IMG/VR virus record: IMGVR_UViG_3300024262_006558
Location: 124,001 to 188,000 of that record
Length of the DNA: 64,000 nucleotides
Strand: one strand, 5' to 3'
Shown: piece by piece, positions 1 through 64,000 of the stretch
Layout of the letters: each line of letters starts with the position of its first letter
Position numbering within the stretch: position 1 is the stretch's first letter
Notes under the pieces: model-generated
Database searches by the model: none
What the model saw: only the letters and a program-made list of their open reading frames with translations
Told to the model about the DNA's origin: nothing
Translations under genes and position numbers: made by a program

Positions 1-1608
<1,608 letters not shown>

Positions 1609-1678
1609 ATGTGGAAAAATTTGTTTTTCTGTTTAAAAAACTATAAATTCGCAATTAGAAGAAGTAAATTAAATACCT

Positions 1679-3250
1679 ATGAAGTTCAAAGAGTTAACTG
1701 AAGAAGATATATCTAAAATCAAAAAGATATACTTTGACAAGGAGATGAAATATGGAAAGAGAATTCAGATCATATCAGATTTTTTTGGAAAAGAAGAGCG
1801 ACAAACAAGAAAATGGCTAGTTAAACTAGGTATTAAAGAAAAAAAGGATGTAGATGAGCCAGAAGACTTTAAAAAAGCGAAAGGTAAACAAACAGATACT
1901 TCCAAAAAGAGATTTATAGTAACTTGGGCACAGAACGCCACCTCTATTCATCACGAATTCTTTCACTTAATAGAACATTACGCAAAAGATATAGATGCTG
2001 CAGTTCACGTAATTGCTGGAAGATATAGAAACCCAACCTCTTTATGGTCTCAAAACAGCGAGAGCGATGAATGGTGGGCTGATGAGGTTCTACCTTATTT
2101 AGACGCTGCTAGACATCCTGTGCATAAATATTGTCAAGTCTTATCTGATGTTAAGATATCTCCAACAGCAGTTAATCCAATGTCTGGATTAAATGGCCTA
2201 ACAGGACAGCAATCATGCATACTTGGTCATCCAAGAGTTCAAATGGAATCATTACCTTCTTTGAAAGGCGATTTCCCTAAATTGATGTTAACTACTGGAG
2301 CTTGTACATTAAAAAATTACACAGATTCTAAATCGGGCAAGAAAGGCGAATTTCACCACACTCTTGGTTTTGCTATAGTAGAAATTAAAGATGATGAAAC
2401 TTTCTTCGTAAGGCAAGTTACAGCAGACGATGACGGCAGTTTCATTGATTTCAATAGAAAACTTTACATCGATGAAGATGGGGAAGCTCAAGTTGAAATA
2501 GTTAAAGAAGTAGAGGCAGCTATCATGGGTGACCTTCACCTTGGGAAACATGATCCAGAAGTTTTAAAAGCAACTCAAAAGTTGTTTAAAAAACTTTCTC
2601 CTAAAAGAACTTTTATTCACGATATTTTTGATGGGGAATCCATTTCTCACCATGAAGAAAAGAATCCGATATTACAATATCAAAAAGAGGTAGAGAATCG
2701 AAATTCACTGAAGAAGGAAATCGATTACATGGTTGACTGGGCTAAAGATTGGAAGAAATACAACTTGATTGTAGTTCGTAGTAATCATGATGACTTTGTC
2801 GATCGATGGATTATAAATTCTGACTGGAAAAGAAATGTGAAAAACTCTATGGAATATATGGAGTATGCACAAGTTCTTTTGCAAGGAGAAAAAAGAGGAG
2901 TTATACCTTACGTGCTTGAGAAAAACTTTGGAGAAGATATACTTTGTCTTGGGAGAGACGAGTCATACAAAGTTGGGCCTTGGGAATTAGGGTATCATGG
3001 AGACCAGGGTTCTAATGGCTCAAGAGGTTCTCTTGAGCAGTTTAGAAAGCTAAACAGCAAAGTTGTTGTTGGCCACTACCACACTCCAGGCAGGAAAGAT
3101 GGAGCATTAGCTGTTGGTACTACTACATTCTTAAGAATTGGTTATAACCAAGGAGCTAGTGGTTGGCTAAATAGTCACGTTCTTATTCATGAGAATATGA
3201 AAGCTCAACATATACATATAATCAATGGAGAATTCACAACATTAAAATAA
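1679..3250 (+). CDS. Calcineurin-like metallophosphoesterase/nuclease, T5 A1-like, with N-terminal helical extension
   Basis: Metal motifs GDLH, HDIFDG, SNHD, YHGD and GHYH. The TTGACT..NY..K.EFHH block resembles phage A1-type proteins. Confidence 0.7.
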   Translation: MKFKELTEEDISKIKKIYFDKEMKYGKRIQIISDFFGKEERQTRKWLVKLGIKEKKDVDEPEDFKKAKGKQTDTSKKRFIVTWAQNATSIHHEFFHLIEHYAKDIDAAVHVIAGRYRNPTSLWSQNSESDEWWADEVLPYLDAARHPVHKYCQVLSDVKISPTAVNPMSGLNGLTGQQSCILGHPRVQMESLPSLKGDFPKLMLTTGACTLKNYTDSKSGKKGEFHHTLGFAIVEIKDDETFFVRQVTADDDGSFIDFNRKLYIDEDGEAQVEIVKEVEAAIMGDLHLGKHDPEVLKATQKLFKKLSPKRTFIHDIFDGESISHHEEKNPILQYQKEVENRNSLKKEIDYMVDWAKDWKKYNLIVVRSNHDDFVDRWIINSDWKRNVKNSMEYMEYAQVLLQGEKRGVIPYVLEKNFGEDILCLGRDESYKVGPWELGYHGDQGSNGSRGSLEQFRKLNSKVVVGHYHTPGRKDGALAVGTTTFLRIGYNQGASGWLNSHVLIHENMKAQHIHIINGEFTTLK

Positions 3251-3256
3251 GCGAAA

Positions 3257-4099
3257 ATGAAAACAATAGGAATATCTATAGATGGAGTAATAATGGATTA
3301 TTTAGGTCAATTTGATCAAATATACAAAAAAAGCTTCATATTCAATCCTGGCCTAATGGAGGCTGAGGATAAAGTAAAAGATGGCGTGTTAACCGCAAAA
3401 GAGATAGAGGAAGAGGCTAGATTGAAAAAACAGTCTGAAATTAAAGCTAAGATAGATAAGCTTATCACTAAGCCAATTGAGTCTCCTGACTTAACAAATC
3501 ACTACTCTTTCGACAATATGATAAAGGACCCTTTTTGGGCTCCAGACGTAATTGATGTGTTTGATGAAAACTCAACAGATCCAGATAAGTTATTAGTTCC
3601 AATGGATACTTATGAGCAAAAAGAGACTAATTATTTAGATCCTCAAAAAGCCTATGACTATTTCAGATTTGATGAAAGACCTATGGAGTTATACGCTCAA
3701 GCTCCTGCTGTAGAAGGAGCTATAATGGCTTTCCACAAACTTCAACAAGCTGGACAGCAAACAGGGTTATTTAATGTGGTTTTACTGTCTACTTTGAAAA
3801 GTAAAGCGATCACTGCAACATATAGTTTCTTAGGACTTAATGGAGTTAGAGCCAGATCTCTTGAGTTCGTAGCTGAAGACTATGATAAGTGGGACAAATG
3901 CGACATATTAATAGATGTAATGCCTGAAGCATTGCAATCTGTAGAGCCAGGTAAAATGGTTATAAAAATCGAAAACTCCTTTAATAAATGGGATGATGTA
4001 GAGCACTCATATCCTAATTTAAGAGCCGTTGAAAAAGATCGAAAACTCTTTAAAATCATCGAAGAATTTTGTAAATTAGAGGTAGAGAAAGTTGATTAA
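3257..4099 (+). CDS. HAD-superfamily 5'(3')-nucleotidase-like protein (first catalytic Asp replaced by Ser)
   Basis: N-terminal IGISIDGV (cf. IGIDIDGV) and C-terminal DILIDV. Confidence 0.6.
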   Translation: MKTIGISIDGVIMDYLGQFDQIYKKSFIFNPGLMEAEDKVKDGVLTAKEIEEEARLKKQSEIKAKIDKLITKPIESPDLTNHYSFDNMIKDPFWAPDVIDVFDENSTDPDKLLVPMDTYEQKETNYLDPQKAYDYFRFDERPMELYAQAPAVEGAIMAFHKLQQAGQQTGLFNVVLLSTLKSKAITATYSFLGLNGVRARSLEFVAEDYDKWDKCDILIDVMPEALQSVEPGKMVIKIENSFNKWDDVEHSYPNLRAVEKDRKLFKIIEEFCKLEVEKVD

Positions 4100-4166
4100 T
4101 TATGAAACAATTAATTATTATTTTCGTTAAAGATAAAAAGTAATTACAATAAAAAATTATATAACT

Positions 4167-4535
4167 ATGAAAAGTATAAAACCAGGATCAGTCTATGTAG
4201 CAGGATCAATTCATGGAACAAAAGATCAAGAGATTGTGTTCATGGACAAGCAGACTAACAGGCAATTCCATGAAGAAAAGGCTGGCTTAGAATTACCCGA
4301 CTATTTCTTTGAAACTATAGATGTTGATCCTGATGATTATGCTGTGACTCAAGATGGAACCTCAAATGAGGAATTGTTGAAGATTTTAATCGATAGAACT
4401 GAAATCCTTAATGAGAATGTTGAGTGTTCTGAAAACACTGATGCTATCTATCACATGCAACAAGCTCTTGACGCGTTCAGAAGCAGAACTTCTGATAGAA
4501 GATCACGTGGAGTACAAAGCACTACTGTGGCTTAA
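4167..4535 (+). CDS. Tad1-like anti-defence (immune-signal sponge) protein
   Basis: DGTSNEELLKILIDR...CSENTDAIYHMQQALDAFRSRTSDRRSRGVQST aligns by eye with the Tad1 helical hairpin (G...LLEIVRDRL...[33 protein letters not shown]). Confidence 0.72.
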   Translation: MKSIKPGSVYVAGSIHGTKDQEIVFMDKQTNRQFHEEKAGLELPDYFFETIDVDPDDYAVTQDGTSNEELLKILIDRTEILNENVECSENTDAIYHMQQALDAFRSRTSDRRSRGVQSTTVA

Positions 4536-4569
4536 TATCCACATTTCACCTCAAGCAAGGTATGGTATT

Positions 4570-4600
4570 AAAAAAAGGGGAACATTTGTTCCCCTTTTTT
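4570..4600. terminator. Intrinsic (probably bidirectional) terminator
   Basis: AAAAAAAGGGGAACA-TT-TGTTCCCCTTTTTT perfect hairpin with A/T tracts on either side. Confidence 0.85.
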
Positions 4601-4696
4601 ATTTTTATTTATCTTTTTATTTATCTTTTTCTTTATAATCTCGTTCTTGGTTATTATATTTTTTCTAATTAATAACTTAAATTTTAAACAAAGATT

Positions 4697-5974
4697 ATGG
4701 CGGAAGTTGTAGAAAAAACAGAAACCACACAAGAAGGTCAAAATACTGTTAAGACACCTGCTCAGGTGTTGGAAGCTTTGGAAGGGAACAAATTTAATAT
4801 ATATTTCTTCTCCCCAGGCATAGACGGACCTAGTGGTGGAATGGGCGTGTTATTTAAACAAGCTTTAATACTTAAAGAGGCTGGATATAATGTAACAATA
4901 TTATATCAACCAACAGTTGATAAAAGAGCTACAGCTCAATTTAGACAAGCTGCTGCTCAGCAAGGTAAGACGGATGATCAAACAATCATTTTCTTTAAAC
5001 ATAATCCAAGATGGATGGAGTTTAGTCTTTTTGAAACCGTAGAGAATGAAAAAGGAGTTAAAGAAGAAAGAAGTATTGTAGATTTCATCCCATTAGGTGA
5101 AGGGACTATGAGATTCAGCGATGGGACAGTTGAGGAAGCTCAAAACCTAAACCTTAACACTGAAGATTTCTTAATCATACCTGAGGGTTTCCCAAACATC
5201 ATGCAGGAAACAATGCATGCTCCTTGTAAAAGAATTGTACTGGCTCAAAGTTGGATTTATATCCTTAATGCTTTAGCTCCAGGGCAAAAATGGAATACGT
5301 TTGGTATCACTGATGCTATATCTGTTTCAGACGGAATTACAGAATATCTATCTTCAATAATGCCTCAAGTAAAAGTGAAGCAATACTCACAAAGCATTAA
5401 TAGAGAAATATTTAATGCACCAGATAATCTTAGTGATAAATTCCCTATGATAGCTTACTCAGCAGGTAGAGGGCAAGATTCTGAAATGAAGATTAACAAC
5501 GTCATTAGAAACTTTCAAGAGTGGTATCCACAATACAAATTTTTCAGATTCATGAAGTTGAATGATCTTTCTCGAAAAGAGTATGCTGAAAGACTTAAAA
5601 GCTGTTGTATTGCATTATACACAGATGATATTGCTGGATTTGGAACATTACCTTTAGAGGCGATGGCTAGCGGAACTCACGTAGTAGGATGGACTCCGTT
5701 TGGAGGAAAAGAATACATTAACAAAGCTGAAGGAGAAGAATTACACAACGGATTCTGGGCTAATAATGGGGATGTTTTCAACTTATCCGAAGTGTTAGGT
5801 GTCGCTGTTGACAAATGGGTTAACGGAGAGCTGGATGGAGAAGAGCTTCAGGAAGCATATGATAAAACTCTTAGTAGATATACTGATGAGAAAGAAAACT
5901 CAAGAATTTTAGATCTTTATAACGAATACAAAACTGAAAGAATAAATGAAATTAAAGGACTTCAAGCAAAGTAA
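4697..5974 (+). CDS. GT-B (GT4-like) glycosyltransferase
   Basis: PSGGMGVLFKQALILKEAGYNV N-terminal motif, IIPE, and C-terminal GFGTLPLEAMASGTHVVG. Confidence 0.85.
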   Translation: MAEVVEKTETTQEGQNTVKTPAQVLEALEGNKFNIYFFSPGIDGPSGGMGVLFKQALILKEAGYNVTILYQPTVDKRATAQFRQAAAQQGKTDDQTIIFFKHNPRWMEFSLFETVENEKGVKEERSIVDFIPLGEGTMRFSDGTVEEAQNLNLNTEDFLIIPEGFPNIMQETMHAPCKRIVLAQSWIYILNALAPGQKWNTFGITDAISVSDGITEYLSSIMPQVKVKQYSQSINREIFNAPDNLSDKFPMIAYSAGRGQDSEMKINNVIRNFQEWYPQYKFFRFMKLNDLSRKEYAERLKSCCIALYTDDIAGFGTLPLEAMASGTHVVGWTPFGGKEYINKAEGEELHNGFWANNGDVFNLSEVLGVAVDKWVNGELDGEELQEAYDKTLSRYTDEKENSRILDLYNEYKTERINEIKGLQAK

Positions 5975-6896
5975 TATCCTTGTAGGATTATACATTGACG
6001 AACAGGCTATTCAAAATGATAAGCAGTTCAACAACACAATATACAGCGTTACTAAACAAAAAGGTGTCCAGCCAGACTTAATCGTTTTTCATAGCGGTTT
6101 AGGTAAGGATGAACTTAAGCAAGTTGAAAATACTCTTAAAGACCCAAAGGCTACCTATGTTAAAACTAACGCTTCAGGAGCAAGAGAAGAAAAAGAGGAT
6201 AGTATAGAAAGTGGTGAATCTATTAACTACAAGTTAGTCGACACTAAATCTAAGTATTTTGCAGAACTCTTCAATGAGTTATTTTCTTACGCTCTTGATA
6301 ATGAATACGAATTTTTTTCAATAATGGAGCAAGAAGATGTTTTTGCGCTTCACTGGTTTAAGTATGTTCAAAAATATGCTGACGAGAAAAAAGATGTGGG
6401 AGTATTTGCTCCACTTATGAGACATACCGTAAATTCAATATTCCAAGGGATCATTAATGAAATTCCATGGGTTGAAGGTATTGCTGAAGAAGCTGGTGTT
6501 ACAGATAGCAACATTCTTTTGAAAGCTGAGACTGCAATCAATATACTAGGTTGCGCGTTCAGAGTCAGTGAATTAGTTGAACATCTACCTGAGGGAGAAA
6601 ATGGAGGTTATACACCTATGAAAGAAAGCATGAAGCTAGTTAATGCTTATGAATTCTTTTTAAGAATCATCTATGATGCTATTAAGATCTACACAATTCC
6701 TAGAAATGGATATGAGCTTAACTTGATAATCAAAAGTGAGCACAACCCGCTTTCATCAAAGATACCAAGTAACATTACCCAGATTCCAGCGGAAAAGGGT
6801 GGAATTACACAACAAGAAGCTAAATTTTACATTGACCTTGCCCGTAAAGAGTACTTTTTTCCAGAGGATAGGAATATCGTCTTTGAAGGTGCATAA
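5946..6896 (+). CDS. GT-A (GT2-like) glycosyltransferase, divergent
   Basis: TIYSVTKQ, FN, EFFSIMEQED (DxD position), YEFFLRI..IYTIP pattern of the GT-A fold; overlaps the GT4 gene. Confidence 0.6.
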   Translation: MKLKDFKQSNILVGLYIDEQAIQNDKQFNNTIYSVTKQKGVQPDLIVFHSGLGKDELKQVENTLKDPKATYVKTNASGAREEKEDSIESGESINYKLVDTKSKYFAELFNELFSYALDNEYEFFSIMEQEDVFALHWFKYVQKYADEKKDVGVFAPLMRHTVNSIFQGIINEIPWVEGIAEEAGVTDSNILLKAETAINILGCAFRVSELVEHLPEGENGGYTPMKESMKLVNAYEFFLRIIYDAIKIYTIPRNGYELNLIIKSEHNPLSSKIPSNITQIPAEKGGITQQEAKFYIDLARKEYFFPEDRNIVFEGA

Positions 6897-6910
6897 ACAT
6901 AACGAGCATA

Positions 6911-7783
6911 ATGGGAAATAATAAAGATTCAGAAAAACTAAAGCACTTCATAGAAGATGATTTTAGTTTTTCGGATTCCCAAAAGGTTTATTGGACAAAG
7001 CAAGAAGAAGATGCTGTAGTGGAATACTTATGGCTTGATGAAACTTGGTTAAACAATAAAATTAGATGGGAATACGAAGAGGCAACTAAAACAAGTAGGG
7101 ATCCAGATTTGGATTTTATTTTCACTTTTGAAAATTTAAGCAAAGACGCAAGTCGACCTGAAAATAAATTAGTTAAAGATAAGATTTTTAGAGATAAATT
7201 AGAGAAGCCTTTATCTAAACTTGTGGAGAACATAGTTTTTAGATACAAACTTTTTAGAGGGGATATAGATGTAAAAACATTGCAAATAGATTCAATGTCT
7301 TTTATTCTAACTAAATTTGCTAATTTCAAACCCTCACAAAACAATAAGTCTTACTCTTATTTCGGAACCATAGTAAAGCATTACTTAATTGGTGAGAAAA
7401 AAGATAACCACAAGCACCAGACGTCTAATTGTGACTACGAAAATCACAAAGAAGAAGTTAACGCTTTGAGAAGTTATGAGCTTGGAGATGAGAATCATTT
7501 AGATGAGTCCTCTAAACTTTTTAAATATGTGGTTGACGAAATGAAAAGAGAATTAGAGAAAACAAGCCTATCTGATAATGATAGAAATGTTGGCCATGCT
7601 ATTATCAATATATTTGAAAATCATGAGAACTTCCTATCAAAAGATTCATATAGCAAAAACATATTGTATCAACTTATTAAAGAATATACAAGTTTGCAAA
7701 CTAAGGATATAACTTATTCCTTAAGTCGATTTAAAGTTCTTTACAAAGTCATCAAACAGAACTTCATTAGAGATAGCAAATAA
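6911..7783 (+). CDS. Phage late-transcription sigma factor (T4 gp55-like, region 2)
   Basis: KLVENIVFRY...LTKFANFKPSQNNKSYSYFGTIVKHYLI resembles the sigma region 2 motif of gp55-like factors; lies just before the virion operons. Confidence 0.7.
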   Translation: MGNNKDSEKLKHFIEDDFSFSDSQKVYWTKQEEDAVVEYLWLDETWLNNKIRWEYEEATKTSRDPDLDFIFTFENLSKDASRPENKLVKDKIFRDKLEKPLSKLVENIVFRYKLFRGDIDVKTLQIDSMSFILTKFANFKPSQNNKSYSYFGTIVKHYLIGEKKDNHKHQTSNCDYENHKEEVNALRSYELGDENHLDESSKLFKYVVDEMKRELEKTSLSDNDRNVGHAIINIFENHENFLSKDSYSKNILYQLIKEYTSLQTKDITYSLSRFKVLYKVIKQNFIRDSK

Positions 7784-7801
7784 TAAGTTTTTTTGCTATT
7801 C

Positions 7802-7808
7802 TATTTAT
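7802..7808 (+). promoter_or_regulatory. Putative late promoter TATTTAT
   Basis: Motif recurs on the coding strand upstream of virion operons. Confidence 0.6.
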
Positions 7809-7828
7809 TAATAAACAACTGAATAGCT

Positions 7829-8281
7829 ATGTCTGAAGAAAAGAAAAGCATACCTAACATATCCAAAGATGTGTATATCGAAATGTTAAATGAGATATAC
7901 ACTAAAATTTCCGAGGAAAGAGATATGTCAATAGATAGGTATAGATATCAGGATGAACAGATGCAGAATGCTGATGATTTTATCCTACAAGGAAAGAATG
8001 CGATTTCTTTCCTTAACCACGCATCGAATAGAACTGATGCTTTATTTGGTATAAGTAAAGAATTAAAGTCTATTGTATACAAAGATGGTAGCGATGACGC
8101 TAACACTCCAGGAGGATCAGCTATGAGCGACGATAAAAGAAGAGCTTTAGCTGATATAGTTAAGCAATCTCAAACTTCAGTAGATAACAGTGATGACATC
8201 GAACATGATGAAGACCTTATAAATGACGTTCCTCTTGATAGAGATGAAATAGATTTAGACTCAGAAGAAGACGATAAGTAA
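7829..8281 (+). CDS. Hypothetical helical protein with acidic C-terminus
   Basis: 150-aa ORF, TAATG-coupled to the next gene. Confidence 0.6.
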   Translation: MSEEKKSIPNISKDVYIEMLNEIYTKISEERDMSIDRYRYQDEQMQNADDFILQGKNAISFLNHASNRTDALFGISKELKSIVYKDGSDDANTPGGSAMSDDKRRALADIVKQSQTSVDNSDDIEHDEDLINDVPLDRDEIDLDSEEDDK

Positions 8282-9522
8282 TGGCATTTCAACCTACTGT
8301 AAACGCAACTCTTACAGCGTCTCAAAATGAATTAACGTCTAAGTTAGGGTCTATGAAAAACCTTCTTAGCCTAAGTTTTCGCGTCCCTAAAAGCATACCT
8401 AAAGATCAACAAGTATCCACTTTTGATTATCTAATAAAAATCATCAAACTTTTAGGGTATGATCCTCAGATATTTTTCCTACAATTCATAGAACTGGTAT
8501 TTGATGAGGCTGGAGATTTTTTAGAGCAACAAGTGTTTACCGCTATTGGAGCGGCTCTTGATAGCAAGGGAATAAAAATATCAGAAAGCAAAAGTAATGC
8601 TGACGTAATTAGAGATTCGGTTCCAGCAACATTTTTACAGCCTTTTAAAGAAGCTATGGCTAAGCAATTAGTTATGATGGTATTCGGACCAAAGGAAAGC
8701 GCGGGATCAATTGCTCTAGTTCCAGATGCGAATTTAAGAGAAAAAGCTTTTGCTGATGCAATATGCGGCAGCAACATGTTTACCTTATCAAATAATCCAA
8801 CTGTTAGAAATGAAGATATTGAATACAATAGAGTCAGGTTAAAACAGCAATTGGAGAAGGGGGAAGTTCAATTTGAAATAAATTGTCAGAGCGTTAAGAT
8901 AAAATTACCAGAAGACCCTTTAGTTTTTTTTGGATCTGGAGGACCAAATAGTCAACAAAGTAGACCTATAACACCAGCTCAAAGTATAGCATCTGTTATT
9001 AACCATGTTTCTAATCAGGTGCAGAATATTAATAATGAGAAAAATGCAAAATCAGCAGGTAAGTCTTTTTCAGAAATATTAGTAGGTAAATTAATGAGCT
9101 ATATTAGTAGTATGGTCTTTCCTTATGTAGGACCTATATTTGACTTTCTATCTACGCAGCCTGAGACATCTCTATTAACTCCAGAGAATGTTTTATACAA
9201 TAATTGCGCTATAGAATCTAATCCGAGAAATAGTGAACAAAAATCATTCTCTTCTAGCTTAATTAACAATTTATATATCGCTCTAGTTAGGATATTATTA
9301 ATTTTTGTAATAAGAGAATTTAAGAAATTAGTCAGTAATTATTTTGCTACTACAGCTAGAGAAAAAGCTAGAAGAAAAGCAGAAAAGTTAAGAGCTAAAT
9401 TTGCTCTAATGACTGGAGGCTCAGCAAATGCTGCAGAGTCTGCTAGAAAAGCCTCTAGGTATGCAAAGGCAGCTAGATCACTGCAGAGCATTTTAGGTGG
9501 AAACACTTCTGGTATACCTTAA
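8281..9522 (+). CDS. Hypothetical protein, probably virion/baseplate associated
   Basis: 413-aa ORF in the operon leading to the gp5-like gene. Confidence 0.55.
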   Translation: MAFQPTVNATLTASQNELTSKLGSMKNLLSLSFRVPKSIPKDQQVSTFDYLIKIIKLLGYDPQIFFLQFIELVFDEAGDFLEQQVFTAIGAALDSKGIKISESKSNADVIRDSVPATFLQPFKEAMAKQLVMMVFGPKESAGSIALVPDANLREKAFADAICGSNMFTLSNNPTVRNEDIEYNRVRLKQQLEKGEVQFEINCQSVKIKLPEDPLVFFGSGGPNSQQSRPITPAQSIASVINHVSNQVQNINNEKNAKSAGKSFSEILVGKLMSYISSMVFPYVGPIFDFLSTQPETSLLTPENVLYNNCAIESNPRNSEQKSFSSSLINNLYIALVRILLIFVIREFKKLVSNYFATTAREKARRKAEKLRAKFALMTGGSANAAESARKASRYAKAARSLQSILGGNTSGIP

Positions 9523-9535
9523 AAATTAAATTTAA

Positions 9536-9542
9536 TATTTAT
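9536..9542 (+). promoter_or_regulatory. Putative late promoter TATTTAT, 4 nt before ATG
   Basis: TATTTAT-ATAC-ATG. Confidence 0.5.
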
Positions 9543-9546
9543 ATAC

Positions 9547-9963
9547 ATGGGGATAATCACAATAAAGCCAGAAGCTAATAAGTCTGAAGAAGTAGCGGAT
9601 TTTCTTTTATTTTTAATAAGAGAGAATAGAATTGAATTTCCAAAACTATCTTTATTTCAATTGCTTTTAGCAAAAACAAGACCTGGACTGAGTTCTGAAC
9701 TTATATCATCCAGTATCATTTCTAGATTCGATGAAGCAGGTATACCTAAAGGGCCTTTAGTTGGAGGAGCTCCTAATGTAATGGAAAACTTCACTAAAAT
9801 TATTGCTGAGGAATTTGTATCAGCTATACAAGATGATATGAGGGTGGACATTGCGGTCGACACTGGAATCACAGTACAAGCAAGCGGGGCTAATGCGGGT
9901 GGGCCAGTAGTTGCTATAGGTTCATCAATTGCACCTCACACAGGAATAGGGGTAGCGAGTTAA
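9547..9963 (+). CDS. Hypothetical baseplate-region protein
   Basis: 138 aa with Gly-rich C-terminus (GANAGGPV); upstream of the spike gene. Confidence 0.5.
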   Translation: MGIITIKPEANKSEEVADFLLFLIRENRIEFPKLSLFQLLLAKTRPGLSSELISSSIISRFDEAGIPKGPLVGGAPNVMENFTKIIAEEFVSAIQDDMRVDIAVDTGITVQASGANAGGPVVAIGSSIAPHTGIGVAS

Positions 9964-10202
9964 TGAAAAGGCCAAGTAAAGAAATATTAAAAGAGATGCA
10001 AGAATTAGCCGACAAGTTTCATAAACTTGAGGGTGAAGTGGAAATTCTTCTAGGTATGGGTGAGGATGTGGAGGATGTGTCTAGCCATAAAAATCAGGAA
10101 ACAATTGCAGGGATTATCGATGCTGTAGACATTGTTATGAAGGAAATAGAAGATCTAGAAGAAGAGTATAACAAAAGAGCAAGAGAGCTAAAAGGTGTAT
10201 AA
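9963..10202 (+). CDS. Small coiled-coil hypothetical protein
   Basis: 79 aa; TAATG coupling on both sides. Confidence 0.6.
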   Translation: MKRPSKEILKEMQELADKFHKLEGEVEILLGMGEDVEDVSSHKNQETIAGIIDAVDIVMKEIEDLEEEYNKRARELKGV

Positions 10203-11179
10203 TGGGATTTTTCGGACAATCAAATAGTTTATTAAACATGAATGGCCAAGGGCAAGGATTGTCCTCTGATGGAAATCAGGCAGCTAGAAATGTATACCCA
10301 GCCATTGTAATTAGTAATCAAGATCCAGCGGGTCAAAATAGGATTGTAGCCAGAATAGTATCTTTAGATCAAAATGGTGAAATAAACGGAGGTAGAGATA
10401 GAGACAAGAGAGATGAAGATCTCCCTTTCTGCAATCCAATGGTTCCTGAATTTTTGCATGTTCGCCCATTAGAAGGTGAAATGGTAATGATTATGCTTGA
10501 GAATCCAAGCGACAATTCTGCCCCTAGATATTGGATGGGCCCAGTTATCACCTCTCAACTAAAGCTAAAATACCAAGCGTATAAAGATGCAAATGACTCT
10601 TTTAAAAGAACAACTTTTTTTGGAGATAAGAATTTACAATCAAACCCAGACGCTTTTGATTTGGTGCCGCAACAAGCGGATATAGCAATTCAAGGCAGGG
10701 ATGATGCTGATTTAATTTTAAGACCTAGAACCGCTATACTTACAGCTGGTAAATTTGAGCCTGGAACTTTAGACCCAAATATAACTACGCCCTGCAGCAT
10801 TACAATCAAACAGATAGATGCAGTTGTTAATGAAAAAGATGAAGAAATAGCTCCTAGATTTTCACAATCAAATATATATTCTACTAGTATTAATTTATGG
10901 TCTCCAAATGGTAAATTTAGAAACAAAGCTGTTGGTGAAAAATTAGAATCCGCTAATGACGCTCTTGAATATTTAGGGGAACTAGCTAATACTCTACACC
11001 CAGTGCCATTCGGAGATGAATTAGTGAGATTGCTTGACGTAATAGTTAGAGTCATGCTAAATCATGTACACCACCCTCAAACAGCTCTTCTTGAAACAGA
11101 AGACTCTAACACTCTATCAGAATACACTTTAGATGGAAGGCTTCAAGAATTGCTTTCTAAATTTGTTAGAGTCAATTAA
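10202..11179 (+). CDS. Baseplate central spike/hub (gp5/VgrG/gpV OB-fold)
   Basis: AIVISNQDPAGQNRIVARI...RPLEGEMVMI...RYWMGP OB-fold motif, QGR, and C-terminal HVHHP. Confidence 0.8.
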   Translation: MGFFGQSNSLLNMNGQGQGLSSDGNQAARNVYPAIVISNQDPAGQNRIVARIVSLDQNGEINGGRDRDKRDEDLPFCNPMVPEFLHVRPLEGEMVMIMLENPSDNSAPRYWMGPVITSQLKLKYQAYKDANDSFKRTTFFGDKNLQSNPDAFDLVPQQADIAIQGRDDADLILRPRTAILTAGKFEPGTLDPNITTPCSITIKQIDAVVNEKDEEIAPRFSQSNIYSTSINLWSPNGKFRNKAVGEKLESANDALEYLGELANTLHPVPFGDELVRLLDVIVRVMLNHVHHPQTALLETEDSNTLSEYTLDGRLQELLSKFVRVN

Positions 11180-13611
11180 AAAGGTCTCTTTACATTAAAT
11201 CTTATAGACTCATTTAATAATTTAGAAGATCCCAATTCCTCTATTTTAAAAATAAACTCGTATGTCTGATTGTGTAGCAACCATGAAACATCTATGTCAA
11301 AATAAGTTTCATAACACCCGTTTCTTACAGTCCTATTCATTGATGTCCATGGTATAACCTCATCTTGATTATTCATTACTAAAGAATATTTAATATCAAA
11401 ATAAGGAGATGGCACCCCTTGACTATAATTTGCTCTTATGTCTGCGAAAACTCTAACATTTTCTGACTGCCTTAGTGTGCTTCCGTTGTCTATGCCGTAA
11501 GTGGTTATAATGTAATCATTAATCTTAGGAGCAGCGTTTTGGTAATAGTTTTTATTAATTCTAAAGAATTGAGTAAAATCTTGAACATCAACCCCAGGAA
11601 TGAATGTAACATCTTTCCAAACATCTCTATACGTTTCCCCAGGATTCGCACCACTCATTAACACGTCAATATAATAAACTCCTTTCTGAAATTGAGTTGG
11701 TGATCCAGAGAAAATAACAGCATTACTCTGAGACATTATCTCTACAGTTCCAGCTGAATAGAAATTGACTGGACTATTACCGCTAAAAGTGTATAGAAAT
11801 AATCTACTAGTTCTATTGTTAGTAACTTGCTCTCTATCATCTCTAATTACCTGATCGTAACTAACTTCAATATAAGGCTTGAAAGATGTATTGGTCTTAT
11901 TGGTTACAAAAGAGGAAACAGCTCTAGTCTCTCCGCTTTGAGATTCGTAATCCCCTCTATAAGCAATAGCTAATCCATTATTTTCAGACCCCTCAATCCA
12001 ATTGTTAACCATAGGAGTGATGTTCATATTAATATCCTCATCTCCTATGTCAAAATGCTGCTCTGACCACAAATAGTTTAAAATGCATAAACTGTTTGTA
12101 GCTATTGAGAAAGTGTCTCCACTAGCTATTAAATTGCTATTACCATCAGTATTTAATATGTCTAACTCAGTATATTCTGAAACAGTAGTTAAATCACTTA
12201 TTAAATCAAATGTGCTTGGAGTATAAGAGTATACTATTATCGGAATCAAAGTGGTTGCGCTTAAATAGAAAGTATCTCCAGAAGTTACTGTTAACCCACT
12301 TACTCCTCCTGATATATTAATATCCATTTCCGTAAACCCAGTGCTACCAGCGAGAGCATTTTGAAAATCTAAAACACTAGGAGTAAATGGTGTAAATATT
12401 TCTGGCAAAAAAGAAGAAGTGCTTAATGAAAAAATGTCTCCACCAGTAACGGTGGTTCCAGTATCTCCCCCAGAGACATTAATGCCTAAAGATGTGAAGC
12501 CAGTGCTTGATAATAATGTTGTTTCTAGATCTGAAGTAGTTGTACCTCCACTTAAAGGGTTAAATAAATAATCTATAGAATTTCCAGTTACTGTTACTTC
12601 CTGGCCTACAGTTAAACCTGTTGACGAAATAATTTCAAAACCATAAACAGAGGAAGATGCGTCATCGCTTTTAACAAAGCTAACACCGCTATATATAATT
12701 GTTCCAGTATAAGCGCTTGAACTTGTAGTTCCACCGCTTAAAGGGTTGTAAGTGTAAAATATGGAGCTTCCAGTAGCAATAAGTTGAGAATCGCTACTTA
12801 AACTATCTAAAGCATTAATGTTAAAGTCATAAACTTCTGAGTTTCCGCTAGATCTAAAAAAAGACATTCCGCTATAAGAGGTGATGCCGCTATAAAACTC
12901 AGGACTTGACGCGCCGCTTAATGGGTTGAAAGTATAGTCTATTGCTGTGCTGTTTCCAGTTGTGGAAACTAGCACGCTAAAATTACCGCCCGTTAAACCT
13001 GTGTCAGATATTATTGAATAATCATATGTAGCCCCAGATACAAGGCTTTCTATTTTAGAAAAGGTAACGCCATTATAATCAACGCTTCCAGAAAATTCAC
13101 AATACGTAGTGGATGCTGTAGGATTTAAGAACACACCTGGCTCATCCCAAGTGGATAGTCTAGTTGCATAATTCCAGTTTGAAAAACCCGTTATTATAGG
13201 GTTACCTATTTGTTTTACTACATAATTTTGCTTTAGTAAGTCGTACCCACTTCCCTCATCCCAATACTTATTTACTGGGAATGAAACTAAATCAAAAGAA
13301 GAAGCAATCTCTTTAGTTAGCCTATTAACTGTAAAGTCTGTTTCTAGCGCAGCATCTCTCGGTATGCCATTAGTCATCTTTAAAGTGTAAGAGGTAATAT
13401 TACCGCTCATCACCTCTTTTGACACTATTTTTTTATAAAGCTCATCAATGTCAAATTGAGATAAGTGTCTACTAATAGAATTTCTATTAGAAAACACCTC
13501 GCTACCTCCATACCACAGTTCTGCGGCGGCGTTTTGACCAGAGTTGTAATTTTGAAAAACTCCTGATGCAATCGTATTGGATTTAATTGGATATATTCTG
13601 AAAACTGACAT
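11176..13611 (-). CDS. Virion structural protein with Ser/Thr/Gly-rich internal repeats
   Basis: SRHLSQFD, WDEGSGYD and MNITPMVNNWI..NNGLAI..KPYIEV framing (DNRLRE-like). Start moved to ATG 13611, downstream of TATTTAT. Confidence 0.65.
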   Translation of the reverse strand: MSVFRIYPIKSNTIASGVFQNYNSGQNAAAELWYGGSEVFSNRNSISRHLSQFDIDELYKKIVSKEVMSGNITSYTLKMTNGIPRDAALETDFTVNRLTKEIASSFDLVSFPVNKYWDEGSGYDLLKQNYVVKQIGNPIITGFSNWNYATRLSTWDEPGVFLNPTASTTYCEFSGSVDYNGVTFSKIESLVSGATYDYSIISDTGLTGGNFSVLVSTTGNSTAIDYTFNPLSGASSPEFYSGITSYSGMSFFRSSGNSEVYDFNINALDSLSSDSQLIATGSSIFYTYNPLSGGTTSSSAYTGTIIYSGVSFVKSDDASSSVYGFEIISSTGLTVGQEVTVTGNSIDYLFNPLSGGTTTSDLETTLLSSTGFTSLGINVSGGDTGTTVTGGDIFSLSTSSFLPEIFTPFTPSVLDFQNALAGSTGFTEMDINISGGVSGLTVTSGDTFYLSATTLIPIIVYSYTPSTFDLISDLTTVSEYTELDILNTDGNSNLIASGDTFSIATNSLCILNYLWSEQHFDIGDEDINMNITPMVNNWIEGSENNGLAIAYRGDYESQSGETRAVSSFVTNKTNTSFKPYIEVSYDQVIRDDREQVTNNRTSRLFLYTFSGNSPVNFYSAGTVEIMSQSNAVIFSGSPTQFQKGVYYIDVLMSGANPGETYRDVWKDVTFIPGVDVQDFTQFFRINKNYYQNAAPKINDYIITTYGIDNGSTLRQSENVRVFADIRANYSQGVPSPYFDIKYSLVMNNQDEVIPWTSMNRTVRNGCYETYFDIDVSWLLHNQTYEFIFKIEELGSSKLLNESIRFNVKRPF

Positions 13612-13627
13612 GTTTAAGCGCTTTTTA

Positions 13628-13634
13628 ATAAATA
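13628..13634 (-). promoter_or_regulatory. Putative late promoter TATTTAT (divergent pair, left)
   Basis: ATAAATA on the + strand, 16 nt from start 13611. Confidence 0.6.
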
Positions 13635-13710
13635 TCAAATAAAAAATGCCTCTACCATGCTCTTTATAATAGAAGTGAAATTTCTTATATTATTAAAAAT
13701 AATTGCTCAA

Positions 13711-13717
13711 TATTTAT
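13711..13717 (+). promoter_or_regulatory. Putative late promoter TATTTAT (divergent pair, right)
   Basis: 17 nt upstream of ATG 13735. Confidence 0.6.
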
Positions 13718-13734
13718 TAAGAAAAGAGTTTGTT

Positions 13735-14127
13735 ATGTCATCTATAAGTATAAGATTTCCATTTATCAAAACAATTGATGGCGGAGTTTTTAAACCAACT
13801 AAAACTACCCAAGAATCAATTAGGGCTAACCTACTTTCTCTGTTAACAACAAAGAAGGGTCAAAGAGTGATGAGGCAAAGGTTGTATTCACCTTTATACG
13901 ATTACCTATGGGAGCCTATGGATGACTTTACAAAAAAAGAAATGAGACATGCTCTTGAAGAGAAAATAGCTGAATTTATACCAGATATTTCTCTTGAAGA
14001 AATTGACATTGAATACATTAACGAACAAAACCTTGTTAGAGTAACAGTTGTTTACACAATAGATATCTTAGGTGATATTGGAGATCAAGCGACTGTATTC
14101 ATTCCAAGAGAAGAACCTGAATATTAA
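13735..14127 (+). CDS. Baseplate wedge protein gp25-like (GPW/gp25)
   Basis: SIRANLLSLLTTKKGQRVM...LYDYLWEPMD...IAEFIPDI. True start is probably MSSISIRFPF. Confidence 0.9.
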   Translation: MSSISIRFPFIKTIDGGVFKPTKTTQESIRANLLSLLTTKKGQRVMRQRLYSPLYDYLWEPMDDFTKKEMRHALEEKIAEFIPDISLEEIDIEYINEQNLVRVTVVYTIDILGDIGDQATVFIPREEPEY

Positions 14128-14132
14128 TAACT

Positions 14133-15989
14133 ATGGCGTCAGCACCTCAAATAAATTATTTAAGTAGAGACTTTGAAAGCATAAGCAAAGATCTTGAAGC
14201 TTTTTTGAAAGCATTTTTTCCTGATGATTGGAAAGATTTTAGCGTAGCATCAGCTGGTATGGCTTTGGTCGACATCAACGCTTATGTAACTGATCTACTT
14301 TCTTTTATTGCAGACAAGAAATATAATGAAAACTATTTAGACGGAGTCCAAGAAAGAAAGTCCGTCTATAGAATGGCAAAAACATTTGGTTTTAAACCTC
14401 CTGGGTTCAGACCAGCATCTACAGTAGTAGATATATTCGTAGAAGTTCCTCCAGCGGGAGATGTTCCAGACCCAGCATATATACCGCTTTACAGACAAGG
14501 GGTTCAAGTGAGAGGTGGTGGTCAAACTTTTGAAACAGCTTTCGAAATAGATTTCTCAGACGATTTCAATGAAGAAGGAGTAGCTAACCGTACTATAGAG
14601 CCTATCTTTAATGCAAATCAAGATATCTTAAGATACAGAATTGTAAAGAGAGAGAAAGTTGAAGCTGGTATTACTAAAATTTATTCACAAGAAATTTCAG
14701 AAGATGAAGCTATACCTTTTTATAGCCTAGTATTACCTGAAAGAAATGTTCTTGAAATTCTTAGTGTAATAGTAATTCCTCAAGTGGGAATTACTAACAC
14801 TCCAACCTTTCAACAATTCAATGATCCTAGCTTACTTTATTATGAAGTAGAAGAATTGCCTCAAGATAAGATATTTGTAAGAGACAATGATTTACCTACA
14901 GTTAATGGAGTGGCTTCTGGAAGATTTTTAGAAGTACCTAAGAGGTTTTCTAAAAACTTTCTATCTGACGGCTCTTGCAAACTCCAATTTGGAGGAGGGT
15001 CTTTTAGTCAAGACTCTTACCAACAATATTTAAATGACATCACTAATATAACTGGCGCAACTTCCACTGTAAATATAAAAGATGTATTAGACAACACCGC
15101 TTTGGGTAAAACTGTCCCACCTAACTCTACAGTTTTCATACAATATAGATCAGGTGGAGGTTTACTTAGCAACGTGGGGTCAGGTATCCTTCAGGAAGTG
15201 GGAAAAATAAACGCTATTATAGACGGGACTAACGCAACTCAAAACCAAAAAGTAATCACATCAACTTCTGCTAATAATCCAATACCAGCAGTGGGGGGAG
15301 AGGGTTTACCTTCTGTAGAAGATATAAAAAACAATATAGCTGGAGCTTTTTCTGCTCAGAAAAGAGCTGTGACATTAAGGGATTATATTTCTTTTGTAAA
15401 ACAAATGCCTAACCAATACGGAGGTATTTTCAAATGTTTTGGCAAAGTTCAAGATAACAAAGTTTTAATATATGTAATCACTAGAGATGGTAATGGAAAG
15501 TTAAGATCTCAGTCTACCAGTGTTGTTAAAGCAAATATTCAAGAATGGCTAACTCAATATAGAATGATCAATGATTTTGTTGAAATCAATGATGGTGAAG
15601 TGATAAATCTTCAAATTGAGGCAGATTTATTTGTAGACAAAACTTTTAATCCTAATGAGGTAAAGTTAAACGCTATTAATGTAATTAAAAATTTCCTTGA
15701 TGTCAACAAGACCGATATGAATGAGACTGTATACATATCTCAAATCACTGATATTTTAAGAGATGTTCCTGGAGTTATAAATGTGGTAGAATTAAGATTC
15801 TATAACATGGAAGGTGGAGCCTATTCTAGCACACTTACTAGTCAAGCGACTGGTATTAAAAACAAAATAGACGGAACCAGTAGCTTTAGGACAGAAATAC
15901 AGCCTATAGATAATGCTATATTTGGAACCCCTATTTCTATGTTTGAAATTAAATTTCCTGAAAAAGATATAAAAGTTAGGACAGCGTAA
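14133..15989 (+). CDS. Baseplate wedge protein gp6/baseplate-J-like
   Basis: YLSRDFESI, MAKTFGFKP, LQFGGG, QYRSGGG, AVGGEG, AQKRAVTLRDY and VPGVINV. Confidence 0.92.
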   Translation: MASAPQINYLSRDFESISKDLEAFLKAFFPDDWKDFSVASAGMALVDINAYVTDLLSFIADKKYNENYLDGVQERKSVYRMAKTFGFKPPGFRPASTVVDIFVEVPPAGDVPDPAYIPLYRQGVQVRGGGQTFETAFEIDFSDDFNEEGVANRTIEPIFNANQDILRYRIVKREKVEAGITKIYSQEISEDEAIPFYSLVLPERNVLEILSVIVIPQVGITNTPTFQQFNDPSLLYYEVEELPQDKIFVRDNDLPTVNGVASGRFLEVPKRFSKNFLSDGSCKLQFGGGSFSQDSYQQYLNDITNITGATSTVNIKDVLDNTALGKTVPPNSTVFIQYRSGGGLLSNVGSGILQEVGKINAIIDGTNATQNQKVITSTSANNPIPAVGGEGLPSVEDIKNNIAGAFSAQKRAVTLRDYISFVKQMPNQYGGIFKCFGKVQDNKVLIYVITRDGNGKLRSQSTSVVKANIQEWLTQYRMINDFVEINDGEVINLQIEADLFVDKTFNPNEVKLNAINVIKNFLDVNKTDMNETVYISQITDILRDVPGVINVVELRFYNMEGGAYSSTLTSQATGIKNKIDGTSSFRTEIQPIDNAIFGTPISMFEIKFPEKDIKVRTA

Positions 15990-16045
15990 TCTCAGGACAC
16001 TTTACTTACAAATATCCAATTAAATGAGCTGATTAATAATATTAA

Positions 16046-16318
16046 GTGAGAAAGAGGTTTTATATATCGCCAAAATCGCCAAGTGTTTACCAAGTTGAAT
16101 TAATAATACAAAAATGGCTTGAGAATCATAGGTATGAAATGTTAAATTTAACTATGCTTACTGAAGCTTTAAATATAGAGCTAAGTTCGGTTTTCATCTG
16201 GGGCAGGTTAGAGATAGATATGCAAATGATGGATGAAAACGGATTTGTAATAGAAGTTACCTTTTTGAATACTAGTACAAAAAAATACGAGAACGTTTTA
16301 ACTAAAATAGAATGGTAA
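16046..16318 (+). CDS. Small protein with MRKRFY leader (divergent member of the MRKxFYH family)
   Basis: GTG AGA AAG AGG TTT TAT start; overlaps the KTSC gene. Confidence 0.55.
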   Translation: MRKRFYISPKSPSVYQVELIIQKWLENHRYEMLNLTMLTEALNIELSSVFIWGRLEIDMQMMDENGFVIEVTFLNTSTKKYENVLTKIEW

Positions 16319-16530
16319 GAATACCTATAGCATCTAAAAATATAAAATCTGCAGCCTATGATCAACCCAATCTAACTGCAGAGATAGAATTCATTAATGG
16401 CAATGTATACCAATACTACCCGTTTTATGAAAATCAATGGGATGAATTAATTAAATCTGCAAGTAAAGGTAATTGGTTTAACAAAAATGTTAGATCTAAC
16501 AAGTCTATTGTTTGTAAAAAGATTAAATAA
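16312..16530 (+). CDS. KTSC domain protein
   Basis: SKNIKSAAYD...EIEFINGNVYQY...SASKGNWFNKNVR. Confidence 0.9.
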   Translation: MVRIPIASKNIKSAAYDQPNLTAEIEFINGNVYQYYPFYENQWDELIKSASKGNWFNKNVRSNKSIVCKKIK

Positions 16531-19500
16531 TGAACGAAAAGATATTACTAGAGGAAACACGTTACACAACCAGGTTTACAGCTTTTGCAACAAATATAGA
16601 TGAGAATTCATCTACATTTCAGTCTGGAGTTGATGCTGGAATGGTTCCTGCCTATCTTACATTTGACCCTAATGGAATTGCTCAAAACATTGTTAAATTT
16701 TCTGGAGGAACAATTCTATATAGAACTAATAAAAATACTTTTATACCAATAGATGATGCATCCATAGACTATGTCTCTGGTTATACATGGTCAACTGATT
16801 TACCTAGTCAATTACCTCCAGCTAATAAAGATAATCCAGGAATTGGAAGTAAGTATTATAACAAATTTCATAAAGTAGCAGATTATCTATCAAGCGGCAG
16901 ATCCCAAACTCATGTTATCAGAGAAGAAGTTCCAACTCAAGACTATATTGTTAACATAGGTTTAGAAAGGTCATTCGATGCACTGGACACGCTGAGTGTG
17001 TACAATAGTATGGAGAATGGTATACCTAGCCAAGAGTCTAATACTGGCGTTGTATTTGGAAGGTTGGTAGCAAATCAAAAAATCATAGACAGAAATGGTA
17101 ATGCGGTTAAAATACCATTATCGAATGTCCCCATAGGTATATTCCAAGCTTCTGAGGAGTTCCCAACAGCGAACTCCACAGATGATAATGGTAACAGGAT
17201 TCAAATGAATTTTTTAAACAACGACCCTGAAGCTAATGAGCAATTTAATTATGTAATTGCTCATGAGGGAACAGATCTTTACTCTACAAACAGGTCAGAT
17301 GTTAAAAGTAAATCTTATGAATTCGATCAGCAATTTCTTTCTAGCAGTGACAATCTAGAGAGTATGCCTGAGCATTATAAGATAGTTACTAAAACAAATG
17401 ACAACGGAGAATTTATTTTATATGACGTACCTACCAGTACTCAAATTTTATTCTTTGAAGTAGATCTTCTAAAGCAAGGGATGACCAAGGAAGAAGTTAA
17501 GTTAAATTTTTTCCCTTACCCTACAGTAAGCGAGCCTAATGTAGATAGTGTACCACATTTTTTCTTCAGACAATTTCCATTGGATGTTCTACCTGCATGG
17601 GGAGATCTGCAAACTGGATATACTGAAGTAAATGTAAGCGTTAATCTAGATCTCAGGAAATGGGCTACTTACTTTTTTCCACCAGTATCTTTAGATGGGC
17701 AAACTTTTAAAGAATTACAAGACGAGGGAGTTGTAGCTAAGATGGAGATTGAGATTAGAGATATGACTAGTCCAGACTTTAGTTTAACACCAGTTTCGCT
17801 TGTTGAAATAGCAGATCCTTTAAATAGAAATACAACACAAGAATTGGATTGGAACAATGAATTGGTTCAATCTAAAGGGGTAGCTGAATTTAGGGAAGAT
17901 GACTTTTCTATACTTAAGCTACCAGCTAACATCTATAATCCTAACGGGATTAGCACTTCTGAATACGATAAAAAAAACATAGCAGAAGCTCAGCGATTTG
18001 AATATTCTCAAACTAAAGGCTCCTGGCATGCTGGTTACCAGATGAATGTTAAAACAAATATTAATGAAGAATGGTTTAGAGCTACTGGGTTAGATAATAC
18101 GCCGAGACCTCCAATAAGAAGAACTTTTAGCATTCCTGAAAACTTGAATAGAGCTCATATAAATTTAATAAGAAGAATAAGGCCTGATGTTGACCGCGCT
18201 TTCCCAGCAGATATTAATGTGGCTAGATGGTATATTTACCAAGGCGTAAAGGAGTTTGATGAGGCAACTATTGAACTAATAGCTACACAGCCTATTCAAA
18301 CAGATTTAAATGTAGCAGCAGCAAATTATATAAGAGTAGTTAGACCTGATATTAATAGCGCTACAACAGATGGAGTAAAATTATGGTATGTCATCGATGG
18401 TATAAAAGAGTTAAGTGATGAGAATTTGAATAGAATTAGGGAATTAGCTGTAACTACAGACAGTTTAACTAGAGACCATTTTCATTTAAATAGAAACAAT
18501 TCAGAGTCTGTAAAAAATACAGAAGCTGAAGGTGTTATAAATTTTTTCCCTTATGAAAGGCCGTGGGATGAATTATATCCAGAGCCAATAAAAATACCTA
18601 GAGTCCCAAGAGTTAGAAACCCTAGATGGAGAGGGGCATATAATGGAGACCCTAATATTTATATACCTAAATATTTAGACGGTGATCTAATAGGTCTCCC
18701 TGACGCTAATGTGGAAGCTGGAGGCTGGGGCTTGGAATTAAAGCCAGTAACTGGAACTAAATATGCGGGCTTATTTTCAAAAAGAGCTACTAAAAATTTT
18801 GTATACAAATATGAGGGTAACGCGTCAAGCACGCTTACATCATACGCAAATGGATACAGCCCTACACAGGATATTGAAGCCCTCTCGTCAGTTTTAGATG
18901 GGGAAAACTACCAAAGAGTAGAATGTGGACATGCCTATTTCATGAGAGTTGAAGGTTGGCCTGGAGCTTTGCATGGCCCCGTTTTTGATAGGATGTTTGC
19001 CGATAATTCCTATGGATCCTTAAACCGTATTGTAGGTTCATATCGTAGTCCAGACTTAAAAACTAGTGTTAAAGCTGGAAGTGATTCACCGAAAAAAGAA
19101 GGCGACATTCAAATTTTTAAAATTGTAAATCCTGATCCAGAAAACATATATAGCCAAGACCCTATAGTGACGCCTAGTTTTATAACAATAGGCACTGAGC
19201 AGATATGGAGAAGAAGGGATGAGGATAATGACAAACTGAAGATGGGGTACGCAATAAATAATGAAAACGGACAAGGTAAAGCGGCTTACATGTACCCTCA
19301 CTTTTCTGACAAGGGAAACTTTTTCTCTAGATTCACTATAGAAATACAAAATGTAGGTCAAAAAACAGTTAGAGACCCATTTAGAGAGGGGGCTAAGCTA
19401 AGATCTGGCGAATCTTCTGAATTCCTAGTTCAAATGGAATCAAATACCACTATAGGGGATGTAGATTTTCAATTTTCAGCTCGTGACAACAGAATGAGGT

Positions 19501-19940
19501 TAACTAATATAAACATTACACTTGATGGTAATGATGATTTTGATCCTGGAGATTTTAGCTTTAAAAAAGCTAAATATAACATTATTTTTAAAAATTTCTC
19601 TAATGAAGGCAAAGATGCTAACTTAGATAAAAGTAGACATGTTTTAAATATTGACGCGCCATCTCAGCTTGAAACCCCTGTAAAATACTTCCTAAATCAA
19701 GGGATAGATTCTGTTCAGACTAACTTTGACGATGGCAAGGATAGTCATTGTTCTGACAAGTGGAAGTCGACACAGAACGTGTATATACATGGGATTATTT
19801 TAGGAGCTGGGTCTGGATCAGAGAAAGAGACTGGAATTTTTTTAACTGATAGTTTATCTGAAACCACTTGCGGTAGAGGTAAATTAATTAGCACAACATT
19901 TGGGGACACCTTGAGAAACATAGGATGGAGAATTAAGTAA
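16530..19940 (+). CDS. Large virion (baseplate/tail) protein with prealbumin-like fold segment
   Basis: GVVFGRL...IPLSNVPIGIF...TKTNDNGEFILYDVP; TAATG-coupled tail operon. Confidence 0.6.
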   Translation: MNEKILLEETRYTTRFTAFATNIDENSSTFQSGVDAGMVPAYLTFDPNGIAQNIVKFSGGTILYRTNKNTFIPIDDASIDYVSGYTWSTDLPSQLPPANKDNPGIGSKYYNKFHKVADYLSSGRSQTHVIREEVPTQDYIVNIGLERSFDALDTLSVYNSMENGIPSQESNTGVVFGRLVANQKIIDRNGNAVKIPLSNVPIGIFQASEEFPTANSTDDNGNRIQMNFLNNDPEANEQFNYVIAHEGTDLYSTNRSDVKSKSYEFDQQFLSSSDNLESMPEHYKIVTKTNDNGEFILYDVPTSTQILFFEVDLLKQGMTKEEVKLNFFPYPTVSEPNVDSVPHFFFRQFPLDVLPAWGDLQTGYTEVNVSVNLDLRKWATYFFPPVSLDGQTFKELQDEGVVAKMEIEIRDMTSPDFSLTPVSLVEIADPLNRNTTQELDWNNELVQSKGVAEFREDDFSILKLPANIYNPNGISTSEYDKKNIAEAQRFEYSQTKGSWHAGYQMNVKTNINEEWFRATGLDNTPRPPIRRTFSIPENLNRAHINLIRRIRPDVDRAFPADINVARWYIYQGVKEFDEATIELIATQPIQTDLNVAAANYIRVVRPDINSATTDGVKLWYVIDGIKELSDENLNRIRELAVTTDSLTRDHFHLNRNNSESVKNTEAEGVINFFPYERPWDELYPEPIKIPRVPRVRNPRWRGAYNGDPNIYIPKYLDGDLIGLPDANVEAGGWGLELKPVTGTKYAGLFSKRATKNFVYKYEGNASSTLTSYANGYSPTQDIEALSSVLDGENYQRVECGHAYFMRVEGWPGALHGPVFDRMFADNSYGSLNRIVGSYRSPDLKTSVKAGSDSPKKEGDIQIFKIVNPDPENIYSQDPIVTPSFITIGTEQIWRRRDEDNDKLKMGYAINNENGQGKAAYMYPHFSDKGNFFSRFTIEIQNVGQKTVRDPFREGAKLRSGESSEFLVQMESNTTIGDVDFQFSARDNRMRLTNINITLDGNDDFDPGDFSFKKAKYNIIFKNFSNEGKDANLDKSRHVLNIDAPSQLETPVKYFLNQGIDSVQTNFDDGKDSHCSDKWKSTQNVYIHGIILGAGSGSEKETGIFLTDSLSETTCGRGKLISTTFGDTLRNIGWRIK

Positions 19941-22918
19941 TGATAGATAAAAGACAAATACTGCTGCCATCGAAAGATGTTATAACTAGAGGTAAAGAAG
20001 ATCTATACATAAATGTAGACTTGGACAAAGCCTATAATGAAATAAAAGCGTTTAAATACAATAACGTTTTTGACATAGGTAAGATGTTTGAAAACGAAAG
20101 AAATGAGTCTAGAAATTTCTTTGTGTACGGGTCTGTAGATTCAGTGTTTACAAACTGTGATGAATTAGAGTTAGATATATATTTCCCAGTCAATGATATT
20201 GACGTTCAAGACGAAAATGCTGGCGTTTCATTCATTAGAGACAGGAGCTTGATAGAACTTTCAAATGGTGTTATACTACAGTATTTCGATACAATTGTCA
20301 CTGGAAAAGCGTCATATGGATCTGGTAATATTTTTGGTAACAAGAAAGGGGTTTATTCAATTGCTTTAGAAAATTTTAATAGAAAATATGTGTACGTAGT
20401 CTACTCTAGAACGAATAGAACTATTTTAAATACAAACTCTCTTTTTTCTAACGGATTAGTAGGTTGGAATAACACGTCTTCCGCGCCAGAATCTTCAAAG
20501 TGGATTTCAGACAAAAACAAAAGAAGAGTCTTTGTAAGAAACAGTGGAGTCTCCACTTCTTCCTATAATTTATGGCCAGAAGGTACCACTCAATTTTCAG
20601 ATATACCTACCATATATAAGTTTGCTGCCGATGTTCTAGCGGATACTAAATATCCAATAAAAGTGACATTCAATGCAATGTTTTTTGATGGATCCACGCA
20701 AGGTACAATTGGGGAGGTGGAAGTTTTTCCAAATAGCAAAAATGAAACCATATTTGTAGAAGGTAATTCATACCCTTTGTTAGCTTCAGCATTAATAAGC
20801 ACTGTTGGCTTATCTATTCTTTTTGACCCTAGAGAATCTAAAGAGTCTATCGTATATTTGGATAGATATAAAATAAGCGTGTCAGAAAATCAATTAGACA
20901 TAAGCGATAAAATAGAAAACAACTCATTTCATCAAGGGTTGGATTACTGGGAGCAAACAGATGGTATATCCGAGTGGAATTATATCTCTACAGAAAACAC
21001 TATTTTCAGCAGAAAAGATACTCCAGTTGGAGAGGTTGGTAGACCAAGGCTTTTGAGTCAAAATTTTAATGTGAAAAAAGGTATTAGATATATTTTAACA
21101 GTTGGTTTAGAAAGATCTACGCCTCCAGAAAAAATGAGTATACTTTTTTTTCTAGGAAATGACGATAACCCAAAAAGTCAATTAATTACCAGGCCAGCTG
21201 TGGATGGACCCTTAACTACCCCTTCAGCAGTTGTCGATTTTATAGCTGAAGGTGATTACACAAAATTAACTTTAGAGGTATTAATAGCGTCAGACAGAGC
21301 TCCTAATGATTTTATCTATTTAAATGACATCACAATAGTTCCAAGAACTCAATTACTTGAAAGTGAAGATATCGTTGTGGACGAAGTTCAAACTTTTCAG
21401 AGTCAATTAGTTTTTAATGATGATGAAGGGGAGTTTATAAAATATGGAAGCGATTCCCTTCAGATTTCTGATGACGGAAGTGTGGATGTAGTGGAAAATG
21501 ATTTTCCCTTTTTTTATAACACTCATTGGATAAAAAACAATATAGAAATTAATAGAGTTATTACCAGAAGCGCTTCTTTAGATCCAGAAGCCTCTAGCTT
21601 AAGAGAAGGTGAGTCGGTTAATATAAACATTTCTTTAAACAAGCCTAGCGCTCTAGGGGTAGAGCAGGCAACAATTTTAGTTGAGTCAGAAACGGCTGTT
21701 GAAGGTGTAGATTATGAATATTCCCCAAAGACTATACAGTGGAATAAGGGGGAAACTGTAAAAACTGTTACCTTAAAAACTAAGGTAAACCCAGAAACTA
21801 GTCCTTTACAGCAAATAAAGATATCACTTACGAATCAGGTTAGATTAGGCTTTTCAAACAATACTCAAACTATAATTGATCTATCTGATGCAAATGTCTC
21901 AAGGTACACCAAAATATCTATACCGTCAGTATATAAAAACCTAAAGTCATTTGGGCAAAGAGTAAGCACTAATAATGATGTGCAGAAAATTGATTTAGCT
22001 AGAAAGAATTCTATTTTTAGAAACGGGGCAGAATTTGACGGTGTGCCTGAAGAATTTTATTCCACAGATTCATTTACGATAAAAATAACAAACAAAGGAG
22101 AGCCAGTTAATATGGATCCAATCCCAGGATTAACCACTTCACCAACCCTTCTTGGGATTGGTGAATCACTAGAAGGTCTCATATCGCCTATTTTTATAGG
22201 AACTTCAGAGGTTAATGAATATACAATAACTGTAAACCCTAATCCAGGAGGAGAGTCTTGCGCAGTGGATATAGACGGTCATATTTATCTTAATATAGAC
22301 ACTATAACAGATTTAATAGAAGCGGTTCAAGGGGATAATACTGAAAAAGGTTTTTCATTAGAAACAATAAGTGAGACTGCGGTTAAGATAACAGCATCTT
22401 CTCCAGGCTTTTTCATTAGCATATCTAAATTTGACCCTAGCTCATTAATGGATATACAAGAGACAAGCGCATTTGTTTACCTGCCTCAAAGAAAGCTTTC
22501 TTTAAATTTGAAAGCGAATCGTTTTAATTCTGAGAAGATAGATTATAATATAGAGCTTTCTAAACCAGGGTTTAAAACAATAAGCGTTGATACTGGTCAA
22601 TTGGACGCCAAAGAAAATGGGTTTGATGAATACTTCCTAGTTACAAGCTTTAGTAACATGAGAAATTTCCTAGACAGAAGCAGTTGTATATCAGTTGATG
22701 GTTCAGGCGTTGATGGCAATGTAGTTTTTAATGGCGCCCTATTTATATCAGATAGCATAGGTGACAATGGAAAACCATTGAACTTAACCACGTTTGGAAC
22801 ATCTATAAATGGATCATCTAGCATTTTCTCCTTAACTGAAGCCGTTGTAGTTGAGTGTACTAAACAAGAATCTAATGATAACAAATTAGGCCCTTATAAT
22901 AGCATTTTTGTAGAATAA
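19940..22918 (+). CDS. Virion protein with two CBM-like domains and a Calx-beta-like domain
   Basis: NSLFSNGLVGW and ENNSFHQGLDYW...YLNDITI (CBM-like); EGESVNINISL...TAVEGVDY...WNKGETVKTV (Calx-beta). Confidence 0.6.
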   Translation: MIDKRQILLPSKDVITRGKEDLYINVDLDKAYNEIKAFKYNNVFDIGKMFENERNESRNFFVYGSVDSVFTNCDELELDIYFPVNDIDVQDENAGVSFIRDRSLIELSNGVILQYFDTIVTGKASYGSGNIFGNKKGVYSIALENFNRKYVYVVYSRTNRTILNTNSLFSNGLVGWNNTSSAPESSKWISDKNKRRVFVRNSGVSTSSYNLWPEGTTQFSDIPTIYKFAADVLADTKYPIKVTFNAMFFDGSTQGTIGEVEVFPNSKNETIFVEGNSYPLLASALISTVGLSILFDPRESKESIVYLDRYKISVSENQLDISDKIENNSFHQGLDYWEQTDGISEWNYISTENTIFSRKDTPVGEVGRPRLLSQNFNVKKGIRYILTVGLERSTPPEKMSILFFLGNDDNPKSQLITRPAVDGPLTTPSAVVDFIAEGDYTKLTLEVLIASDRAPNDFIYLNDITIVPRTQLLESEDIVVDEVQTFQSQLVFNDDEGEFIKYGSDSLQISDDGSVDVVENDFPFFYNTHWIKNNIEINRVITRSASLDPEASSLREGESVNINISLNKPSALGVEQATILVESETAVEGVDYEYSPKTIQWNKGETVKTVTLKTKVNPETSPLQQIKISLTNQVRLGFSNNTQTIIDLSDANVSRYTKISIPSVYKNLKSFGQRVSTNNDVQKIDLARKNSIFRNGAEFDGVPEEFYSTDSFTIKITNKGEPVNMDPIPGLTTSPTLLGIGESLEGLISPIFIGTSEVNEYTITVNPNPGGESCAVDIDGHIYLNIDTITDLIEAVQGDNTEKGFSLETISETAVKITASSPGFFISISKFDPSSLMDIQETSAFVYLPQRKLSLNLKANRFNSEKIDYNIELSKPGFKTISVDTGQLDAKENGFDEYFLVTSFSNMRNFLDRSSCISVDGSGVDGNVVFNGALFISDSIGDNGKPLNLTTFGTSINGSSSIFSLTEAVVVECTKQESNDNKLGPYNSIFVE

Positions 22919-23433
22919 TGGACAACATAGAAAAAATAACACTTTACTTAGATTCAATTGAAGACAATAGTAGTTCTACTAGGTATTCAATAAGAAAGTC
23001 AGATAGAACTTGGGGAGAGTTTCCTGAAAAAGATTTCATTATACCACTAACTCTTATTAAAAAAGAAGAGTCTATAGGATATGTTGACATAAGTACGGAT
23101 CAAGCTATATCAACTATTGTAAGACAGGAGTTTAACCCCTTTTTTATTGAGTATGATTTTTTTAGCACTATAACTCGAAATAGAATATTAGACTCTACTA
23201 ACCTAACCGCTGAGCACATTTCTTTTATAAGAGAGATGAGGCCTGATATAGACTCTATATACACTAAGGATGAGGACATTAGAATATGGTTTGACATAAG
23301 CGGTTATATAACCCTACCCTGGAATCCAGGCACTTCAAACGAGGTAACTTTAAATACATTAGACATTCTTACGATCAACACGGAAAGTATAGTATCCAAA
23401 GCTCCAATTTACCCAATTGACATTAATAACTAA
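22918..23433 (+). CDS. Tail-operon hypothetical protein carrying one 'IR..RPD' module
   Basis: 171 aa, TAATG-coupled. Confidence 0.55.
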   Translation: MDNIEKITLYLDSIEDNSSSTRYSIRKSDRTWGEFPEKDFIIPLTLIKKEESIGYVDISTDQAISTIVRQEFNPFFIEYDFFSTITRNRILDSTNLTAEHISFIREMRPDIDSIYTKDEDIRIWFDISGYITLPWNPGTSNEVTLNTLDILTINTESIVSKAPIYPIDINN

Positions 23434-25562
23434 TGCTAGATCACAACGAAATATTATTAAATCAAAGGTTTGAGAATGCTCAACCTAACATTGATTCTAA
23501 ATTAACCCTAACCTATGAATATTATGTATATCAACAAGATTCGTTGGGAGGCGGCATAACTACAGAATTTAATGTTAGACAATTTCTTTCAGATAATACA
23601 AATGATGAAATTGGTGATGATTTCTTTAGTTTCCTAAATGCTAATACTTCCATTGAAGAATTTAGAAATATTTATAATAGCAATGAAAAGCTGTCATCTA
23701 TCTTTAATGTATATTACGAAAAATCTGTAATTAACAGCCAAGCTAGTACAAGGAGTTTTGTTACTCCTGAATTGACAGGAACCTCTCAAATAAGTATATT
23801 TACACCCAACACATTTAATTGGTCAGATTCTTCATCCATTGATTTGTATGGTAATAAAATGGATGGAGAAGTTGACAGTTTAACATCTGGCGAAAGAAAT
23901 ATATACGGCCCCAACGGAAAAGCTGTTCTTGTTAATATAAGCACTGAAGAAAGTTACTACTTACCCCTCTTTCTAACACAATCACATACACAGACAGCTA
24001 CAATGAACTTTGCCAGTATTTCTAAAGACTGTTATAGGGACGTGGAAGGAGATGATGGGGAAGTGAAAACAGTGTTTTTAAAGCAATGTTTTGTGGAAAA
24101 TGGATTTAAAGGTTTTGATGAGATAAATGAATTGTACAATAACCCAACACTTGGACAAGCAGCATTTACACAACCTACCTTCAACATAGATGAAGGTGAA
24201 GGGGCAACGGTGGTAATAAGTTTAGAGGAGCCTTCTCGTTTTGGCTTGGAAGAGATTACAATATTTATAGATGAAGAAGAAACAACAGCTGCTACAACTG
24301 ATTACTTCATCTTCATAGATGGGTCTCCATCTCCAGAAAAAAGTTTTGATTTTAAATTTGAAGTTGGTGAACAAACTAAAACTGTATCGGTTTTCGCTAG
24401 AGCCGATGAAGTAAATGATGATGATAACAAAGTTTGCTTAAAAATTAAGAGTCCTCGTAATGTAAATATAGGTTTAGGGAAAACAGAAATTAATATAACA
24501 GACACCACTGAAGTAAAAACAATACAATTAGCCCCTACTACAATAGCTACTGTTGGCGAGACTATACTAACAGACTCGACTTTCATAGGGAGAGCTAAAG
24601 TTAAGGTTGGAACTTCTACATATCAAAATAGGCTTTCAATAGGTATAGAAAACTTCAAAGTAGATTTTAATAACAATTCCACGGTCGCTATAGCTAGCGG
24701 CCTAAGAGGTAAGCCTTGGGAGGATTCAGCTTCTGAATATGATATTACGAACGGTGTTTATACACCGAATAGAGACAAAAAGATTAGCATTAGAGCAACA
24801 TATTATTTTTCTAAAAAAGACATCCCTTTTAATAGTGACGAGATATTATTAGCAAAAATAACGGCTAATAAAGGCGGGGCAACAAGGCTTCTGGGCTTTG
24901 TTGGTGGAGATGGCATAGTTGGCAATGAGCAAACAGCAGTACAGTACGCTCAAAAAAGTGGAGTCATATCCATTGAGGGGGTAGATGTGTTCGAGGGAGA
25001 ATCTATAACAGTATCATTTCAATCCTTCTTCAAAAGAACCGATTCCACAGAAGAGTTTTTAAATAGCTCAAATGTAAACACTAAAGGATTAGCTTCTATA
25101 TCTGGTTTTGAATTCGAAGTTTACGATGTTGTCAATGAAGCGTTTAGACCTTTAGATATTCAAGTTTTACAACTATCTGAAGGAAGTTCCGTAAATATTG
25201 AAACGCTTCTAAACAAGAGTAGTGGGTCTGGCATTGAATCTGTTAGTATACAAAGTAAATTTAACACTTTCACAGTTAAAATAGGGAACTATACACCTTC
25301 AACTGGAGTTGTATACTACGACATAGAAGTGGAAGATGGGGTAGATTCTTTTATATCTAGAGATATTACAAATGCGTTTTCAATTTCGCCTAGCAGGTTA
25401 GATTGGAATGTTGGAGACACAGTTAAAACATCAGTATTAACTCTTGGGAGTTTAGGTGGAGCTTCTCAATATAAAGACCAAATAGTTGGAGAAATTTTTA
25501 TAAGCGATCCTTCAAACGCTACTTTAGGAGAAAACATTAAATACTATTACGAGATAGTTTAA
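23433..25562 (+). CDS. Virion protein with two Calx-beta-like domains
   Basis: DEGEGATVVISL...TDY...FEVGEQTKTVSV and LSEGSSVNIE...WNVGDTVKTSV...PSNATLG. Confidence 0.6.
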   Translation: MLDHNEILLNQRFENAQPNIDSKLTLTYEYYVYQQDSLGGGITTEFNVRQFLSDNTNDEIGDDFFSFLNANTSIEEFRNIYNSNEKLSSIFNVYYEKSVINSQASTRSFVTPELTGTSQISIFTPNTFNWSDSSSIDLYGNKMDGEVDSLTSGERNIYGPNGKAVLVNISTEESYYLPLFLTQSHTQTATMNFASISKDCYRDVEGDDGEVKTVFLKQCFVENGFKGFDEINELYNNPTLGQAAFTQPTFNIDEGEGATVVISLEEPSRFGLEEITIFIDEEETTAATTDYFIFIDGSPSPEKSFDFKFEVGEQTKTVSVFARADEVNDDDNKVCLKIKSPRNVNIGLGKTEINITDTTEVKTIQLAPTTIATVGETILTDSTFIGRAKVKVGTSTYQNRLSIGIENFKVDFNNNSTVAIASGLRGKPWEDSASEYDITNGVYTPNRDKKISIRATYYFSKKDIPFNSDEILLAKITANKGGATRLLGFVGGDGIVGNEQTAVQYAQKSGVISIEGVDVFEGESITVSFQSFFKRTDSTEEFLNSSNVNTKGLASISGFEFEVYDVVNEAFRPLDIQVLQLSEGSSVNIETLLNKSSGSGIESVSIQSKFNTFTVKIGNYTPSTGVVYYDIEVEDGVDSFISRDITNAFSISPSRLDWNVGDTVKTSVLTLGSLGGASQYKDQIVGEIFISDPSNATLGENIKYYYEIV

Positions 25563-25573
25563 TAAAAATAAAA

Positions 25574-25580
25574 TATTTAT
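25574..25580 (+). promoter_or_regulatory. Putative late promoter TATTTAT
   Basis: 16 nt upstream of ATG 25597. Confidence 0.6.
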
Positions 25581-25596
25581 ATTTAAATAAAAAACA

Positions 25597-26475
25597 ATGG
25601 CAGTAGGATTATACGGAAATAAAAAGTTAGCAGACGTGGACTTCAATGATGTCGACATATTATATGCTTATGCTCCAAATAGAACAGAATTAGGAGATCT
25701 TCAATGGAAACCATTGTTTAGCAATATTTCTAACAATGAATTTAGAAAGCTGTTAGGAGCTGATGGCGGTTACAAACTTAGACTTCCCTCCAACACTTTT
25801 AATAGGATAGGGTATTATATGGTTCAAATCAAGCCAAAAGCTTTTGAAACCACTATACAAGATTGTTCGTTTATCGTTCAAAATAACGATGATGAGGTTC
25901 AGATTTCTAGAAAAGGTATCATTATACCATCATTGCAATTTCAGAGAAGAGGAGCTTTAATAGGTTATCAAATAGAATATTTTGATGGCAATGATCAAAA
26001 GATACGTAATTTTCACAGAATAGTAACTAGCAGTGAATTGGTTAGCGTAGCCCCATCTAATAATAGTAATAATCAAGGGTCCACAACCTATAGTTTAGAC
26101 CCTCAAGGAACTCAATTGTTTCTGAATCTAACTCCAGATGAAGAAAGTTTAATATCTAATGGGCAACAAATTGATTTAGGTAAGGCAGGTCAAAAAATTA
26201 TTATTACCAACACTTTTTTTGATCCTAAAATTTTAGAAGTGGAGATGACAGATCAAAACATTAAAACATTGAGCTACGGTATATTTGGTAACTCAACTAA
26301 AGACCTGGAGAATGGTGTTTATTCTATTTTTGATGAAGCTGGAAATCTTTATAAACAATACAATTTGTACACTAGAAAAAAACAATTTTCAGATGGTAGA
26401 GTTGATGCTAAAGAAGAAAGGACTCAGATTAGTTTAGACCAAAACTTCTTTAACATATCTCAAGGATTATCTTAA
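25597..26475 (+). CDS. Conserved-looking virion structural protein
   Basis: MAVGLYG...GGYKLRLP...YKQYNLY; has its own late motif. Confidence 0.55.
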   Translation: MAVGLYGNKKLADVDFNDVDILYAYAPNRTELGDLQWKPLFSNISNNEFRKLLGADGGYKLRLPSNTFNRIGYYMVQIKPKAFETTIQDCSFIVQNNDDEVQISRKGIIIPSLQFQRRGALIGYQIEYFDGNDQKIRNFHRIVTSSELVSVAPSNNSNNQGSTTYSLDPQGTQLFLNLTPDEESLISNGQQIDLGKAGQKIIITNTFFDPKILEVEMTDQNIKTLSYGIFGNSTKDLENGVYSIFDEAGNLYKQYNLYTRKKQFSDGRVDAKEERTQISLDQNFFNISQGLS

Positions 26476-26477
26476 GT

Positions 26478-28580
26478 TTATACAATTTTTAAGGCGCCAG
26501 CATCATTCCATATAGCTCCAGAGTTTAACCCCGCTGATGCAATAGGTATATTATAAAAGGTTATATTATCTTTTACTGTATTACTTCTTGCTGGAGTAAC
26601 TTCTGGAGTCCCTTGAACTGATGGGTTTCCTGTGTAATATCCAAAATTTATATCTGGAGAAACGTCAATAGGCAAAGAGCAATCGATGAAATCAACTGCA
26701 ATAGGCGTTGAGACTATTTGAGGTTTTATTGCGTACGGTGTTCCATTAAAATTGCTTGACGTTATAGCGAGCATGTCAAAAAATATACCTGTTTTTGTAT
26801 CGGTAGATGGAGAGTTTCTAATGTCAGCAGAATATCCACTTAATACTACTGTAAAATGATCCGCCTTTATAGTAGTATTAGCGCTCCCTGTAACAAGACC
26901 TGTGCATCCGTCAAGCGTAATCTCAGAGCAAGCGCCATCTATATCTATATAATTATCTGTATAGACAGTGTTTATGGTACAATTATTTAAAATAACTCTA
27001 CCTACGTTTTCTATTTTTATAACTCTCTGATTAGGTTTTTGACCTACGCTTACAGTGTAATTCCTACCTATGTCTCCAGTAACATCTATTCTAGAGCCTT
27101 CTCCAAAGTACACGACTGCAGACGCAGTGTCATTTGCATATACATTATTCCAAGTCCCTTCTAAACAATTTCTATATGCATTATTTACATTAACCCCTGA
27201 ACCATCACACTGAGTTGATATTACAGGTATAGCAGCTGATCCTAGAGGATCAGCTCCTCCATTATCATAAAAACTTGTAGCAGTATTAAAGTTTGCTGTA
27301 ATTTTTCTCCAATCAGTAGACGTTCCAGTACCAGCTCCTCCTCTATCCGTTCCTTGAGCGTTAATGAATCCAGCGCTTTTATTGCTCGTGAACCACACTA
27401 AGTCTCCAGTAATGTTCATTTCTGATGATTGAGTACTCTCAGTAGTAACCCCTGAACTATTATCAAAACTATACCCAGACCCAGTTGTAGCCTCTAAAGT
27501 AACTCCATCTGAAAATTCATATGTAATACCTTCTACGAAAAAGTTAACACTAGCCGCATATTCAAAAACCCCAGAAACAACTTTTATTATGGCCCCGTCA
27601 AATTCTGGTACCGTGGCGCTTCCAGATCCAATAACCGCGTCACGACCATCTACAAGGCTATTAAATGGTAGCGTTAAGGATCCGTCTCCGCCAGAAGGCG
27701 CAAACCCATCTACATAGAAAGTTGTTCCAGCAGCAGCCTCTACAGGTAAATGAGAAGCTATAATTAACCATTGATTTAGAGAAATGTCATATCTAAAAGT
27801 AGCTGATTGATTCACCACTAACGAAGTGATGTTTGACCCATTTTCTTCAGTCACTATTACAGCGGTGCTCACGTCATCCACAGTGACTCCTATTAGATCC
27901 CCATCGGCAGGCGGTATTGCACTTATTGGATCTGGCATCTCTAAAGTTGCAGTAACTCCACTAGCTTCGATTGTATACCCTTTTCCAACCACCGCTAATA
28001 CAGGGGTAGCTCCAGTAACATTTTCACTCCACTCTACCGCTGTAGAACTAATTGTTATAAATTCGTTCGACCCAGAATTAGATAAAGTTTTAATCAAGCC
28101 AGATCCAGTAGAAATTTTATCAAATAAAAACCCTGAAACTGTGTCTCCAGAAGAGATTTTAACTAATTGATCCGTTCCGCCTGACCCAAACAATAAAGAC
28201 AAATCCGTGCTACCTGAATAAAATGTTGTAGCGCTTAATGCGTTAAAAGATGACTCTCCACTAACCGTTATGTTATCAACAGTTAACCCAGTTACGTTTA
28301 TCGTTGGTAAGTTATCGGTGCCTCCAGTGAATGTGTTTACACCTTCACCTATACGAGTAATGTCTCCAGTTGACCCGCTTGGAATCAATGAAATTATTAC
28401 ATCTTCTAGATTGGTTCCTCCAGAAAAAATAGTAGTTGCAGAAACGCTATTATTGACTAAAATATTGTTTACAGTAACTCCTTTGTTAATTATTTCACTT
28501 TCTGTTGTTGCGGAAAAAAAGGCATTTAACCTCCGTCTCCCCTCATCAAACGTTGATCCACTCGCTAAAACTTCAGACAT
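26478..28580 (-). CDS. Tail fibre/tailspike-like receptor-binding protein
   Basis: N-terminal SATT..SG.T.L repeats, FYVDG...GDGSLTLPFNSL motif typical of beta-helix starts, C-terminal GAIWNDAGALKI. Confidence 0.65.
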   Translation of the reverse strand: MSEVLASGSTFDEGRRRLNAFFSATTESEIINKGVTVNNILVNNSVSATTIFSGGTNLEDVIISLIPSGSTGDITRIGEGVNTFTGGTDNLPTINVTGLTVDNITVSGESSFNALSATTFYSGSTDLSLLFGSGGTDQLVKISSGDTVSGFLFDKISTGSGLIKTLSNSGSNEFITISSTAVEWSENVTGATPVLAVVGKGYTIEASGVTATLEMPDPISAIPPADGDLIGVTVDDVSTAVIVTEENGSNITSLVVNQSATFRYDISLNQWLIIASHLPVEAAAGTTFYVDGFAPSGGDGSLTLPFNSLVDGRDAVIGSGSATVPEFDGAIIKVVSGVFEYAASVNFFVEGITYEFSDGVTLEATTGSGYSFDNSSGVTTESTQSSEMNITGDLVWFTSNKSAGFINAQGTDRGGAGTGTSTDWRKITANFNTATSFYDNGGADPLGSAAIPVISTQCDGSGVNVNNAYRNCLEGTWNNVYANDTASAVVYFGEGSRIDVTGDIGRNYTVSVGQKPNQRVIKIENVGRVILNNCTINTVYTDNYIDIDGACSEITLDGCTGLVTGSANTTIKADHFTVVLSGYSADIRNSPSTDTKTGIFFDMLAITSSNFNGTPYAIKPQIVSTPIAVDFIDCSLPIDVSPDINFGYYTGNPSVQGTPEVTPARSNTVKDNITFYNIPIASAGLNSGAIWNDAGALKIV

Positions 28581-28602
28581 TTTTATTATATTTATATTTT
28601 AC

Positions 28603-28609
28603 ATAAATA
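28603..28609 (-). promoter_or_regulatory. Putative late promoter TATTTAT
   Basis: 22 nt upstream of start 28580. Confidence 0.5.
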
Positions 28610-28622
28610 GAGGAAATATTAA

Positions 28623-30287
28623 TTAAACCCCCATTAAATCACCTTGTTTATCACCCCATGTGTCATAAGTATTACCCCATAGTATTTCAATATCCACATT
28701 GTTCACCAAACTGTTGTTAAGAGTTATATTTTGTGAATTAGTTTTATAGCCTCTATAATCTACAAATAGCACATAAGACCCTCTTGTTAAATCTGAGAAA
28801 TAATAATTACCAACTAAATCTGTTGTTGCAGATAAAGTAGACCCTTCTTCATTTATAAGTTGAACCGTAGCCCCTGTTACTATACTACCAGTTACTAGAC
28901 CGCTTATAATATAAGATCCAGAATTCTCAACTGTTATACTTGGAGGCGTGACAAGTTCTGGTAATTCAGAGCTGAAAGGTGAATCAGTCTGAGATCTGAC
29001 AAATACAGCAGCAGGCTGCGACTGAGTCACGCCTGTTAAATTATCAGAAAAACTTATAATCTGTTGTTCAACTCCGAATATATTCCTAATTAACTTAACG
29101 TTACCAATTCTATATATAAAGCTAGAAGCTGTTTTTAAGGGTATCTCAGCCCTTTGAATACCATCCGTCAACTCTTTGTCTATATTGTACTTGAAAGTGG
29201 TCCCAGAGAACGCTGTATCATTTATATTATAAGTTACCTCTACCATATATCTATCCCCATCAGATACGTTTGAGAAATATAATTGAGGAGAGAATGTGCT
29301 TATAGGCCCAGAAATTAAAGGTCTCTCGAATTCAGGCTTGTTAGGAACAGTAAAATAAGTGAAAAAATACCCCCTAACAGTGACTCCACTAAAAACGCCC
29401 GACTCTATAGTTGTTGGGGTGGTGCTTGTTTGAAATCTTGTTGTCCTACTGTAATCATAATCATAAGCTAACGCATCCCCATCTGGCAATCCAGCAAAGA
29501 CGTTTTGAGATACGCTCCCTGCATCCTCTGGATTATCCCTGCCTGAAACAAATAATCTTTGTTCATCACTATATCCTTTAGGGTCATTTTGATCAAACGT
29601 GAAAGATGTATCAACAAAGTACTGACTTTTATCTTCAAATAATATTCTTTTATAAGGCTCAGAAGTATAGTCCCCATCTCCAAAAGTAGTTGCGCTAAAA
29701 GGCAATTTAGTGAATTGTCCTGGATAGAAATCATAAACATAACTTGTAAAACCAGAAGTTCCTGAGGTAATTTTAATATATGGAGTATCTAAAAATTGCT
29801 GTAAAGCATCAAATGTGACAATGTCAACTTTTTGATACTGATCTGTTGTAGCGCTCTTTTTTAATTTCCTAGAAACAGACCTAACAGTCTTGATACCATT
29901 TTCAATAATAATCTCTTCCTCTTCCACTGTATCACTATCCACATTTAGTGAAGAGTTTATTTTTGTGAAATCAGGATTATAAGCTTTAAAATCCTCATAC
30001 TTTAACTTGTATATGTCATGAACAATCTCTGTGCTACCACTAAAACTGCTTGTATTGGCTGAGAAATTGAATCTGATAAAAGGAGTGTTTTGACTAGTAA
30101 AAACAGCGCTATGGTCTTGGCCATAATAATTTAGAGTTCCCCCAAAAGTGGTAAACTCAGGCAGGTCAAATATAAAAGGTTCCACGTACGGATACCCAGG
30201 GTCAACAAGAGCATTGCTCCAAAATGTTTGTATGGTAGAATTTTGATCCCCAGTAGATCTTCTTTGTATTGGACTTCCTGACAGCAT
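28623..30287 (-). CDS. Virion protein with C-terminal carboxypeptidase-regulatory-like (prealbumin) domain
   Basis: ISGLV..GATVQL...TTDLVGNYYFSDLTRGSYVLFVDYRGY. Confidence 0.65.
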   Translation of the reverse strand: MLSGSPIQRRSTGDQNSTIQTFWSNALVDPGYPYVEPFIFDLPEFTTFGGTLNYYGQDHSAVFTSQNTPFIRFNFSANTSSFSGSTEIVHDIYKLKYEDFKAYNPDFTKINSSLNVDSDTVEEEEIIIENGIKTVRSVSRKLKKSATTDQYQKVDIVTFDALQQFLDTPYIKITSGTSGFTSYVYDFYPGQFTKLPFSATTFGDGDYTSEPYKRILFEDKSQYFVDTSFTFDQNDPKGYSDEQRLFVSGRDNPEDAGSVSQNVFAGLPDGDALAYDYDYSRTTRFQTSTTPTTIESGVFSGVTVRGYFFTYFTVPNKPEFERPLISGPISTFSPQLYFSNVSDGDRYMVEVTYNINDTAFSGTTFKYNIDKELTDGIQRAEIPLKTASSFIYRIGNVKLIRNIFGVEQQIISFSDNLTGVTQSQPAAVFVRSQTDSPFSSELPELVTPPSITVENSGSYIISGLVTGSIVTGATVQLINEEGSTLSATTDLVGNYYFSDLTRGSYVLFVDYRGYKTNSQNITLNNSLVNNVDIEILWGNTYDTWGDKQGDLMGV

Positions 30288-30289
30288 AC

Positions 30290-32677
30290 TTATATTAAAT
30301 TAAAGTTATCTATTTTTACTGTTGAAGTTGTTTGTACAGCATCAATCCCATTATTAAAACTAAGAGGGATTTTAGATGATACGCTAACTAAGTTTGGTTC
30401 CATTTTTATAGACCCAATAATTCCAGACCTAACTTCAACCACGTAAGCATTAGGTTTTAGGGCTAATGGCAGACCGCCATTGATGGAAACTAATGTTTTT
30501 TCTGCATATAAATTTGGAGGAGCTGAACGCTGAAATTCAGACCCTATATTTATCCCTTCTTTGTATACAAACTTTTGCCTATTAAAAACAGTGTTTTTAT
30601 ATATTGTTCCAGCCCCATTGAAAATAGTTGTAGCAGGAATAAATTGAAATAAATACTTATCAAACTGAACCTCTAGTACGTTAATGTAAGCTTCTAGCTT
30701 CCAAAAATTTAACCTGTTAGAAATATGTGTTGTACTTAAATAATACATCATATATAACTTCTTCAATTCTTGATAGTGAAAAGATGAGTGAGATTGATCT
30801 AGCGTTTTTCTATCTCTAGGATCCACTGAAACCGCATAAGCATAATCTATCCACTGAGAAAATGTCATACCAGATATTAATCCATAATCAATAGCATCAC
30901 AATTACTCGGCAACCACTCAAATGGTACATTTAAATTCTGAAAAGCAAATGTAGCCCCAGTAGTCCCCCATACCCAGCAAGTACCTGTAGATTTGTAATA
31001 TTCATACACATCACATTCAATTGCTGTGGAAGGGCTTAGGTTAATATCTAGCTCTTTAGTGTTCATTATGTTCTGAGTTCCAAAAAACTCAGAATTACCA
31101 GATTGTATTTTTACGTTATCAACTCTTTTAGTAGGGTCAAACTCTGGCCTCCATTGATTAATGTATTTCTGGCCATCACCCTTTCCTTCTCCCCCTTCTT
31201 GAAATTCATACTCAGTAGAATCGTAATTAATATATCCGTTATCATTAATTTTATCCAACTGAACATTTGAAGCGCTAGAGCCTTCTGAATTAACTAATGT
31301 TCTATTAATATCATAAACAAATTCATTAAGGTTAATAAGGCAGTCAGGGGCGCCAATCATTTTAAAAATGAACTGAAGAGCGTCTCTAGTCCCCTTTTTT
31401 TTATACATCCAAACAATGTTTATTAATAACCTTTTCCAGATTTCTATATTATATTGAGAAAGGGAGTTGCTTTCCTCCACATCACCGATCATATATTCAA
31501 ATAAATCAATTTCACTAAAACTATCAGCTAACTCCAAACCAAAAAGATTCCCTAATTTGCTCATAAATTTGTTAGGAACAGCCTCTACATCTTCATAATT
31601 AACAGTGTGAGCATATGCAATACCATCTATAAATTGTTTTAATTCATCAAATTGCCTTGCATAAGTTGCCACCATACCTTTATAGATGCCATCTTGATCA
31701 TTGTCTATATAATTCTCTGGTATCATAGTCCTAACCATGACATCAGTTTTGCACTCATCTATTTTTACAGCAGCTTTTAATATAGTATCAAGATATCCAG
31801 AAAATGGAGTCCCATATGTATCTGGATTAAAGCCATCTATAGTTTTTGGCCAAATAAATTTTTGATTAATATTAGTATTTGGATTTTGAACGCTTGGTAC
31901 TAAAAACTCACCTTTATTCAGCCATAACTGTTTTTCTAACCTAGAAAGTTGATTATAATAATTGTTAATTTTTTTCCTATTTGGCTTAACGTATACAGGG
32001 GCTTCGGATGTTTCTCCTAAAAAGCTTTCATCAAATAAATATCCCTCTATAGTAAACTCCATAAAAGAGGTATTACCTGTTGGAGGTATAAATTGATATG
32101 ATATTATCGTGTGATTAGTGGATGAACCGCTTTTCTGAATTGTGAAAGTGTTAAAATCTCTCACAAGGGATACGTCCTCAGTTCTTCCTGAATTTAGAAC
32201 TAGACCGCCCTGATTCGTAGTAGCGCTTACGGGTAGCCTAAATGTTGATACAGGTGACATCCCACTTATGTAAGACTCGTAATTAGACACAGTTGTACCA
32301 GTGCCATTATCATAAGTTAATATTCCATATGGGAAATTATTTATGATATTATTTATCGCCTCACCTACGCCAACGTAAAAAGAGCTGAAGTAAGAATAAC
32401 TAAGAGGATCACTCTTTCTTAGTTTTAATTCTTTATTGGTCACTGATGTACTTATCGGTGGAGTCCAATCTTTTACATTCATTCTCTCTAATGTGGAAAA
32501 AGAATTAAATTGTAATGACCTAGTAGAACCCGTTACATCCGATGGATCCGCACTATCGAAACTAAAGTCTCCAAAGGTGAAAATCGATGGTGTATTGGTC
32601 GTCGGAGTTCTTTTGTCTTCCCCTGGCTTTGTAAAAACCGATAAAGTACGTCCCGTATCTGCGTCTATTATCTTCAT
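30290..32677 (-). CDS. Baseplate wedge / P2 gpI-like tail protein
   Basis: VPNKFMSKLGNLFGL...WMYKKKGTRDALQFIFKMIG...IPATT. Confidence 0.7.
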   Translation of the reverse strand: MKIIDADTGRTLSVFTKPGEDKRTPTTNTPSIFTFGDFSFDSADPSDVTGSTRSLQFNSFSTLERMNVKDWTPPISTSVTNKELKLRKSDPLSYSYFSSFYVGVGEAINNIINNFPYGILTYDNGTGTTVSNYESYISGMSPVSTFRLPVSATTNQGGLVLNSGRTEDVSLVRDFNTFTIQKSGSSTNHTIISYQFIPPTGNTSFMEFTIEGYLFDESFLGETSEAPVYVKPNRKKINNYYNQLSRLEKQLWLNKGEFLVPSVQNPNTNINQKFIWPKTIDGFNPDTYGTPFSGYLDTILKAAVKIDECKTDVMVRTMIPENYIDNDQDGIYKGMVATYARQFDELKQFIDGIAYAHTVNYEDVEAVPNKFMSKLGNLFGLELADSFSEIDLFEYMIGDVEESNSLSQYNIEIWKRLLINIVWMYKKKGTRDALQFIFKMIGAPDCLINLNEFVYDINRTLVNSEGSSASNVQLDKINDNGYINYDSTEYEFQEGGEGKGDGQKYINQWRPEFDPTKRVDNVKIQSGNSEFFGTQNIMNTKELDINLSPSTAIECDVYEYYKSTGTCWVWGTTGATFAFQNLNVPFEWLPSNCDAIDYGLISGMTFSQWIDYAYAVSVDPRDRKTLDQSHSSFHYQELKKLYMMYYLSTTHISNRLNFWKLEAYINVLEVQFDKYLFQFIPATTIFNGAGTIYKNTVFNRQKFVYKEGINIGSEFQRSAPPNLYAEKTLVSINGGLPLALKPNAYVVEVRSGIIGSIKMEPNLVSVSSKIPLSFNNGIDAVQTTSTVKIDNFNLI

Positions 32678-32685
32678 AATCCTTT

Positions 32686-32692
32686 ATAAATA
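32686..32692 (-). promoter_or_regulatory. Putative late promoter TATTTAT (divergent pair, left)
   Basis: 8 nt from start 32677. Confidence 0.6.
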
Positions 32693-32747
32693 TTACTCTA
32701 AAATAAAAGGAATGTAAATAATCACCTGTATTATTTTTTTTCGAAAA

Positions 32748-32754
32748 TATTTAT
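32748..32754 (+). promoter_or_regulatory. Putative late promoter TATTTAT (divergent pair, right)
   Basis: Upstream of 32802. Confidence 0.55.
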
Positions 32755-32801
32755 TTTAAGAAAATCATTGAGTAGATTTTAAAAGGTAAACAATATATAA
32801 C

Positions 32802-34826
32802 ATGAGTGGATTTCTCCCGAAAGAACCTAGCACGTTTATAAACATAAAATTAACAGACGCTGGAAGGCGTCTTTTATCCCTTGGAGCACTAAGGTTTGAT
32901 AAAGCAGCTTTCTCAGATAGAGAGATAGATTACTCCCTGGAAAGGACAGGTCAAGTCGACTTATCTGCGAATAGAGTAATGTCCCCTAAGGACGATGAAC
33001 CTACTTTTACTAACCTTGATGGAAGTGATTACATCCCTCTTGGAACTCAACAAGTAAGTTCAGTAAAACAATATTCAACAGCATATACGCAGTCAGTAGG
33101 ATTCTTCAGCGGCACAACCAATGAATATTCTTATGACACATCAAGTCAAATTGGGAAATTAAGAATTAGCTATTCTGCAGCAACTGGATCCCCAGACGGG
33201 ACCAATTCAATAGGGTATGAAACAGCAACTTCCACCCCTCAGGTTGGAATGTTGCTATATATTCCATGGGAACCAATACAGAATAGTGGAAAAACTTATG
33301 TTGATAACAATATAATAACTTCAGCTAACCCAACAAACAATCTTTGGTATAGAATTGTATCAGCTGACACGGGCAGTAATACACTTTACACAGATAGGCC
33401 CACTCCTAATTTTGGAGGAACGTTAACAGATCAATCTATAAACGCATATCTATATCCATTTAATGGAGTTGAAAGCTATTATGGATCCGCAGCCACCGTA
33501 AATACTCAAGTGTGGAATATGAATATTACTAGAACTAGTAATGTGATAGGGACTGATAATACTATCAGCGGATACACTACTTATGGATCAGTAGAGTATG
33601 CAGGTTTTAAAACTTATTTAGGTTTTTCTTCCGACACAAGAGCTATAGGTATAATACATTATACTAACGAGTTTACTGGAAACACTTATGCTGAACAATT
33701 GATTGAAGGTACTGTAGAGTTGAAAATACCTAATATCATGTGGCATTTAACTCCAGCTGACGCTGGAAAAGCTATGGTGAATGATCTTACTCTTTATGAT
33801 ATTGCGGGAGATTCTATTTTTGACTCATCCGCTAATACTAATTTTAAAGAATTAAGAGATGGGACATCACTTAGTAACAATGTGATTGGTAGAGTATACC
33901 ATAAGCTTAAAATGTTTGTGATAACTGATCCAGAATTACTAGCAGCATTGACTTATAAATCAAATAGATCTTATACACTACCTGATCCAGAGGTTAGATT
34001 TTCCCCATCCCCTAAATTCCCTCTATTAACATCAGAGGCGAACGGATTAGTTAAAGATGGAAAAACTTACTTTGTAACATATGAAGTAGACAGTGATAGA
34101 ATAAGCTCTTCTGGAGTAACTTATGGTTACCCTAAACCTCTTCATAGCAATTACGTAAAAAAAATAGTTGGAGAAGCGGATAGAAATGGTGAAGATCAAT
34201 TTTTAGTAGTGGATTTTCCTAGAAACAGTTTTCCTTTCATGAGAAACTCTGAAGGTATGACTACTTATTCTGGAACAGGCTGGAATGCCAATAGAGTTCA
34301 AATATTAGTTAGCGAAACAGATACTAGTCTTGACTATAATATTGGAACAGTTCCAAGCGATAGTTGGAAATTAGTTTCTTCTGGATCTTCAGGAAACGGA
34401 GTTTACATAGGAGAGCCTTCTGATAACACTATAGATCCTTTAAAATTACAAGGTTATCAATTCGTGATATCTCAAGAAGATTACAATAGTGGAAGCACAT
34501 ATGTTTTGGACAATGTTTTCCATGAGGAAAACAACGTTGATGATGACGGTCTTACGTTTGGAAGTGAATCTTTCTTTTTTGGAAATATTTCTACAGGCAT
34601 TAAAGCAACTACATACAAAACAATAATAACAGTATTAGCGGACAACACAAGGTTTAATTCATCAAACAATCCAACATTTGTACCTTTAGAAAATCAATCT
34701 GTCTACATAACGGAAGTGGGTATATTTGACTCTAGTAATCAATTGGTTGCGTCAGGTAAGTCAACATATCCGTTAAAAAAAGATAATGGAAGATTTCTTG
34801 GAGTTCAGTTGGAAATAGATTTTTAA
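32802..34826 (+). CDS. Baseplate/tail-collar-fibre family structural protein
   Basis: N-terminal KLTDAGRRLLSLG..F..AFSDREIDY and C-terminal YITEVGIFD..QLVA.GK..PLKK. Confidence 0.7.
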   Translation: MSGFLPKEPSTFINIKLTDAGRRLLSLGALRFDKAAFSDREIDYSLERTGQVDLSANRVMSPKDDEPTFTNLDGSDYIPLGTQQVSSVKQYSTAYTQSVGFFSGTTNEYSYDTSSQIGKLRISYSAATGSPDGTNSIGYETATSTPQVGMLLYIPWEPIQNSGKTYVDNNIITSANPTNNLWYRIVSADTGSNTLYTDRPTPNFGGTLTDQSINAYLYPFNGVESYYGSAATVNTQVWNMNITRTSNVIGTDNTISGYTTYGSVEYAGFKTYLGFSSDTRAIGIIHYTNEFTGNTYAEQLIEGTVELKIPNIMWHLTPADAGKAMVNDLTLYDIAGDSIFDSSANTNFKELRDGTSLSNNVIGRVYHKLKMFVITDPELLAALTYKSNRSYTLPDPEVRFSPSPKFPLLTSEANGLVKDGKTYFVTYEVDSDRISSSGVTYGYPKPLHSNYVKKIVGEADRNGEDQFLVVDFPRNSFPFMRNSEGMTTYSGTGWNANRVQILVSETDTSLDYNIGTVPSDSWKLVSSGSSGNGVYIGEPSDNTIDPLKLQGYQFVISQEDYNSGSTYVLDNVFHEENNVDDDGLTFGSESFFFGNISTGIKATTYKTIITVLADNTRFNSSNNPTFVPLENQSVYITEVGIFDSSNQLVASGKSTYPLKKDNGRFLGVQLEIDF

Positions 34827-34827
34827 A

Positions 34828-34834
34828 TATTTAT
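34828..34834 (+). promoter_or_regulatory. Putative late promoter TATTTAT
   Basis: 18 nt upstream of 34853. Confidence 0.6.
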
Positions 34835-34852
34835 AATAAACAAAATAATAAA

Positions 34853-35230
34853 ATGGCAAGAGTACCATCAGGAAGTTCAATATATTCCATAGCTTATCTA
34901 ACTGAAACAGGTAGAAAATACTTATTCGGAAAAGACGGGGCTGGAACACCGATTAGATTTAATGCGGACGGTAGCGATAATTTTGAAATTAGAAGCTTCG
35001 CCCTTTATGATAGCGATAGAAACTATCAGACCACAGCCCTTTTAGAGGCTGGTGATTTGCCAGATATGGCAGGTACGAGTGATAACACGTGTCTTAAAAC
35101 TTCCGCTGATGCTAGTGGGAGAATGAAAGTAGGATTCAAAGGAGCAATCCCAGTAACAGCACAGGCTGGTGTCGTGATTGAATATACTGTCTCCGTAAAC
35201 CCGCTAGTTATCGATATTAATAGTATATAA
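34853..35230 (+). CDS. Structural protein, paralog of the N-terminus of 32802
   Basis: YLTETGRKYL...FEIRSFALYDSDRNY. Confidence 0.65.
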   Translation: MARVPSGSSIYSIAYLTETGRKYLFGKDGAGTPIRFNADGSDNFEIRSFALYDSDRNYQTTALLEAGDLPDMAGTSDNTCLKTSADASGRMKVGFKGAIPVTAQAGVVIEYTVSVNPLVIDINSI

Positions 35231-35241
35231 AAAAATAAGAA

Positions 35242-36354
35242 ATGGCTAACGAATATTTTAAAGCAGTAGAAACCCCTGTATCAACCAGGCAAGAAGTACA
35301 TACACTAAAGACAGTTAATGGAAGTGATCTGACTTATACTATGTGCGACAGAACTGATACATCAAGCAAAGAAGCTAATTACTTCTCATCATTTAATTTA
35401 CCATATCAAGCTAGTCAGCTATTAAGCGGGGGAACTTTCTCAAGAACTAAGCCAGAATTATTTCAACTGAATGTTGATCAAATTGTAATTTGTAATATTC
35501 CAAAAGAGTACTACAATGACATCATTGATGGTAGATCTGTAACTTTCACAGTGCCACAGTATAGTGGAGCTACAAGCGCTGGGACAATTTCAGCAAAAAC
35601 AATGGTTTCTACCACATATACTAATTCAGTAAAGAAGCAGGAAAATGAACTTTTAGGCACAAATGTGTCTTTCTTATTTTCTGATGAAATAAATCCACCA
35701 TTCACAGGGACTACTCAGCAAGGAACTTATTCCAAAGCAAGTACAGCAACTTGGAACCCTGGCCCTAGTTATATTAATAGGCCTCCAGCGGCTAGCTATA
35801 GCGAACTGGAGAGCAGTGACATAAACACAGATACAAGACCTTTCTCAAGCGTAAACTTAGCAGTTTCAGTAACTGAAAATTACCCAACTTTAACAAATCA
35901 AGGGTATAATTATGACGTGCCAGTAGGATTTGTTTCTTTGGATAAAGGTTGGTTAATTATTACCCATCCTGACGTTATAAACAATATACCATGGGACTTA
36001 GGCTTAACATCTCCTTCTGGTTTAGCAAATACAGCAGCAACCACTTCCGATATTTACTTCACAGATGATACTAAGTCGACAGTTCAATTTGTTGATATTA
36101 GAATTGACTTTAAAACATCTGTTGTTGCACTTGTTTTTCCTAAAGAATTTTTCTTTACAACTAACCCTTCTTGGGATCAAGAAAAGAATTACCAAGAACA
36201 ACAAAATGGAACATTTGGCTATGACGCTGTAGCTATCTCTGAAATAGGATTATATAACGCTACTGAAGAGTTAATTGCTATTGCAAAGTTAGATAGACCT
36301 CTTGAAAAACAATATAATGATTTAATTACATTCACTTTAGACATTAACGTATAA
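35242..36354 (+). CDS. Structural protein, paralog of the C-terminus of 32802
   Basis: FFFTTNPSW...ISEIGLYN..ELIAIAKLDRPLEK. Confidence 0.7.
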   Translation: MANEYFKAVETPVSTRQEVHTLKTVNGSDLTYTMCDRTDTSSKEANYFSSFNLPYQASQLLSGGTFSRTKPELFQLNVDQIVICNIPKEYYNDIIDGRSVTFTVPQYSGATSAGTISAKTMVSTTYTNSVKKQENELLGTNVSFLFSDEINPPFTGTTQQGTYSKASTATWNPGPSYINRPPAASYSELESSDINTDTRPFSSVNLAVSVTENYPTLTNQGYNYDVPVGFVSLDKGWLIITHPDVINNIPWDLGLTSPSGLANTAATTSDIYFTDDTKSTVQFVDIRIDFKTSVVALVFPKEFFFTTNPSWDQEKNYQEQQNGTFGYDAVAISEIGLYNATEELIAIAKLDRPLEKQYNDLITFTLDINV

Positions 36355-36857
36355 TGGCAGTTATAACAAATCCAAACCCAACAACTAACTCTTTAGCAAA
36401 AAAGATAGATTTTGACACATTAATTAATAGCATGAATCTGAATCCAGATGAAAAATATTATGTTAATGGGCCATTTATTAACGGAAATATTATTTCTAAA
36501 AAATTCGGAAACGGATCACAGGGCGTAGTAGAACTTTCTTCAAGGCACTTTCTTCACTTTTACCTTCCTCAATACTCAACTAACGCTCAGTCTATATCTA
36601 TAGTCCCAGCTAAGTATGCAGAAGGTTATTATAATATTGCTCAAGATTTCACAGCAAGCAATCAATTGGACCAAATATTTTCTTCAAGCTTTACTCAAAC
36701 ATGGAGACAAGATGCAATTGCTAAAATTAAGGAAATAGGCATAATTGAAGATGGTGTTGCAAAGCTTAATATTTCTTGGAGTGTATACGGTATTGATACA
36801 AACAAAGCTGAAGTAGCTAAAACGTTTACAATACAATACACGGTTCCTGCAAATTAA
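36354..36857 (+). CDS. Hypothetical protein at end of tail operon
   Basis: 167 aa, TAATG-coupled. Confidence 0.55.
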   Translation: MAVITNPNPTTNSLAKKIDFDTLINSMNLNPDEKYYVNGPFINGNIISKKFGNGSQGVVELSSRHFLHFYLPQYSTNAQSISIVPAKYAEGYYNIAQDFTASNQLDQIFSSSFTQTWRQDAIAKIKEIGIIEDGVAKLNISWSVYGIDTNKAEVAKTFTIQYTVPAN

Positions 36858-36877
36858 AATAATTTAAAAACATTTTT

Positions 36878-36916
36878 AGATCGGGTGAAAATACTTTATT
36901 TTCATCCGATCTTTTT
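36878..36916 (+). terminator. Long hairpin/terminator ending the tail operon
   Basis: AGATCGGGTGAAAATA-CTT-TATTTTCATCCGATCT followed by a T run. Confidence 0.75.
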
Positions 36917-36929
36917 ATATAATTCTATT

Positions 36930-37487
36930 ATGATTATAGGATTAGACATATCAACTAGCGTTGTTGGAATAGCTTGCTTTTCTAATGAAGGAAAATTGCT
37001 AAAGCTTCACTGTGTAAATTTAAAAAGCACAAAATTTAAAGACAGCTTTGACAAGCTTGCTAGGATTCAGGAAGAAATGGAGATTTATAGAATCGCTCAC
37101 GAATCTGGAGAAAGCCCAATAACTTCTATAGCAATTGAAGAGCCTATGCAAAAAATGCAAGGTAAAAATTCAAGCGCATATACAATCGCTATACTAAATT
37201 TCTTTAACGGAATGGTTAGTGGATACCTTCATAAAGCATTTGGAATCAAGCCAGTACATTACAATGTAACTTCTGCTAGGAAATTATCTTTTCCAGACAT
37301 TAAATTAAGACAAGGTAGTCAAAAGCACCAGGTTCTTGAAAAAGTCATGGAAAACGAGCCTAAGATCAATTGGAAATATTCAAAAAGAACTGGTAAGATA
37401 GATCAAACATGTTATGATATGGCTGATGCTTACGTTATCGGAATGACTGATTTCTTAGTTAGAAAAAAGAGAGAGGAAAATAGTTAA
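36930..37487 (+). CDS. RuvC-like Holliday junction resolvase
   Basis: MIIGLDISTSVVG, IAIEEP and YDMADAYVIG. Start moved from the GTG inside the hairpin to ATG 36930. Confidence 0.85.
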   Translation: MIIGLDISTSVVGIACFSNEGKLLKLHCVNLKSTKFKDSFDKLARIQEEMEIYRIAHESGESPITSIAIEEPMQKMQGKNSSAYTIAILNFFNGMVSGYLHKAFGIKPVHYNVTSARKLSFPDIKLRQGSQKHQVLEKVMENEPKINWKYSKRTGKIDQTCYDMADAYVIGMTDFLVRKKREENS

Positions 37488-37514
37488 TTTTTGTTTTTTT
37501 TTATTTTTTTATAG

Positions 37515-37546
37515 AGGAAGGCTTTTTTTAAAGTCTTCCTTTTTTT
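37515..37546 (+). terminator. Intrinsic terminator
   Basis: AGGAAGGCTTT...AAAGTCTTCCT hairpin followed by a T run. Confidence 0.6.
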
Positions 37547-37553
37547 ATATTTG
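37546..37553 (+). promoter_or_regulatory. Bacteroidota-type -7 promoter box TATATTTG upstream of primase
   Basis: Matches the TAnnTTTG consensus, 20 nt before ATG 37574. Confidence 0.5.
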
Positions 37554-37573
37554 CGCTAGAAGTATTTCAAAAA

Positions 37574-38542
37574 ATGACTGAAAAAGATCAAATCGTCCTC
37601 TCCATAGTAGTCAGTGTTCTAGGTGAACATAGGAGGACGAGTGAAGATAATGCTCAAAAGTATTTTAACTGTCGCAGTAAAAAATGCATGCATGATAGAG
37701 ATAAGTTTAATTTATCATACAATGCTGATTCTAAAATTTTTAGATGTTGGAAATGCGAAGTAAGAGGAAGCGTTCACACTTTAACTAGAATGTTTGGGGG
37801 AACAAATGATGTTGAAAAACTTAAATTAATACTTCCTTATATAGAGCCTAGAGTCAGCTTATTTGCTAAGCCTAAAATAGACTATGATTCACTTGTTTGC
37901 GATCTTCCTAGCGAATACAAACCTCTTGTAGTTCCGCAAGATTCATTTAAGTATAGAAACGCTCTAGATTACGTTATGAACGTTAGAAAGGTTTCTATGG
38001 AGCAGATCGATAAATATAATATTGGATATACTGAGGATGGGCCTAAGAAATTAAGAATAATAATACCTTCATATAATGTTAGAGGTAATGTGAATTATTT
38101 TGAAGCTAGAGCCTATTTTGATAAGTTAAATCAAACTTACATGAAACCAGATTTCCCAGATAAAGATGACATCATATTTAATGAGAAATTCATAAACTGG
38201 GATCTACCAATATTTTTGGTAGAAGGAGTTTTCGATGCATTAAGATTGCCCAACGCTATCCCAATACTCGGAAAGCATGTTCCATCTTATTTAGTGGCTA
38301 AACTTATGAAGTATAAGCCTAGAATTATATTATGTCTAGATGAAGACGCTGTTACTAAGGCGGAGGAAATATATAACACTCTTTCATCTTTAGGTTTTGA
38401 TGTTTATTTTATAGACATGACAGGTAAAGGTGATGTTTCTAAAATATACGAAGATCAAGGGGTTAATGGGATAAAATGTTTATTATCCTCAATAAGAAAA
38501 CTTACTTTTGAGTTTTTTATAGCAAAAAAATTAAAATTATGA
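37574..38542 (+). CDS. DNA primase (Zn-binding + TOPRIM)
   Basis: C..C and FRCWKC Zn ligands, IIIPSY..YFEAR, LVEGVFDAL and LCLDED. Confidence 0.9.
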   Translation: MTEKDQIVLSIVVSVLGEHRRTSEDNAQKYFNCRSKKCMHDRDKFNLSYNADSKIFRCWKCEVRGSVHTLTRMFGGTNDVEKLKLILPYIEPRVSLFAKPKIDYDSLVCDLPSEYKPLVVPQDSFKYRNALDYVMNVRKVSMEQIDKYNIGYTEDGPKKLRIIIPSYNVRGNVNYFEARAYFDKLNQTYMKPDFPDKDDIIFNEKFINWDLPIFLVEGVFDALRLPNAIPILGKHVPSYLVAKLMKYKPRIILCLDEDAVTKAEEIYNTLSSLGFDVYFIDMTGKGDVSKIYEDQGVNGIKCLLSSIRKLTFEFFIAKKLKL

Positions 38543-41500
38543 GCAAGATAGCGCATTTAGCAGATATTCAAATTAGATTAGGAAGCCGACATCAAGAATA
38601 CAGACAAGTCTTTGAAAGAACTTACGAGGATTTGAAGATGCAGAAACCTAAGCGAATATACCTTGCTGGAGATATAAATCACAACAAAGCTGACATGTCT
38701 CCAAATGGAATAGATTTACTAGCTGAATTCTTTAGAGAACTTTCAAAAATTGCTCCAGTAGATGTTATCCCAGGTAATCATGATGTTAATCTAGCTCAAA
38801 TAGCTCAAGGAGACTCTTTGCAGAGCATTATACAATTGATGGATAACGGTAAAGTAGTTACAAACAATAATAAAAAAGATTTTGAAGGTAGTTTCTATGA
38901 AAAGGAAAATGGTAAATATCAAGTTTACTATTACCCTGAAAGCGGATTATACAATATCGACGAAGAGATAGTCTATGGACATTTTTCTTGTTTAGATAAT
39001 GAATTAATCACAATTAAAAGGAAAGATCCAAATAAAAAATACATTGCTTTCTACCATGGAGCCGTTCATGGTAGCATGAATGACAATGGGTATCAGAATA
39101 ATGATCCATCATTATATAGTGTCAGCGTCTTTAATGATTTTGATATGGTTATGATGGGTGACATACACGAGCATCAGGCTTTTAGAGATGATTTCAGCAT
39201 GGCTTATGCTGGCAGTTTAATTCAGCAGGGTTATGGGGAAGGGATTGAAAAAGGATACCTTATATGGGATCTGGATACGAATCAGTTTAGAAACCAATAT
39301 ATACTTAATGATTTTGGATGGGCCAAGGTCACAATCAGTCAAGGTGAGTCATGGGAAGATAGGTTGGAGTTTGTAAAATTCAGTAATAACAAGAAAAAGA
39401 CTAAGATTTATGTAGAGTGGGAAGATTTTGAGGAAAATATCTCAGTAGAGAAAAGTAATCAAATAATGAAATACATAAAATCTACTTATGGATGTGAAGT
39501 AGTTAATGTAATCCCTAAAACAATATATAAAAACACGCAACTGCAGTTAGATAGCGATAAATCTAAAGAGTTGATGAAACGCCAGGATATAGATATTTTC
39601 AAAGATTATTTGATTGAAAACAAATCTACATTCGACTATACTGATGATCTCTTTGACGAGTTATTAAAACTCTTCAAAGAAGTGGATACAACTTTAGAAA
39701 TAAAAGATAGAGAGTTTAGGGAGATATTATGGGACGTTAAAGAATTACAGGTTTCAAATCTGTTTTCATACCCATCAACCCCTAAGACATTTAACTTTGA
39801 TGACCTAGCAGGTATAACAGGTATATTCGGGGAAAACTATTGCGGTAAAACAAATATGATCAAATGCTTGGTATGGGTTCTTTTCCAACAAATATTAGAT
39901 GGTGGAGACACTAAAAAGCTAGTAAACATATACACTGAAAGCGACAGAGGGTGGGCTCAAGCAATTGTTACTATCGATGGATCTTTGTATAAGATATATA
40001 GAGAAGTGACTAATAGAGTCATCGCAAAAGGGAAGAAAGAAGGGGAGATAGACACTAAATATAAAACTAAATTTGAAATATGGAACGAAGATAAAGAGGA
40101 GTGGGAAGATGAGGTAAATGACAAGAAAACAAATGAGCAAAAAGCCGTCAAAGAACTTATTGAAAATTCACTAGGAGAATACAAAGATTTTACGAAAACA
40201 TCCCTTCAATCTCAAAGCGGTCAAGAGAACTACATCAACGCGGATCAGCAGCAGAGAAATACGCTTATTAGAAAGTTTATGGATCTTGAAAGTTATGATG
40301 ATAGATATAACTTTATTAATGATAGCAAGATGAAAGCTATTCTTAAAAAAAGAAAAGAACTAGGAGATCTTGAAGAGCTTCATGACAAAATAAAAGAAAT
40401 AGATGATGCGGTAGCTGAAGAGAATAAGAAACTAACTCAACTGAATTCTGAAAAATCTAAAGCGAATGATTCTCTAGAAGAAATAAACTCTAAAATACTA
40501 GATCTTACTGGAAAATTAGAAAAGGTTCAGCCTACTATTGAAAACAGTGTGGGCACAATCAATGAGAAACTAACTAAAGAAAGAACACTATTCAAACAAA
40601 ATGGAGCAGAATACAAAGAGCTAGACGCGTGGTTAAGTGAAAATCTGAAGAGAGAGATGTCGGAGAATATCTCTGAAAGCGCAAGTGATCTTAGTCAATC
40701 GATTGCAAACATAAATGTAAAGTTCAAGACAGGGAAAGAAGAGTATCAGGGAATAAACGCTTGGCTAAAGGAGTTTTCTAAGATTACACCTGAGGATCCA
40801 AAGCCAATTCAAGCATTACTAGAAGATGGTAGAGCAAAGGAAAAAGAATTACGAGACCTCATAGCTACATATTTAGGCAAAGAATGCCCTACTTGTGGAA
40901 CTGTAAGTAAAAAGCCTCAACCTGACAAAGAGAAGGGGTGTGTGGAAAAAATTTCCATTATTATAGATGAGAGATCTGTCTTGGAAAATAAACTTTCCAC
41001 CATCGATAGTTTAATTAAAAGGAATGCTACTTTTGATCAGAAATCGTTAAGACTTTCTGAGCTTAAGAACTCTTTACTTGAAATGAAAACTTTGAAAGAG
41101 GAATGTGTTCGTAAATTAGAAGTCTTGGAGAAATCTAGAGACATTCTAGAGCACAATTCCATGGTTGATGAGAAGAATAAAAGAAGAAGCGTGTTAAAAC
41201 AGCTTTTAGAATCATCTAAGAATCAAATCGAAGAATGGAAGAAGATGATAGTGACCGTGCAAGACAATCAAGTTCATATAGAAAAGAATGCTAAGATTCA
41301 AAGCGAGATATCTAAATTGAAAGAAATTTATATCGATAGTAAAGAGTTGCATGATAGTTTAGGTAGACAAATCAGCTTGACTTTAGGGGATATAACTTTC
41401 CAAGAAAAAAACTCTAAACAATTTGAAGATAAACTAAAAGAAATTAAGAATTGTGATTTAGATTTCAAGAAATATTCTATATTCTTACAAGCTGTACACA

Positions 41501-41997
41501 GAGATGGTATTCCAGCAAAAATAATTAAGAAGCGCTTACCAATTGTCAACAGTAAAATAAAAAGTATAATCAGAGATTTAGTCCAATTTAATATTGAGTT
41601 AGAAATGTTGCCTAATGGTAATATACATGAGTTTTATTACTACAACCACGATCAAAGTGACAAGTTACCACTTACCACAGCATCTGGTTCACAAAAGTTT
41701 ATGGCTAATCTAGCAATTAAAGATGCAATGCATTTCGCCACGTATCTCCCAAAGCCCTCAATGTGTATTGTGGATGAAGGGTTTGATGTTTTAGCTCCAC
41801 AATTGAAGATGAAAATGAATGATATATTTCAATACTGGAAGAACAAATATAAAAACGTTTTCATTGTAACACATGATGGTTTAATTAAAGACTTTGTGGA
41901 AAATGTAATTACAGTTTACAGGACTCAAGACGATATACCTGAATCGTATAAAGACAAATACGCAGAAGCGTGGACCACTGGAATAAATATTACATAA
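38539..41997 (+). CDS. Fused SbcD-SbcC (Mre11-Rad50 / gp47-gp46) recombination nuclease-ATPase
   Basis: N-terminal HLADIQ, AGDI, PGNHD, GDIH and YAGS; then Walker A GENYCGKT, coiled coil with CPTC zinc hook, signature ASGSQ, Walker B IVDEGF and IVTH. Confidence 0.93.
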   Translation: MSKIAHLADIQIRLGSRHQEYRQVFERTYEDLKMQKPKRIYLAGDINHNKADMSPNGIDLLAEFFRELSKIAPVDVIPGNHDVNLAQIAQGDSLQSIIQLMDNGKVVTNNNKKDFEGSFYEKENGKYQVYYYPESGLYNIDEEIVYGHFSCLDNELITIKRKDPNKKYIAFYHGAVHGSMNDNGYQNNDPSLYSVSVFNDFDMVMMGDIHEHQAFRDDFSMAYAGSLIQQGYGEGIEKGYLIWDLDTNQFRNQYILNDFGWAKVTISQGESWEDRLEFVKFSNNKKKTKIYVEWEDFEENISVEKSNQIMKYIKSTYGCEVVNVIPKTIYKNTQLQLDSDKSKELMKRQDIDIFKDYLIENKSTFDYTDDLFDELLKLFKEVDTTLEIKDREFREILWDVKELQVSNLFSYPSTPKTFNFDDLAGITGIFGENYCGKTNMIKCLVWVLFQQILDGGDTKKLVNIYTESDRGWAQAIVTIDGSLYKIYREVTNRVIAKGKKEGEIDTKYKTKFEIWNEDKEEWEDEVNDKKTNEQKAVKELIENSLGEYKDFTKTSLQSQSGQENYINADQQQRNTLIRKFMDLESYDDRYNFINDSKMKAILKKRKELGDLEELHDKIKEIDDAVAEENKKLTQLNSEKSKANDSLEEINSKILDLTGKLEKVQPTIENSVGTINEKLTKERTLFKQNGAEYKELDAWLSENLKREMSENISESASDLSQSIANINVKFKTGKEEYQGINAWLKEFSKITPEDPKPIQALLEDGRAKEKELRDLIATYLGKECPTCGTVSKKPQPDKEKGCVEKISIIIDERSVLENKLSTIDSLIKRNATFDQKSLRLSELKNSLLEMKTLKEECVRKLEVLEKSRDILEHNSMVDEKNKRRSVLKQLLESSKNQIEEWKKMIVTVQDNQVHIEKNAKIQSEISKLKEIYIDSKELHDSLGRQISLTLGDITFQEKNSKQFEDKLKEIKNCDLDFKKYSIFLQAVHRDGIPAKIIKKRLPIVNSKIKSIIRDLVQFNIELEMLPNGNIHEFYYYNHDQSDKLPLTTASGSQKFMANLAIKDAMHFATYLPKPSMCIVDEGFDVLAPQLKMKMNDIFQYWKNKYKNVFIVTHDGLIKDFVENVITVYRTQDDIPESYKDKYAEAWTTGINIT

Positions 41998-41998
41998 C

Positions 41999-42184
41999 AT
42001 GGATAATGAAGAAAAAAAAATGGACCCTCAATTAAAGTTAGCAATCAAGCTATTTTTAATAAGAGAGGTTCCAGAAAATTACAGCGGACATGCTCAAGAT
42101 CTCGCCGATGAATTAGAGGAAAATTTACTAGGTATGGGTTTCGACCTAGAAACTGTCATTCAATATAAAACAAAAAACAAATGA
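41999..42184 (+). CDS. Small hypothetical protein
   Basis: 61 aa filling the operon gap, ATGA overlap with the next gene. Confidence 0.6.
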   Translation: MDNEEKKMDPQLKLAIKLFLIREVPENYSGHAQDLADELEENLLGMGFDLETVIQYKTKNK

Positions 42185-43050
42185 GTTTAACAACAGAGCA
42201 AAAAACAAAGTTAAATAAGATAGCTCAAGAAATAAGAGATGCAGTATCAAAGAAGCAGGAAACCGCTTCTTTGAGCTTCGTAGAAGACACTCACACGTAT
42301 TACATCAAAAACCTACAAGGTGAAGTTGTAACTTCATATCCGTCAGTATCCACTGTGCTACATAGATTCTACACCCCTTTTATCGCGGAGAACACAAAGT
42401 CTTTCAAAGACTGCGGTGGAGATCCAGCAAAAGAGAAAGAATTACTAGACGGATGGGCGGCTACAGGGACTTACGCGTCTCACCAGGGTAGTAGAGTTCA
42501 TTATTTACTAGAGAAGCATCTAATAGACATGTATGGAGCTTACAAAGAAGTGAGACAGCCTATATTCGAATGTGATGATGAACAGATTAAAAACGGTGAT
42601 AAAATGATTACCGCAGGGAAAGAGTATATCGATCTCATGCACGAGAGAGGGGCTATACTTCTAGATACGGAGATGGTTTTAGGTAGTGCAGAGTTAGGCT
42701 ATACAGGCCAGCCCGATAAAGTGTGGGTAATGTTTGATAAAGATGGGAATCCTGGGATAGTAATTACTGATTGGAAATCAAACAAGCCAAAAAATATGAA
42801 ACCAAACAGGTGGACAAAGCCTATGTTACACCCATTTCATTATCTAGATGATACAGCCCTTGGCCACTACAATGTCCAACTTCCTCTTTATGGAAAATTG
42901 CTATTGAAAATGTTGGAAGACAGTAAATTTAAAGACATTAAAATATTAGGGTGTATTGTAGTTCACGTGACAGATAAAGGGGAGTTTAATGAATTTAGAG
43001 TTTCTAAAAAAACAATTGACACCACGCTAGCTTTAGATATTAATAAATAA
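42181..43050 (+). CDS. PD-(D/E)XK (RecB/Cas4-like) exonuclease
   Basis: PSVST, GSRVH, E..L..GQPDKV, ITDWKS and YNVQLPLY. Confidence 0.85.
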   Translation: MSLTTEQKTKLNKIAQEIRDAVSKKQETASLSFVEDTHTYYIKNLQGEVVTSYPSVSTVLHRFYTPFIAENTKSFKDCGGDPAKEKELLDGWAATGTYASHQGSRVHYLLEKHLIDMYGAYKEVRQPIFECDDEQIKNGDKMITAGKEYIDLMHERGAILLDTEMVLGSAELGYTGQPDKVWVMFDKDGNPGIVITDWKSNKPKNMKPNRWTKPMLHPFHYLDDTALGHYNVQLPLYGKLLLKMLEDSKFKDIKILGCIVVHVTDKGEFNEFRVSKKTIDTTLALDINK

Positions 43051-43325
43051 TGAAAGGACCAAAAGAAATAAGTAAGCAGGAAATTACCGAAGGGTTTAAA
43101 GAGTTTTTAACTGTAGGAAAACTTAAAGATTTTTTAGCAAAGCACGACCTGCCAGATGATGCTAAAGTTTTAGTAGAGAGATTGGAAGATCGCTATTTTG
43201 AAAATAACAACTGGCCAGTATATATTAAGCCAGGGGAGATGGGTTTAAATCAATATCACCCCGTATGGAGCGGGGTGCATTACAAGGATGATAAAGATAT
43301 TCTATTTTTAGATGTTCACTATTAG
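43050..43325 (+). CDS. Hypothetical protein
   Basis: LTVGKLKDFLAKHDLPDDAKV motif common in small phage proteins. Confidence 0.6.
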   Translation: MKGPKEISKQEITEGFKEFLTVGKLKDFLAKHDLPDDAKVLVERLEDRYFENNNWPVYIKPGEMGLNQYHPVWSGVHYKDDKDILFLDVHY

Positions 43326-43374
43326 CAACAAATTTTAGATTTGTACGTTATTACTAAAAATAAGTATATAAACT

Positions 43375-43692
43375 ATGAAAAAAATATTAACATTAATTAC
43401 GGTTTCCATAATGTCATTCTCATGCTCTTGCGGATGCTTTTCTGGTGAAGCAGAGCCTCAGAAGAAAGTATATGTAAAGGTTAAGACCGTTGATGGTCAG
43501 TGGTCTAAAGCTCCATTGATTTGGACTATTCCACAGGAAACCACGCTGTTTATAGATCAAGACAAAGGGAGTTATTGGCTAGCTTATAGACGTAAAGGGT
43601 TTAGTCATGGGTCTAGATTGAGAAATGCGGTTATTGATTTTAAAATTACAAAAACAATAAAAGACATTCAAGATGAAAAATTAATCAAATAA
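43375..43692 (+). CDS. Putative lipoprotein/secreted protein
   Basis: MKK + hydrophobic stretch + FSC lipobox-like site. Confidence 0.55.
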   Translation: MKKILTLITVSIMSFSCSCGCFSGEAEPQKKVYVKVKTVDGQWSKAPLIWTIPQETTLFIDQDKGSYWLAYRRKGFSHGSRLRNAVIDFKITKTIKDIQDEKLIK

Positions 43693-43694
43693 TT

Positions 43695-44024
43695 ATGCAA
43701 AAGGAATTTATTTTATGTGCTGCAATAGATTATGACGGTACCATTGTCTGCGGACACAGACATGGTGACTGCTATGATGTACTAAAATCATTGATAGGAG
43801 AGATTGATGCAGATAAACTTCCAGCTAGAGACAAGCAAGGATTCTTAACTTCTGAAAACAGATACGTTGGACGAGAGGAAGCTTGGGTTATAGCAAAAGA
43901 GAGAAAGCAGGTCGTTCATGGCCTTAAGGCAAGCGATCGAGATAATGATGAATTAGATGAATTAGACAAGCATTTAGGCATAAAGAAGCCTGTGTCTATT
44001 CTTATATCAGAAAATTTATATTAA
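43695..44024 (+). CDS. Conserved phage hypothetical protein
   Basis: ILCAAI..GHRHGDC..QGFLTSENRYVGREEA..LISENLY motif set. Confidence 0.65.
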   Translation: MQKEFILCAAIDYDGTIVCGHRHGDCYDVLKSLIGEIDADKLPARDKQGFLTSENRYVGREEAWVIAKERKQVVHGLKASDRDNDELDELDKHLGIKKPVSILISENLY

Positions 44025-44034
44025 ACCAAAAATT

Positions 44035-44139
44035 ATGAAAAAGCTTGATAGACGTACTAGTATTATGTTAAATACAATTATGTCACTAGTCGCCCTTGCT
44101 ATACTTGCTTTCATTTTCTACTGCGTCGACAAATTATAA
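44035..44139 (+). CDS. 34-aa single-TM peptide (not in ORF track)
   Basis: MKKLDRRTSIMLNTIMSLVALAILAFIFYCVDKL exactly fills the intergenic gap. Confidence 0.5.
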   Translation: MKKLDRRTSIMLNTIMSLVALAILAFIFYCVDKL

Positions 44140-44148
44140 TTTATAAAA

Positions 44149-44538
44149 ATGAGCATATCAACTAAGGCAAACATAATTGAAGTAAGTGATTGGGATAAGT
44201 TAGTATCCGAAACTTATGGTAGACCATATAGATTTCAACAACAAGACGGTTGTAAAGGTAGAGGAACATTTAGCATAGAAATACCCTCAGATTACACCGA
44301 GGAAGAAGATATGCATCATTCTATACCTGAAATTGTTAATGGGGAAGTTATGGGAGTTAAATTCCCTACCTGGTTAAAGCGTGACCCTAAGCAATTATTA
44401 TCTGAAGATGATAGCGAAAGTTCTTTAGAAATATTCTGGGAAAGAAATTTTTATCCTGATATTCATACTGTTGCAAATGATTTGCATAAAAAAGGATTAA
44501 TAGAATCTGATACTTATATTATTAATATTGATTGGTAA
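44149..44538 (+). CDS. Hypothetical protein
   Basis: 129-aa ORF (YGRPYRFQQQDGC, FWERNFYP). Confidence 0.6.
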   Translation: MSISTKANIIEVSDWDKLVSETYGRPYRFQQQDGCKGRGTFSIEIPSDYTEEEDMHHSIPEIVNGEVMGVKFPTWLKRDPKQLLSEDDSESSLEIFWERNFYPDIHTVANDLHKKGLIESDTYIINIDW

Positions 44539-44540
44539 AT

Positions 44541-44993
44541 CTACTCAATAATACAACATGTAGGTTTAATAGTAAGAGTGATATAGCGCACGTCACTACT
44601 TGAATAATCTAATTCGCCAAAATTAACCTTAACACTCTCAACTACAATCACAAAGGTTTCAATAACTACCCCAGTCGGATCAAGGCTTGACATTCTAATA
44701 GTAAACATTTCTAACTCACCATTCAATTTCCTATCTTTACAGTAATCAATTAAATTAATCATAGATGAGCTTGTTGATATTCCATGCCCATATAAATCAA
44801 TAATATCTATGCTCATCTCTTCCCAAGACATATTTTGCAAATTGTAGTGAGGTAAATCAGCTCTCTGAACAGCAAACTCTGGAATATTAAAATGTTCATC
44901 AAATCTTAATGAGAATCTATTCCTTCTCATTGGCTCTTCTATAGGAGTAGCGATCAATTTTTTATTATATGCGTGATAAAACTTTTTCCTCAT
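44541..44993 (-). CDS. MRKKFYHAY-leader tail-tube-like protein (gp19-like, internally shortened)
   Basis: EPMRRNRF, W, LDPTGVVIETF and VNFGELDYSSSDVRYITLTI match T4-gp19-type tube proteins. Confidence 0.75.
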   Translation of the reverse strand: MRKKFYHAYNKKLIATPIEEPMRRNRFSLRFDEHFNIPEFAVQRADLPHYNLQNMSWEEMSIDIIDLYGHGISTSSSMINLIDYCKDRKLNGELEMFTIRMSSLDPTGVVIETFVIVVESVKVNFGELDYSSSDVRYITLTIKPTCCIIE

Positions 44994-45007
44994 AATTCAA
45001 ACTTTTA

Positions 45008-45868
45008 CTAAAACCAGCCCCATCTTCTTCTTGATCTATTCTTTGTGCGTCTCCATTGCTGAGTTTCTGCAACAGGCTCATCTTCGGGAACTTCTTCAGG
45101 TTCAGAAATCATCTCAGGCTCTTCTTGAACATCTGGCTGCACAGGCTCGACAGGCTCTACAGGCTCTGGATTAATCATATTGACAGGCTCTTGTGGAGTT
45201 GTTTTAGGCGCCTCTGGTGATACTTCTGGATTATCTGGAGTAACATTACTCGCTGGCTCTCCAGGGTTCTCATCTGTTACTGTAGGGGTTTTCTTAGGTA
45301 CTCTTGTAGGTTCTTGACTAAACTGATTCTGATCTTCTCTAGACTCTTCTTCATCTGGAGTAGGAATAGGTTTGTCAGTTAAGTTTGATTGGTAATTTTT
45401 AGCAATGTTTGGTTTGTATGTAGCTTCTACACTTTTGATATCTTTATCATTAGGGTTGTATCCCGTAATGTTATCGCTAAAGAATCTGTCAGTAAACCAC
45501 ATTCCTTTAATTCTATCTGCTCTAAACATTCTCCAGTCGTTTTCAGCTTCAGCGCTTCTAACTCCTGTTTTTTTGGCTGCTTTTTCAGATTGTCCAATAA
45601 CATGTAACCCTCTAACGACTTTATTACCTTTAGAGTTAGTTCCCATAACCACTGGCCTTACAACACGATACTTCTGTACGGGCATTTCTTCGCCTTTATA
45701 AAGAATTCCTATTTCCCTACCTTGCTCAATTGCCTGCTTCATCATATCAGCGCTAAAAGCCACTCTCTCACCACTCTTTGCAAGTAGCTTAGTTTTAGTG
45801 GCCATATCAGCTTCACTGATGATTCCAGCTAGTAATTGTGATCTTTTCTTAAAGGACTCTGATAGCAT
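45008..45868 (-). CDS. WYL-domain-like protein with Pro/Glu-rich tail
   Basis: AIEQGREIGILY...RVVRPVVMG...WRMFRADRI; PVE/PE-rich low-complexity C-terminus. Confidence 0.6.
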   Translation of the reverse strand: MLSESFKKRSQLLAGIISEADMATKTKLLAKSGERVAFSADMMKQAIEQGREIGILYKGEEMPVQKYRVVRPVVMGTNSKGNKVVRGLHVIGQSEKAAKKTGVRSAEAENDWRMFRADRIKGMWFTDRFFSDNITGYNPNDKDIKSVEATYKPNIAKNYQSNLTDKPIPTPDEEESREDQNQFSQEPTRVPKKTPTVTDENPGEPASNVTPDNPEVSPEAPKTTPQEPVNMINPEPVEPVEPVQPDVQEEPEMISEPEEVPEDEPVAETQQWRRTKNRSRRRWGWF

Positions 45869-45872
45869 GTAA

Positions 45873-45879
45873 ATAAATA
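45873..45879 (-). promoter_or_regulatory. Putative late promoter TATTTAT, 4 nt before ATG
   Basis: Minus strand reads TATTTAT-TTAC-ATG. Confidence 0.5.
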
Positions 45880-45923
45880 GTGCGAAACTTTAATATGTCA
45901 AACTTTATCACTACATTTTATTT

Positions 45924-46118
45924 ATGAGAAAGAAGTTTTACCACGCATTTAAAAAACATAAAATAATATTTATGTCACCTGGAATATACACCAGGGAAAT
46001 AGATAGGTCTTTTGTGATGGTGTCAGGAGCAACTAATTCAAATTTTATAGCAGGTATTGATCCAGCCGTTAAGTCTCCAAGAATTGATATGCTAAAGGTT
46101 TTTGGATCAGCATCATGA
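45924..46118 (+). CDS. MRKKFYHAF-leader peptide carrying a tail-sheath N-terminal motif
   Basis: IFMSPGIYTREIDRSFV equals the SPGVYxREID N-terminal arm of gp18-type sheath proteins. Confidence 0.7.
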   Translation: MRKKFYHAFKKHKIIFMSPGIYTREIDRSFVMVSGATNSNFIAGIDPAVKSPRIDMLKVFGSAS

Positions 46119-46267
46119 GAAAACGGTTCTATCACGCATATAAAAAGAAAAGTATGGCTCAAAAGTTTTTAGAGCTTAGTAATATTATTCATGAGAGAGC
46201 TGTGAGAGGTTCAGCGAACTTTATAATAACTAGCACGGCTATGGCAAATAAAATAAAAAAAATATGA
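46115..46267 (+). CDS. MRKRFYHAY-leader peptide (50 aa, not in ORF track) carrying a major-capsid-like segment
   Basis: MRKRFYHAYKKKSMAQKFLELSNIIHERAVRGSANFIITSTAMANKIKKI; ATGA overlaps at both ends; cf. gp23-type I...T.RG.gNFII.S. Confidence 0.7.
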   Translation: MRKRFYHAYKKKSMAQKFLELSNIIHERAVRGSANFIITSTAMANKIKKI

Positions 46268-46515
46268 GAAAAAACTTCTACCATTCTTATAACGAATTCA
46301 AATACCCTACTGTAGAATTAGGAGAAACTGTTTTTTCGATAATAGATAACTGCGATTATACCATGACCTACACCATGGATACATGGAGTGATTCATGCTC
46401 AGGTCTAGATAGTGACATATCCAGCATTGAGTACAGGCTTAAGACAGCTGAAGAAACTATCGATAGATTACTTGTCGAGATGAAAGAGATGAAAGATCAA
46501 ATGCAAAAACCATAA
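46264..46515 (+). CDS. MRKNFYHSY-leader protein with C-terminal coiled coil
   Basis: 83 aa, ATGA-coupled to the previous family member. Confidence 0.7.
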   Translation: MRKNFYHSYNEFKYPTVELGETVFSIIDNCDYTMTYTMDTWSDSCSGLDSDISSIEYRLKTAEETIDRLLVEMKEMKDQMQKP

Positions 46516-46569
46516 AAGAGTTTAATTTCAATTATAATCTTATTAGATTTTACATAAATGATAGAAACT

Positions 46570-46773
46570 ATGGCGGAGAATGAGAACAAGAACATTCTAG
46601 ATCTTTTGCTCGATATTAAAGAACTAACGGATACAATTCAACCAGATGCAGAAAAAACCCTCAAAGGTAATAAAACGGCTGGCATTAGATTGAGAAAGCA
46701 GATGCAAGAAATAAAAAGACTTTGTCAAGATGTGAGAGACAAAGTTCAAGTTAGTAAAAATGTTACAGCTTAA
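46570..46773 (+). CDS. Hc1-like histone H1 family protein
   Basis: DAEKTLKGNKTAGIRLRKQMQEIK...R matches the GNKAAG.R.RK core of Hc1/Bacteroidota histone-H1-like proteins. Confidence 0.8.
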   Translation: MAENENKNILDLLLDIKELTDTIQPDAEKTLKGNKTAGIRLRKQMQEIKRLCQDVRDKVQVSKNVTA

Positions 46774-47108
46774 TTTATAGACACAATTGGATCGCTATTA
46801 TAGTTTAAAGCTGGCCTAACAACTGTAAACCCTATTTTCTCACCAATCTCTAGAGTTGAGTTTGGATCATTTAGTTTTAAATAGTCTCCGACTTTAAGCT
46901 TTTGACTATTCCCGTTGTTTACCACTTTATATAAATCAGCACTCTCTTTTTTGAGAATTAATTGTATATCTCTGAATTTGATGACAACATTGTCTCCAAT
47001 GTTATAATCCCTTAAGCTTTTAGCTCTAAGATCAGACGCTTCATCTAGCTCATTTAATAAGCGATCGATCTCTTTTATTCTAGCCTCTAAAAGTCCCTTT
47101 CTATTCAT
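46770..47108 (-). CDS. Hypothetical late protein
   Basis: 112 aa; helical LLE/LNE N-terminus; TATTTAT upstream. Confidence 0.55.
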   Translation of the reverse strand: MNRKGLLEARIKEIDRLLNELDEASDLRAKSLRDYNIGDNVVIKFRDIQLILKKESADLYKVVNNGNSQKLKVGDYLKLNDPNSTLEIGEKIGFTVVRPALNYNSDPIVSIN

Positions 47109-47123
47109 GATAAATTCTTTTAA

Positions 47124-47130
47124 ATAAATA
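47124..47130 (-). promoter_or_regulatory. Putative late promoter TATTTAT
   Basis: 15 nt from start 47108. Confidence 0.5.
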
Positions 47131-47174
47131 CTAATCTTTTTTGATTATTCACCCCGCAGTGTTTAGATTAACTT

Positions 47175-50132
47175 ATGGCTAAGAAAAACAAATATAAAGA
47201 TAGCGTAGTTCATATAAAGAAATTAAAGACAAATTATAGACTAACTTATGATTTTCTCAAATCTCTTACAGAATATATAAAATCATTTCCTAAAGAACAT
47301 TGGTCTATTCACAAAGAGCAGGTCATGGTGGGCGGGGAACTTAAACAGCAATGGTCCAGAGATATATCTGAATTCAAAATGGTTGATGTATTAGCGTTCC
47401 TAGTCGACAACTCAATCCCATTCAAATTTAGTAAATCCATAACAGAAAGAGAATTAAATGTTTTACGTAAAGAATATTTAGATCGACAGAATCGATTGAA
47501 AGATGCGCTTAGGGAGAAGTTAGATGGCATTGACATAAAAGGTATGGATTTCAGCTTTATGAAAATACAGCCTTATGAGTACCAACAACAAGCTGTTCGA
47601 TTCTTTGAGCTTAATGGAGGTATAGGGCTATTAGGGGATGCTCCAGGTGTAGGCAAGGAAATGCCTTTAGACACACCTATCCCCACTCCAGAAGGTTGGA
47701 AAACAATGGGGGATATGACGGTTGGTCAAAAGGTTTTTTCTAGAGATGGTGAAGTTTATAAAGTGAGAGGAGTGTATCCTCAAGGATCTAAAGATGTTTA
47801 TAAAATAACCTTCAATGATGGTAGCTCTACTAAATGTGGTTTAGATCACATTTGGACTGTTAGAGATAAAAATAGAAAGCGCAGAAATAAAGGGTGGACT
47901 ACAAAAACGATAGGTGATCTATTGGATAGCGGTTTAAAATATAACTTAGACGCCTCTAGAAAGTTATCTGGTAGAAAAGCTGCTCTCAAATGGGAGATAC
48001 CCACAACTAAACCAGTAAATTATAATAAGAAAAACTTATCAATAGACCCTTATATTTTAGGAGCTTTGATTGGAGATGGAAGTTTGACGGGATCATGTCC
48101 AGCTGTTTCCATACCAAATTTCCAAAAAGAAATCAAAGAAGAGATGGTTTCTAGATTAGATGAAGGGTATCATATGAGAAAGAATGATTATCCAAATTGC
48201 CCACAATATTACATCTCTCAAAAAGGATGGGGTGGACAAAGCAAAAAAAACAAATATCAACAAGAGGTTCTAAGTTTAAAATTAAACGTAAAATCTAGGG
48301 ATAAATTTATACCAAAAACCTATTTATTGGGATCTATAGATCAAAGAATTGATCTACTGAAAGGATTAATGGATAGTGATGGTAGTTGCGATAAAAATAG
48401 ATCAAATTATCACACTACATCTAAACGTTTGTCAATGGACGTTGTAGAATTAGTTCAGTCGCTAGGAGGCGTTGCAAAAGTTAACATCTATGATAGGTCT
48501 GCTGAAGGGAAGCCGACTGAATACAGAGTTAGGGTTAATGTTAATTTTTGCCCTTTTAATTTATCAGAAAAATCTAAACAGTGGAATCCAATAAAAACTG
48601 TTGAATCTAAATTAATAGAATCAATTGAAAAAGAGGCCTCTGAACAGCAGCAGTGTATTTCCGTAGATTCTCCAGACAACACTTACTTAACTGAAAGTTA
48701 TATTGTGACACACAATACCTGCTCGGCTTTTGCATATGCAGCTAAGCATCAGTATAAAACATTGATAATTTGTCCAGCCTCACTTGCTTTGAACTGGAAA
48801 AATGAAATAGTTAAGTTTACAAATGAAAAGGCTCACGTATACAAATACAAACCCACTAAAAAAAGCGGAAAGGTAAACTACGCAAAAGAAGACTCACTTT
48901 TCCATGTAATAAACTACGAATCACTTGATACCTATTTTAAATTTGAATACTCACATAAGTGTAGTAATTCAAATTGTAAATATGAAGAAGTATCTTTGGT
49001 TAAAAAATTTAAAGAGTGCCCTAGTTGCTTTAGTCCAAAAAGCGTTAAAAGCAGAAAAAAAGAACTTCTTGCTTTCGAAGCTAAAGATGGAAGCTTTATT
49101 AATATAGATGATTATGATTTAGTGGTTCTAGATGAGGCTCACTATATCAAGAACGATCAGGCTGAGAGAACTAAGTTATGCATTAAAGCATTAGGAGATA
49201 TCCCTAGAAAACTATTAGTTACTGGTACAGCAATAAAAAGTAAACCTATTGAGTTTTTCACTCTTGTTAACTTTCTATTCCCTGAGGAGTGGAAGAGTAG
49301 GCATCACTTTGGGGTAAGATATTGTGCTGGACATGAATCCAACTTTGGCTGGGATTATAATGGAGCCTCACATATACATGAGTTGTATGAGAGAATGTCA
49401 CCTTTTACTTTAAGAAGATTGAAGCAAGATGTATTAAGTCACTTGCCTCCAAAGACAAGATGGAATATACCAATTCAACTCACTCCAGCAGAAGCTAGAG
49501 AATACAAGAAAATAGAGCAGGAAACTATTACAATACTTTCCAATGGTGAAGCTATTGAAAAAAATCATCTTACGGTTCTTTTGGATTTAAAAAGCTTTAT
49601 TGCTGATATAAAATTAGATAGAGCCCTATCTCAAGTGCAAGACATTGTTGAAGGTGGTGAGAAAGTTGTTCTTATGTCTGAGTTTAGAAAATCAGCAGAG
49701 GGAGTTAAAGAGCATTTTGGAAAAAGCTGTGTAATGGTTCATGGTGGAGTTAGTAAAGAAGAACGAGATAATGCTGTTCACGCCTTCATGACGGACCCTA
49801 AGATAAAAGTGTTCAGCGGAACTATTATGGCTGCAGGAGTAGGGCTTACATTAACCTCATCTAGCACATTAGGATTTCTAGGATCAGCTTGGACTCCAGC
49901 AGATATGACTCAAGCGGAGGATCGTGTACACAGAGCGTCCACCACCTCAGATAAAGTTCATATTATAAAATGGATTTGTGAAGACACGATCGATGAAGAT
50001 ATTGAAGCCCTCTTAGAAGAGAAAGGGAAAATAGTAAACAAAGCCTTAGATAATACAAGTTCAATTGAAAGCGCTGAGGTTCTAAGTGGAAATATACAAA
50101 ATCAAATAATCGCTAGATTACTGAATGGATAG
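47175..50132 (+). CDS. SNF2/SWI2-family helicase with intein and Zn-ribbon insert
   Basis: PYEYQQQAV, GDAPGVGK[intein]T, IICPASL, INYE, LDEAHYIKN, VTGT, RRLKQDV, GVGLTL and QAEDRVHR. Confidence 0.93.
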   Translation: MAKKNKYKDSVVHIKKLKTNYRLTYDFLKSLTEYIKSFPKEHWSIHKEQVMVGGELKQQWSRDISEFKMVDVLAFLVDNSIPFKFSKSITERELNVLRKEYLDRQNRLKDALREKLDGIDIKGMDFSFMKIQPYEYQQQAVRFFELNGGIGLLGDAPGVGKEMPLDTPIPTPEGWKTMGDMTVGQKVFSRDGEVYKVRGVYPQGSKDVYKITFNDGSSTKCGLDHIWTVRDKNRKRRNKGWTTKTIGDLLDSGLKYNLDASRKLSGRKAALKWEIPTTKPVNYNKKNLSIDPYILGALIGDGSLTGSCPAVSIPNFQKEIKEEMVSRLDEGYHMRKNDYPNCPQYYISQKGWGGQSKKNKYQQEVLSLKLNVKSRDKFIPKTYLLGSIDQRIDLLKGLMDSDGSCDKNRSNYHTTSKRLSMDVVELVQSLGGVAKVNIYDRSAEGKPTEYRVRVNVNFCPFNLSEKSKQWNPIKTVESKLIESIEKEASEQQQCISVDSPDNTYLTESYIVTHNTCSAFAYAAKHQYKTLIICPASLALNWKNEIVKFTNEKAHVYKYKPTKKSGKVNYAKEDSLFHVINYESLDTYFKFEYSHKCSNSNCKYEEVSLVKKFKECPSCFSPKSVKSRKKELLAFEAKDGSFINIDDYDLVVLDEAHYIKNDQAERTKLCIKALGDIPRKLLVTGTAIKSKPIEFFTLVNFLFPEEWKSRHHFGVRYCAGHESNFGWDYNGASHIHELYERMSPFTLRRLKQDVLSHLPPKTRWNIPIQLTPAEAREYKKIEQETITILSNGEAIEKNHLTVLLDLKSFIADIKLDRALSQVQDIVEGGEKVVLMSEFRKSAEGVKEHFGKSCVMVHGGVSKEERDNAVHAFMTDPKIKVFSGTIMAAGVGLTLTSSSTLGFLGSAWTPADMTQAEDRVHRASTTSDKVHIIKWICEDTIDEDIEALLEEKGKIVNKALDNTSSIESAEVLSGNIQNQIIARLLNG
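47658..48716 (+). mobile_element. Class-3-type intein with LAGLIDADG endonuclease in the helicase P-loop (353 aa)
   Basis: Inserted at GK|T; starts EMPLDTPIPTPEGW; DHIW, QCISV and IVTHN give the WCT signature; LGALIGDGS and LKGLMDSDGS. Confidence 0.9.
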
Positions 50133-50156
50133 TCCTTTTTTTTGTAAAATATAAGC

Positions 50157-50163
50157 TATTTAT
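50157..50163 (+). promoter_or_regulatory. Putative late promoter TATTTAT
   Basis: 17 nt upstream of the endolysin. Confidence 0.6.
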
Positions 50164-50180
50164 AAATAAAAATAGCTATC

Positions 50181-51065
50181 ATGTATATTAAAGAAGGAGA
50201 TAGAGGCAAAGATGTATCTGAAGTCCAAAAAATACTTTCATTATTAGGTTATGATCTAATAATTGATGGAGGCTTTGGAGCAAAAACAACTAGATCAATT
50301 CGTTCATTCCAAAAGAAGAACGGGTTGGAAATGGACGGGGTTGTAGGCAACAACACATATAACGCTCTTAAAGCTTCCCTTAAAAGAGGGGCAAAAGAAA
50401 CTGGTGGAGCTAATGTTAAAGAATATGGCGATTTAAAAGTCTCTAAACACGCTTTAGATCCCACGCAGTATATCAAACAAAAGTTTCCAAAGTCACAAGT
50501 TTACATTCACTTCACAGCGGGTAGTCCAAGTGCTAAAAATGTAATTTCATGGTGGGATTCTGATGATCCTAGAATAGCAACAGCGTTCGTTATCGATGGT
50601 AACGATGGGTCTATAGTAGAAGCTTTCAGTCCAGACTACTGGTCATACCATTTAGGTATAAAAGGTACTCGCGGTAAGGTTGATAAACACTCTATTGGTA
50701 TTGAAATTTGTAACTGGGGACCTATCACTAAGAAAGGTGATAAATTCTACACTTACGTAAACAAAGAAATTTCGGCAGATCAAGTATTCGAGTTAGACAC
50801 TCCACACAGAGGTTACAAGTATTATCACAAATGTACTGCAGCTCAATTGGAAAATGTCGAAAAGCTACTTATTTATCTAGCAAAAACATATGACATACCA
50901 GTTCAAGATTCTTATGGAATGGATTGGTTTGAATACCAAGAAAGTGTAATTAAAGACATTACCCCAGGTATATGGACACATACAACTGTGAGAAAAGATA
51001 AATATGATATGGCTCCTCAACCTGAGTTAATTGCTATGTTAAATGGTTTAAAAAGCAAATTGTAA
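50181..51065 (+). CDS. Endolysin: PG-binding domain + N-acetylmuramoyl-L-alanine amidase (Amidase_2)
   Basis: GD.G.DV..VQ..L...DGGFG..T...FQ..NGL..DGVVG; then YIHFTAG, SIGIEICNWG, THTTVR.DK.D. Confidence 0.92.
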   Translation: MYIKEGDRGKDVSEVQKILSLLGYDLIIDGGFGAKTTRSIRSFQKKNGLEMDGVVGNNTYNALKASLKRGAKETGGANVKEYGDLKVSKHALDPTQYIKQKFPKSQVYIHFTAGSPSAKNVISWWDSDDPRIATAFVIDGNDGSIVEAFSPDYWSYHLGIKGTRGKVDKHSIGIEICNWGPITKKGDKFYTYVNKEISADQVFELDTPHRGYKYYHKCTAAQLENVEKLLIYLAKTYDIPVQDSYGMDWFEYQESVIKDITPGIWTHTTVRKDKYDMAPQPELIAMLNGLKSKL

Positions 51066-51316
51066 TGACTAAACGAGACGTTGAAGATATTGTTAAAAAA
51101 ATGTTTGATGAGAAATTCAAACGTGAAACTAAAGACTTTGTAGTTAAGGGGGATATTGAAAAAATGATTTCTAAAGACATAGAAACTGCGGTTAAAGAAA
51201 TATCTAAAACAACCACCGATCAGGACGAAGTAAAAGAAATAATTAGAAAGATGATGATATCTTTCTATAAGTTCATGTGGGAGAAGTCTCACTTTTTTAT
51301 AAAAAGCATTAAATAA
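51065..51316 (+). CDS. Small helical late protein
   Basis: 83 aa, TAATG-coupled. Confidence 0.6.
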   Translation: MTKRDVEDIVKKMFDEKFKRETKDFVVKGDIEKMISKDIETAVKEISKTTTDQDEVKEIIRKMMISFYKFMWEKSHFFIKSIK

Positions 51317-51909
51317 TGGATAGCTCTAAATTAAAAGAAATAATTAAACAAGAAATTCAAGCTAATGCGCTTGATTTCCTTAAAAACAAGGAAAAGTATA
51401 CTCAAAAATCTAGAGAGAAAAGCGATTTAGATAACGCCCTTGAAGAGGAAAGGGTTCATAATACCCTTTTCTACGGAAGTGATGACGCGAGAGAGTTTGA
51501 GTTTAAAGCTAAGCTAAGCGAATCTAGTGATTTTCATGGAATAGGAGAAGTTGAAGAAATTGAGGGCGCTGCAGCAGAAGAACCTCAGATAACCAGATCG
51601 GAAGTTGAGTCTTTTGAGCAGAAGTTTAAAGAAGTAGTTACTCCATCAGTGAAATTCAATACTGGAGAAGACGGGGCTATAGACTATCGTCTTTATAATG
51701 GAGAATCTGGAATAGAAGCTAGTGTAGGAGGCACAATACCTCTTCAAGCTGAGAATTACATAAAATTTGATTACTCCCTTCAGAACGGCCCATTCATGAC
51801 GGCAAGTGTAGAATTAACGACAGATGTTGCTGAGACTATATCTAATCTTGCCAATTTCTACGAACAGTGGAAAAGAGAGTGGTCTCTAAAGCTTGGTAAT
51901 TTAAAATAA
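51316..51909 (+). CDS. Hypothetical late protein (LKEIIKQEI N-terminal motif)
   Basis: 197 aa. Confidence 0.6.
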   Translation: MDSSKLKEIIKQEIQANALDFLKNKEKYTQKSREKSDLDNALEEERVHNTLFYGSDDAREFEFKAKLSESSDFHGIGEVEEIEGAAAEEPQITRSEVESFEQKFKEVVTPSVKFNTGEDGAIDYRLYNGESGIEASVGGTIPLQAENYIKFDYSLQNGPFMTASVELTTDVAETISNLANFYEQWKREWSLKLGNLK

Positions 51910-51954
51910 AAAGCTGTTTAATTTCGACTGCCTTTATTATTATATTCTACAAGA

Positions 51955-52245
51955 ATGAGAACTATTCAAGATATAATTGACAACCAGGAGAAATACAAAG
52001 CTGAAATTTACCATTGGTTCAAAGAAGATCTTAGTCAAACAAGAGATCTTTTAAAGAGCATATCTGGTAATAATGAGTTTATCCAAAAGGAAAAAGAAAA
52101 ACTCAAAAAAAAGCTTAAAAAGGCCAAATTCAAACCATATCTTGATAGGTTATTTTTTATGCACTCAATGCGAAATAAAGAGTATTACGTATGGTGGGTT
52201 AAAGATAGCCAAGAAGCTTTAATATTGAAATATGAAAAAAGATAA
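51955..52245 (+). CDS. Hypothetical basic protein
   Basis: 96-aa ORF. Confidence 0.55.
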   Translation: MRTIQDIIDNQEKYKAEIYHWFKEDLSQTRDLLKSISGNNEFIQKEKEKLKKKLKKAKFKPYLDRLFFMHSMRNKEYYVWWVKDSQEALILKYEKR

Positions 52246-52579
52246 AGGCCAAACTACCGACATACTAATTGAGATACGTTACAAATACTCTATGAATAAA
52301 TTCGAAGAGGAATATGGAGACTGCGTCAATTATGATCAATTGGTTCAAGAGACTTATGTTGAACTTAAGGATGTAGTCAATAGGGATCTAGAGCGAAAAG
52401 TGAAATTTAGAAAGCACGGACCTAGAGAAGGGATGATAAGAACCATTAGAGCTGAAATGTATGATAGTGAATTCGAAAGACTATCTCAAACTTATAGCGG
52501 GGATTCCTTTTCTTTTATTTGCAATTTTGTTATATCCTCGGTAAGGATAGCGACTGAAGCAGAATTAAACTTTGAATAA
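52232..52579 (+). CDS. Hypothetical protein
   Basis: 115-aa ORF overlapping the previous gene. Confidence 0.55.
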   Translation: MKKDKGQTTDILIEIRYKYSMNKFEEEYGDCVNYDQLVQETYVELKDVVNRDLERKVKFRKHGPREGMIRTIRAEMYDSEFERLSQTYSGDSFSFICNFVISSVRIATEAELNFE

Positions 52580-52585
52580 TAAGAC

Positions 52586-53464
52586 ATGACACCAGAACAA
52601 CACGCACTAGCTAATATGTCAGCAGAAGACAGAACAATACTTGCAGGAGCTCAACAAAAGCAGGCTGCGAGATTTGAGTCTTTAGGGATTGGAAACATAT
52701 TAGAAAGACAACAGCAAATTCAACAAACACAAGGTTTCCATGGCGGAGGAACAGCTGGCAGTTTAGACATGCTAAATAGTATTAATGCTATTAAAAGTGG
52801 TCAAAAGAAAACTGAGATAGATCAGTTTATGAAAGCTGAAAACCCAAACGCATTCCAAGCTATACCAGTTAACGCTCCAAGGAATCCAGGCAACGATGCA
52901 AGGAGAGCAGCTATCGTGGCTGAATCTGAGCAAGTTGGATTAGGAGCTCTTAAGCAGGATGGAAAAAGTAGAGAAGCCCAAGGGGTTGAGGCTATGTTTG
53001 ATTTTGATGGAGGCGGAGGGTACTCAGATGTTGTTATGGGAAACCGTAATACACCTTATGCTCAATCTACAGGACAAGCTCAGCCGCCAAGCGGAGCTTT
53101 AATAGGGGAAAACTTTGGAGGACCTTCTTTTGATGATGTATGGGCTAGTAAAAGAGCTGCTATAAATCAGCAAGCTCCACAGCAACAATTATTCGAAGCA
53201 CAGCAGCAACACGCTGCTGTAGGTCAGGGTATTGATATGAACGCTCTAATGGCCACAATAGAGTCAATGGCGTCCAGAATAGCTGATGATAAAATAAGAA
53301 ATGTACTTAGCGAATACTCTTCAAACTTTAATGGTAGTTCAGCAGCTGAACAAAGAGCTGCAATGAAAAATACTTATAAACGAGTTAAGGGTCATGATGA
53401 TGTGATTAAGATTGGGGAGAGGTATTTCAGGCTATCAGAGGTAAGGTTTAAGAAAAAAAGTTAA
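52586..53464 (+). CDS. Gln/Ala/Gly-rich low-complexity protein
   Basis: 292 aa with QQQ tracts and a small basic C-terminal domain. Confidence 0.65.
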   Translation: MTPEQHALANMSAEDRTILAGAQQKQAARFESLGIGNILERQQQIQQTQGFHGGGTAGSLDMLNSINAIKSGQKKTEIDQFMKAENPNAFQAIPVNAPRNPGNDARRAAIVAESEQVGLGALKQDGKSREAQGVEAMFDFDGGGGYSDVVMGNRNTPYAQSTGQAQPPSGALIGENFGGPSFDDVWASKRAAINQQAPQQQLFEAQQQHAAVGQGIDMNALMATIESMASRIADDKIRNVLSEYSSNFNGSSAAEQRAAMKNTYKRVKGHDDVIKIGERYFRLSEVRFKKKS

Positions 53465-53492
53465 TCAATCCTGAATTTAGTGTTTTATTTAA

Positions 53493-53499
53493 TATTTAT
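53493..53499 (+). promoter_or_regulatory. Putative late promoter TATTTAT
   Basis: Upstream of 53535. Confidence 0.55.
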
Positions 53500-53534
53500 A
53501 AGTAAATCACAAAAAACTTTAAAGTTCACAACTC

Positions 53535-54287
53535 ATGAGCAATAAGAAACAAGAACTTAACGAACAAGGTGTAAGAGCGTTAGTTAGAAATATGATCCAA
53601 GAAGCTGTCGAAGAATTAGGCGATGCTATGGACCAACCTTTGAACAAAATGGATAAGGTTAATACTACTTCACACCCTAATGAATTATTAGGAGCTCCAA
53701 AAGAGCTTAACAAGCCATCTCAAACAAAAGTAGACACGGATGCGGAAGTATCTAAAGATTCTAAAGATAAGCCTAATCCAGAGCAATTAAGCGAAGGTGA
53801 AGATTATACTGATGAAGGTGATCCTCTTGATGTTAAGATGAATGCTAAAGATTCTGATAAAGGGTCTGACGAATCTGCTGCAGCTGCAGTTGAGGTAAAA
53901 GCTTCAGGTAAACTAAATGGAGATTCTACTAAGGGTCAAGCGAAAGCTAAATTTGACTCCAAGAAGGGAAGCAATGACTCTACTAATGAAAATGGTGGAG
54001 ACGATAAAGGTGAAAATCATTTCGATGTTGACATGAACGATATGGACGGAGAAGGTGATGATGAAGGAGCTAAAACTTTTGTTGAGCCAGGGTCTGAATT
54101 AAGCAAAGGTGCTTCAAAAGGGCAAAAGGATGCTAAATGGTCGGAAGATGCTAAAAACGAAAAAGATCCTTACGGAAGGATTGCGGATGCAATCCAATTA
54201 GATGAATTAGAATCAAAACAAGTAGGTCAAAAAGAATTAGAGAATTTCATTAACGAAGCTGCTCGTAGAATTCAAAAACTACTTTAA
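53535..54287 (+). CDS. Acidic disordered protein, putative prohead core/internal protein with internal duplication
   Basis: LNE, MIQEA, LSE and INEA motifs; DV.MN.D...D...KGQ..AK block present twice. Confidence 0.55.
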   Translation: MSNKKQELNEQGVRALVRNMIQEAVEELGDAMDQPLNKMDKVNTTSHPNELLGAPKELNKPSQTKVDTDAEVSKDSKDKPNPEQLSEGEDYTDEGDPLDVKMNAKDSDKGSDESAAAAVEVKASGKLNGDSTKGQAKAKFDSKKGSNDSTNENGGDDKGENHFDVDMNDMDGEGDDEGAKTFVEPGSELSKGASKGQKDAKWSEDAKNEKDPYGRIADAIQLDELESKQVGQKELENFINEAARRIQKLL

Positions 54288-54306
54288 TAGTAAATTACTA
54301 CAAAAT

Positions 54307-54339
54307 AAAAACCCATTGCTAAAACAATGGGTTTTTTTT
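54307..54339. terminator. Intrinsic terminator
   Basis: AAAAACCCATTG-CTAAAA-CAATGGGTTTTTTTT. Confidence 0.85.
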
Positions 54340-54394
54340 GTGCCCAGACTTTATTTTATTAAATGTTTTGTTTAGGTTTTAAAAAAAATCTAAT

Positions 54395-56503
54395 ATGAGT
54401 AAAACATTTTTGGAAACAGATAAGCTTAAGAAAACTTACACTTTCTATAAGACTCTTGGGCAATTTGAAAACTATTTCTGCAATTGCGGACACAGGTTTC
54501 AAACAAACGTCCAAAACGAAGACGATAAAGAACTTCAAGAATATATCTCTGAACAAGAGCAAATTACTGGAGGTGAGGAAGATATGATTATTACAGCGCT
54601 TAAAAGCGCTAGAATTTCCATTAGAGAAGATATTAAATGTTCTAATTGCGGAACCAACTATCAACTTCCAGTGAACCAAAGAAAACTTAAAGAAATCGAT
54701 TCCATTACGGCTTCAGGTTATTTCATGGAAAAAACTGAGGAGAAACTTTCTCTTCATCTATGTTTTGTTACGCCTAGATTGGATAAAAAGCTTGATGGAT
54801 TTCATTTTACTGAAACAAGAAAATCAATATCACTTTATAAAGATGGTAGATTGTATTTCAAAGGGATAAATGAAGATGAGAGAGAGTTTGATTTAGACGA
54901 AGTGTTTACTTTAGTAAACGAATTCTTTCAAAACAAAGTTGGAGTTGTAGTTAATATATATGATCTACATCAATTTCTTATCGAAGTATCTAGACAAGTA
55001 TCCGATATAGAGGATATAGATTCAATACAAAACCTTATGAAGGAAGTTGGTCCTAGCTTAAAGGATTATGGTACAGATAGATTTAAAAAAATACTTGTAA
55101 TATTTTTTTCTATCATAAAGTATTCAAACCTATCAACAATAGCTTTAACTAAAGACGCAACTTTTTTATATGATCTTTTAAAAGAATGCAAGGTGCCGAC
55201 ATCTGTTGAATTAAAAGAGGCAAATGTAACATCTCCACTTCATATATTTAACTTTTTAGCAAAAAAGTATTTTCAGAAAATAAATGAAGAGATTAATGAC
55301 GAAAGAAAGCAGGAATCTGAGTTTGTATTCAAATCAGACATAGTACTAGAGGATCTTGAGAATCATGATAGCGTAGGATATATTTCTGGAACAGGTGAAA
55401 TAAAATACACCGAGCAAGAAGATACTGCAGTAGACAAGGAAACTATGATCGCCAAGAAAGGTGAGCAGAGGCAATTGACTATTAATGTGAAATCAATTGA
55501 GGACTATGAAGCTGGAAAGGTTATGAAAACCGATTCAGGAAGTCTTGAGGTATTTCAATTGATCGGGGATGGTAAGATATCAAAATTCTTATACAAGAAG
55601 ATAGAGAGCTTCGGAGACTATAAGCAGCTGCTTAAATTCTTAAAGTTGTTTGAATATCACGAGCTAATGGAAATTCTTCAAAAATATGACATAGATTTAT
55701 TAACTAATCTAGTTGATGCTATCTACTTTAGAGATGGGATTGAAATGGATGAAGTTAAGCGTTTAATACCTCTTTTTACAGACCATTGCCTTAAAGAAGA
55801 ATTTAAAATGAAAACTTCAACCAATCTTTGGGATAAAGATGAGTCTAAGATTAGACAAGAGTTAAAGAAAGAGTTAGAAAGAGAGCCCACTTACAAAGAG
55901 ATGAAAAAGTCTGGGCTAAAGATGGAACCTAAATTCAAACACATATCAACATTTGATTTTGTGCCATATGATGATTCAATAATGATGAACATTACTTTAG
56001 ATTTTGATCCAAGACGTAATTTCTACAAAATAAAAACTCTGGAACAGCTACAAATCTATCACGACAAACTTGTTAGGTATTATAATGTAATCAGAGCAAG
56101 TGAAAACGTGAATTATGAAGCGTACTTCTCTCGTTTTAAATTTTTAGAAGATAGAACTAACTATACAGGCCCTCTTGAGTTTGGATTGCTTGATACTCCA
56201 ACCAAAGTAAGTCATGAAGGTGAAGAGATGCATCATAGTGGAGGCCACTATTTCCCTAAGATACTTGAAGGTAGATATCTTATGCTTAAGATGATTGATC
56301 ATACTGAAGGCTTGCCTAAAGACGAATTGGTGAGATTTACATTAGGCTTGAATTACAATGAGAAACAAGGGTTAAGCTTCGACCAATTCAAAAGCCATTC
56401 TAATAAATTAGCCTCTAATAGGTTAAGGGAATTACTTAAGGCTTGGATGTCAGCTAAAGAAATAGAATTTAACGCTAGAAAGCCAGATATCAGATCTATA
56501 TGA
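54395..56503 (+). CDS. PcfJ-like domain protein with N-terminal Zn finger
   Basis: CNCG and CSNCG at the N-terminus; LQIYHDKL..., EGEEMHHSGG, FTLGL and Q.K..SN at the C-terminus. Confidence 0.6.
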   Translation: MSKTFLETDKLKKTYTFYKTLGQFENYFCNCGHRFQTNVQNEDDKELQEYISEQEQITGGEEDMIITALKSARISIREDIKCSNCGTNYQLPVNQRKLKEIDSITASGYFMEKTEEKLSLHLCFVTPRLDKKLDGFHFTETRKSISLYKDGRLYFKGINEDEREFDLDEVFTLVNEFFQNKVGVVVNIYDLHQFLIEVSRQVSDIEDIDSIQNLMKEVGPSLKDYGTDRFKKILVIFFSIIKYSNLSTIALTKDATFLYDLLKECKVPTSVELKEANVTSPLHIFNFLAKKYFQKINEEINDERKQESEFVFKSDIVLEDLENHDSVGYISGTGEIKYTEQEDTAVDKETMIAKKGEQRQLTINVKSIEDYEAGKVMKTDSGSLEVFQLIGDGKISKFLYKKIESFGDYKQLLKFLKLFEYHELMEILQKYDIDLLTNLVDAIYFRDGIEMDEVKRLIPLFTDHCLKEEFKMKTSTNLWDKDESKIRQELKKELEREPTYKEMKKSGLKMEPKFKHISTFDFVPYDDSIMMNITLDFDPRRNFYKIKTLEQLQIYHDKLVRYYNVIRASENVNYEAYFSRFKFLEDRTNYTGPLEFGLLDTPTKVSHEGEEMHHSGGHYFPKILEGRYLMLKMIDHTEGLPKDELVRFTLGLNYNEKQGLSFDQFKSHSNKLASNRLRELLKAWMSAKEIEFNARKPDIRSI

Positions 56504-56871
56504 TAGAGCTGATGAAATACAACAAACAAAACGAATTAGTTGAAGTTGTTGAGTTTAATGAAGATGGGAGCGTATTGACGCTCCACTCTTTAAGGGGTGA
56601 TAGGTTTCTATTAAGATATTGGAATCAAGAAGTTGATGGTGAAAAAGAAACATTTCTTGAACATGTGGAATATAAAGAGTCCTGCAAATTAACCACTATG
56701 AGAATGGATGGATATAGATGGACTAGAGCTGTAAAAAGCGAGTCTATAGGCTTGGATTATGCCGAAGTAAAAGATAGAGTAACAACCTGCAATGGAGAAT
56801 TAATTGCAATGAAAATAAAAGAAAATTTCTTAGAATCATGGAAAGAGAAGATTACAACAAAGACGATATAA
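56500..56871 (+). CDS. Hypothetical protein
   Basis: 123 aa, ATGA overlap. Confidence 0.6.
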   Translation: MIELMKYNKQNELVEVVEFNEDGSVLTLHSLRGDRFLLRYWNQEVDGEKETFLEHVEYKESCKLTTMRMDGYRWTRAVKSESIGLDYAEVKDRVTTCNGELIAMKIKENFLESWKEKITTKTI

Positions 56872-57128
56872 ATGATTTCATGAGCGCTATGAATGGCGAT
56901 GTCGATCAAGAAACAAAAGATAAAGAGCAAAGAAAAGTTCTAACAAAAGCTTTGGAGCTATATAAAAAGCAAAAAAGCGGAACCATTACAGCTGTAGAAG
57001 AGGGTGAAATTAAACTATTATCCATCAAACACGGGAATTATAAAGATTATTTTTTATCAATCAACTCTAAAATTGATAATTCTGAAGAAATAGATGATGT
57101 GGACCAGTTCTTAGATTCTATTATGTAA
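56838..57128 (+). CDS. Hypothetical protein
   Basis: 96-aa ORF. Confidence 0.55.
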   Translation: MEREDYNKDDINDFMSAMNGDVDQETKDKEQRKVLTKALELYKKQKSGTITAVEEGEIKLLSIKHGNYKDYFLSINSKIDNSEEIDDVDQFLDSIM

Positions 57129-57163
57129 AGCAAATATTTACTTGTTTGAATAAAAAAAACAAG

Positions 57164-57170
57164 TATTTAT
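57164..57170 (+). promoter_or_regulatory. Putative late promoter TATTTAT
   Basis: 15 nt upstream of 57186. Confidence 0.55.
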
Positions 57171-57185
57171 ATTAAAAGCGCTAAC

Positions 57186-57611
57186 ATGGAAACTCCATTA
57201 CAACTTGAAACACTTGGCCAAGTGTCAAATGTGTCTGCAGATAAAGAAAAAGGCTATATTAAGTTTGATCTTTATACTAAAGATAGAAAAGCTACGTCTC
57301 TAGTAGCTGAATATGGTCCATTTTGTGAATGGGTTGCCAATAAAATCAAAAACAAAGAAGTTGGAGATGAGTCTCTAATATTTGAAAATTTCATAAAAGA
57401 GTTTCTAACTATTTCCGAAGTAACAGAAGGATTAGACGAAGTTATAGATGATGAAGGCAACCTTATGCCATCTACCGATAAACCTAGCAACGCTGACAAC
57501 AGCGGTATAGGATCTTCCAAATTTGATTTAGATACCGTGTTCAAACAGGCTGTACCTAAGCATCAAAGGTTTTATAACGGAGATTTTGGGGCTGGATTCA
57601 TAGCTTGGTAA
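57186..57611 (+). CDS. Hypothetical late protein
   Basis: 141 aa with LDEVIDDEG motif. Confidence 0.6.
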   Translation: METPLQLETLGQVSNVSADKEKGYIKFDLYTKDRKATSLVAEYGPFCEWVANKIKNKEVGDESLIFENFIKEFLTISEVTEGLDEVIDDEGNLMPSTDKPSNADNSGIGSSKFDLDTVFKQAVPKHQRFYNGDFGAGFIAW

Positions 57612-57621
57612 ATAGTATTTA

Positions 57622-57858
57622 ATGGATAAGATAATTAATTTTACTAAGACTTTTTTTTGGCTACCTGCAGGCGCTCCTAATCCAATTGGATTATTTATCT
57701 TTACCTGGTTTATGTCTTTGGTTCCCTTTTTTATATATGGACAAACAGATAAATCTATGGAAATAACATATTACATTGGAGGTATAGGTACATTAATAAC
57801 AATTGCCAGCTATATATATTTAGTAATAAGAAAGCATTTTAAAAGAATAAAGAAATGA
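57622..57858 (+). CDS. Small two-TM membrane protein
   Basis: Two hydrophobic segments and a basic C-terminus. Confidence 0.6.
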   Translation: MDKIINFTKTFFWLPAGAPNPIGLFIFTWFMSLVPFFIYGQTDKSMEITYYIGGIGTLITIASYIYLVIRKHFKRIKK

Positions 57859-58346
57859 AAAATAAGAGCGAAAAACAAAGAATGGAAGAACTCTTAGAGG
57901 GTTTTACTCAAAAAGGTGCTATTCTAAAAAAAGAAGACACTACCGAAGTTAGCGAGGAATCAATCAACGAGACATATAAGAAATTCCAAAAAAACGCTTT
58001 CCAAGAAAGAGACGTGGTTCAAGAACTGTTTTCTCAACCTGGAGCTCGTGGAGGCGCTGGAGAAAGTGTAAACTCAATTATCGATACTCAAGGAGATGAG
58101 GTAAAGCAAGGTCAATATGGGATGAATAGAGAGAAGATGCCTTTAGCAAATTCTAGTTTAACACCTAAAGAGGCTTTAGAGGTTTCCATAAAAAGAACTG
58201 TAGAGTCTGGCGATCCAATAAACGGTATTGCTTTCTATGATGAAGTTAACTGGAACCTTTCAAAAATGGGATTCAACCCTAAAGCTGCTATAGATATCAA
58301 ATCTGCACTTGGAGATATTATCAAATATGGAGAGATCAGAGATTAA
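57855..58346 (+). CDS. Hypothetical protein
   Basis: 163-aa ORF. Confidence 0.6.
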   Translation: MKNKSEKQRMEELLEGFTQKGAILKKEDTTEVSEESINETYKKFQKNAFQERDVVQELFSQPGARGGAGESVNSIIDTQGDEVKQGQYGMNREKMPLANSSLTPKEALEVSIKRTVESGDPINGIAFYDEVNWNLSKMGFNPKAAIDIKSALGDIIKYGEIRD

Positions 58347-58818
58347 AAGAATTATACAGGAAGAGCTGGAGATCTATTTTGAAGACCTAACGTTCGACTA
58401 TAATAGGGATTACTATCCTCCGCAGGATGTTATCAATGTATGTACTCAAGCTCTACAAGTAGCTAAAAACAATAAGCTTACAACTCATGGGGGTAATGAG
58501 GGATCAGGTATAGATAAAGCTAAATCCCTTATCAATAAAGAGCCTATGGATCATTCTGTATTAAAAAGAATGAAAGCTTTTTTTGAAAAAAACCATCAAG
58601 AGGTCATTAATCAGAGAAGTAAGGGGGCTACTATAAACGATTCTGGAGAAATACAATCTTGGGATTTGTGGGGTGGTGATGCTGGAAAAAGATGGGTTGA
58701 CAATGAAATAGCTAAACTTAATCAATCAAATCTTAAAAGTAAAAAGCTTAAAAGAGATGTTGGGATTCAGAAAACATCTACGCTTATGGACCCTTATAAT
58801 ACAAGAGTTCATAAATAA
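58327..58818 (+). CDS. Conserved phage protein (KRM..FF...WDLWGGDAG)
   Basis: Motif set seen in head-region phage proteins; IKRIIQEEL N-terminus; start moved to ATG 58327. Confidence 0.6.
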   Translation: MERSEIKRIIQEELEIYFEDLTFDYNRDYYPPQDVINVCTQALQVAKNNKLTTHGGNEGSGIDKAKSLINKEPMDHSVLKRMKAFFEKNHQEVINQRSKGATINDSGEIQSWDLWGGDAGKRWVDNEIAKLNQSNLKSKKLKRDVGIQKTSTLMDPYNTRVHK

Positions 58819-58875
58819 TTCATTAGAAACTTTAAAAGGACAATATTTTTTATTAAGTTTTAATAAAAAATACAT

Positions 58876-59412
58876 ATGTCTACTCCAATAAACTACGATC
58901 AGATCAAGGAATACCAGGATACTCCAGTAATATCAGGGGAATGGGAAATACAAGATGCTGATGACGAATTAAGGCCGATAGCGGACTTTATTAAGCAAAG
59001 AACACAACACAACGAATATATATCACCTGAAAGAATTAAATTTCTTTATGGGACTAAAGCTGTAAAAAGTGGAGGTAGATATGTTACTGGAATATTAAAG
59101 AAAAGAGATAATTTCGAAAAATCAATAAATGATGATTTTGATTTTATTGTTGTGGTTTACTATAAGCTTTGGCAAGAGCTTGATATAGAAAACAAGACAA
59201 TCCAATTAGATAAAATTATTTCTGGTATAGACCCAGAGAAAATGACTAAGAAAACTCCAGATGTTTCTGAATTTACAGGAAATATGAGATTTTTTGGAGC
59301 TGACATTGTTCTTAATAGTTCTGAGGTAGTCGACATGACTGTTACTAGAATTGTAGAGGAAGAAAAAGAGGCTAAAAAAAATGACAAACAAGCATTGAAA
59401 CATGGAGAGTAA
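58876..59412 (+). CDS. Phage metallopeptidase-like protein lacking HExxH
   Basis: IKFLY...G...FDFIVVVY..LWQELD...QLDKIISGI...PDVSEF follows the putative phage metallopeptidase pattern (normally LDHELxH...HDxEEF). Confidence 0.55.
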   Translation: MSTPINYDQIKEYQDTPVISGEWEIQDADDELRPIADFIKQRTQHNEYISPERIKFLYGTKAVKSGGRYVTGILKKRDNFEKSINDDFDFIVVVYYKLWQELDIENKTIQLDKIISGIDPEKMTKKTPDVSEFTGNMRFFGADIVLNSSEVVDMTVTRIVEEEKEAKKNDKQALKHGE

Positions 59413-59698
59413 TACATTAAAATCATTGCTACAATCTGTAGCTACTAAGCTTACGTCTGAGAGAGATGAGACGATTTCTAAAATAAATCGTCTCATCGAC
59501 TCGCCTTATGATCCTAATATAAACTCTGAAGAGATTTTAACTAACCATTTTAAATCATGGGCTATATCGGAGTTAGGTATTATGAAAGTAAGCGAGTCAG
59601 CTAAGATGATGGATAATCAAAAAGCGGCTCAAGAACAACATAAAGAAGCTTCTCAGGGTCCTGATGAAAAGGATTTGTCACATAAACCTAAACAATAA
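59402..59698 (+). CDS. Hypothetical protein
   Basis: 98-aa ORF. Confidence 0.55.
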   Translation: MESNTLKSLLQSVATKLTSERDETISKINRLIDSPYDPNINSEEILTNHFKSWAISELGIMKVSESAKMMDNQKAAQEQHKEASQGPDEKDLSHKPKQ

Positions 59699-59703
59699 TA
59701 TCA

Positions 59704-59934
59704 ATGACTCTCTTTATCAAATTAATGCTTACATGCTTCTTCCTAGTGTTGGGTTTTGGAGGTTATTTTATTACTCAAGACTTCTTTAGTACTATAACAA
59801 CTCAAGATTACAAAAACAGTTCTCTATTTGGAAGATTTATTACTAAAGTTATTTGGGGTACGGTAGCATCAGCTATTGTTACCTTTGAGATAATGATAAT
59901 AGTAGCGGTGTTCTCAAAACTAACTGTAGGATAA
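59704..59934 (+). CDS. Small two-TM membrane protein
   Basis: Two hydrophobic helices. Confidence 0.6.
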   Translation: MTLFIKLMLTCFFLVLGFGGYFITQDFFSTITTQDYKNSSLFGRFITKVIWGTVASAIVTFEIMIIVAVFSKLTVG

Positions 59935-60237
59935 ATGTTTAAACGATGGTGGAAATATTCTAGATGGAGATTCTATTGGCTAAACTTTAAGTGGAACTAT
60001 GGTTTTTGGTTAGGATGTAGAAAGATCTTCAAGCAAATAAAATACACAAAAGTAAATGATAAAGAGTTTTCAGTAGACCCATATGGTCACATGAGATACA
60101 AGCCTGAACAGGTTGTTACAAAAAGATTTGAAGGATTTATGTATAAAGGGATGATTGTGGATGATAATCCAGGTTTCTCAAAAATAGATAGAGAAACCTG
60201 GTCTAAGTGGAAGAAAAAGGGTTTAATAAAATTATAA
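59935..60237 (+). CDS. Trp/Lys-rich hypothetical protein
   Basis: 100 aa with an aromatic/basic N-terminus. Confidence 0.5.
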   Translation: MFKRWWKYSRWRFYWLNFKWNYGFWLGCRKIFKQIKYTKVNDKEFSVDPYGHMRYKPEQVVTKRFEGFMYKGMIVDDNPGFSKIDRETWSKWKKKGLIKL

Positions 60238-60276
60238 AACAAAAGAGGTTAGCTAAATTGCTAACCTCTTTTGTTT
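60237..60276. terminator. Intrinsic (bidirectional) terminator
   Basis: AAACAAAAGAGGTTAGC-TAAATT-GCTAACCTCTTTTGTTT 17-bp stem. Confidence 0.88.
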
Positions 60277-60301
60277 GCCCCCAATAATCAATTTTTTACC
60301 C

Positions 60302-60308
60302 TATTTAT
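60302..60308 (+). promoter_or_regulatory. Putative late promoter TATTTAT
   Basis: 22 nt upstream of 60331. Confidence 0.55.
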
Positions 60309-60330
60309 ATAAAAATCTAACCTTTTCAAG

Positions 60331-62106
60331 ATGGCGACAACCGAGAAAAAAGATAAAAACATTAATGATAAAGAGGTTCAAACCACTGGATATGAAAACA
60401 GAGGGGATGATTTCCAAAAAAACCTAGAGCTTAGAGAGTATGTTTACGATACAGTAAAAGACTTAACTGACAGAGCAACAGATCTAGCATTCGGGAAACT
60501 GGGAGTCAAGAGAGTTGATAAGCCAGCTGGCTATTATGCAACTGGACAACCTTACGGAACTGGAGTAGTTGAAGATGGCTATGGAGTAAGATATATGGGT
60601 AAGACCAAGTCTATCATACAAAAACAAATCATATACGGAACTAAAAGAATAGAGACTGACATCAAGATGATTTTATCACCTGGATCTCACAACACTTTCA
60701 CTGTAGAATATAACGGTACAGAGAATGCTATTTTTAAAGGTCACACGTCTAACACAGACGACCCTAAAGGTTTTATGATAAAAGATACCATCATTGTATC
60801 TACAGATGATAAGACTAAGCTTAAAAAGGATTTAAGACAATTCTTAAATAGAGCCGCTGAAAAAGAGGCTGATTATATAATGACATCTAAAATTGGAATC
60901 GATGATAAATGGGAAAGCACTTTACCAGGATCGATCGTTCAAGAATCAACTCAGGAAATGAAAGAAATAAACTACAAAAATATACTTGACGCTTCTCCAG
61001 AAGAAATAGCGGCAATGTTCACGCCTAAAGGATCACTTCAGGAAGCTAAGGACAATTTAAAGAATATTGACTCTGACGGTGATGAGGTTGAATTAAATCA
61101 CGCTGATGTGATTGATGCAAATTCTCAAGGAAATCTATTATTTGATGATCTGACTGAAGATGAGCAAAATAATTATCAGCAAATTTTTACTTCTATCATG
61201 AGTAAAGACTTTCCAGGTAAAGAGTTAAAAGATCTTTCAGGTGAAGAAAAAAACGCAATCTCTTCTCAAGTAGAAGATATTTGGGCTAACGAAGAAGAAA
61301 GGGAGGGTGCTATAGCAGAAATTGCTACTGCAGGAGCTCTTGGAGCGCCAGGATCAGCTGGAGCGTTCCAATACGCTTCACCATATGCATTTAAAGATTC
61401 CCCTTATATGCAAGCTCAAAAAGGTCAGCCTAAAATTAAGAAAAAGAAAAACGAAGGAGATTCCTTCTGGACTACTGTTGACACTGAAATGTTAAAAGAT
61501 AGACATCCTCTAGGTATGCCAGGTGTTAAGCCAGGGTCGAAGGATGAATTGGAAAAATCTTGGGGAGGAGGAGCAGCCGCTACTAAATTCTGGAAAGATC
61601 TTAATGAAGGAAAAGAAATCGTTCCACAGTGGGAGAAAAGAAAATTTCACTCTGATTCTGAAAACAAAGAACAAGGCGTTAACAAAAGATATTTAATCGG
61701 AGTTAAACCTACTCAAGAGCAGTTAAACGAAAGATGGGAGAAGCTATCTATGTTTGACAAGAATGAAACAATTAAAAACGCTGAAGAGGTAGTTTCTGAG
61801 GCTGACATCAAAGCTTACAATGAATATCTTGAAGAATGTGGATGTGGAAACGGAACTTATTTAAACGGTGACGCTGAAAACCAAATGTCAGGAGATGAAT
61901 ATGAAGAGTATGCTGAAGACCAATTCGAAGAAGAAAATGGTATACCAAATGAATCTGATATGATCATGGTTCAAAAGGCTCCAGATAGCTTTGTAGTATA
62001 CAAGTTCATTAAAGAACAGTTTGAGGATTCAAACAAAATGTATATCTTAGACTATAAAACTAATGAGTATGTTTCGAATCCAAACTGGATTACTCCAGAG
62101 AGGTAA
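60331..62106 (+). CDS. Large acidic late protein, putative head-internal protein
   Basis: 591 aa; IVQE, LQE, IAE and LNE motifs; GAFQYASPYAF. Confidence 0.55.
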   Translation: MATTEKKDKNINDKEVQTTGYENRGDDFQKNLELREYVYDTVKDLTDRATDLAFGKLGVKRVDKPAGYYATGQPYGTGVVEDGYGVRYMGKTKSIIQKQIIYGTKRIETDIKMILSPGSHNTFTVEYNGTENAIFKGHTSNTDDPKGFMIKDTIIVSTDDKTKLKKDLRQFLNRAAEKEADYIMTSKIGIDDKWESTLPGSIVQESTQEMKEINYKNILDASPEEIAAMFTPKGSLQEAKDNLKNIDSDGDEVELNHADVIDANSQGNLLFDDLTEDEQNNYQQIFTSIMSKDFPGKELKDLSGEEKNAISSQVEDIWANEEEREGAIAEIATAGALGAPGSAGAFQYASPYAFKDSPYMQAQKGQPKIKKKKNEGDSFWTTVDTEMLKDRHPLGMPGVKPGSKDELEKSWGGGAAATKFWKDLNEGKEIVPQWEKRKFHSDSENKEQGVNKRYLIGVKPTQEQLNERWEKLSMFDKNETIKNAEEVVSEADIKAYNEYLEECGCGNGTYLNGDAENQMSGDEYEEYAEDQFEEENGIPNESDMIMVQKAPDSFVVYKFIKEQFEDSNKMYILDYKTNEYVSNPNWITPER

Positions 62107-62126
62107 TCTCAATTTATATTCAATTT

Positions 62127-62159
62127 TAAAAGCCATGAATTAACGTTCATGGCTTTTTT
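62127..62159. terminator. Intrinsic terminator
   Basis: AAAAGCCATGAA-TTAACG-TTCATGGCTTTTT. Confidence 0.85.
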
Positions 62160-62208
62160 ATTGATTTTTTTAAAGTATATAACTACATTATCTTAAAAAG
62201 ACAAACTA

Positions 62209-62811
62209 ATGAGAATTGTAAGTAAAGCATTAGACAGGAGGCCAATTGACTTCTTTGCCAAAGACGAGGCTGGAAACGATATATCTATATCACTAGGATA
62301 TCATCAATTTATTTTTACTCCAACTAATGAAAAAACTAGAACCATTAACATTCTAGGAAGAAGAGGAAATATATTTATAGATTTTGAAGAAAAACCAGAC
62401 TTTGCGGAATACTTTAAAGCGTATACCGTAGCAGATCTAGACAGAATCAAAGCCATTCTTAATGGAGAACTCAAACCAACTACCTCAACCGCTACTAACA
62501 GCGTTCAAGTTGAGATGGATGCGAATGAGGCAAAGAATCAGATGATAGAAGAGATTCAAAATGCGGATCCATATGAAGCTTTAAATGTGGCAAAACTAGC
62601 TGAAGAAATACCAGCAGCAATACCTAGTTTGCAAGACATATTCGCAAATGATCTTTCTGAATCAGGATTTGAGGATGACGAAATAGAAGAGGTGATCGAA
62701 GAAGAAAAACCTAAGAAAAAAATAGCTTCAAAAAAAGGTCCAGGACGCCCAAAGAAAAGAGGTAGACCTAAAAAGAAAAACCCTAGAGGAAGACCTCCTA
62801 AAAAGAAATAA
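62209..62811 (+). CDS. Protein with acidic tract and three C-terminal AT-hook-like motifs
   Basis: ...EDDEIEEVIEEE...KKGPGRPKKRGRPKKKNPRGRPPKKK. Confidence 0.65.
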   Translation: MRIVSKALDRRPIDFFAKDEAGNDISISLGYHQFIFTPTNEKTRTINILGRRGNIFIDFEEKPDFAEYFKAYTVADLDRIKAILNGELKPTTSTATNSVQVEMDANEAKNQMIEEIQNADPYEALNVAKLAEEIPAAIPSLQDIFANDLSESGFEDDEIEEVIEEEKPKKKIASKKGPGRPKKRGRPKKKNPRGRPPKKK

Positions 62812-62813
62812 TT

Positions 62814-63074
62814 ATGAACTCAAAAGCTTTTAAAATAACAAGAGACGAGTTTGGCAGGAGAAAAAAGACAATCATTCAACATAAGTTAAGAGTGGTCTTA
62901 AAATGTTACACTGTATTTAATTTTGTTCTTAATGAAGAAAATGATAATTTTACGTTTAGTAAGAGTTATAAAATTAGAGGTAGAAGAATAGAAGATCAAA
63001 ATATATTACAAGGCTTCTATGAATTGGAAGATCTTGATGATGATCATTTAAAATTGAAGATTTCAGTTCTATAA
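62814..63074 (+). CDS. Hypothetical protein
   Basis: 86-aa ORF. Confidence 0.55.
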   Translation: MNSKAFKITRDEFGRRKKTIIQHKLRVVLKCYTVFNFVLNEENDNFTFSKSYKIRGRRIEDQNILQGFYELEDLDDDHLKLKISVL

Positions 63075-63778
63075 TGGAGTTAACAAAAAAAGAACAGCAT
63101 ATTATTGACACCTATAAATTAGAAATGGGAGACATTTCTAAAATAAGGGGTATATCTGAAAAACTAGGGACCAACAAGTACTCAGTGTGGATTGCTAAAG
63201 AAGCTAGAAAGAATCCAGAATTACTAGAGGACTACCAAGGTATGTCTAGCGTAATAGATTGGGCTACTGCAAACAAAGCTGATATTTTTCGTTTCTCTTT
63301 TGAAGAAGCGAAAAAAGAAGAGGAAAATTGGCACGAGTCTTTAATTAACAATCCAGTCATATCTGAAAAAATAAAGAACAAAGAAATCGATGAAGATCGA
63401 ATTATTTTTAGATGCAGTGACAATAAATATTTCTTTTATTTATTAAACGAATACGACCTATCAGTAGAAGGTAATCAAATGATGCATTGTGTAGGCGGAG
63501 CTAACTATAAACAAAAAGTTAGGAATGCTGCAGAAAATAAAGGAGGATCCTTTATAGTTTCTTTGAGAGATGAACAGAATAGACCTCATGTTACAATTGA
63601 GATAAATTCCAATACGGGAAACGAAATTCAGATACGAGGAAAAGGGAATAGCAACCTTTCTAGCAAGCTTAAAAAAAAGATAATTGAATTTGCACTTTTT
63701 GCCAGCGGATATCAAAATATCAAAGACAAAGAAATACTGGATCTAATAAACATGAACCTCACACATTTCAACCAATAA
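63074..63778 (+). CDS. PcfJ-like domain protein
   Basis: WHE, DLSVEGNQMMHCVGG, IVSLRDEQNRPHVTIEI and QIRGKGN. Confidence 0.8.
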   Translation: MELTKKEQHIIDTYKLEMGDISKIRGISEKLGTNKYSVWIAKEARKNPELLEDYQGMSSVIDWATANKADIFRFSFEEAKKEEENWHESLINNPVISEKIKNKEIDEDRIIFRCSDNKYFFYLLNEYDLSVEGNQMMHCVGGANYKQKVRNAAENKGGSFIVSLRDEQNRPHVTIEINSNTGNEIQIRGKGNSNLSSKLKKKIIEFALFASGYQNIKDKEILDLINMNLTHFNQ

Positions 63779-63794
63779 ACTATAAATCTTTTTC

Positions 63795-63801
63795 TATTTA
63801 T
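63795..63801 (+). promoter_or_regulatory. Putative late promoter TATTTAT
   Basis: Upstream of ATG 63841. Confidence 0.5.
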
Positions 63802-63840
63802 TAAAATAAAGCATTTATTTCAATAAATAATACATAAGAT

Positions 63841-64000
63841 ATGGGGCTGGGTTTACAAACAATCAATGACAGTGATGATCCTAACGCTGGAAAGGATAAG
63901 ATAAATTATAATTTTGGTATACTTGAAAATTTTTCTCCAAGTGGAATAACAAGCGCAAGCTCAGTTTCTTTTAGCGCAACATCAATTAGTGCTACCACGT
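63841..64000 (+). CDS. 5' part of a tail-fibre-like structural gene (runs off window)
   Basis: MGLGLQTINDSDDPNAGKDKINYNF...FSATSISATT; KINxNF and SATT motifs resemble the start of 26478..28580. Confidence 0.55.
   Translation, partial: MGLGLQTINDSDDPNAGKDKINYNFGILENFSPSGITSASSVSFSATSISATT

Follow-up and report, generated by a model that had tools for sequence, protein, structure and literature searches.

The 122-residue protein P0001, encoded in the genome of a very large, uncultivated phage, is almost certainly a homologue of the immune-signal sponge Tad1 in which the loop equivalent to the ligand-covering lid holds a conserved insertion that is predicted to fold into two helices. Tad1, Tad2, and Acb2 are sponge proteins by which phages counter nucleotide-based immunity (Thoeris, CBASS, and Pycsar). 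The Tad1 family itself is well known. New are a small clade whose conserved, structured insertion falls precisely within the lid loop, the loss in this clade of the residues of the cyclic-trinucleotide site, and a fixed syntenic position within a lineage of very large, almost unannotatable phages. Very probably, P0001 belongs among the nucleotide sponges, whatever its ligand, and it is the product of a credible antidefense gene for which we infer ligand binding and inhibition of a host defense.

The Gene and Its Transcription Unit

The window analyzed here is a stretch of 64,000 nucleotides, corresponding to bases 124001–188000 of an IMG/VR virus record of 388,594 bp that is rated complete by CheckV. 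The GC content is about 34–35%. The open reading frame of P0001 starts with ATG on the plus strand and, with its stop codon, covers exactly the positions 4167–4535 that an earlier sequence-only reading had given for it (Table 1). The gene is single-copy in the 388,594-bp record, and no Tad1-like paralogue was found in the same record.

Table 1. Coordinates of the Tad1-like gene, its parts, and its neighbors in the window
Feature	Position	Strand	Basis
Tad1-like P0001 coding sequence	4167..4535	+	list of open reading frames; five orthologues with the same start
N-terminal antiparallel β-sheet part, residues 1–28	4167..4250	+	AlphaFold2 model, alignment to the Tad1 sheet
Acidic clade-specific insertion in the β4–α1 lid loop and strand β5, residues 29–62	4251..4352	+	loop lengths, AlphaFold2 model
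Tad1-type two-helix hairpin, residues 63–120; putative pocket L81, N90, R107, R111	4353..4526	+	phmmer, PHROG 2428
Intrinsic terminator closing the transcription unit	4571..4600	+	stem, T-run, folding energy
T5 pre-early A1 homologue (DNA transfer protein/metallophosphoesterase)	1679..3250	+	phrog_1745, tblastn
Conserved 280-aa gene, directly upstream of P0001	3257..4099	+	synteny across related contigs
Glycosyltransferase gene, next after the terminator	4697-5974		

P0001 is the final gene of a co-oriented, tightly spaced run. The strong terminator noted behind it in the sequence-only reading consists of a 13-bp stem with a 4-nt loop, followed by a T-run, and has a minimum free energy of −23.2 kcal/mol (z −4.8). 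An equivalent stem-loop with a T-run follows each orthologue (contigs L006, L007, and L009). Since the stems differ in sequence and keep the same place, the terminator itself is conserved. Upstream of the start codon the DNA is A-rich and devoid of a Shine–Dalgarno motif, and the same holds for the orthologues. The presence of an A1-like gene ahead, within a co-oriented unit that ends at a conserved terminator, would fit early expression of P0001. No RNA run with the locus was found; the sole public run containing it is a DNA run labeled as subsurface metagenome, probably from the sample in which the record originated. A megablast search with 4 kb around the gene gave no match in 50,697 phage records, and hence this phage has no close sequenced relative among them.

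Homology to Tad1

The best family match of P0001 is PHROG 2428 (E = 9e-18, residues 62–120). A phmmer search of the PDB sequences with P0001 alone finds CmTad1 (8kbb_A, E = 2.9e-4, residues 63–120) and, at an E-value of about 0.1, CbTad1. A profile built from 138 relatives recovers CmTad1 (8kbb, 3.7e-19), CbTad1 (7.5e-16), and PhiKZ gp184 (2.2e-10), and its alignment to solved Tad1 extends from the GHxY strand through the C-terminus. Matches to phages by tblastn are confined to the hairpin, and none covers the N-terminal half. The hairpin carries the C-terminal Tad1 pattern that had been recognized by eye, with LL.I..DR at residues 70–77, C.EN at 87–90, A93, H96, AL at 100–101, R107..DR111, and R114.V116..T119, and the PHROG and 8kbb E-values place this likeness far beyond chance. 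The spacing of one element must be corrected: AL....R should allow for one more residue, as there are five between L101 and R107. Matches in BFVD are phage proteins named either "ABC transporter ATPase" or "Acb2/Tad1 hairpin domain-containing"; the former name is also carried by the solved CbTad1 entry 7uav.

Pfam does not detect this relationship. P0001 has no match at E ≤ 1 or E ≤ 10, be it as the whole protein or as the hairpin alone, and two orthologues scanned in the same way gave no relevant match. A six-frame genome search with PF24729 (Acb2_Tad1_hairpin) missed the P0001 reading frame, and among the relatives just the one with 75% identity has a precomputed match, which is designated "weak". 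The model does score the Tad1 of phage SPG24 (33.2 bits versus a cutoff of 27); it misses three out of four control Tad1-like phage proteins and matches 1 of 16 relatives in alignment A2. Because most of the controls fail as well, we conclude that PF24729 is narrow, and since the clade is invisible to it, surveys that use this model under-count such sponges. NCBIfam found nothing in P0001 and nothing in a control Tad1, as this collection contains no Tad1 model.

The relatives of P0001 fall into two N-terminal types, a canonical FQxGP type of about 115–125 residues and a more numerous short type of about 100 residues that begins with MKVLxPGHxYxL...QxIQFIxK. Profile alignment equates IKFQKG of CbTad1 with lqFikk of the short type and with IVFMDK of P0001 (residues 23–28). 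Hence, the two types are homologous throughout, and the N-terminus of P0001 is of the short type.

An exhaustive HMMER search yielded 596 representatives at E ≤ 1e-3, whereas a word-index protein search returned two relatives of P0001 only. Five orthologues share the full architecture including the insertion: P0002 (75% identity), P0004 (60%), P0005 (44%), P0003 (39%), and P0018 (38%). Together with P0001 they constitute the six-member clade discussed below; the sequences that carry them are JGI and ENA metagenome contigs and contigs assembled by Logan from public runs. The dN/dS ratio between P0001 and its 60% orthologue on contig L006 is 0.13, and more distant pairs give 0.27–0.52, with dS saturated in all of these comparisons. 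P0001 is a real gene under purifying selection.

Predicted Fold and Dimer

An AlphaFold2 model of P0001, built with the alignment of 138 sequences, reaches a pLDDT of 96.7 and a pTM of 0.80, with pLDDT values of 96–97 for residues 1–28. The model contains a five-stranded sheet (strands 2–5, 9–12, 21–25, 27–30, and 58–62), two helices in the insertion (31–39 and 45–50), and the two helices of the hairpin (67–84 and 88–114). Over the whole chain it is thus predicted to adopt the arrangement of Tad1, an antiparallel sheet packed on a helical hairpin. A separate model of the 38%-identical orthologue (pLDDT 93.2) shows the same elements, including both insertion helices, and adds a small β-hairpin formed by 14 extra residues. 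The best 20 Foldseek matches in the PDB are all Tad1 (CbTad1 with a TM-score of 0.61 and a probability of 1.0), and nothing related follows. VIA-align superimposes the model on CbTad1 and CmTad1 with Z-scores of 8.3–9.6 and an rmsd of 1.8–2.6 Å over 89–96 residues. The aligned span pairs residues 1–122 of the model with residues 16–124 of CbTad1; it follows that the approximately 26 unaligned residues are the insertion and that the first 15 or so residues of CbTad1 have no counterpart. The expectations of the sequence-only reading, a Tad1 fold and a match to the family by sequence search, are borne out by these models and by the E-values given above.

The possibility that P0001 is a chance reading frame, or a gene in decay whose helical motif is fortuitous, can be dismissed. 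Its absence from Pfam is all that speaks for it. This reading is refuted by profile E-values down to 3.7e-19, five orthologues with the entire architecture, dN/dS ratios of 0.13–0.5, the confidence of the model (pLDDT 96.7), and the conserved terminator.

P0001 is also predicted to form a homodimer, with an ipSAE of 0.68 compared to 0.01 for the best control. Among proteins with solved structures, 20 of 30 homo-pairs and 1 of 23 single chains reach this mark; these counts are only a rough calibration, because a custom alignment was used for P0001, and the result may partly reflect the memory of the model for solved Tad1 complexes. At least 90% of the contacts are shared between the dimer runs, and the pLDDT of the partner chain is 83 or higher. 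The predicted interface comprises residues 1–26, 60–81, and 87–110 and therefore involves part of the N-terminal sheet. Residues 80–81 and 89–90 of one copy touch residues 106–107 and 110 of the other. Accordingly, the model places L81 and N90 beside R107 and R111 of the partner, as in Tad1. The insertion region (residues 27–59) lies outside the confident interface.

The Lid Insertion

The sequence-only reading had pointed to an acidic insertion of about 20–25 residues between the anchor motifs QEIVF (residues 21–25) and DGTSNE (residues 63–68). We measured this loop as the stretch between the F25 and G64 columns in the 138 aligned relatives. It comprises 38 residues in P0001 and 38–53 in the clade, compared to a median of 17 for the 89 short Tad1-like proteins and of 11 for the 43 canonical ones of the FQxGP type. 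The insertion is real and the earlier estimate of its length correct, as P0001 exceeds these medians by 21–27 residues. It is also acidic, with 9 Asp or Glu versus 2 Lys or Arg in residues 29–62. P0001 has the same total length as canonical Tad1, so that the insertion could have been illusory; profile alignment and the loop-length tallies rule this out, since the canonical proteins have a longer N-terminus and a shorter loop.

The description of this region as an extra loop is right with regard to the insertion but not with regard to its nature: a folded two-helix element is predicted instead of a loose loop. Residues 29–48, with the motif NRxFHExxAGxxLPxYFF, are the best-conserved segment of the protein, 10 of 20 positions being invariant in the six-member clade. 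The remaining segments have 5 invariant positions of 28, none of 14 (residues 49–62), 5 of 22, and 4 of 38. Constraint on P0001 is thus strongest in the helical half of the insertion; the acidic tail of the insertion varies in sequence and in length across the clade. No instance of the motif was found among the short Tad1-like relatives outside the clade. Profile alignment to CbTad1 identifies P0001 residues 29–64, the site of the insertion, as the β4–α1 loop. In CbTad1 this loop, together with R57, shuts over gcADPR (Li et al., bioRxiv 10.1101/2023.11.15.567273). This equivalence justifies the earlier proposal that the insertion lies near the predicted pocket.

Ligand Pocket and Probable Function

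Several residues that determine ligand binding by Tad1 have been identified in the study cited above. The double substitutions F82A/N92A and R109A/R113A abolish binding of gcADPR and 2′,3′-cGAMP by CbTad1, residues 116–122 form a second lid, and the guanine of 2′,3′-cGAMP is held in part by Q8 and L13. The phosphates of cyclic trinucleotides are bound by R88 and T95 of CmTad1 (R90 and T97 in CbTad1) at the trimer-of-dimers interface, and the cyclic-dinucleotide ranges of CbTad1 and CmTad1 differ via loops around the pocket (Li et al., bioRxiv 10.1101/2023.11.15.567273).

HMMER alignments equate CbTad1 F82, N92, R109, and R113 with L81, N90, R107, and R111 of P0001. The last three of these are present in all six clade members and are invariant or nearly so across the 138 aligned relatives, with R107 and R111 found in at least 131 of the 132 relatives outside the clade; position 81 is occupied by Leu or Tyr within the clade. 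The C-terminal RGV..T tail, the equivalent of the second lid, is also present. To judge from these alignments, the residues of the pocket for gcADPR and cyclic dinucleotides are kept in P0001. The trinucleotide site, in contrast, is lost. R88 and T95 of CmTad1 are replaced by S88 and Y95, and position 88 is Asp, Ser, or Glu in all six clade members. At the hexamer interface, P0001 has H96, Q99, D102, A103, and S106 where CmTad1 has K96, E99, M102, W103, and K106; Q98 is the only interface residue that the two proteins have in common. In addition, P0001 has no counterpart of the N-terminal segment, the first 15 or so residues, that contains Q8 and L13 in CbTad1.

With slightly better than even confidence, we favor the interpretation that P0001 is a Tad1-family sponge with a remodeled lid and a gcADPR-like ligand. 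The protein would act as a homodimer or possibly as a higher oligomer. The turn of the hairpin (L81 and N90) of one chain would face the end of helix 2 (R107 and R111) of the other to form the pocket. This pocket may sequester an ADP-ribose-derived signal, such as the gcADPR (1″-2′ or 1″-3′ cADPR) made by Thoeris TIR proteins, and thereby keep the host effector off. The folded, acidic two-helix insertion would take the place of the short mobile lid and change the shape of the pocket at its entrance or along its wall; a rigid lid of this kind would probably alter which ligands fit. Without the trinucleotide site, P0001 should bind a narrower or a shifted range of ligands. Several observations sit uneasily with this interpretation: it is not obvious how an acidic element would be of benefit beside a pocket that takes up an anionic ligand, PF24729 gives P0001 no score, and both the trinucleotide residues and the N-terminal segment with Q8 and L13 are missing.

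The same insertion may also indicate that P0001 is a sponge with the Tad1 fold whose ligand is not gcADPR. In this case, the remodeled lid would redirect the pocket, or add a second one, toward a different immune signal, for example, a cyclic dinucleotide or mononucleotide, His-ADPR, or N7-cADPR, possibly with the help of the conserved residues F34, H35, Y46, F47, and F48. There are precedents, as sponge families do shift their specificity via loops and insertions: Acb2 homologues that bind 3′cADPR use an added β-strand, Tad2 binds cyclic dinucleotides with an insertion domain of 35–41 residues, and the two solved Tad1 proteins themselves differ through their pocket loops. The position of the most conserved motif of the clade in the lid loop points in the same direction. 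On the other hand, the contacts to the common adenosine-phosphate moiety are unchanged, so that an ADPR-type ligand remains the simplest expectation, and the insertion lies outside the predicted dimer interface, its position near the pocket being deduced from alignment. We give this reading a lesser, though by no means negligible, chance.

Conserved Gene Order and Neighboring Genes

Every related contig has the same gene order, in which an A1-like gene (about 520 aa), a gene for about 250–280 residues, the Tad1-like gene, and a glycosyltransferase gene follow each other, and the Tad1-like gene keeps its place down to 38% identity. Such a fixed position is commoner for a core gene than for a mobile antidefense gene and thus counts against the sponge for a gcADPR-like ligand that we favor. 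It could instead mean that the Tad1 fold has no sponge role in these phages and serves a lineage-specific core function, for example, as a partner of the A1-like or the 280-aa protein or as a virion component. Relatives of the hairpin are indeed annotated as "structural protein" in Lactococcus phage 1706 and Klebsiella phage Eowyn, and PhiKZ gp184 has the domain in a capsid protein. However, gp184 works as a Tad1 in its own right and is packaged and injected, which means that association with the virion is no argument against sponge function. P0001 also has no N-terminal extension for anchoring in the capsid, and its invariant pocket residues would not be needed for a purely structural role. 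We therefore regard a function outside of signal sequestration as quite improbable.

A further idea, speculative and in our view unlikely, accepts both peculiarities of the clade. The two-helix insertion would be a specificity module on the Tad1 lid for a ligand unlike that of any characterized Tad1, either another nucleotide or one held at a second site as in Tad2, and the clade would also be unusual in that a sponge has become a fixed, syntenic part of the core genome in a lineage of jumbo phages.

The first of the conserved neighbors, located in the middle of the 388-kb genome, matches phrog_1745 with an E-value of 4e-153. It is a full-length homologue of T5 A1, which is encoded on the first-step-transfer DNA (31.5% identity by tblastn, E = 2e-50), and its best matches are in Maribacter and Flavobacterium phages (about 46%). 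These matches to phages of Flavobacteriia and the A-rich upstream regions without Shine–Dalgarno motifs weakly hint at a host from the Bacteroidota. The 280-aa protein has no match in Pfam, PHROG, or NCBIfam. A gene for 246–282 residues is found between the A1-like and Tad1-like genes in every related contig, and its product could be a functional partner of either protein.

Around the Tad1-like gene lies a cluster of sugar-nucleotide and glycosyltransferase genes (1–1608 and 4697–5974 in the window; contigs L007 and L009). This cluster comprises dehydratases or epimerases, a DegT aminotransferase and a cupin isomerase in the relatives, and a GT1 glycosyltransferase downstream, and it may serve the modification of DNA or of a surface glycan. 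One of its genes, a GDP-mannose 4,6-dehydratase/epimerase-like reading frame on the plus strand (1–1608), is split. In the 510-aa reading frame from position 76 the two Pfam halves cover residues 2–73 and 401–503, with about 330 unmatched residues between them, which looks like the insertion of an intein or a homing endonuclease. On contig L009, a separate LAGLIDADG/NUMOD3 reading frame is located just upstream of an unbroken epimerase gene of 347 aa. A second possible intein was noted in a 985-aa SNF2-family helicase (47175–50132, plus strand), which has a LAGLIDADG_3 domain at residues 392–455, at the start of the SNF2 domain.

Other parts of the window show how very little of this phage lineage current families cover. 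Between 11176 and 34826, eight of nine scanned reading frames (554–1136 aa) have no Pfam match, the exception being 28623–30287 with carboxypeptidase-regulatory-like domains. The only two reading frames that were also compared to PHROG (16530–19940 and 19940–22918) have no match there either. The protein of 1152 aa encoded at 38539–41997 (plus strand) has matches to SbcC-like as well as SbcD-like PHROGs and may therefore be an SbcCD-type nuclease that is fused or very large. Finally, in the Aeromonas jumbo phage D3 (L004, 1372–2191), a Tad1-like gene is directly followed by a gene for a putative RNA ligase/cyclic nucleotide phosphodiesterase-like protein; this pair may combine a sponge with a signal-cleaving enzyme.

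Comparison with Known Systems

Recent work indicates that the specificity of sponges shifts through small structural additions. The clade of P0001 can be seen as a natural experiment on this theme, in which the core for binding phosphate and adenine would be kept, the trinucleotide site lost, and the mobile lid turned into a conserved folded element. The ligand of this clade would reveal to what extent ligand choice in Tad1 depends on the lid loop.

The closest known system is Tad1 itself (CbTad1, 7UAV/7UAW/8SMD/8KBE-F; CmTad1, 8KBB-D). P0001 resembles these proteins in the N-terminal sheet and the two-helix hairpin (Z up to 9.6), in the pocket residues (here L81, N90, R107, and R111), in the RGV..T tail, and in a predicted dimer with the same cross-protomer pocket. 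It differs from them by its lid loop of 38 residues with two helices instead of about 11 residues, by S88 and Y95 in place of R88 and T95, by most of the hexamer-interface residues, and by a score below the PF24729 threshold; the first 15 or so residues of CbTad1, with Q8 and L13, are missing. The short PHROG 2428 proteins of about 100 aa (MKVLxPGHxYxL...QxIQFIxK...DGTTNEEVL), which make up the bulk of the 596 representatives, have the same start, strand pattern, and hairpin as P0001, but their loops have a median length of 17 residues. A survey from 2025 (Hadary et al.) counted 1,587 non-redundant Tad1 homologues in IMG/VR v3 and may include the present clade.

Acb2 (T4 Vs.4 and PaMx33 Acb2) belongs to the same hairpin superfamily (Acb2_Tad1_hairpin) and acts as a sponge, with some members binding 3′cADPR. 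Unlike the P0001 model with its five-stranded sheet, the Acb2 protomer consists of two long helices and a short N-terminal helix without a sheet. No Acb2 chain appeared in the PDB sequence matches (E ≤ 10), in the profile search, or among the Foldseek and VIA-align matches listed. Tad2 (HgmTad2 and SptTad2) offers an analogy only, in that an insertion of 35–41 residues adds ligand specificity to a sponge; its fold (DUF2829, PF11195) is unrelated, and PF11195 found no match in P0001 or in the whole virus record.

PhiKZ gp184 (8Y6V chain I) is the sole antidefense protein described so far in jumbo phages. Like P0001, it brings a Tad1 domain into a jumbo phage (profile E = 2.2e-10, gp184 residues 153–227). 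Gp184 is a protein of 230 aa with an N-terminal capsid anchor that is removed by the head protease, whereas P0001 is a stand-alone protein of 122 aa encoded in a non-structural operon. P0001 would thus add to the jumbo phages, beside gp184, a second and differently organized Tad1.

Follow-up and report, generated by a model that had tools for sequence, protein, structure and literature searches.

The gp19-type tail tube proteins of contractile-tailed phages (Pfam PF06841, phrog_4542; T4 gp19, PDB 5w5f) share a beta-sandwich plus helix fold, carry a long beta2-beta3 hairpin which is the contact between stacked rings (bioRxiv 10.64898/2026.01.04.697583), and are treated as pure building blocks. 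Tube-fold paralogs that start or end the tube, such as T4 gp48/gp54 and the tube terminator, and Afp5/Pvc5 of extracellular contractile injection systems, form one ring rather than a polymer and are ancient, universal parts encoded in tail or baseplate modules. Two further systems are relevant here: the internal proteins of T-even phages, a diverse set of defence proteins that share only a roughly 10-residue N-terminal capsid targeting sequence (PMC3012670) and are clustered and fast-evolving; and the phage proteins that mimic or titrate targets of bacterial immune sensors, for example of the Avs families, which sense tube, capsid and other core proteins. Bacterial sensors are now known to recognise nearly all core virion proteins, the tube hairpin among them, and the one published tube sensor found, Avs16, is reported to grip the hairpin itself (bioRxiv 10.64898/2026.01.04.697583).

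The locus studied lies in a window of 64,000 nucleotides (the whole stretch of DNA analysed, positions 124,001 to 188,000 of IMG/VR record IMGVR_UViG_3300024262_006558), and the identical protein is on record from the 494,080-bp JGI metagenome contig Ga0210003_1000004, which IMG/VR lists as a 388.6-kb viral genome. The window has 34.5% G+C and carries baseplate wedge genes at 13657-15989, followed by DNA-metabolism genes (primase, SbcCD-like, exonuclease), an endolysin and many genes with no family, indicating a huge contractile-tailed phage. Its nearest sequenced relatives, judged by the gp6-like baseplate protein, are the uncultured 484-kb phage LR756508.1, Flavobacterium phage immuto and Microcystis phage Mel-JY01, all at about 28-30% identity.

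A predicted tail-tube fold with a shortened P-W loop

The ORF at 44541-44993 on the minus strand is complete, with an ATG at 44993, a stop at 44541-44543 and 150 codons between them. Only 8 residues (H-Y-N-L-Q-N-M-S) separate the conserved P48 and W57 (44823-44852, minus strand). The earlier note had described the product as a tail-tube paralog in which the stretch of roughly 20 residues between the conserved P and W, which forms the polymerisation hairpin and typically ends in a G-K/R..W motif, was reduced to 8 residues, and this observation is confirmed. The word paralog remains unverified for this genome, since the retrieved relatives of the short protein, of the sheath fragment described below and of the LR756508/immuto tube did not include its own full-length tube or sheath gene.

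Homology to tail tubes is far beyond chance, with phmmer hits down to E 1e-19 in a library of 1.8 billion proteins and a match at E 7e-20 to a profile of 162-aa true tubes, split into two pieces at the gap. The family profile phrog_4542 ('tail tube protein') matched at E 5e-8, but only over residues 86-147 in the C-terminal half; the protein has no Pfam hit, and PF06841 was reached weakly by 2 of 50 family members. A profile search of PDB sequences returned only chance hits, and megablast of the locus against 50,697 phage records gave no match, nor did tblastn of this protein and of a short tube from another phage locus (L009), although tblastn is too insensitive here, having missed even the true tubes. 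The 162-aa true tubes are more distant relatives and form a very large group of more than 6,000 entries, many of them scored as PF06841, and in immuto this protein is the annotated tube gene, directly after the sheath gene.

Alignment with these true tubes, including that of immuto, shows that 15-17 residues are missing exactly between P and W, where true tubes read E-I-P-Y-M-N-x-x-x-Y-V-A-G-R-x-x-W or a G-K version; that the alignment might show the hairpin intact had been set as a test beforehand, and it does not. A second deletion of about six residues lies at residues 88-97 (44703-44732, minus strand) and removes the loop after the helix, E-S-x-T-G-R-x-G-Y-x-x-Y-K-K, which is invariant in both groups of true tubes examined. 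Identity is 27-32% to true tubes, with one at 21%, and the shared motifs are E-P-K-x-x-N-R-F, L-D-P-T-G, F-G-x-x-D-Y and P-x-x-C-x-L. Among 169 retrieved loci with a tube-family ORF, the P-W spacing is 23 in 149 and 6-8 in 9.

The structural models agree. AlphaFold, given a 149-sequence alignment, produced a very confident model (pLDDT 93.3, pTM 0.81) in which only residues 1-10 are uncertain (pLDDT about 60) and in which the tube-fold body, a beta-sandwich plus one helix, spans residues 19-150 (44544-44939, minus strand). Between strands 42-45 and 60-65 there is just a tight turn, of 2+2 residues at 50-57, whereas a control model of a true tube (from locus L044) has two 10-residue strands at that place, 43-52 and 55-65, which form the long hairpin. 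The model matches the T4 tail tube 5w5f_A at Z 12.8 (rmsd 3.9 over 132 residues) and the P1 and KP1 tubes at Z 12.8, with an ESM Atlas TM of 0.78 to gp19-type tubes. The top Foldseek hits are tube chains of AFP, PVC and the T4 baseplate-tube complex (6rao_F and 9qgl_5A, both chains in baseplate entries, and 5iv5_BG), which are baseplate-proximal tube paralogs, and a 175-residue chain of the T4 portal-neck-tail complex (9mkb_AC) scores Z 12.3. The fold is therefore certain, but it does not tell main tube from initiator or terminator, all of which match about equally well.

Family distribution and genomic context

The deletion is not private to this gene, as the earlier note might suggest, but is the norm of a whole unannotated family of roughly 130-145-aa homologs, with which the protein groups rather than with true tubes. 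The phmmer search found 362 cluster representatives at E<0.001, with homology covering residues 19-149, and of the 149 best relatives 138 have 12 or fewer residues between P and W, with a mode of 6. In a tree rooted on the immuto/LR756508-type tubes, 80 of 81 family rows form one clade (SH-aLRT 89) beside true tubes from jumbo-sized contigs, and with the hairpin columns removed the group is still nearly one side of a branch, although resolution inside the family is poor. The long branches of the short family were not taken as evidence of fast evolution, because its rows came from a 50%-identity representative set and the true tubes from near-identical top hits, which biases the comparison. Inside the family the loop ranges from recognisably hairpin-like sequences, through degenerate stubs, to full deletion, while the body motifs stay conserved throughout, a pattern expected if the hairpin stopped being needed once this branch left the tube role. 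N-terminal extensions vary from 0 to 108 residues, and a Pfam search of members with long extensions found no extra domain.

Family members lie mostly among small accessory genes in very different phages: in a 10-kb run of small ORFs (phage contig L006); among small ORFs, a helicase, Mom-like and homing-endonuclease genes and a glycosyltransferase (loci L008-L010); and among small ORFs near the terminase of a 56-kb phage (L174). The one exception is L011, an 8-kb contig in which a divergent member (4143-4556) sits between homologs of window genes 9547-9963 and 10202-11179, the latter a spike-like protein, within a block syntenic with window 5946-11179. It lies 2.7 kb from a true 163-aa tube (7244-7759), from which it is separated by a GIY-YIG homing endonuclease gene. 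L011 is the only 1 of the 169 tube loci to carry both forms and proves that they coexist in one genome. In the cultured relative immuto, profiles of the short family run over all but the last 410 nt of the sequence hit only the true tube (E 2.5e-22; the next hit is E 0.1 or worse).

In the present phage the ORF is not next to a sheath gene, its neighbours being small ORFs and, upstream on the same strand at 45008-45868, a gene for a 286-aa protein with a viral WYL-like domain, a long acidic Pro/Glu-rich tail and a basic Trp-rich C-terminus. The WYL assignment rests on a weak profile hit and on WYL proteins among its Atlas structure neighbours. A homolog (29% identity, E 1.5e-5) directly precedes the short tube in L009, so the two genes may form a pair. 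The earlier note's statement that the gene lies far from the tail module is true as far as the window shows, since the baseplate genes lie at 13657-15989 and the window holds no sheath or tube. Promoter and terminator scans around the gene were at background level, and GC and GC3 match the genome.

The shared N-terminal tag

Residues 1-10 (M-R-K-K-F-Y-H-A-Y-N; 44964-44993, minus strand) lie outside the region homologous to tubes, which starts near residue 17-20 across the family. The peptide M-R-K-x-F-Y/F-x-x-Y/F-N, 9-10 residues long, starts four ORFs within 2 kb of the window (44964-44993 on the minus strand, 45924-45953, 46115-46144 and 46264-46293) and marks eight more in a second array 200 kb away on the same contig (locus L090, 9862-11904), giving at least 12 tagged small ORFs. 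The second array follows a Cas operon at L090 389-6434 (contig positions about 377-383 kb) encoding Cas3 (HD plus helicase), a Cas7fv-like protein, a 327-aa protein and Cas6, with no Cas1/Cas2 seen in the stretch, then a CRISPR array of about 14 repeats with a 66-nt period, and a dense tRNA gene cluster (L090 6700-9860). The first tagged ORF starts within about 3 nt of the end of the last tRNA-like sequence, as it does in a related phage (L172).

Across 19 copies of the tag, including those of the related phage, codon positions 1 and 2 are conserved, position 3 switches between synonymous codons and nothing upstream is conserved, indicating selection as a peptide and ruling out a DNA or RNA site such as a promoter, operator or repeat. 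A CRISPR repeat was rejected because the real array has a different repeat with a 66-nt period and the tags are irregularly spaced, and a frameshift slippery site inside the tag was rejected because it is not conserved among the copies. Almost all hits listed in a non-exhaustive metagenome scan for the tag were single chance matches, and only this genome showed several tags per locus. In L172 the array is kept in the same place with all ORFs intact, but identity there is 33-76% (median 59%) against a median of 79% for eleven flanking genes.

Several of the bodies behind the tag are pieces of other virion proteins. The 64-aa ORF at 45924-46118 (plus strand) has, after the tag, an internal Met and a sheath-type N-terminal arm, S-P-G-I-Y-T-R-E-I-D-R-S-F, comparable to the sheath N-termini of immuto and other relatives (S-P-G-V-F-T-R-E-N-D-L-S-F and similar); the JGI gene call starts at the internal Met, giving 48 aa. 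Three tagged ORFs are collinear pieces, N-proximal, middle and C-terminal, of a gp23-type major capsid protein: the 50-aa ORF at 46115-46267 (plus strand) and those at L090 10969-11418 and 11490-11708. In pairwise searches against just two capsid proteins the three pieces match Turkey5 residues 65-128 (E 1e-6), Lak residues 510-546 (E 7e-5) and Lak residues 602-637 (E 2e-8), with weak hits to phrog_138 and Pfam Gp23. The ORF at 46115-46267 gives the match to the Lak phage capsid-gene ORF at 510-546, besides Turkey5 capsid protein residues 246-264 (E 0.03) and phrog_138 positions 280-318 (E 0.12). These assignments rest on modest E-values, though these agree with one another. A 73-aa ORF at L090 10700-10921 shows a putative resemblance to the N-terminal region of T4 gp23 (motif K-W-x-x-T-G-L-L). 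The body of the 83-aa tagged ORF at 46264-46515 (plus strand), whose start overlaps the previous stop (ATGA), has no assignment. In three of the four tagged ORFs of the window a second possible start codon (TTG13, ATG17 and ATG14, at 44955-44957, 45972-45974 and 46154-46156) lies just behind the tag, so tagged and untagged forms could both be made.

Most members of the short-tube family carry no tag. Two other short tubes, P0002 and P0047, share a different one, M-x-x-F-K-F-F, which at least 7 other small ORFs in P0002's phage carry too. In that phage, on the unrelated contig L006 (76-4670 and 8508-8945), M-x-x-F-K-F-F/L thus starts at least eight small ORFs in all, including its own short tube and an ORF with the same K-W-x-x-T-G-L-L motif as a tagged ORF of the present phage.

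Interpretation and alternative explanations

The most likely reading, to which a probability of about 0.5 is given, is that the gene encodes a non-polymerising tube mimic with an accessory, probably conflict-related, role; the safest statement is that it is a non-polymerising derivative of the tube protein with an accessory role, and mimicry is the mechanism considered most likely. In this view the protein is a stable, monomer-sized copy of the tube body that has lost the two elements most conserved in real tubes, should be unable to extend a tube because the hairpin is the contact between stacked rings, and still presents the rest of the tube surface. It would keep one or more tube surfaces and bind something that normally binds tube protein, which could be a growing tube, another tail part or a host sensor, and cap or titrate it, without being able to pass the stacking contact on. 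The target could be a competitor's growing tube, the phage's own assembly line or a host sensor. It would belong to an accessory family that has spread among unrelated phages and in which the hairpin is no longer under selection, and the phage appears to run a set of tagged virion-protein mimics that one tag-reading factor handles together. The fold, the deletions, the family, the genomic contexts and the tag with its peptide-level conservation are established by the present analysis, whereas the failure to polymerise, any binding partner, the mimic role and the existence of a tag reader are inferred, on the basis of sequence and monomer models alone. The tag and the tube body may also have separate stories, as most family members are untagged.

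The earlier note had proposed a non-polymerising mimic acting as a chain terminator for tail assembly or as a monomeric decoy for tube-sensing immunity, and this interpretation is partly supported. A tube-fold protein lacking the hairpin and lying outside the tail genes is supported, and the distribution of the family argues against an essential, universal virion part, but present results do not separate terminator from decoy. A bait for the published tube sensor is unlikely, as Avs16 is reported to hold the very hairpin that is missing.

A serious rival, although judged less likely, is a minor structural role as a single hexameric ring that starts the tube on the baseplate hub or ends it, comparable to T4 gp48/gp54/gp3 or Afp5/Pvc5, since such a ring needs to accept a hairpin on only one face. 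The baseplate-proximal Foldseek hits, the L011 member just upstream of a spike-like gene and near the true tube, and the L009 member 5 kb from homologs of window genes 4697-7783 are consistent with this, but fold scores do not separate the alternatives. In the present genome the homologous block (9547-11179) has no such gene and the ORF lies 34 kb away among DNA-metabolism and small genes. Unlike the ancient, universal initiators and terminators, the family is a close offshoot of the main tube, with about 30-40% identity, is sporadic and is missing from the immuto sequence searched, and its N-terminal extensions vary widely. It is less likely still that the tag is a packaging signal like the T4 capsid targeting sequence, by which the tagged proteins would be loaded into the head, injected with the DNA and act at the very start of infection. 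The pattern is the same, with a short shared N-terminal peptide, unrelated bodies, tandem arrays, one of which follows a tRNA cluster, and faster divergence than the neighbours. However, the leader sequence is unrelated to that of T4, no protease site, scaffold partner or virion data back the analogy (short L/I-x-E-like motifs are too common to count), and nothing explains why injected proteins should be pieces of late structural proteins.

A decaying, functionless leftover of a duplicated or captured tube gene is very unlikely: although conserved tube elements are lost and neighbours include fragments of other structural genes, the ORF is intact, the model is very confident, hundreds of intact relatives share conserved core motifs, tagged ORFs are kept open in a related phage and GC and GC3 match the genome. 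Least likely is that this is the phage's only tube protein, building a tube without the hairpin. No other tube gene was found in the window or in the roughly 20 kb seen elsewhere, but these cover only about 17% of the contig, the nearest relatives by baseplate protein all have 162-aa tubes with the hairpin, L011 shows both forms coexisting and the gene is not next to a sheath gene.

A more speculative possibility, considered unlikely but not excluded, is that this phage, and at least two other phage lineages using a different tag, encode a tagged arsenal of mimics cut from the most conserved parts of virion proteins (a tube body without its hairpin, the sheath's N-terminal arm and three pieces of the capsid protein). 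One tag-reading factor would deliver or control these together, as baits that blind host sensors of core phage proteins or as dominant-negative caps that spoil the assembly of competing phages. The bodies correspond to conserved parts of the very proteins that such sensors recognise, and phage-encoded look-alikes would be an obvious but so far undescribed kind of countermeasure, or weapon between phages.

A widespread side branch that keeps the body but lets the polymerisation hairpin decay would mean that this fold has been put to a non-structural use, and the shared tag on small, soluble-looking pieces of tube, sheath and capsid proteins points to an organised system rather than debris.

Other genes of the window

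The conserved gene block at window 4697-11179 (425, 316, 290, 150, 413, 138 and 325 aa) is shared with the uncultured phages of L009 and L011, and from N-terminal motifs judged by eye its members look like a family-2 glycosyltransferase, a gp55-like late sigma factor and a spike-like protein. The 138-aa protein at 9547-9963 was examined as a possible second tube-fold protein, but has no such structural neighbours. At 47175-50132 (plus strand) an SNF2-type helicase is interrupted after its Walker A motif by an intein-like insert with a LAGLIDADG endonuclease domain, which ends in H-N, although no Cys was seen where the first residue would be expected. A 71-aa protein at 46558-46773 (plus strand) has a precomputed Pfam hit to the histone-like Hc1 family, and a 109-aa protein at 43695-44024 (plus strand) hits T4_Y16D.

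Follow-up and report, generated by a model that had tools for sequence, protein, structure and literature searches.

A tagged 64-residue ORF of a jumbo phage resembles a free-standing tail-sheath arm

Why should a jumbo phage encode, 78 kb away from its intact sheath gene, a short ORF consisting of little more than an address-like peptide and the strand that tail-sheath subunits use to lock onto each other? To address this question we analysed a window of 64,000 nucleotides (bases 124001–188000 of a single 388,594-bp contig with 33.9% G+C, here termed genome G000) derived from a metagenomic jumbo phage of a subsurface sample; the same gene is on record on a JGI contig of 494,080 bp. The phage has a T4-type capsid protein, sheath, tube, prohead protease and large terminase, and the nearest cultured capsid protein, that of Flavobacterium phage immuto, is only 34% identical. 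A first-pass annotation had described the ORF as an isolated sheath N-terminal arm behind a tag and had inferred that a free arm could occupy the handshake site and block polymerisation of a phage tail or a host contractile injection system. The observation was confirmed by our analysis: the ORF consists of the tag MRKKFYHAFKKHKIIF, followed by MSPGIYTREIDRSFV, a 33-residue tail and TGA (Table 1). A public gene caller had called the ORF from Met17 as a protein of 48 aa. The two ORFs that follow start with the same tag and overlap by ATGA, a fourth tagged ORF lies on the opposite strand, and the DNA pattern of the tag occurs four times in the window against 0.07 expected.

Table 1. Location of the features described in the text. 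Window positions refer to the 64,000-nucleotide stretch; G001 and G002 are related phage genomes; L numbers in the last column denote extracted stretches with their own numbering.
Feature	Location	Strand	Size	Position in extracted stretch
Tagged sheath-arm ORF (ATG at 45924, TGA at 46116-46118)	window 45924-46118	+	64 aa
N-terminal tag, residues 1-16, core MRKxFY	window 45924-45971	+	16 aa
Arm core, residues 14-31, IIFMSPGIYTREIDRSFV, copy of sheath residues about 3-20	window 45963-46016	+	18 aa
Tail	window 46017-46115	+	33 aa
Second tagged ORF, major-capsid-protein piece (RGSANFII region)	window 46115-46267	+	50 aa
Third tagged ORF	window 46264-46515	+	83 aa
Tagged short tail-tube paralog	window 44541-44993	-	150 aa
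Histone H1-like Hc1 protein, directly downstream of the tagged trio	window 46558-46773
T4_Y16D-family ORF, upstream	window 43695-44024
SNF2-type helicase with intein-like insert	window 47175-50132		985 aa
Intact sheath gene	G000 90077-92458		793 aa
First tandem array of tagged ORFs	G000 223268-229682			L003:1268-7682
Second tandem array of tagged ORFs	G000 371573-373615			L004:2573-4615
Tagged terminase ATPase N-domain	G000 337373-338092		239 aa	L005:1373-2089
Terminase N-domain counterpart, motif at the C-terminus	G002 472490-473170
dCMP-deaminase-like protein with capsid segment	G001 16446-17321		291 aa	within L134
GT2 glycosyltransferase with arm-like extension	G001 179372-180172			L160:3372-4169
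ORF ending in an arm-like peptide	G002 448526-449026		166 aa	L125:8526-9023
M28-family peptidase	G000 329572-330561			L153:8575-9561
Aminoacyl-tRNA synthetase gene	G000			L153:11279-12385
Second aminoacyl-tRNA synthetase gene	G000 334606-336183
Cluster of repeat-containing ORFs	G000 about 271200-280900	both
Repeated DNA element, about 25 copies	G001 about 317600-349800	-

To determine whether the likeness to the sheath arm exceeds chance, a profile was built from the first 75 residues of nine relatives' sheath proteins, leaving out the phage's own, and searched against all 1524 ORFs of 40 aa or more in the genome. Only the true sheath and the tagged ORF were hit (E 2.2e-4, residues 14–31), the next best hit having an E-value of 2.7. 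The reverse profile, built from the four arm ORFs (see below), found sheath residues 3–25 as the best other hit in three genomes, G000, G001 and G002 (E 2e-4 to 1.6e-5), and 11 of 13 weak tblastn hits in GenBank phages fell on annotated sheath N-termini. The significant likeness covers about 18 residues; the tail is alignable with one homologue (L130, see below) and loosely with sheath residues 20–60, and outside the arm the ORF resembles only its own small-ORF homologues. PHROG and Pfam scans of the ORF found no family, and the ESM Atlas gave no usable hit and a model pLDDT of 0.30. Word and pattern searches for close relatives returned only the ORF itself, no near-DNA match and no arm-ORF homologue were found in GenBank phages, and a degenerate arm pattern searched in IMG/VR returned only full-length sheaths.

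Next, we asked whether the ORF is the start of a broken sheath gene, a possibility that the first-pass annotation had named as refuting its view. The sheath gene is intact, a tblastn search with it found nothing but the 13-residue arm within 5 kb of the ORF, and no small ORF significantly matched the sheath C-terminus, so that both a frameshifted sheath gene and an accompanying mimic of the C-terminal arm were rejected. Relatives keep the truncation. A 518,809-bp relative (G002, capsid protein 67% identical) has a 66-aa ORF reading a motif SRIVIVEKIKK, then NIF-ISPGVYTIELD and a short tail, and two further uncultured phages, L130 and L129, have ORFs of 95 and 96 aa of the same build, always behind the equivalent motif, with two arms in tandem in the L129 protein. 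The L130 ORF hits the G000 ORF at E 1.2e-5 (tblastn, 40% over 42 residues including the tail) but not the real sheath; these are therefore orthologues of each other and not independent sheath fragments. In G002, L129 and L130 the arm ORF directly follows a 'mini-MCP' gene within a conserved cluster, whereas in G000 the mini-MCP pieces lie in the second tandem array. A sequencing run from another metagenome (X3) holds a roughly 90% identical relative, whose contig spans the ORF with no indels in the tag and arm but with deletions of 3, 6, 2, 1 and 3 nt (15 together) and one 30-nt insertion in the tail, so that the ORF stays in frame in sum. The family is known from only these five metagenomic phages; no arm ORF was found in the relatives G001 (capsid protein 73% identical, and thus closer than G002) and G003, which build the same kind of tail.

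The tag proved to be a genome-wide peptide motif, a point that the first-pass annotation had missed. Thirty-eight listed small ORFs of G000 begin with or carry [M/V/L/I]RKxF[YF] at their N-terminus, including the two tandem arrays, the first with about 18 otherwise unrelated ORFs, many overlapping by ATGA, and the second with eight ORFs that start right after a tRNA-Leu gene and hold capsid-protein pieces in capsid order. RKxF[YF] occurs 50 times in open frames against 9 for the reversed pattern, with about 40 of those copies at the very N-terminus. Upstream DNA is not conserved, Arg and Lys codons in the tag follow genome usage, and Phe and Tyr use both codons freely with a mild lean to C-ending ones, indicating that conservation is at the peptide level; an RNA-level reading was therefore rejected, and no Rfam family lies in 40–50 kb. 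With the tag removed, the tagged ORFs are not detectably alike, and the tag is thus a shared label on diverse cargo. The T4 late promoter TATAAATA was not enriched (112 found against 111 expected), a scan for sigma-70 promoters and terminators was uninformative, and no RNA run was found to hold the sequence.

G002 has only five copies of MRKxFY but 132 copies of R-x-[VIL]-[ILV]-x-E-K (RxVLxEK) in open frames, against 5 for the reversed pattern and 2–4 for charge-swapped controls, and as its Arg is encoded by both AGA and CGN this too is a peptide-level motif. In the orthologous arm ORFs and tube paralogs the two spellings occupy the same position (MRKKFYHAFKK against SRIVIVEKIKK), and we therefore read them as homologous, lineage-specific versions of one motif. 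In G002 the motif is N-terminal in 33 ORFs, internal in 50 and within 12 residues of the C-terminus in 49; G001 has neither spelling. Among the genes of G000, 35 have a match in G002 but none in G001, yet no clear reader of the motif emerged. An M28-family peptidase, present in the motif-bearing G000 and G002 but without a match in G001, is only a lead; two aminoacyl-tRNA synthetase genes, one PheRS alpha-like by Pfam and the second resembling a class I Glu/Gln-type enzyme by eye, show the same distribution.

Moreover, the arm ORF is one of a set of tagged mini-copies of virion proteins, a point that the first-pass annotation had missed. When a profile of 70 capsid proteins was searched against all G000 ORFs, the five best non-MCP hits were all tagged ORFs, covering profile positions 15–41, 77–117, 382–421 (E 0.14), 441–468 and 529–575. 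The 50-aa ORF next to the arm ORF is one of them (positions 441–468, E 2.5e-3; Pfam Gp23 is its top hit at E 0.055), and its RGSANFII motif is kept as RGPANFII in the X3 relative although the surrounding DNA has diverged. A tagged 239-aa ORF is a terminase ATPase N-domain (Pfam Terminase_6N, 5e-7), and the tagged 150-aa ORF of the window is a tube paralog (PHROG 4542 at 5e-8, own tube protein at 8e-12) lacking the long hairpin of the main tube protein. This paralog family has 812 members in metagenomes, and 10 of 149 cluster representatives carry RxVLxEK in a terminal extension, against one for the reversed control. The suspected likeness of the 83-aa and of an 81-aa tagged ORF to the tube N-terminus was not significant. 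G002 has the same set, all with its own motif, and its tagged tube paralog lies between baseplate-like genes. The mini-MCP is a family of about 190-aa proteins in at least ten metagenomic clusters, with the motif at both ends, for which AlphaFold2 gave no usable fold (pLDDT 50). G001 lacks the motif but still has capsid-protein pieces, one of them fused to a dCMP-deaminase-like enzyme whose C-terminal part matches capsid-profile positions 412–480 (E 1.6e-19).

Arm-like peptides may also be attached to larger proteins in relatives, which points as much to docking as to blocking. A family-2 glycosyltransferase of G001 (Pfam PF00535, 4e-17) has a 25-residue N-terminal extension that reads like the arm (SPIFVSPGFSSVEYD; arm HMM E 0.008), and a 166-aa ORF of G002 ends in a poly-Lys linker followed by TVFISPDITTRESD, 10 of 14 residues being identical to sheath residues 3–16, although this case is not significant by HMM. 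Elsewhere in the window and the genomes compared, the Hc1 protein downstream of the tagged trio was assigned by Pfam (PF07432, 6e-16), the 985-aa helicase matched SNF2-rel_dom, Helicase_C and, weakly, LAGLIDADG_3 in the public gene table, G000 contains a dense cluster of mutually similar ORFs with WFLNGK.HREDGPA-type repeats, and G001 contains a repeated DNA element, probably an intergenic repeat, that translates as ..GYEYIKQI.KSG.. in short spurious frames.

Binding was examined only by co-folding the ORF with the phage's own sheath lacking its arm (residues 21–793). The ipSAE score was 0.42 and that of the best of three controls 0.01, which the method itself rates as weak support: the mark was reached by 51 of 78 solved complexes and 2 of 108 mismatched pairs, but at 0.60 or under it was reached by only 5 of those 78 solved complexes and by all 4 mismatches that passed (of 180). 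The runs agreed in at least 80% of contacts and partner pLDDT was 47; the result could reflect memory of sheath-sheath complexes. Alone, the peptide has no confident predicted fold, as expected for a strand that folds on binding.

Taken together, the interpretation offered by the first-pass annotation is partly supported: the isolated arm, the tag, the absence of a frameshifted sheath gene and the conserved truncation hold, sheath binding has only weak model support, and neither a block of polymerisation nor a rival phage or host injection system as the target has been shown. It is established that the sheath N-terminus pairs with a neighbour's C-terminus and that together they augment the C-terminal-domain (CTD) sheet of the ring below (PMC10457771). 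A protein that keeps only this strand under selection most plausibly uses it for the same contact. Our tentative explanation is that the ORF encodes a real, accessory small protein of a conserved family, built of the short shared motif, a linker, one or two copies of the sheath donor strand and a variable tail, and unfolded on its own, whose arm would insert as a beta-strand into the acceptor sheet of a sheath subunit, the site that normally takes the N-terminal arm of the next subunit, and would there cap or compete with ring-on-ring polymerisation beside sister proteins presenting segments of the capsid protein, the terminase ATPase domain and a tube-like fold. The shared motif would most likely be a docking or addressing peptide read by one common partner that could serve timing, turnover or localisation; capsid targeting, a degron and chaperone docking are all conceivable. 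What the analysis demonstrates is the gene family, the arm homology, the motif and the patchy, fast evolution, whereas the binding site, the capping effect, the role of the motif and the nature of the target (own sheath, a rival's or a host tailocin or T6SS) are inferred from sequence and a weak model. A regulatory or conflict role is favoured over a core structural one by the accessory, patchy and fast-evolving nature of the gene, its location among small ORFs away from the tail genes and its company of mimics of other polymerising proteins. However, the arm is nearly as close to the phage's own sheath arm as to any other and too conserved to show specificity, so that a pure inhibitor would also poison its producer unless timed or removed, and the motif also sits on about 40–130 proteins with no structural likeness. 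If the arm peptide does bind the handshake site, it would be the first natural free-standing ligand of the sheath polymerisation interface that we know of, and a ready-made probe or inhibitor for contractile tails, tailocins and related injection machines. The wider pattern, in which virion-protein segments are reused as portable modules under a motif found on up to 132 proteins of one phage, points to an unrecognised layer of organisation in huge phages, a common reader of many small proteins; it gives testable handles for a large share of their 'hypothetical' small ORFs and warns annotators that short Gp23, terminase and sheath hits in such genomes are not pseudogenes. Literature searches found no described free sheath-arm protein and no comparable tag.

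Among the alternatives, the one that survives best, although we consider it unlikely, is that the arm is a docking peptide or structural cap that fastens its bearer to free acceptor sites of a sheath ring (the ring that receives no arms from a further ring) or to the gp25-like initiator, the 64-aa protein being a small virion or assembly component that completes the last handshake sheet. The tail terminator C-terminus fills the sheath CTD sheet in this way in phage XM1 (PMC10457771), and the attached arms in G001 and G002, the two arms of L129 and the position of the G002 tube paralog are in line with such a role. On the other hand, the gene lies outside the structural module, was not found in G001 and G003, and evolves fast, and the two attached-arm cases are statistically weak. 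About as doubtful is a bolder version of the conflict reading, in which a clade of jumbo T4-like phages carries an 'interface-mimic kit' of small, disordered proteins that each present one conserved assembly segment of a virion protein (sheath donor strand, capsid N-terminal and other segments, terminase ATPase domain, hairpin-less tube) under a lineage-specific tag; the kit would jam the assembly of rival phages or host tail-like machines in the same cell, and the tag would act as a timed handle, for example a latent degron, that spares the producer, the M28 peptidase being a lead for that handle.

Less likely still, the mini-copies could be decoys that present the conserved segments of capsid, terminase, tube and sheath proteins recognised by abortive-infection sensors and occupy those sensors without triggering them. 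The proteins copied (major capsid, large terminase ATPase domain, tube) match classes of phage triggers of bacterial sensors such as CapRel, Lit/Gol, Avs and DSR2, the mini-MCP keeps the region that corresponds to the T4 Gol peptide, the genes are accessory, fast-evolving and patchy, and a DNA methylase sits inside the conserved cluster in three phages. However, no sensor of a sheath N-terminal arm is known to have been described, a free Gol-like peptide activates rather than blocks Lit, and nothing in the data links these ORFs to a defence system. It is similarly unlikely that the motif works like the T4 capsid targeting sequence, so that tagged proteins are packed into the head and injected with the DNA. 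A short N-terminal peptide is shared by many unrelated small proteins in hyperplastic arrays, one of them directly downstream of a tRNA gene, the relatives' spelling ends in [VIL][ILV]xE, which fits the L/I-x-E site of T4-type prohead proteases, and in the G002 mini-MCP a motif copy sits where the capsid protein has its presumed maturation site. Against this, the G000 tag has His, Ile or Phe where relatives have Glu, yet its capsid protein keeps MLQE like that of G002, the motif in G002 is as often internal or C-terminal as N-terminal, 132 cargo proteins would be very many, and no motif copy was listed in the stretch beside the G002 capsid gene where the scaffold gene is expected. Finally, a decaying relic without function, the leftover 5' end of an old duplicate sheath gene that is open by chance, would fit the short length, the lack of a fold, the restriction of sheath similarity to about 18 residues and the differing public start call, but is largely refuted by the same architecture and truncation in phages whose capsid proteins are only 67% identical or less, an arm core kept while the rest diverges, a tag conserved at the peptide level, indels in frame in sum and the absence of other sheath remnants nearby.

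Compared with known systems, the ORF shares one defining feature of contractile sheath proteins (T4 gp18 class; XM1 gp6, R-type pyocin and T6SS sheaths), its core F-x-SPG-[IV]-Y-T-R-E-x-D matching sheath residues 3–20 of this phage and its relatives, but it has no sheath domains, its arm is internal behind a 13–16-aa tag whereas the native arm starts at the N-terminus, and it is encoded far from the tail genes. The tail terminator and sheath initiator (XM1 gp5 and gp15; T4 gp15 and gp25 class) provide a precedent in which a strand from a non-sheath protein completes the handshake sheet of a terminal sheath ring (PMC10457771); the ORF, as judged from the absence of Pfam and PHROG hits and of a stable predicted fold, has no likeness to terminators or gp25, and the strand copied is the sheath's own N-arm. 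With the T4 internal proteins bearing the capsid targeting sequence (IPI, IPII, IPIII, Alt) the tagged ORFs have in common a short N-terminal peptide on diverse small proteins in plastic gene arrays, one of them next to tRNA genes, but the G000 tag lacks the L/I-x-E cleavage site, the homologous motif in relatives is often internal or C-terminal, and the cargo includes copies of virion proteins. In donor-strand complementation of chaperone-usher pili (PapD/FimC class), a free strand occupies the groove that the next subunit's N-terminal extension will fill and thereby controls polymerisation; the inferred action of the arm peptide would be similar, although the proteins and fold are unrelated and no chaperone domain is attached to the strand described here.

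What the first reader, a model, noticed from the sequence alone, without database searches (positions are those of the whole stretch)
46115..46267. Unannotated 50-aa tagged ORF with a major-capsid-protein-like segment
Seen: LELSNIIHERAVRGSANFIITSTAMA, in an ORF coupled by ATGA on both sides and missed by the 60-aa ORF cutoff. Established: gp23-type capsid proteins contain a conserved helix followed by RGx(G/A)NF(I/L)(I/V)xS. Inference: a capsid-epitope mimic completing a tube/sheath/capsid set.
Basis: partly seen in the sequence, partly recalled or inferred. Interest (0 to 1): 0.7.

Follow-up and report, generated by a model that had tools for sequence, protein, structure and literature searches.

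The report
Tagged capsid-protein fragment gene in megaphage
A 50-codon gene in a giant phage joins a 12-residue "address tag" to a diverged piece of the phage's own capsid protein; it is one of a conserved set of tagged fragments of capsid, tail and DNA-packaging proteins whose purpose is unknown, but which look like deliberately kept molecular mimics.

Summary
The ORF is real: window 46115-46267 (+), 50 aa, ATGA overlaps on both sides, coding-like codon usage, sequence reproduced by a second assembly. Residues 1-12 (MRKRFYHAYKKK) are a protein-level N-terminal tag. MRKxFY starts 29 ORFs of this 388.6-kb T4-like megaphage record, against 0 in the reversed-genome control.

Residues 12-40 match the helix-strand block of the phage's own gp23-type capsid protein (residues 403-431). 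Each test is marginal (E 0.003-0.1), but all point to the same block.

The ORF is one of at least nine tagged extra or partial copies of virion-building proteins in this genome: five non-overlapping capsid pieces, the sheath N-terminus, two tube paralogs and the terminase ATPase domain.

A 519-kb relative and other metagenomic phages carry the same kinds of fragment (E down to 1e-21) in a syntenic cassette. There they are joined to a different motif, TRxV(L/I)xEK, which fits the T4 prohead-protease site L/I-x-E.

Best reading: a portable targeting or processing tag, closest to the T4 capsid targeting sequence, joined to a structural-protein mimic. The function is inferred, not shown.

The parts
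46115..46267 (+). 50-aa ORF (the finding): tag plus capsid-protein-like cargo, stop included
   Evidence: sequence and ORF; called as a gene by JGI; coding-like codon usage in this frame only; sequence confirmed by a second assembly
46115..46150 (+). N-terminal tag MRKRFYHAYKKK (codons 1-12)
   Evidence: about 38 ORFs of the genome start this way. MRK.FY 29 against 0 in the control; extended RK.FY[HFIV][AGS]Y 12 against 0; synonymous codons vary (Arg AGA/AGG/CGT, Phe TTC/TTT, Tyr TAC/TAT), codon 4 is free and there is no conserved upstream DNA, so the constraint is on the peptide.
46148..46264 (+). Cargo: diverged copy of the gp23-type capsid-protein helix-strand block (residues 12-50; the best-aligned part, 12-40, matches own capsid protein 403-431)
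   Evidence: only 44% nucleotide identity to the capsid gene, third positions near random.
46115..46118 (+). ATGA stop/start overlap with the upstream tagged ORF
46264..46267 (+). ATGA stop/start overlap with the downstream tagged ORF
45924..46118 (+). 64-aa tagged ORF (MRKKFYHAFKKH...) carrying a copy of the tail-sheath N-terminus (IIFMSPGIYTREID against sheath VFLSPGVFTREQD)
   Evidence: jackhmmer hits the sheaths of two relatives (E 0.005-0.006) and the relative's sheath-fragment ORF (E 0.001). JGI started this gene at Met17, without the tag.
46264..46515 (+). 83-aa tagged ORF (MRKNFYHSYNEF...), cargo unrecognised; possibly the counterpart of the third gene of the relatives' cassette
   Evidence: only weak hits; tag-YP... 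resemblance seen by eye
44541..44993 (-). 150-aa tagged tail-tube paralog (MRKKFYHAYNKK plus a gp19-like tube domain)
   Evidence: E 1e-11 to the genome's tube protein; phrog_4542 tail tube, E 5e-8; best relative is a G002 tube paralog carrying that phage's motif at the same place

Best explanation
The 50-aa ORF is a genuine, translationally coupled small gene with two parts.

Part 1, residues 1-12, is a lineage-specific, beta-strand-like tag shared by about 38 otherwise unrelated small proteins of this phage. It acts as a portable address or handle read by one common partner. The closest precedent is the roughly 10-residue capsid targeting sequence (CTS) of the T4 internal proteins, which loads arbitrary cargo into the prohead core for later ejection into the host.

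Part 2, residues 12-50, is an old, diverged copy of the most conserved helix-strand block of the gp23-type major capsid protein. It has been kept at the amino-acid level.

The gene belongs to a conserved class in a clade of T4-like-capsid megaphages: extra, mostly partial copies of virion-building proteins (capsid protein, sheath, tube, terminase ATPase domain and, in a relative, the prohead protease), each joined to the clade's tag. The cargoes most likely act by mimicry of conserved surfaces of these proteins. They would either occupy host immune sensors that recognise them or cap the assembly of a competitor's homologs.

Shown: the gene, the tag family, the capsid-protein origin of the cargo (marginal for this ORF, strong for its sister genes), and conservation of the class across phages.

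Inferred: what the tag is read by, and what the cargo does.
For: The gene is real.

The tag is a peptide-level signal:
- 29 against 0 occurrences in the control.
- Synonymous codon variation and no conserved upstream DNA.

The tag is modular and lineage-specific:
- Relatives whose capsid proteins are 62-76% identical lack it.
- G002 instead has R.[VI][LIV].EK 127 times against 4 in the control, with Arg coded by AGA, CGA, CGT and AGG.
- The two motifs sit at the same place on orthologous tube paralogs and on terminase-N copies.

Cargo of this ORF: all place it on capsid residues 403-431.

Sister fragments:
- In G000 the pieces cover capsid-HMM positions 16-41, 77-116, 380-419, 439-466 and 527-573, without overlap.
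- In G002 the fragments score E 1e-21, 1e-14 and 3e-11.
- A terminase-N copy passes the Pfam cut-off (30 bits).
- G002 has a tagged prohead-protease fragment.

Conservation:
- Public 126-230-aa proteins consist of the capsid propeptide plus N-arm bracketed by the motif.
- A three-gene cassette of mini-capsid protein, sheath N-terminus and a third gene is syntenic in G002, L151 and L153.

The fragment is old and under selection: nucleotide identity to the capsid gene is 44%, with third positions near random, yet the frame is open and the capsid-conserved residues are kept.

T4-type head machinery is present: a gp23-like capsid protein and a Peptidase_S77 prohead protease next to it.

Precedent from the literature:
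- The T4 CTS is the first 10 residues of the internal proteins.
- gp21 cleaves after L/I-x-E.
- Alt is processed at both termini.
- A non-cleavable CTS variant still targets (PMC9026906).
- The internal proteins are diverse defence-countering proteins that share only the CTS (PMC3012670).
- Bacterial Avs sensors recognise the capsid-protein A-domain, the tube protein, terminase and other core virion proteins (bioRxiv 10.64898/2026.01.04.697583).
Against: - No transcript, peptide or virion data exist for this phage; only a DNA run holds it.
- The 50-aa ORF has no homolog other than itself among 5.8 billion proteins, so its own conservation cannot be measured.
- Its capsid-protein match is below every curated threshold and ties with an unrelated Pfam family.
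- A language-model neighbour search pointed to glycosyltransferase fragments at chance-level scores. This is a reminder that helix-Gly-hydrophobic-strand is a generic pattern.
- The G000 tag has no Glu, so it cannot be a T4-type L/I-x-E cleavage site, and it shows no sequence similarity to the T4 CTS.
- In G002 the motif is often C-terminal or internal, and in two cases it aligns onto a native beta-strand of the cargo rather than being appended.
- A tail-sheath peptide inside a capsid has no precedent.
- A fragment that binds an immune sensor might trigger it rather than block it.
- The AF2 model of the mini-capsid family is low-confidence (pLDDT 48), so there is no structural support.
Confidence: 0.4

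Rival explanations
1. Gene debris. The capsid-, sheath-, tube- and terminase-like ORFs are decaying leftovers of duplicated or horizontally acquired structural genes. They lie in hyperplastic small-ORF regions. The tag is merely the common 5' end of that region's ORFs, picked up by recombination, and the cargo has no function.
For: - The fragments lie among arrays of small ORFs of unknown function.
- The 50-aa ORF has no ortholog.
- Fragment positions differ between G000 and G002.
- A GIY-YIG homing-endonuclease-like gene lies about 1.3 kb from the G002 cassette.
Against: - With synonymous sites saturated, neutral DNA would have lost both the open frame and the capsid-conserved residues.
- The same fragment classes, the same breakpoints within the capsid protein (after about residue 60 and within the spine helix) and the same gene order recur in phages as distant as 67% capsid-protein identity.
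- Partial copies are seen only for virion-building proteins, which make up about 2% of the coding DNA.
- Codon usage is coding-like.
Confidence: 0.13
2. Chance resemblance. The ORF is a real member of the tagged small-protein family, but its likeness to the capsid protein is a coincidence of a generic helix-Gly-hydrophobic-strand pattern.
For: - 13.3 bits against the Pfam cut-off of 24.4, with an equal-scoring unrelated hit, CTD8.
- PHROG E 0.12.
- The Atlas neighbours are glycosyltransferase fragments.
- No counterpart of this particular capsid block was found in G001 or G002.
Against: - Five searches with different models all pick the capsid protein, and the same block of it.
- In the blind search, 10 real hits against 0 reversed decoys reach E <= 0.04.
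- Four other ORFs with the same extended tag carry other capsid blocks, two of them at E 4e-6 to 1e-27 after iteration.
- The gene sits between a sheath fragment and near a tube paralog.
Confidence: 0.12
3. Own-assembly cofactors. The tagged capsid pieces (and perhaps the others) are prohead-core or scaffold-like accessory proteins. They co-assemble with the phage's own capsid protein through the copied segments and are then trimmed at the motif by the prohead protease. They are not mimics aimed at the host or at rivals.
For: - The best-conserved family is the capsid propeptide plus N-arm, bracketed on both sides by V(L/I)xE-K motifs that fit the gp21 site L/I-x-E (PMC9026906).
- A gp21-type protease is present.
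- T4 core proteins are cut into pieces (PMC9026906).
Against: - Sheath, tube and terminase pieces have no obvious place in a prohead core.
- The G000 tags have no Glu.
- The helix-strand copied in the 50-aa ORF is buried fold core, not an interface. This is an inference from the general HK97 topology and was not tested here.
- G001 has mini-capsid ORFs without any motif.
Confidence: 0.15
4. The tag is a translation signal, not an address. MRKxFY would be an optimal start or early-elongation ramp for re-initiation at ATGA junctions in a host without Shine-Dalgarno pairing, and it says nothing about where the protein goes.
For: - The tag always follows the start codon directly in G000, usually at ATGA or closely spaced junctions.
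- C-ending Phe and Tyr codons are frequent in the tag: 23/38 and 21/38.
Against: - The equivalent motif in G002 and other phages lies 5-25 residues inside, at the C-terminus or mid-protein.
- Arg uses both codon families.
- Codon 4 is free while Phe and Tyr are fixed.
Confidence: 0.1
5. Silent cassettes. The fragments would be recombination donors for varying or repairing the capsid, sheath and terminase genes.
For: Partial, dispersed copies of essential genes resemble the silent cassettes of antigenic-variation systems (recalled analogy only).
Against: - 44% nucleotide identity, with a longest exact match of 8 nt to the capsid gene. That is far too little for homologous recombination.
- The fragments copy the most conserved blocks, not the variable ones.
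- They are kept as tagged open frames.
Confidence: 0.02

Closest known systems
T4 capsid targeting sequence (CTS) on internal proteins IPI, IPII, IPIII and Alt
   Same: A roughly 10-12-residue terminal peptide is the only thing shared by many otherwise unrelated small proteins of one T4-type phage. The genes sit in variable regions. The signal is modular: T4 loads GFP and other foreign proteins through it. In relatives the motif ends in (L/I)-x-E like gp21 sites, and it can be N- or C-terminal, as in Alt (PMC9026906, PMC3012670).
   Different: There is no sequence similarity to MKTYQEFIAE (recalled from memory). The G000 tag lacks the Glu needed for cleavage. There are about 38 (G000) to over 100 (G002) bearers rather than a handful. 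Some motifs are internal. Capsid location is untested. No T4 internal protein is a fragment of a structural protein.
Propeptide-processed head and ejection proteins of giant phages (phiKZ, 201phi2-1, SPN3US)
   Same: Dozens of head proteins are processed after Glu at short motifs, with paralog families and large capsids (PMC9026906, PMC7411985 abstract).
   Different: Those motifs are S/A/G-x-E in a different phage lineage, and no structural-protein fragments are reported among them.
Gol peptide of T4 gp23 and capsid-sensing defences (Lit; CapRel; Avs7/8/10)
   Same: Short conserved segments or the A-domain of the capsid protein are what host defences read. The invariant core of the mini-capsid family (DLVSVQPLxxPxG) corresponds to the gp23 region aligned, which I recall as the Gol region. 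The 50-aa ORF copies an A-domain block (bioRxiv 10.64898/2026.01.04.697583 for Avs).
   Different: These are host sensors of the full-length protein. No phage-encoded capsid-fragment decoy is known to me, and none turned up in the paper searches. The Lit/Gol and CapRel details are from memory.
PeSL mobile promoter cassettes of T4-type phages
   Same: Repeated short elements at gene starts in hyperplastic regions, thought to drive modular shuffling (recalled).
   Different: PeSLs are DNA elements (promoter plus stem-loop). Here the constraint is on the peptide.
Strand-donation tags (SpyTag/CnaB C-terminal strand; chaperone-usher N-terminal extensions)
   Same: A short terminal beta-strand with alternating hydrophobics followed by Y-K-P. 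The relatives' consensus RVVIIEKYKP resembles SpyTag AHIVMVDAYKPTK. The motif aligns onto native strands of the tube and capsid proteins.
   Different: This is a resemblance recalled from memory only. No catcher domain has been identified and nothing was tested.

Membership tests
gp23-type major capsid protein (Pfam PF07068) | Score above the curated gathering threshold | tested here: not met
   13.3 bits against 24.4
gp23-type major capsid protein (Pfam PF07068) | Complete HK97-type fold spanning the profile | tested here: not met
   Covers profile positions 221-258 of 376 only; the ORF is 50 aa. It is a fragment, not a capsid protein.
gp23-type major capsid protein (Pfam PF07068) | Conserved helix followed by RGxxN(F/W)(I/V)(I/V)xS | tested here: met
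   RGSANFIITS against own capsid protein RGGANWIVCS and T4 RGEGNFIIAS
T4-type CTS-bearing internal head proteins | Short terminal peptide shared by otherwise unrelated proteins of the same phage | tested here: met
   (29 against 0)
T4-type CTS-bearing internal head proteins | Tag ends in a gp21 site (L/I-x-E) | tested here: not met
   No Glu in MRKRFYHAYKKK or the other G000 tags. Met by the counterpart motif of G002 and the public homologs.
T4-type CTS-bearing internal head proteins | Genome encodes gp23-type capsid protein and gp21-type prohead protease | tested here: met
T4-type CTS-bearing internal head proteins | Protein is packaged in the capsid and ejected | not testable with these tools
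   Uncultured phage; only a DNA run is available
Motif-tagged virion-protein fragments of this megaphage clade (class defined here) | Clade motif at a terminus, plus cargo that is a partial or extra copy of a virion-building protein present full-length in the same genome | tested here: met
   Tag. Cargo. Full-length capsid protein.
Motif-tagged virion-protein fragments of this megaphage clade (class defined here) | Ortholog of the same fragment in related phages | tested here: not met
   No counterpart of capsid block 439-466 in G001 or G002, and none in the protein database. Sister fragments do have counterparts.
Anti-defence decoy or dominant-negative mimic | Binds a host sensor or a competitor's structural protein and changes the outcome of infection | not testable with these tools
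   Host and sensors unknown; no complex prediction was attempted because no partner could be named

The most novel reading that the evidence does not exclude
A clade of T4-like megaphages keeps a dedicated 'mimic kit'. The kit consists of short, intrinsically unfolded copies of the most conserved surfaces of its own capsid, sheath, tube, terminase and prohead-protease proteins. Each copy is fused to a lineage-specific address tag that loads it into the capsid, or onto another common carrier. The copies would therefore be present at the start of infection, where they could blind host pattern-recognition defences that sense these hallmark proteins, or poison the assembly of competing phages. This would be the first protein-level decoy system built from fragments of a virus's own structural genes.
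Probability: 0.2. Interest if true: 0.9.

Novelty: new variant of a known kind. Interest (0 to 1): 0.66.

Why it matters
Bacterial immunity is now known to read the conserved core of the phage virion: capsid protein, tube, terminase and portal. How phages answer that, beyond point mutations, is largely open.

A conserved set of tagged fragments of exactly these proteins would be a candidate answer. It can be tested directly by co-expressing the fragments with sensors.

Independently of function, the lineage-specific tags offer a way to find the cargo-loading system of uncultured megaphages, and a possible natural tool for loading proteins into capsids. The tags number 29-38 bearers in one genome and over 100 in another, and they have switched sequence between relatives while staying on orthologous proteins.

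The finding also shows that sub-60-codon ORFs in phage 'junk' regions can be recognisable derivatives of hallmark genes.

Tried and rejected
- Database search with the 50-aa protein: only itself. The terminase-N copy likewise found only itself.
- DNA pattern for MRKxFYHAY in IMG/VR: no hit outside this genome.
- Phage GenBank blastn of the locus: one irrelevant 125-nt hit.
- Rfam on the whole window: nothing, so there is no evidence for introns or structured RNAs that could explain the fragments.
- RNA data: none exist for this phage. The DNA run only confirms the sequence.
- AF2 of the mini-capsid family (alignment A1): pLDDT 48, uninformative.
- ESM Atlas neighbours of the 50-aa ORF: glycosyltransferase-4 fragments at 0.85 with 105 shared features. 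The tool itself rates that level as chance.
- Promoter inspection upstream of tagged clusters and structural genes: no clear early or late class by eye.
- Recoded stop codons as an explanation for the C-terminal motifs in G002: rejected, because TAA, TAG and TGA all follow them.
- DNA-level repeat or MITE-like insertion as the origin of the tag: rejected by the codon variation.
- Gene-conversion cassettes: rejected by 44% nucleotide identity.
- Twin-arginine signal (RKxF resembles RRxF): rejected, because no hydrophobic region follows.
- Split intein or trans-splicing: no intein blocks, and the tag is too short.
- No complex prediction was run, because no binding partner could be named in advance.

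Full report
WHERE WE ARE

The window is bases 124001-188000 of a 388,594-bp virus record with 34% G+C. The same DNA lies on a 494,080-bp JGI contig from a subsurface metagenome.

The phage has a T4-type virion module:
- a gp23-like major capsid protein, 552 aa, genome 99639-101297 (-), matching T4 gp23 structures at E about 1e-21;
- a Peptidase_S77 (gp21-type) prohead protease beside it;
- a sheath of 793 aa and a gp19-like tube protein of 162 aa;
- a gp17-like large terminase.

Relatives by capsid protein include G001 (372 kb, 73% identity), G002 (518,809 bp with terminal repeats, 67%) and G003.

THE OBSERVATION

The ORF is exactly as described: 46115-46267 (+), 50 aa, with ATGA overlaps at both ends. 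A second assembler's contig matches it base for base.

Outside the tag, its codon usage scores like real coding sequence in this frame and like non-coding sequence in the other five. JGI's gene caller had in fact called it, so "unannotated" holds only for a 60-aa cut-off.

THE TAG

MRK.FY occurs 29 times in the six-frame translation and never in the reversed-genome control. The longer form RK.FY[HFIV][AGS]Y occurs 12 times against 0. With GTG, TTG and ATT starts included, about 38 ORFs begin this way.

Four of them lie in the window, at 44541-46515. Others form arrays at genome 371.5-373.6 kb and 223-229.7 kb.

The constraint is on the peptide, not the DNA:
- Arg is AGA, AGG or CGT.
- Phe is TTC or TTT.
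- Tyr is TAC or TAT.
- Codon 4 takes 18 different codons.
- Nothing upstream is conserved.

THE CARGO OF THIS ORF

Residues 12-40 align without gaps to the phage's own capsid protein at 403-431: KSMAQKFLELSNIIHERAVRGSANFIITS against QTLITRVNELSAQIHKATLRGGANWIVCS. That is 11/29 identical and 19/29 positive, with a pairwise E of 5e-5. T4 gp23 reads ...IARQTGRGEGNFIIAS at the same place.

Blind searches give marginal but concordant results:
- The best non-tag hit among all ORFs of the genome is the capsid protein, E 0.038.
- Pfam Gp23 scores E 0.055, below its cut-off and tied with an unrelated family.
- The only PHROG hit is a major head protein, E 0.12.
- A clade-specific capsid HMM searched against 16,537 small ORFs of three genomes gives E 0.036, with the best reversed decoy at 0.09 and 10 real against 0 decoy hits at that level.
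- jackhmmer with the tag removed finds only a relative's capsid protein, E 0.0028.

A language-model neighbour search did not support the match, but it scored at the level the tool calls chance.

I take the capsid-protein derivation as likely, at about 0.8, but not proven for this ORF alone.

THE CONTEXT THAT MAKES IT CONVINCING

The same extended tag heads four further ORFs, and their cargoes are other, non-overlapping blocks of the capsid protein:

| ORF (genome start) | Capsid-HMM positions | Region |
|---|---|---|
| 372556 | 16-41 | propeptide |
| 372059 | 77-116 | N-arm |
| 5484 | 380-419 | spine helix |
| 170115 (this ORF) | 439-466 | helix-strand block |
| 371769 | 527-573 | C-terminus |

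After iteration the C-terminal and N-arm pieces reach E 1e-27 and 1e-17.

The tag also heads:
- a copy of the sheath N-terminus (window 45924-46118);
- a full tube paralog (window 44541-44993);
- a second tube-like protein inside the tail module (genome 94018-94494);
- a 239-aa copy of the terminase ATPase domain (genome 337373-338092; 30 bits, above the Pfam cut-off), while the real 585-aa terminase lies at about 56-58 kb.

In a systematic scan, partial copies of a large protein of the genome that also carried a tag were seen only for the capsid protein and the prohead protease. The separate searches add sheath, tube and terminase. Tags also occur on cargo of unknown type and, in G002, on MORN-like repeat proteins.

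RELATIVES

G001, G002 and G003 lack MRKxFY. G002 instead has a different peptide-level motif, (T)R(K/I)V(L/I)xEK.

- By the pattern R.[VI][LIV].EK it occurs 127 times, against 4 in the control.
- Arg is coded by both codon families.
- It lies near N-termini, within 12 residues of C-termini, or internally.

G002's motif flanks the same kinds of cargo:
- capsid positions 23-108 (E 1e-21), 340-403 (1e-14) and 513-573 (3e-11);
- the sheath N-terminus;
- two tube paralogs;
- a terminase-N copy carrying the motif at its C-terminus;
- a prohead-protease fragment.

The best match of the window's tagged tube paralog is the G002 paralog that carries RLVLIEK at the same position. The two motifs are therefore positional equivalents that have switched sequence between lineages.

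Where G002 has a motif in the middle of a capsid-like ORF, G000 has a stop, a start and the tag.

Public data hold at least ten further 126-230-aa proteins built as motif, capsid propeptide, N-arm, motif. Their invariant core is DLVSVQPLxxPxG. The cassette of mini-capsid protein, sheath N-terminus and a third gene is syntenic in G002 and in two unrelated contigs.

G001 has untagged mini-capsid ORFs.

AGE AND SELECTION

The fragment shares 44% of its nucleotides with the capsid gene. Third positions match at 38% against 33% expected, and the longest exact match is 8 nt.

It is therefore neither a recent duplicate nor a recombination donor. An open, coding-like frame that still keeps capsid-conserved residues after that much divergence argues for purifying selection.

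HOW IT MOST LIKELY WORKS

Shown:
- A short terminal peptide is shared by many unrelated proteins within one phage.
- It is replaced by a different peptide on the orthologous proteins of a relative.

The simplest cause of such concerted change is a single partner that reads the tag and co-evolves with it. This step is inference.

The closest documented system is the T4 capsid targeting sequence (PMC9026906, PMC3012670):
- The first 10 residues of the internal proteins suffice to load any cargo into the prohead core.
- gp21 then cuts after L/I-x-E.
- Alt carries propeptides at both ends.
- A variant that cannot be cut still targets.
- The internal proteins are otherwise unrelated, fast-evolving counter-defence proteins.

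The G002-type motif, V(L/I)xE-K, fits the gp21 site, and both phages encode the gp21-type protease. The G000 tag has no Glu, so at best it would be a non-cleaved address.

For the cargo, the restriction to virion-building proteins points to mimicry. These proteins all oligomerise, and they are the ones bacterial Avs-type sensors recognise, including the capsid-protein A-domain and the tube (bioRxiv 10.64898/2026.01.04.697583). The mimic could be a decoy for host sensors or a dominant-negative cap for a competitor's assembly. Neither has been tested.

The AF2 model of the mini-capsid family is unstructured (pLDDT 48). That fits peptides which fold only on a partner, but it is not evidence for it.

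RIVALS

The rivals are listed in their own section with weights:
- neutral gene debris;
- a chance match for this one ORF;
- cofactors of the phage's own prohead assembly;
- a translation ramp rather than an address;
- silent recombination cassettes.

The cassette model is refuted. The debris model is weakened by the conserved synteny, the conserved breakpoints and the saturated synonymous sites.

COMPARISON AND NOVELTY

The ORF is not a capsid protein: it fails the length and score criteria. It works like, but cannot be filed as, a T4 CTS protein, because the cleavage site is absent and packaging is untested.

I found no description of tagged fragments of hallmark virion proteins in two literature searches. 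That is weak negative evidence.

I rate it a new variant of a known kind, namely tag-addressed accessory proteins of T4-type phages with an unprecedented cargo class. I give a 0.2 chance that it is a categorically new decoy system.

VERDICT

- Observation: confirmed.
- Interest: 0.66.

Noticed in passing
window 47175-50132 (+): A 985-aa SNF2-family helicase whose ATPase domain is interrupted by an intein-like insert with LAGLIDADG homing-endonuclease similarity (Pfam list; sequence).
   Followed up: no
window 46558-46773 (+): A 71-aa Hc1 histone-H1-like protein (Pfam PF07432, E 6e-16), directly downstream of the tagged trio. This is an unusual nucleoid-type protein for a phage.
   Followed up: no
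window 45008-45868 (-): A 286-aa protein with a Pro/Glu-rich C-terminal half, transcribed divergently from the tagged trio. Homologs are present in all five relatives tested, with 37-45% identity. Function unknown; there is a weak WYL hit.
   Followed up: partly
G000 genome 223268-229682 (+), outside the window: An array of at least 18 tandem, mostly ATGA-coupled ORFs of 67-153 aa, all beginning MRK[LQVRH]FY[IFLY]xP. This is a second sub-type of the tag, with entirely unrecognised cargo.
   Followed up: partly
G000 genome about 234-260 kb (+): Many ORF 5' ends translate as ...ILVNLNKxIM.... This looks like a repeated upstream DNA element (a promoter or initiation-region cassette) read through by the ORF finder, and is distinct from the peptide tag.
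   Followed up: no
G000 genome 271-294 kb: A large family of tandem repeat-containing proteins with many partial small-ORF copies on both strands.
   Followed up: no
whole record: IMG/VR labels the 388.6-kb record a 'provirus', but it is the first part of a 494,080-bp contig and its relative G002 is a 518.8-kb genome with terminal repeats. It is probably a free megaphage trimmed by a boundary predictor.
   Followed up: no
window 45924-46118 (+): JGI started this gene at Met17 (MSPGIYTRE..., 48 aa), which is exactly the sheath-like N-terminus without the tag. Either start is possible from sequence alone.
   Followed up: no
L153 4576-4866 (+); L095 (G002 430096-430806): In one relative the sheath-fragment ORF holds two tandem copies of the sheath N-terminus. 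A GIY-YIG homing-endonuclease-like gene lies about 1.3 kb upstream of the G002 cassette.
   Followed up: no
L148 3617-3701 (G000 genome 373617-373701, -): A tRNA-Leu gene lies immediately upstream of the eight-ORF tagged array that holds three of the capsid fragments.
   Followed up: no
G001, several loci; also G002 431058-432089, L151, L153: Another recurrent N-terminal peptide, M..(I/L)RK(I/L)I(K/R)E.(I/V)..LFE, which looks like an amphipathic helix. It heads about 10 proteins in G001 and the two genes just upstream of the mini-capsid cassette in G002, L151 and L153.
   Followed up: no
G002 308534-308767 and 367880-368518: In two tagged fragments the motif is not appended. It aligns onto a native beta-strand of the parent protein: capsid GTVLIGHKG and the last strand of the tube. 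This suggests the motif can arise by remodelling an existing strand.
   Followed up: partly
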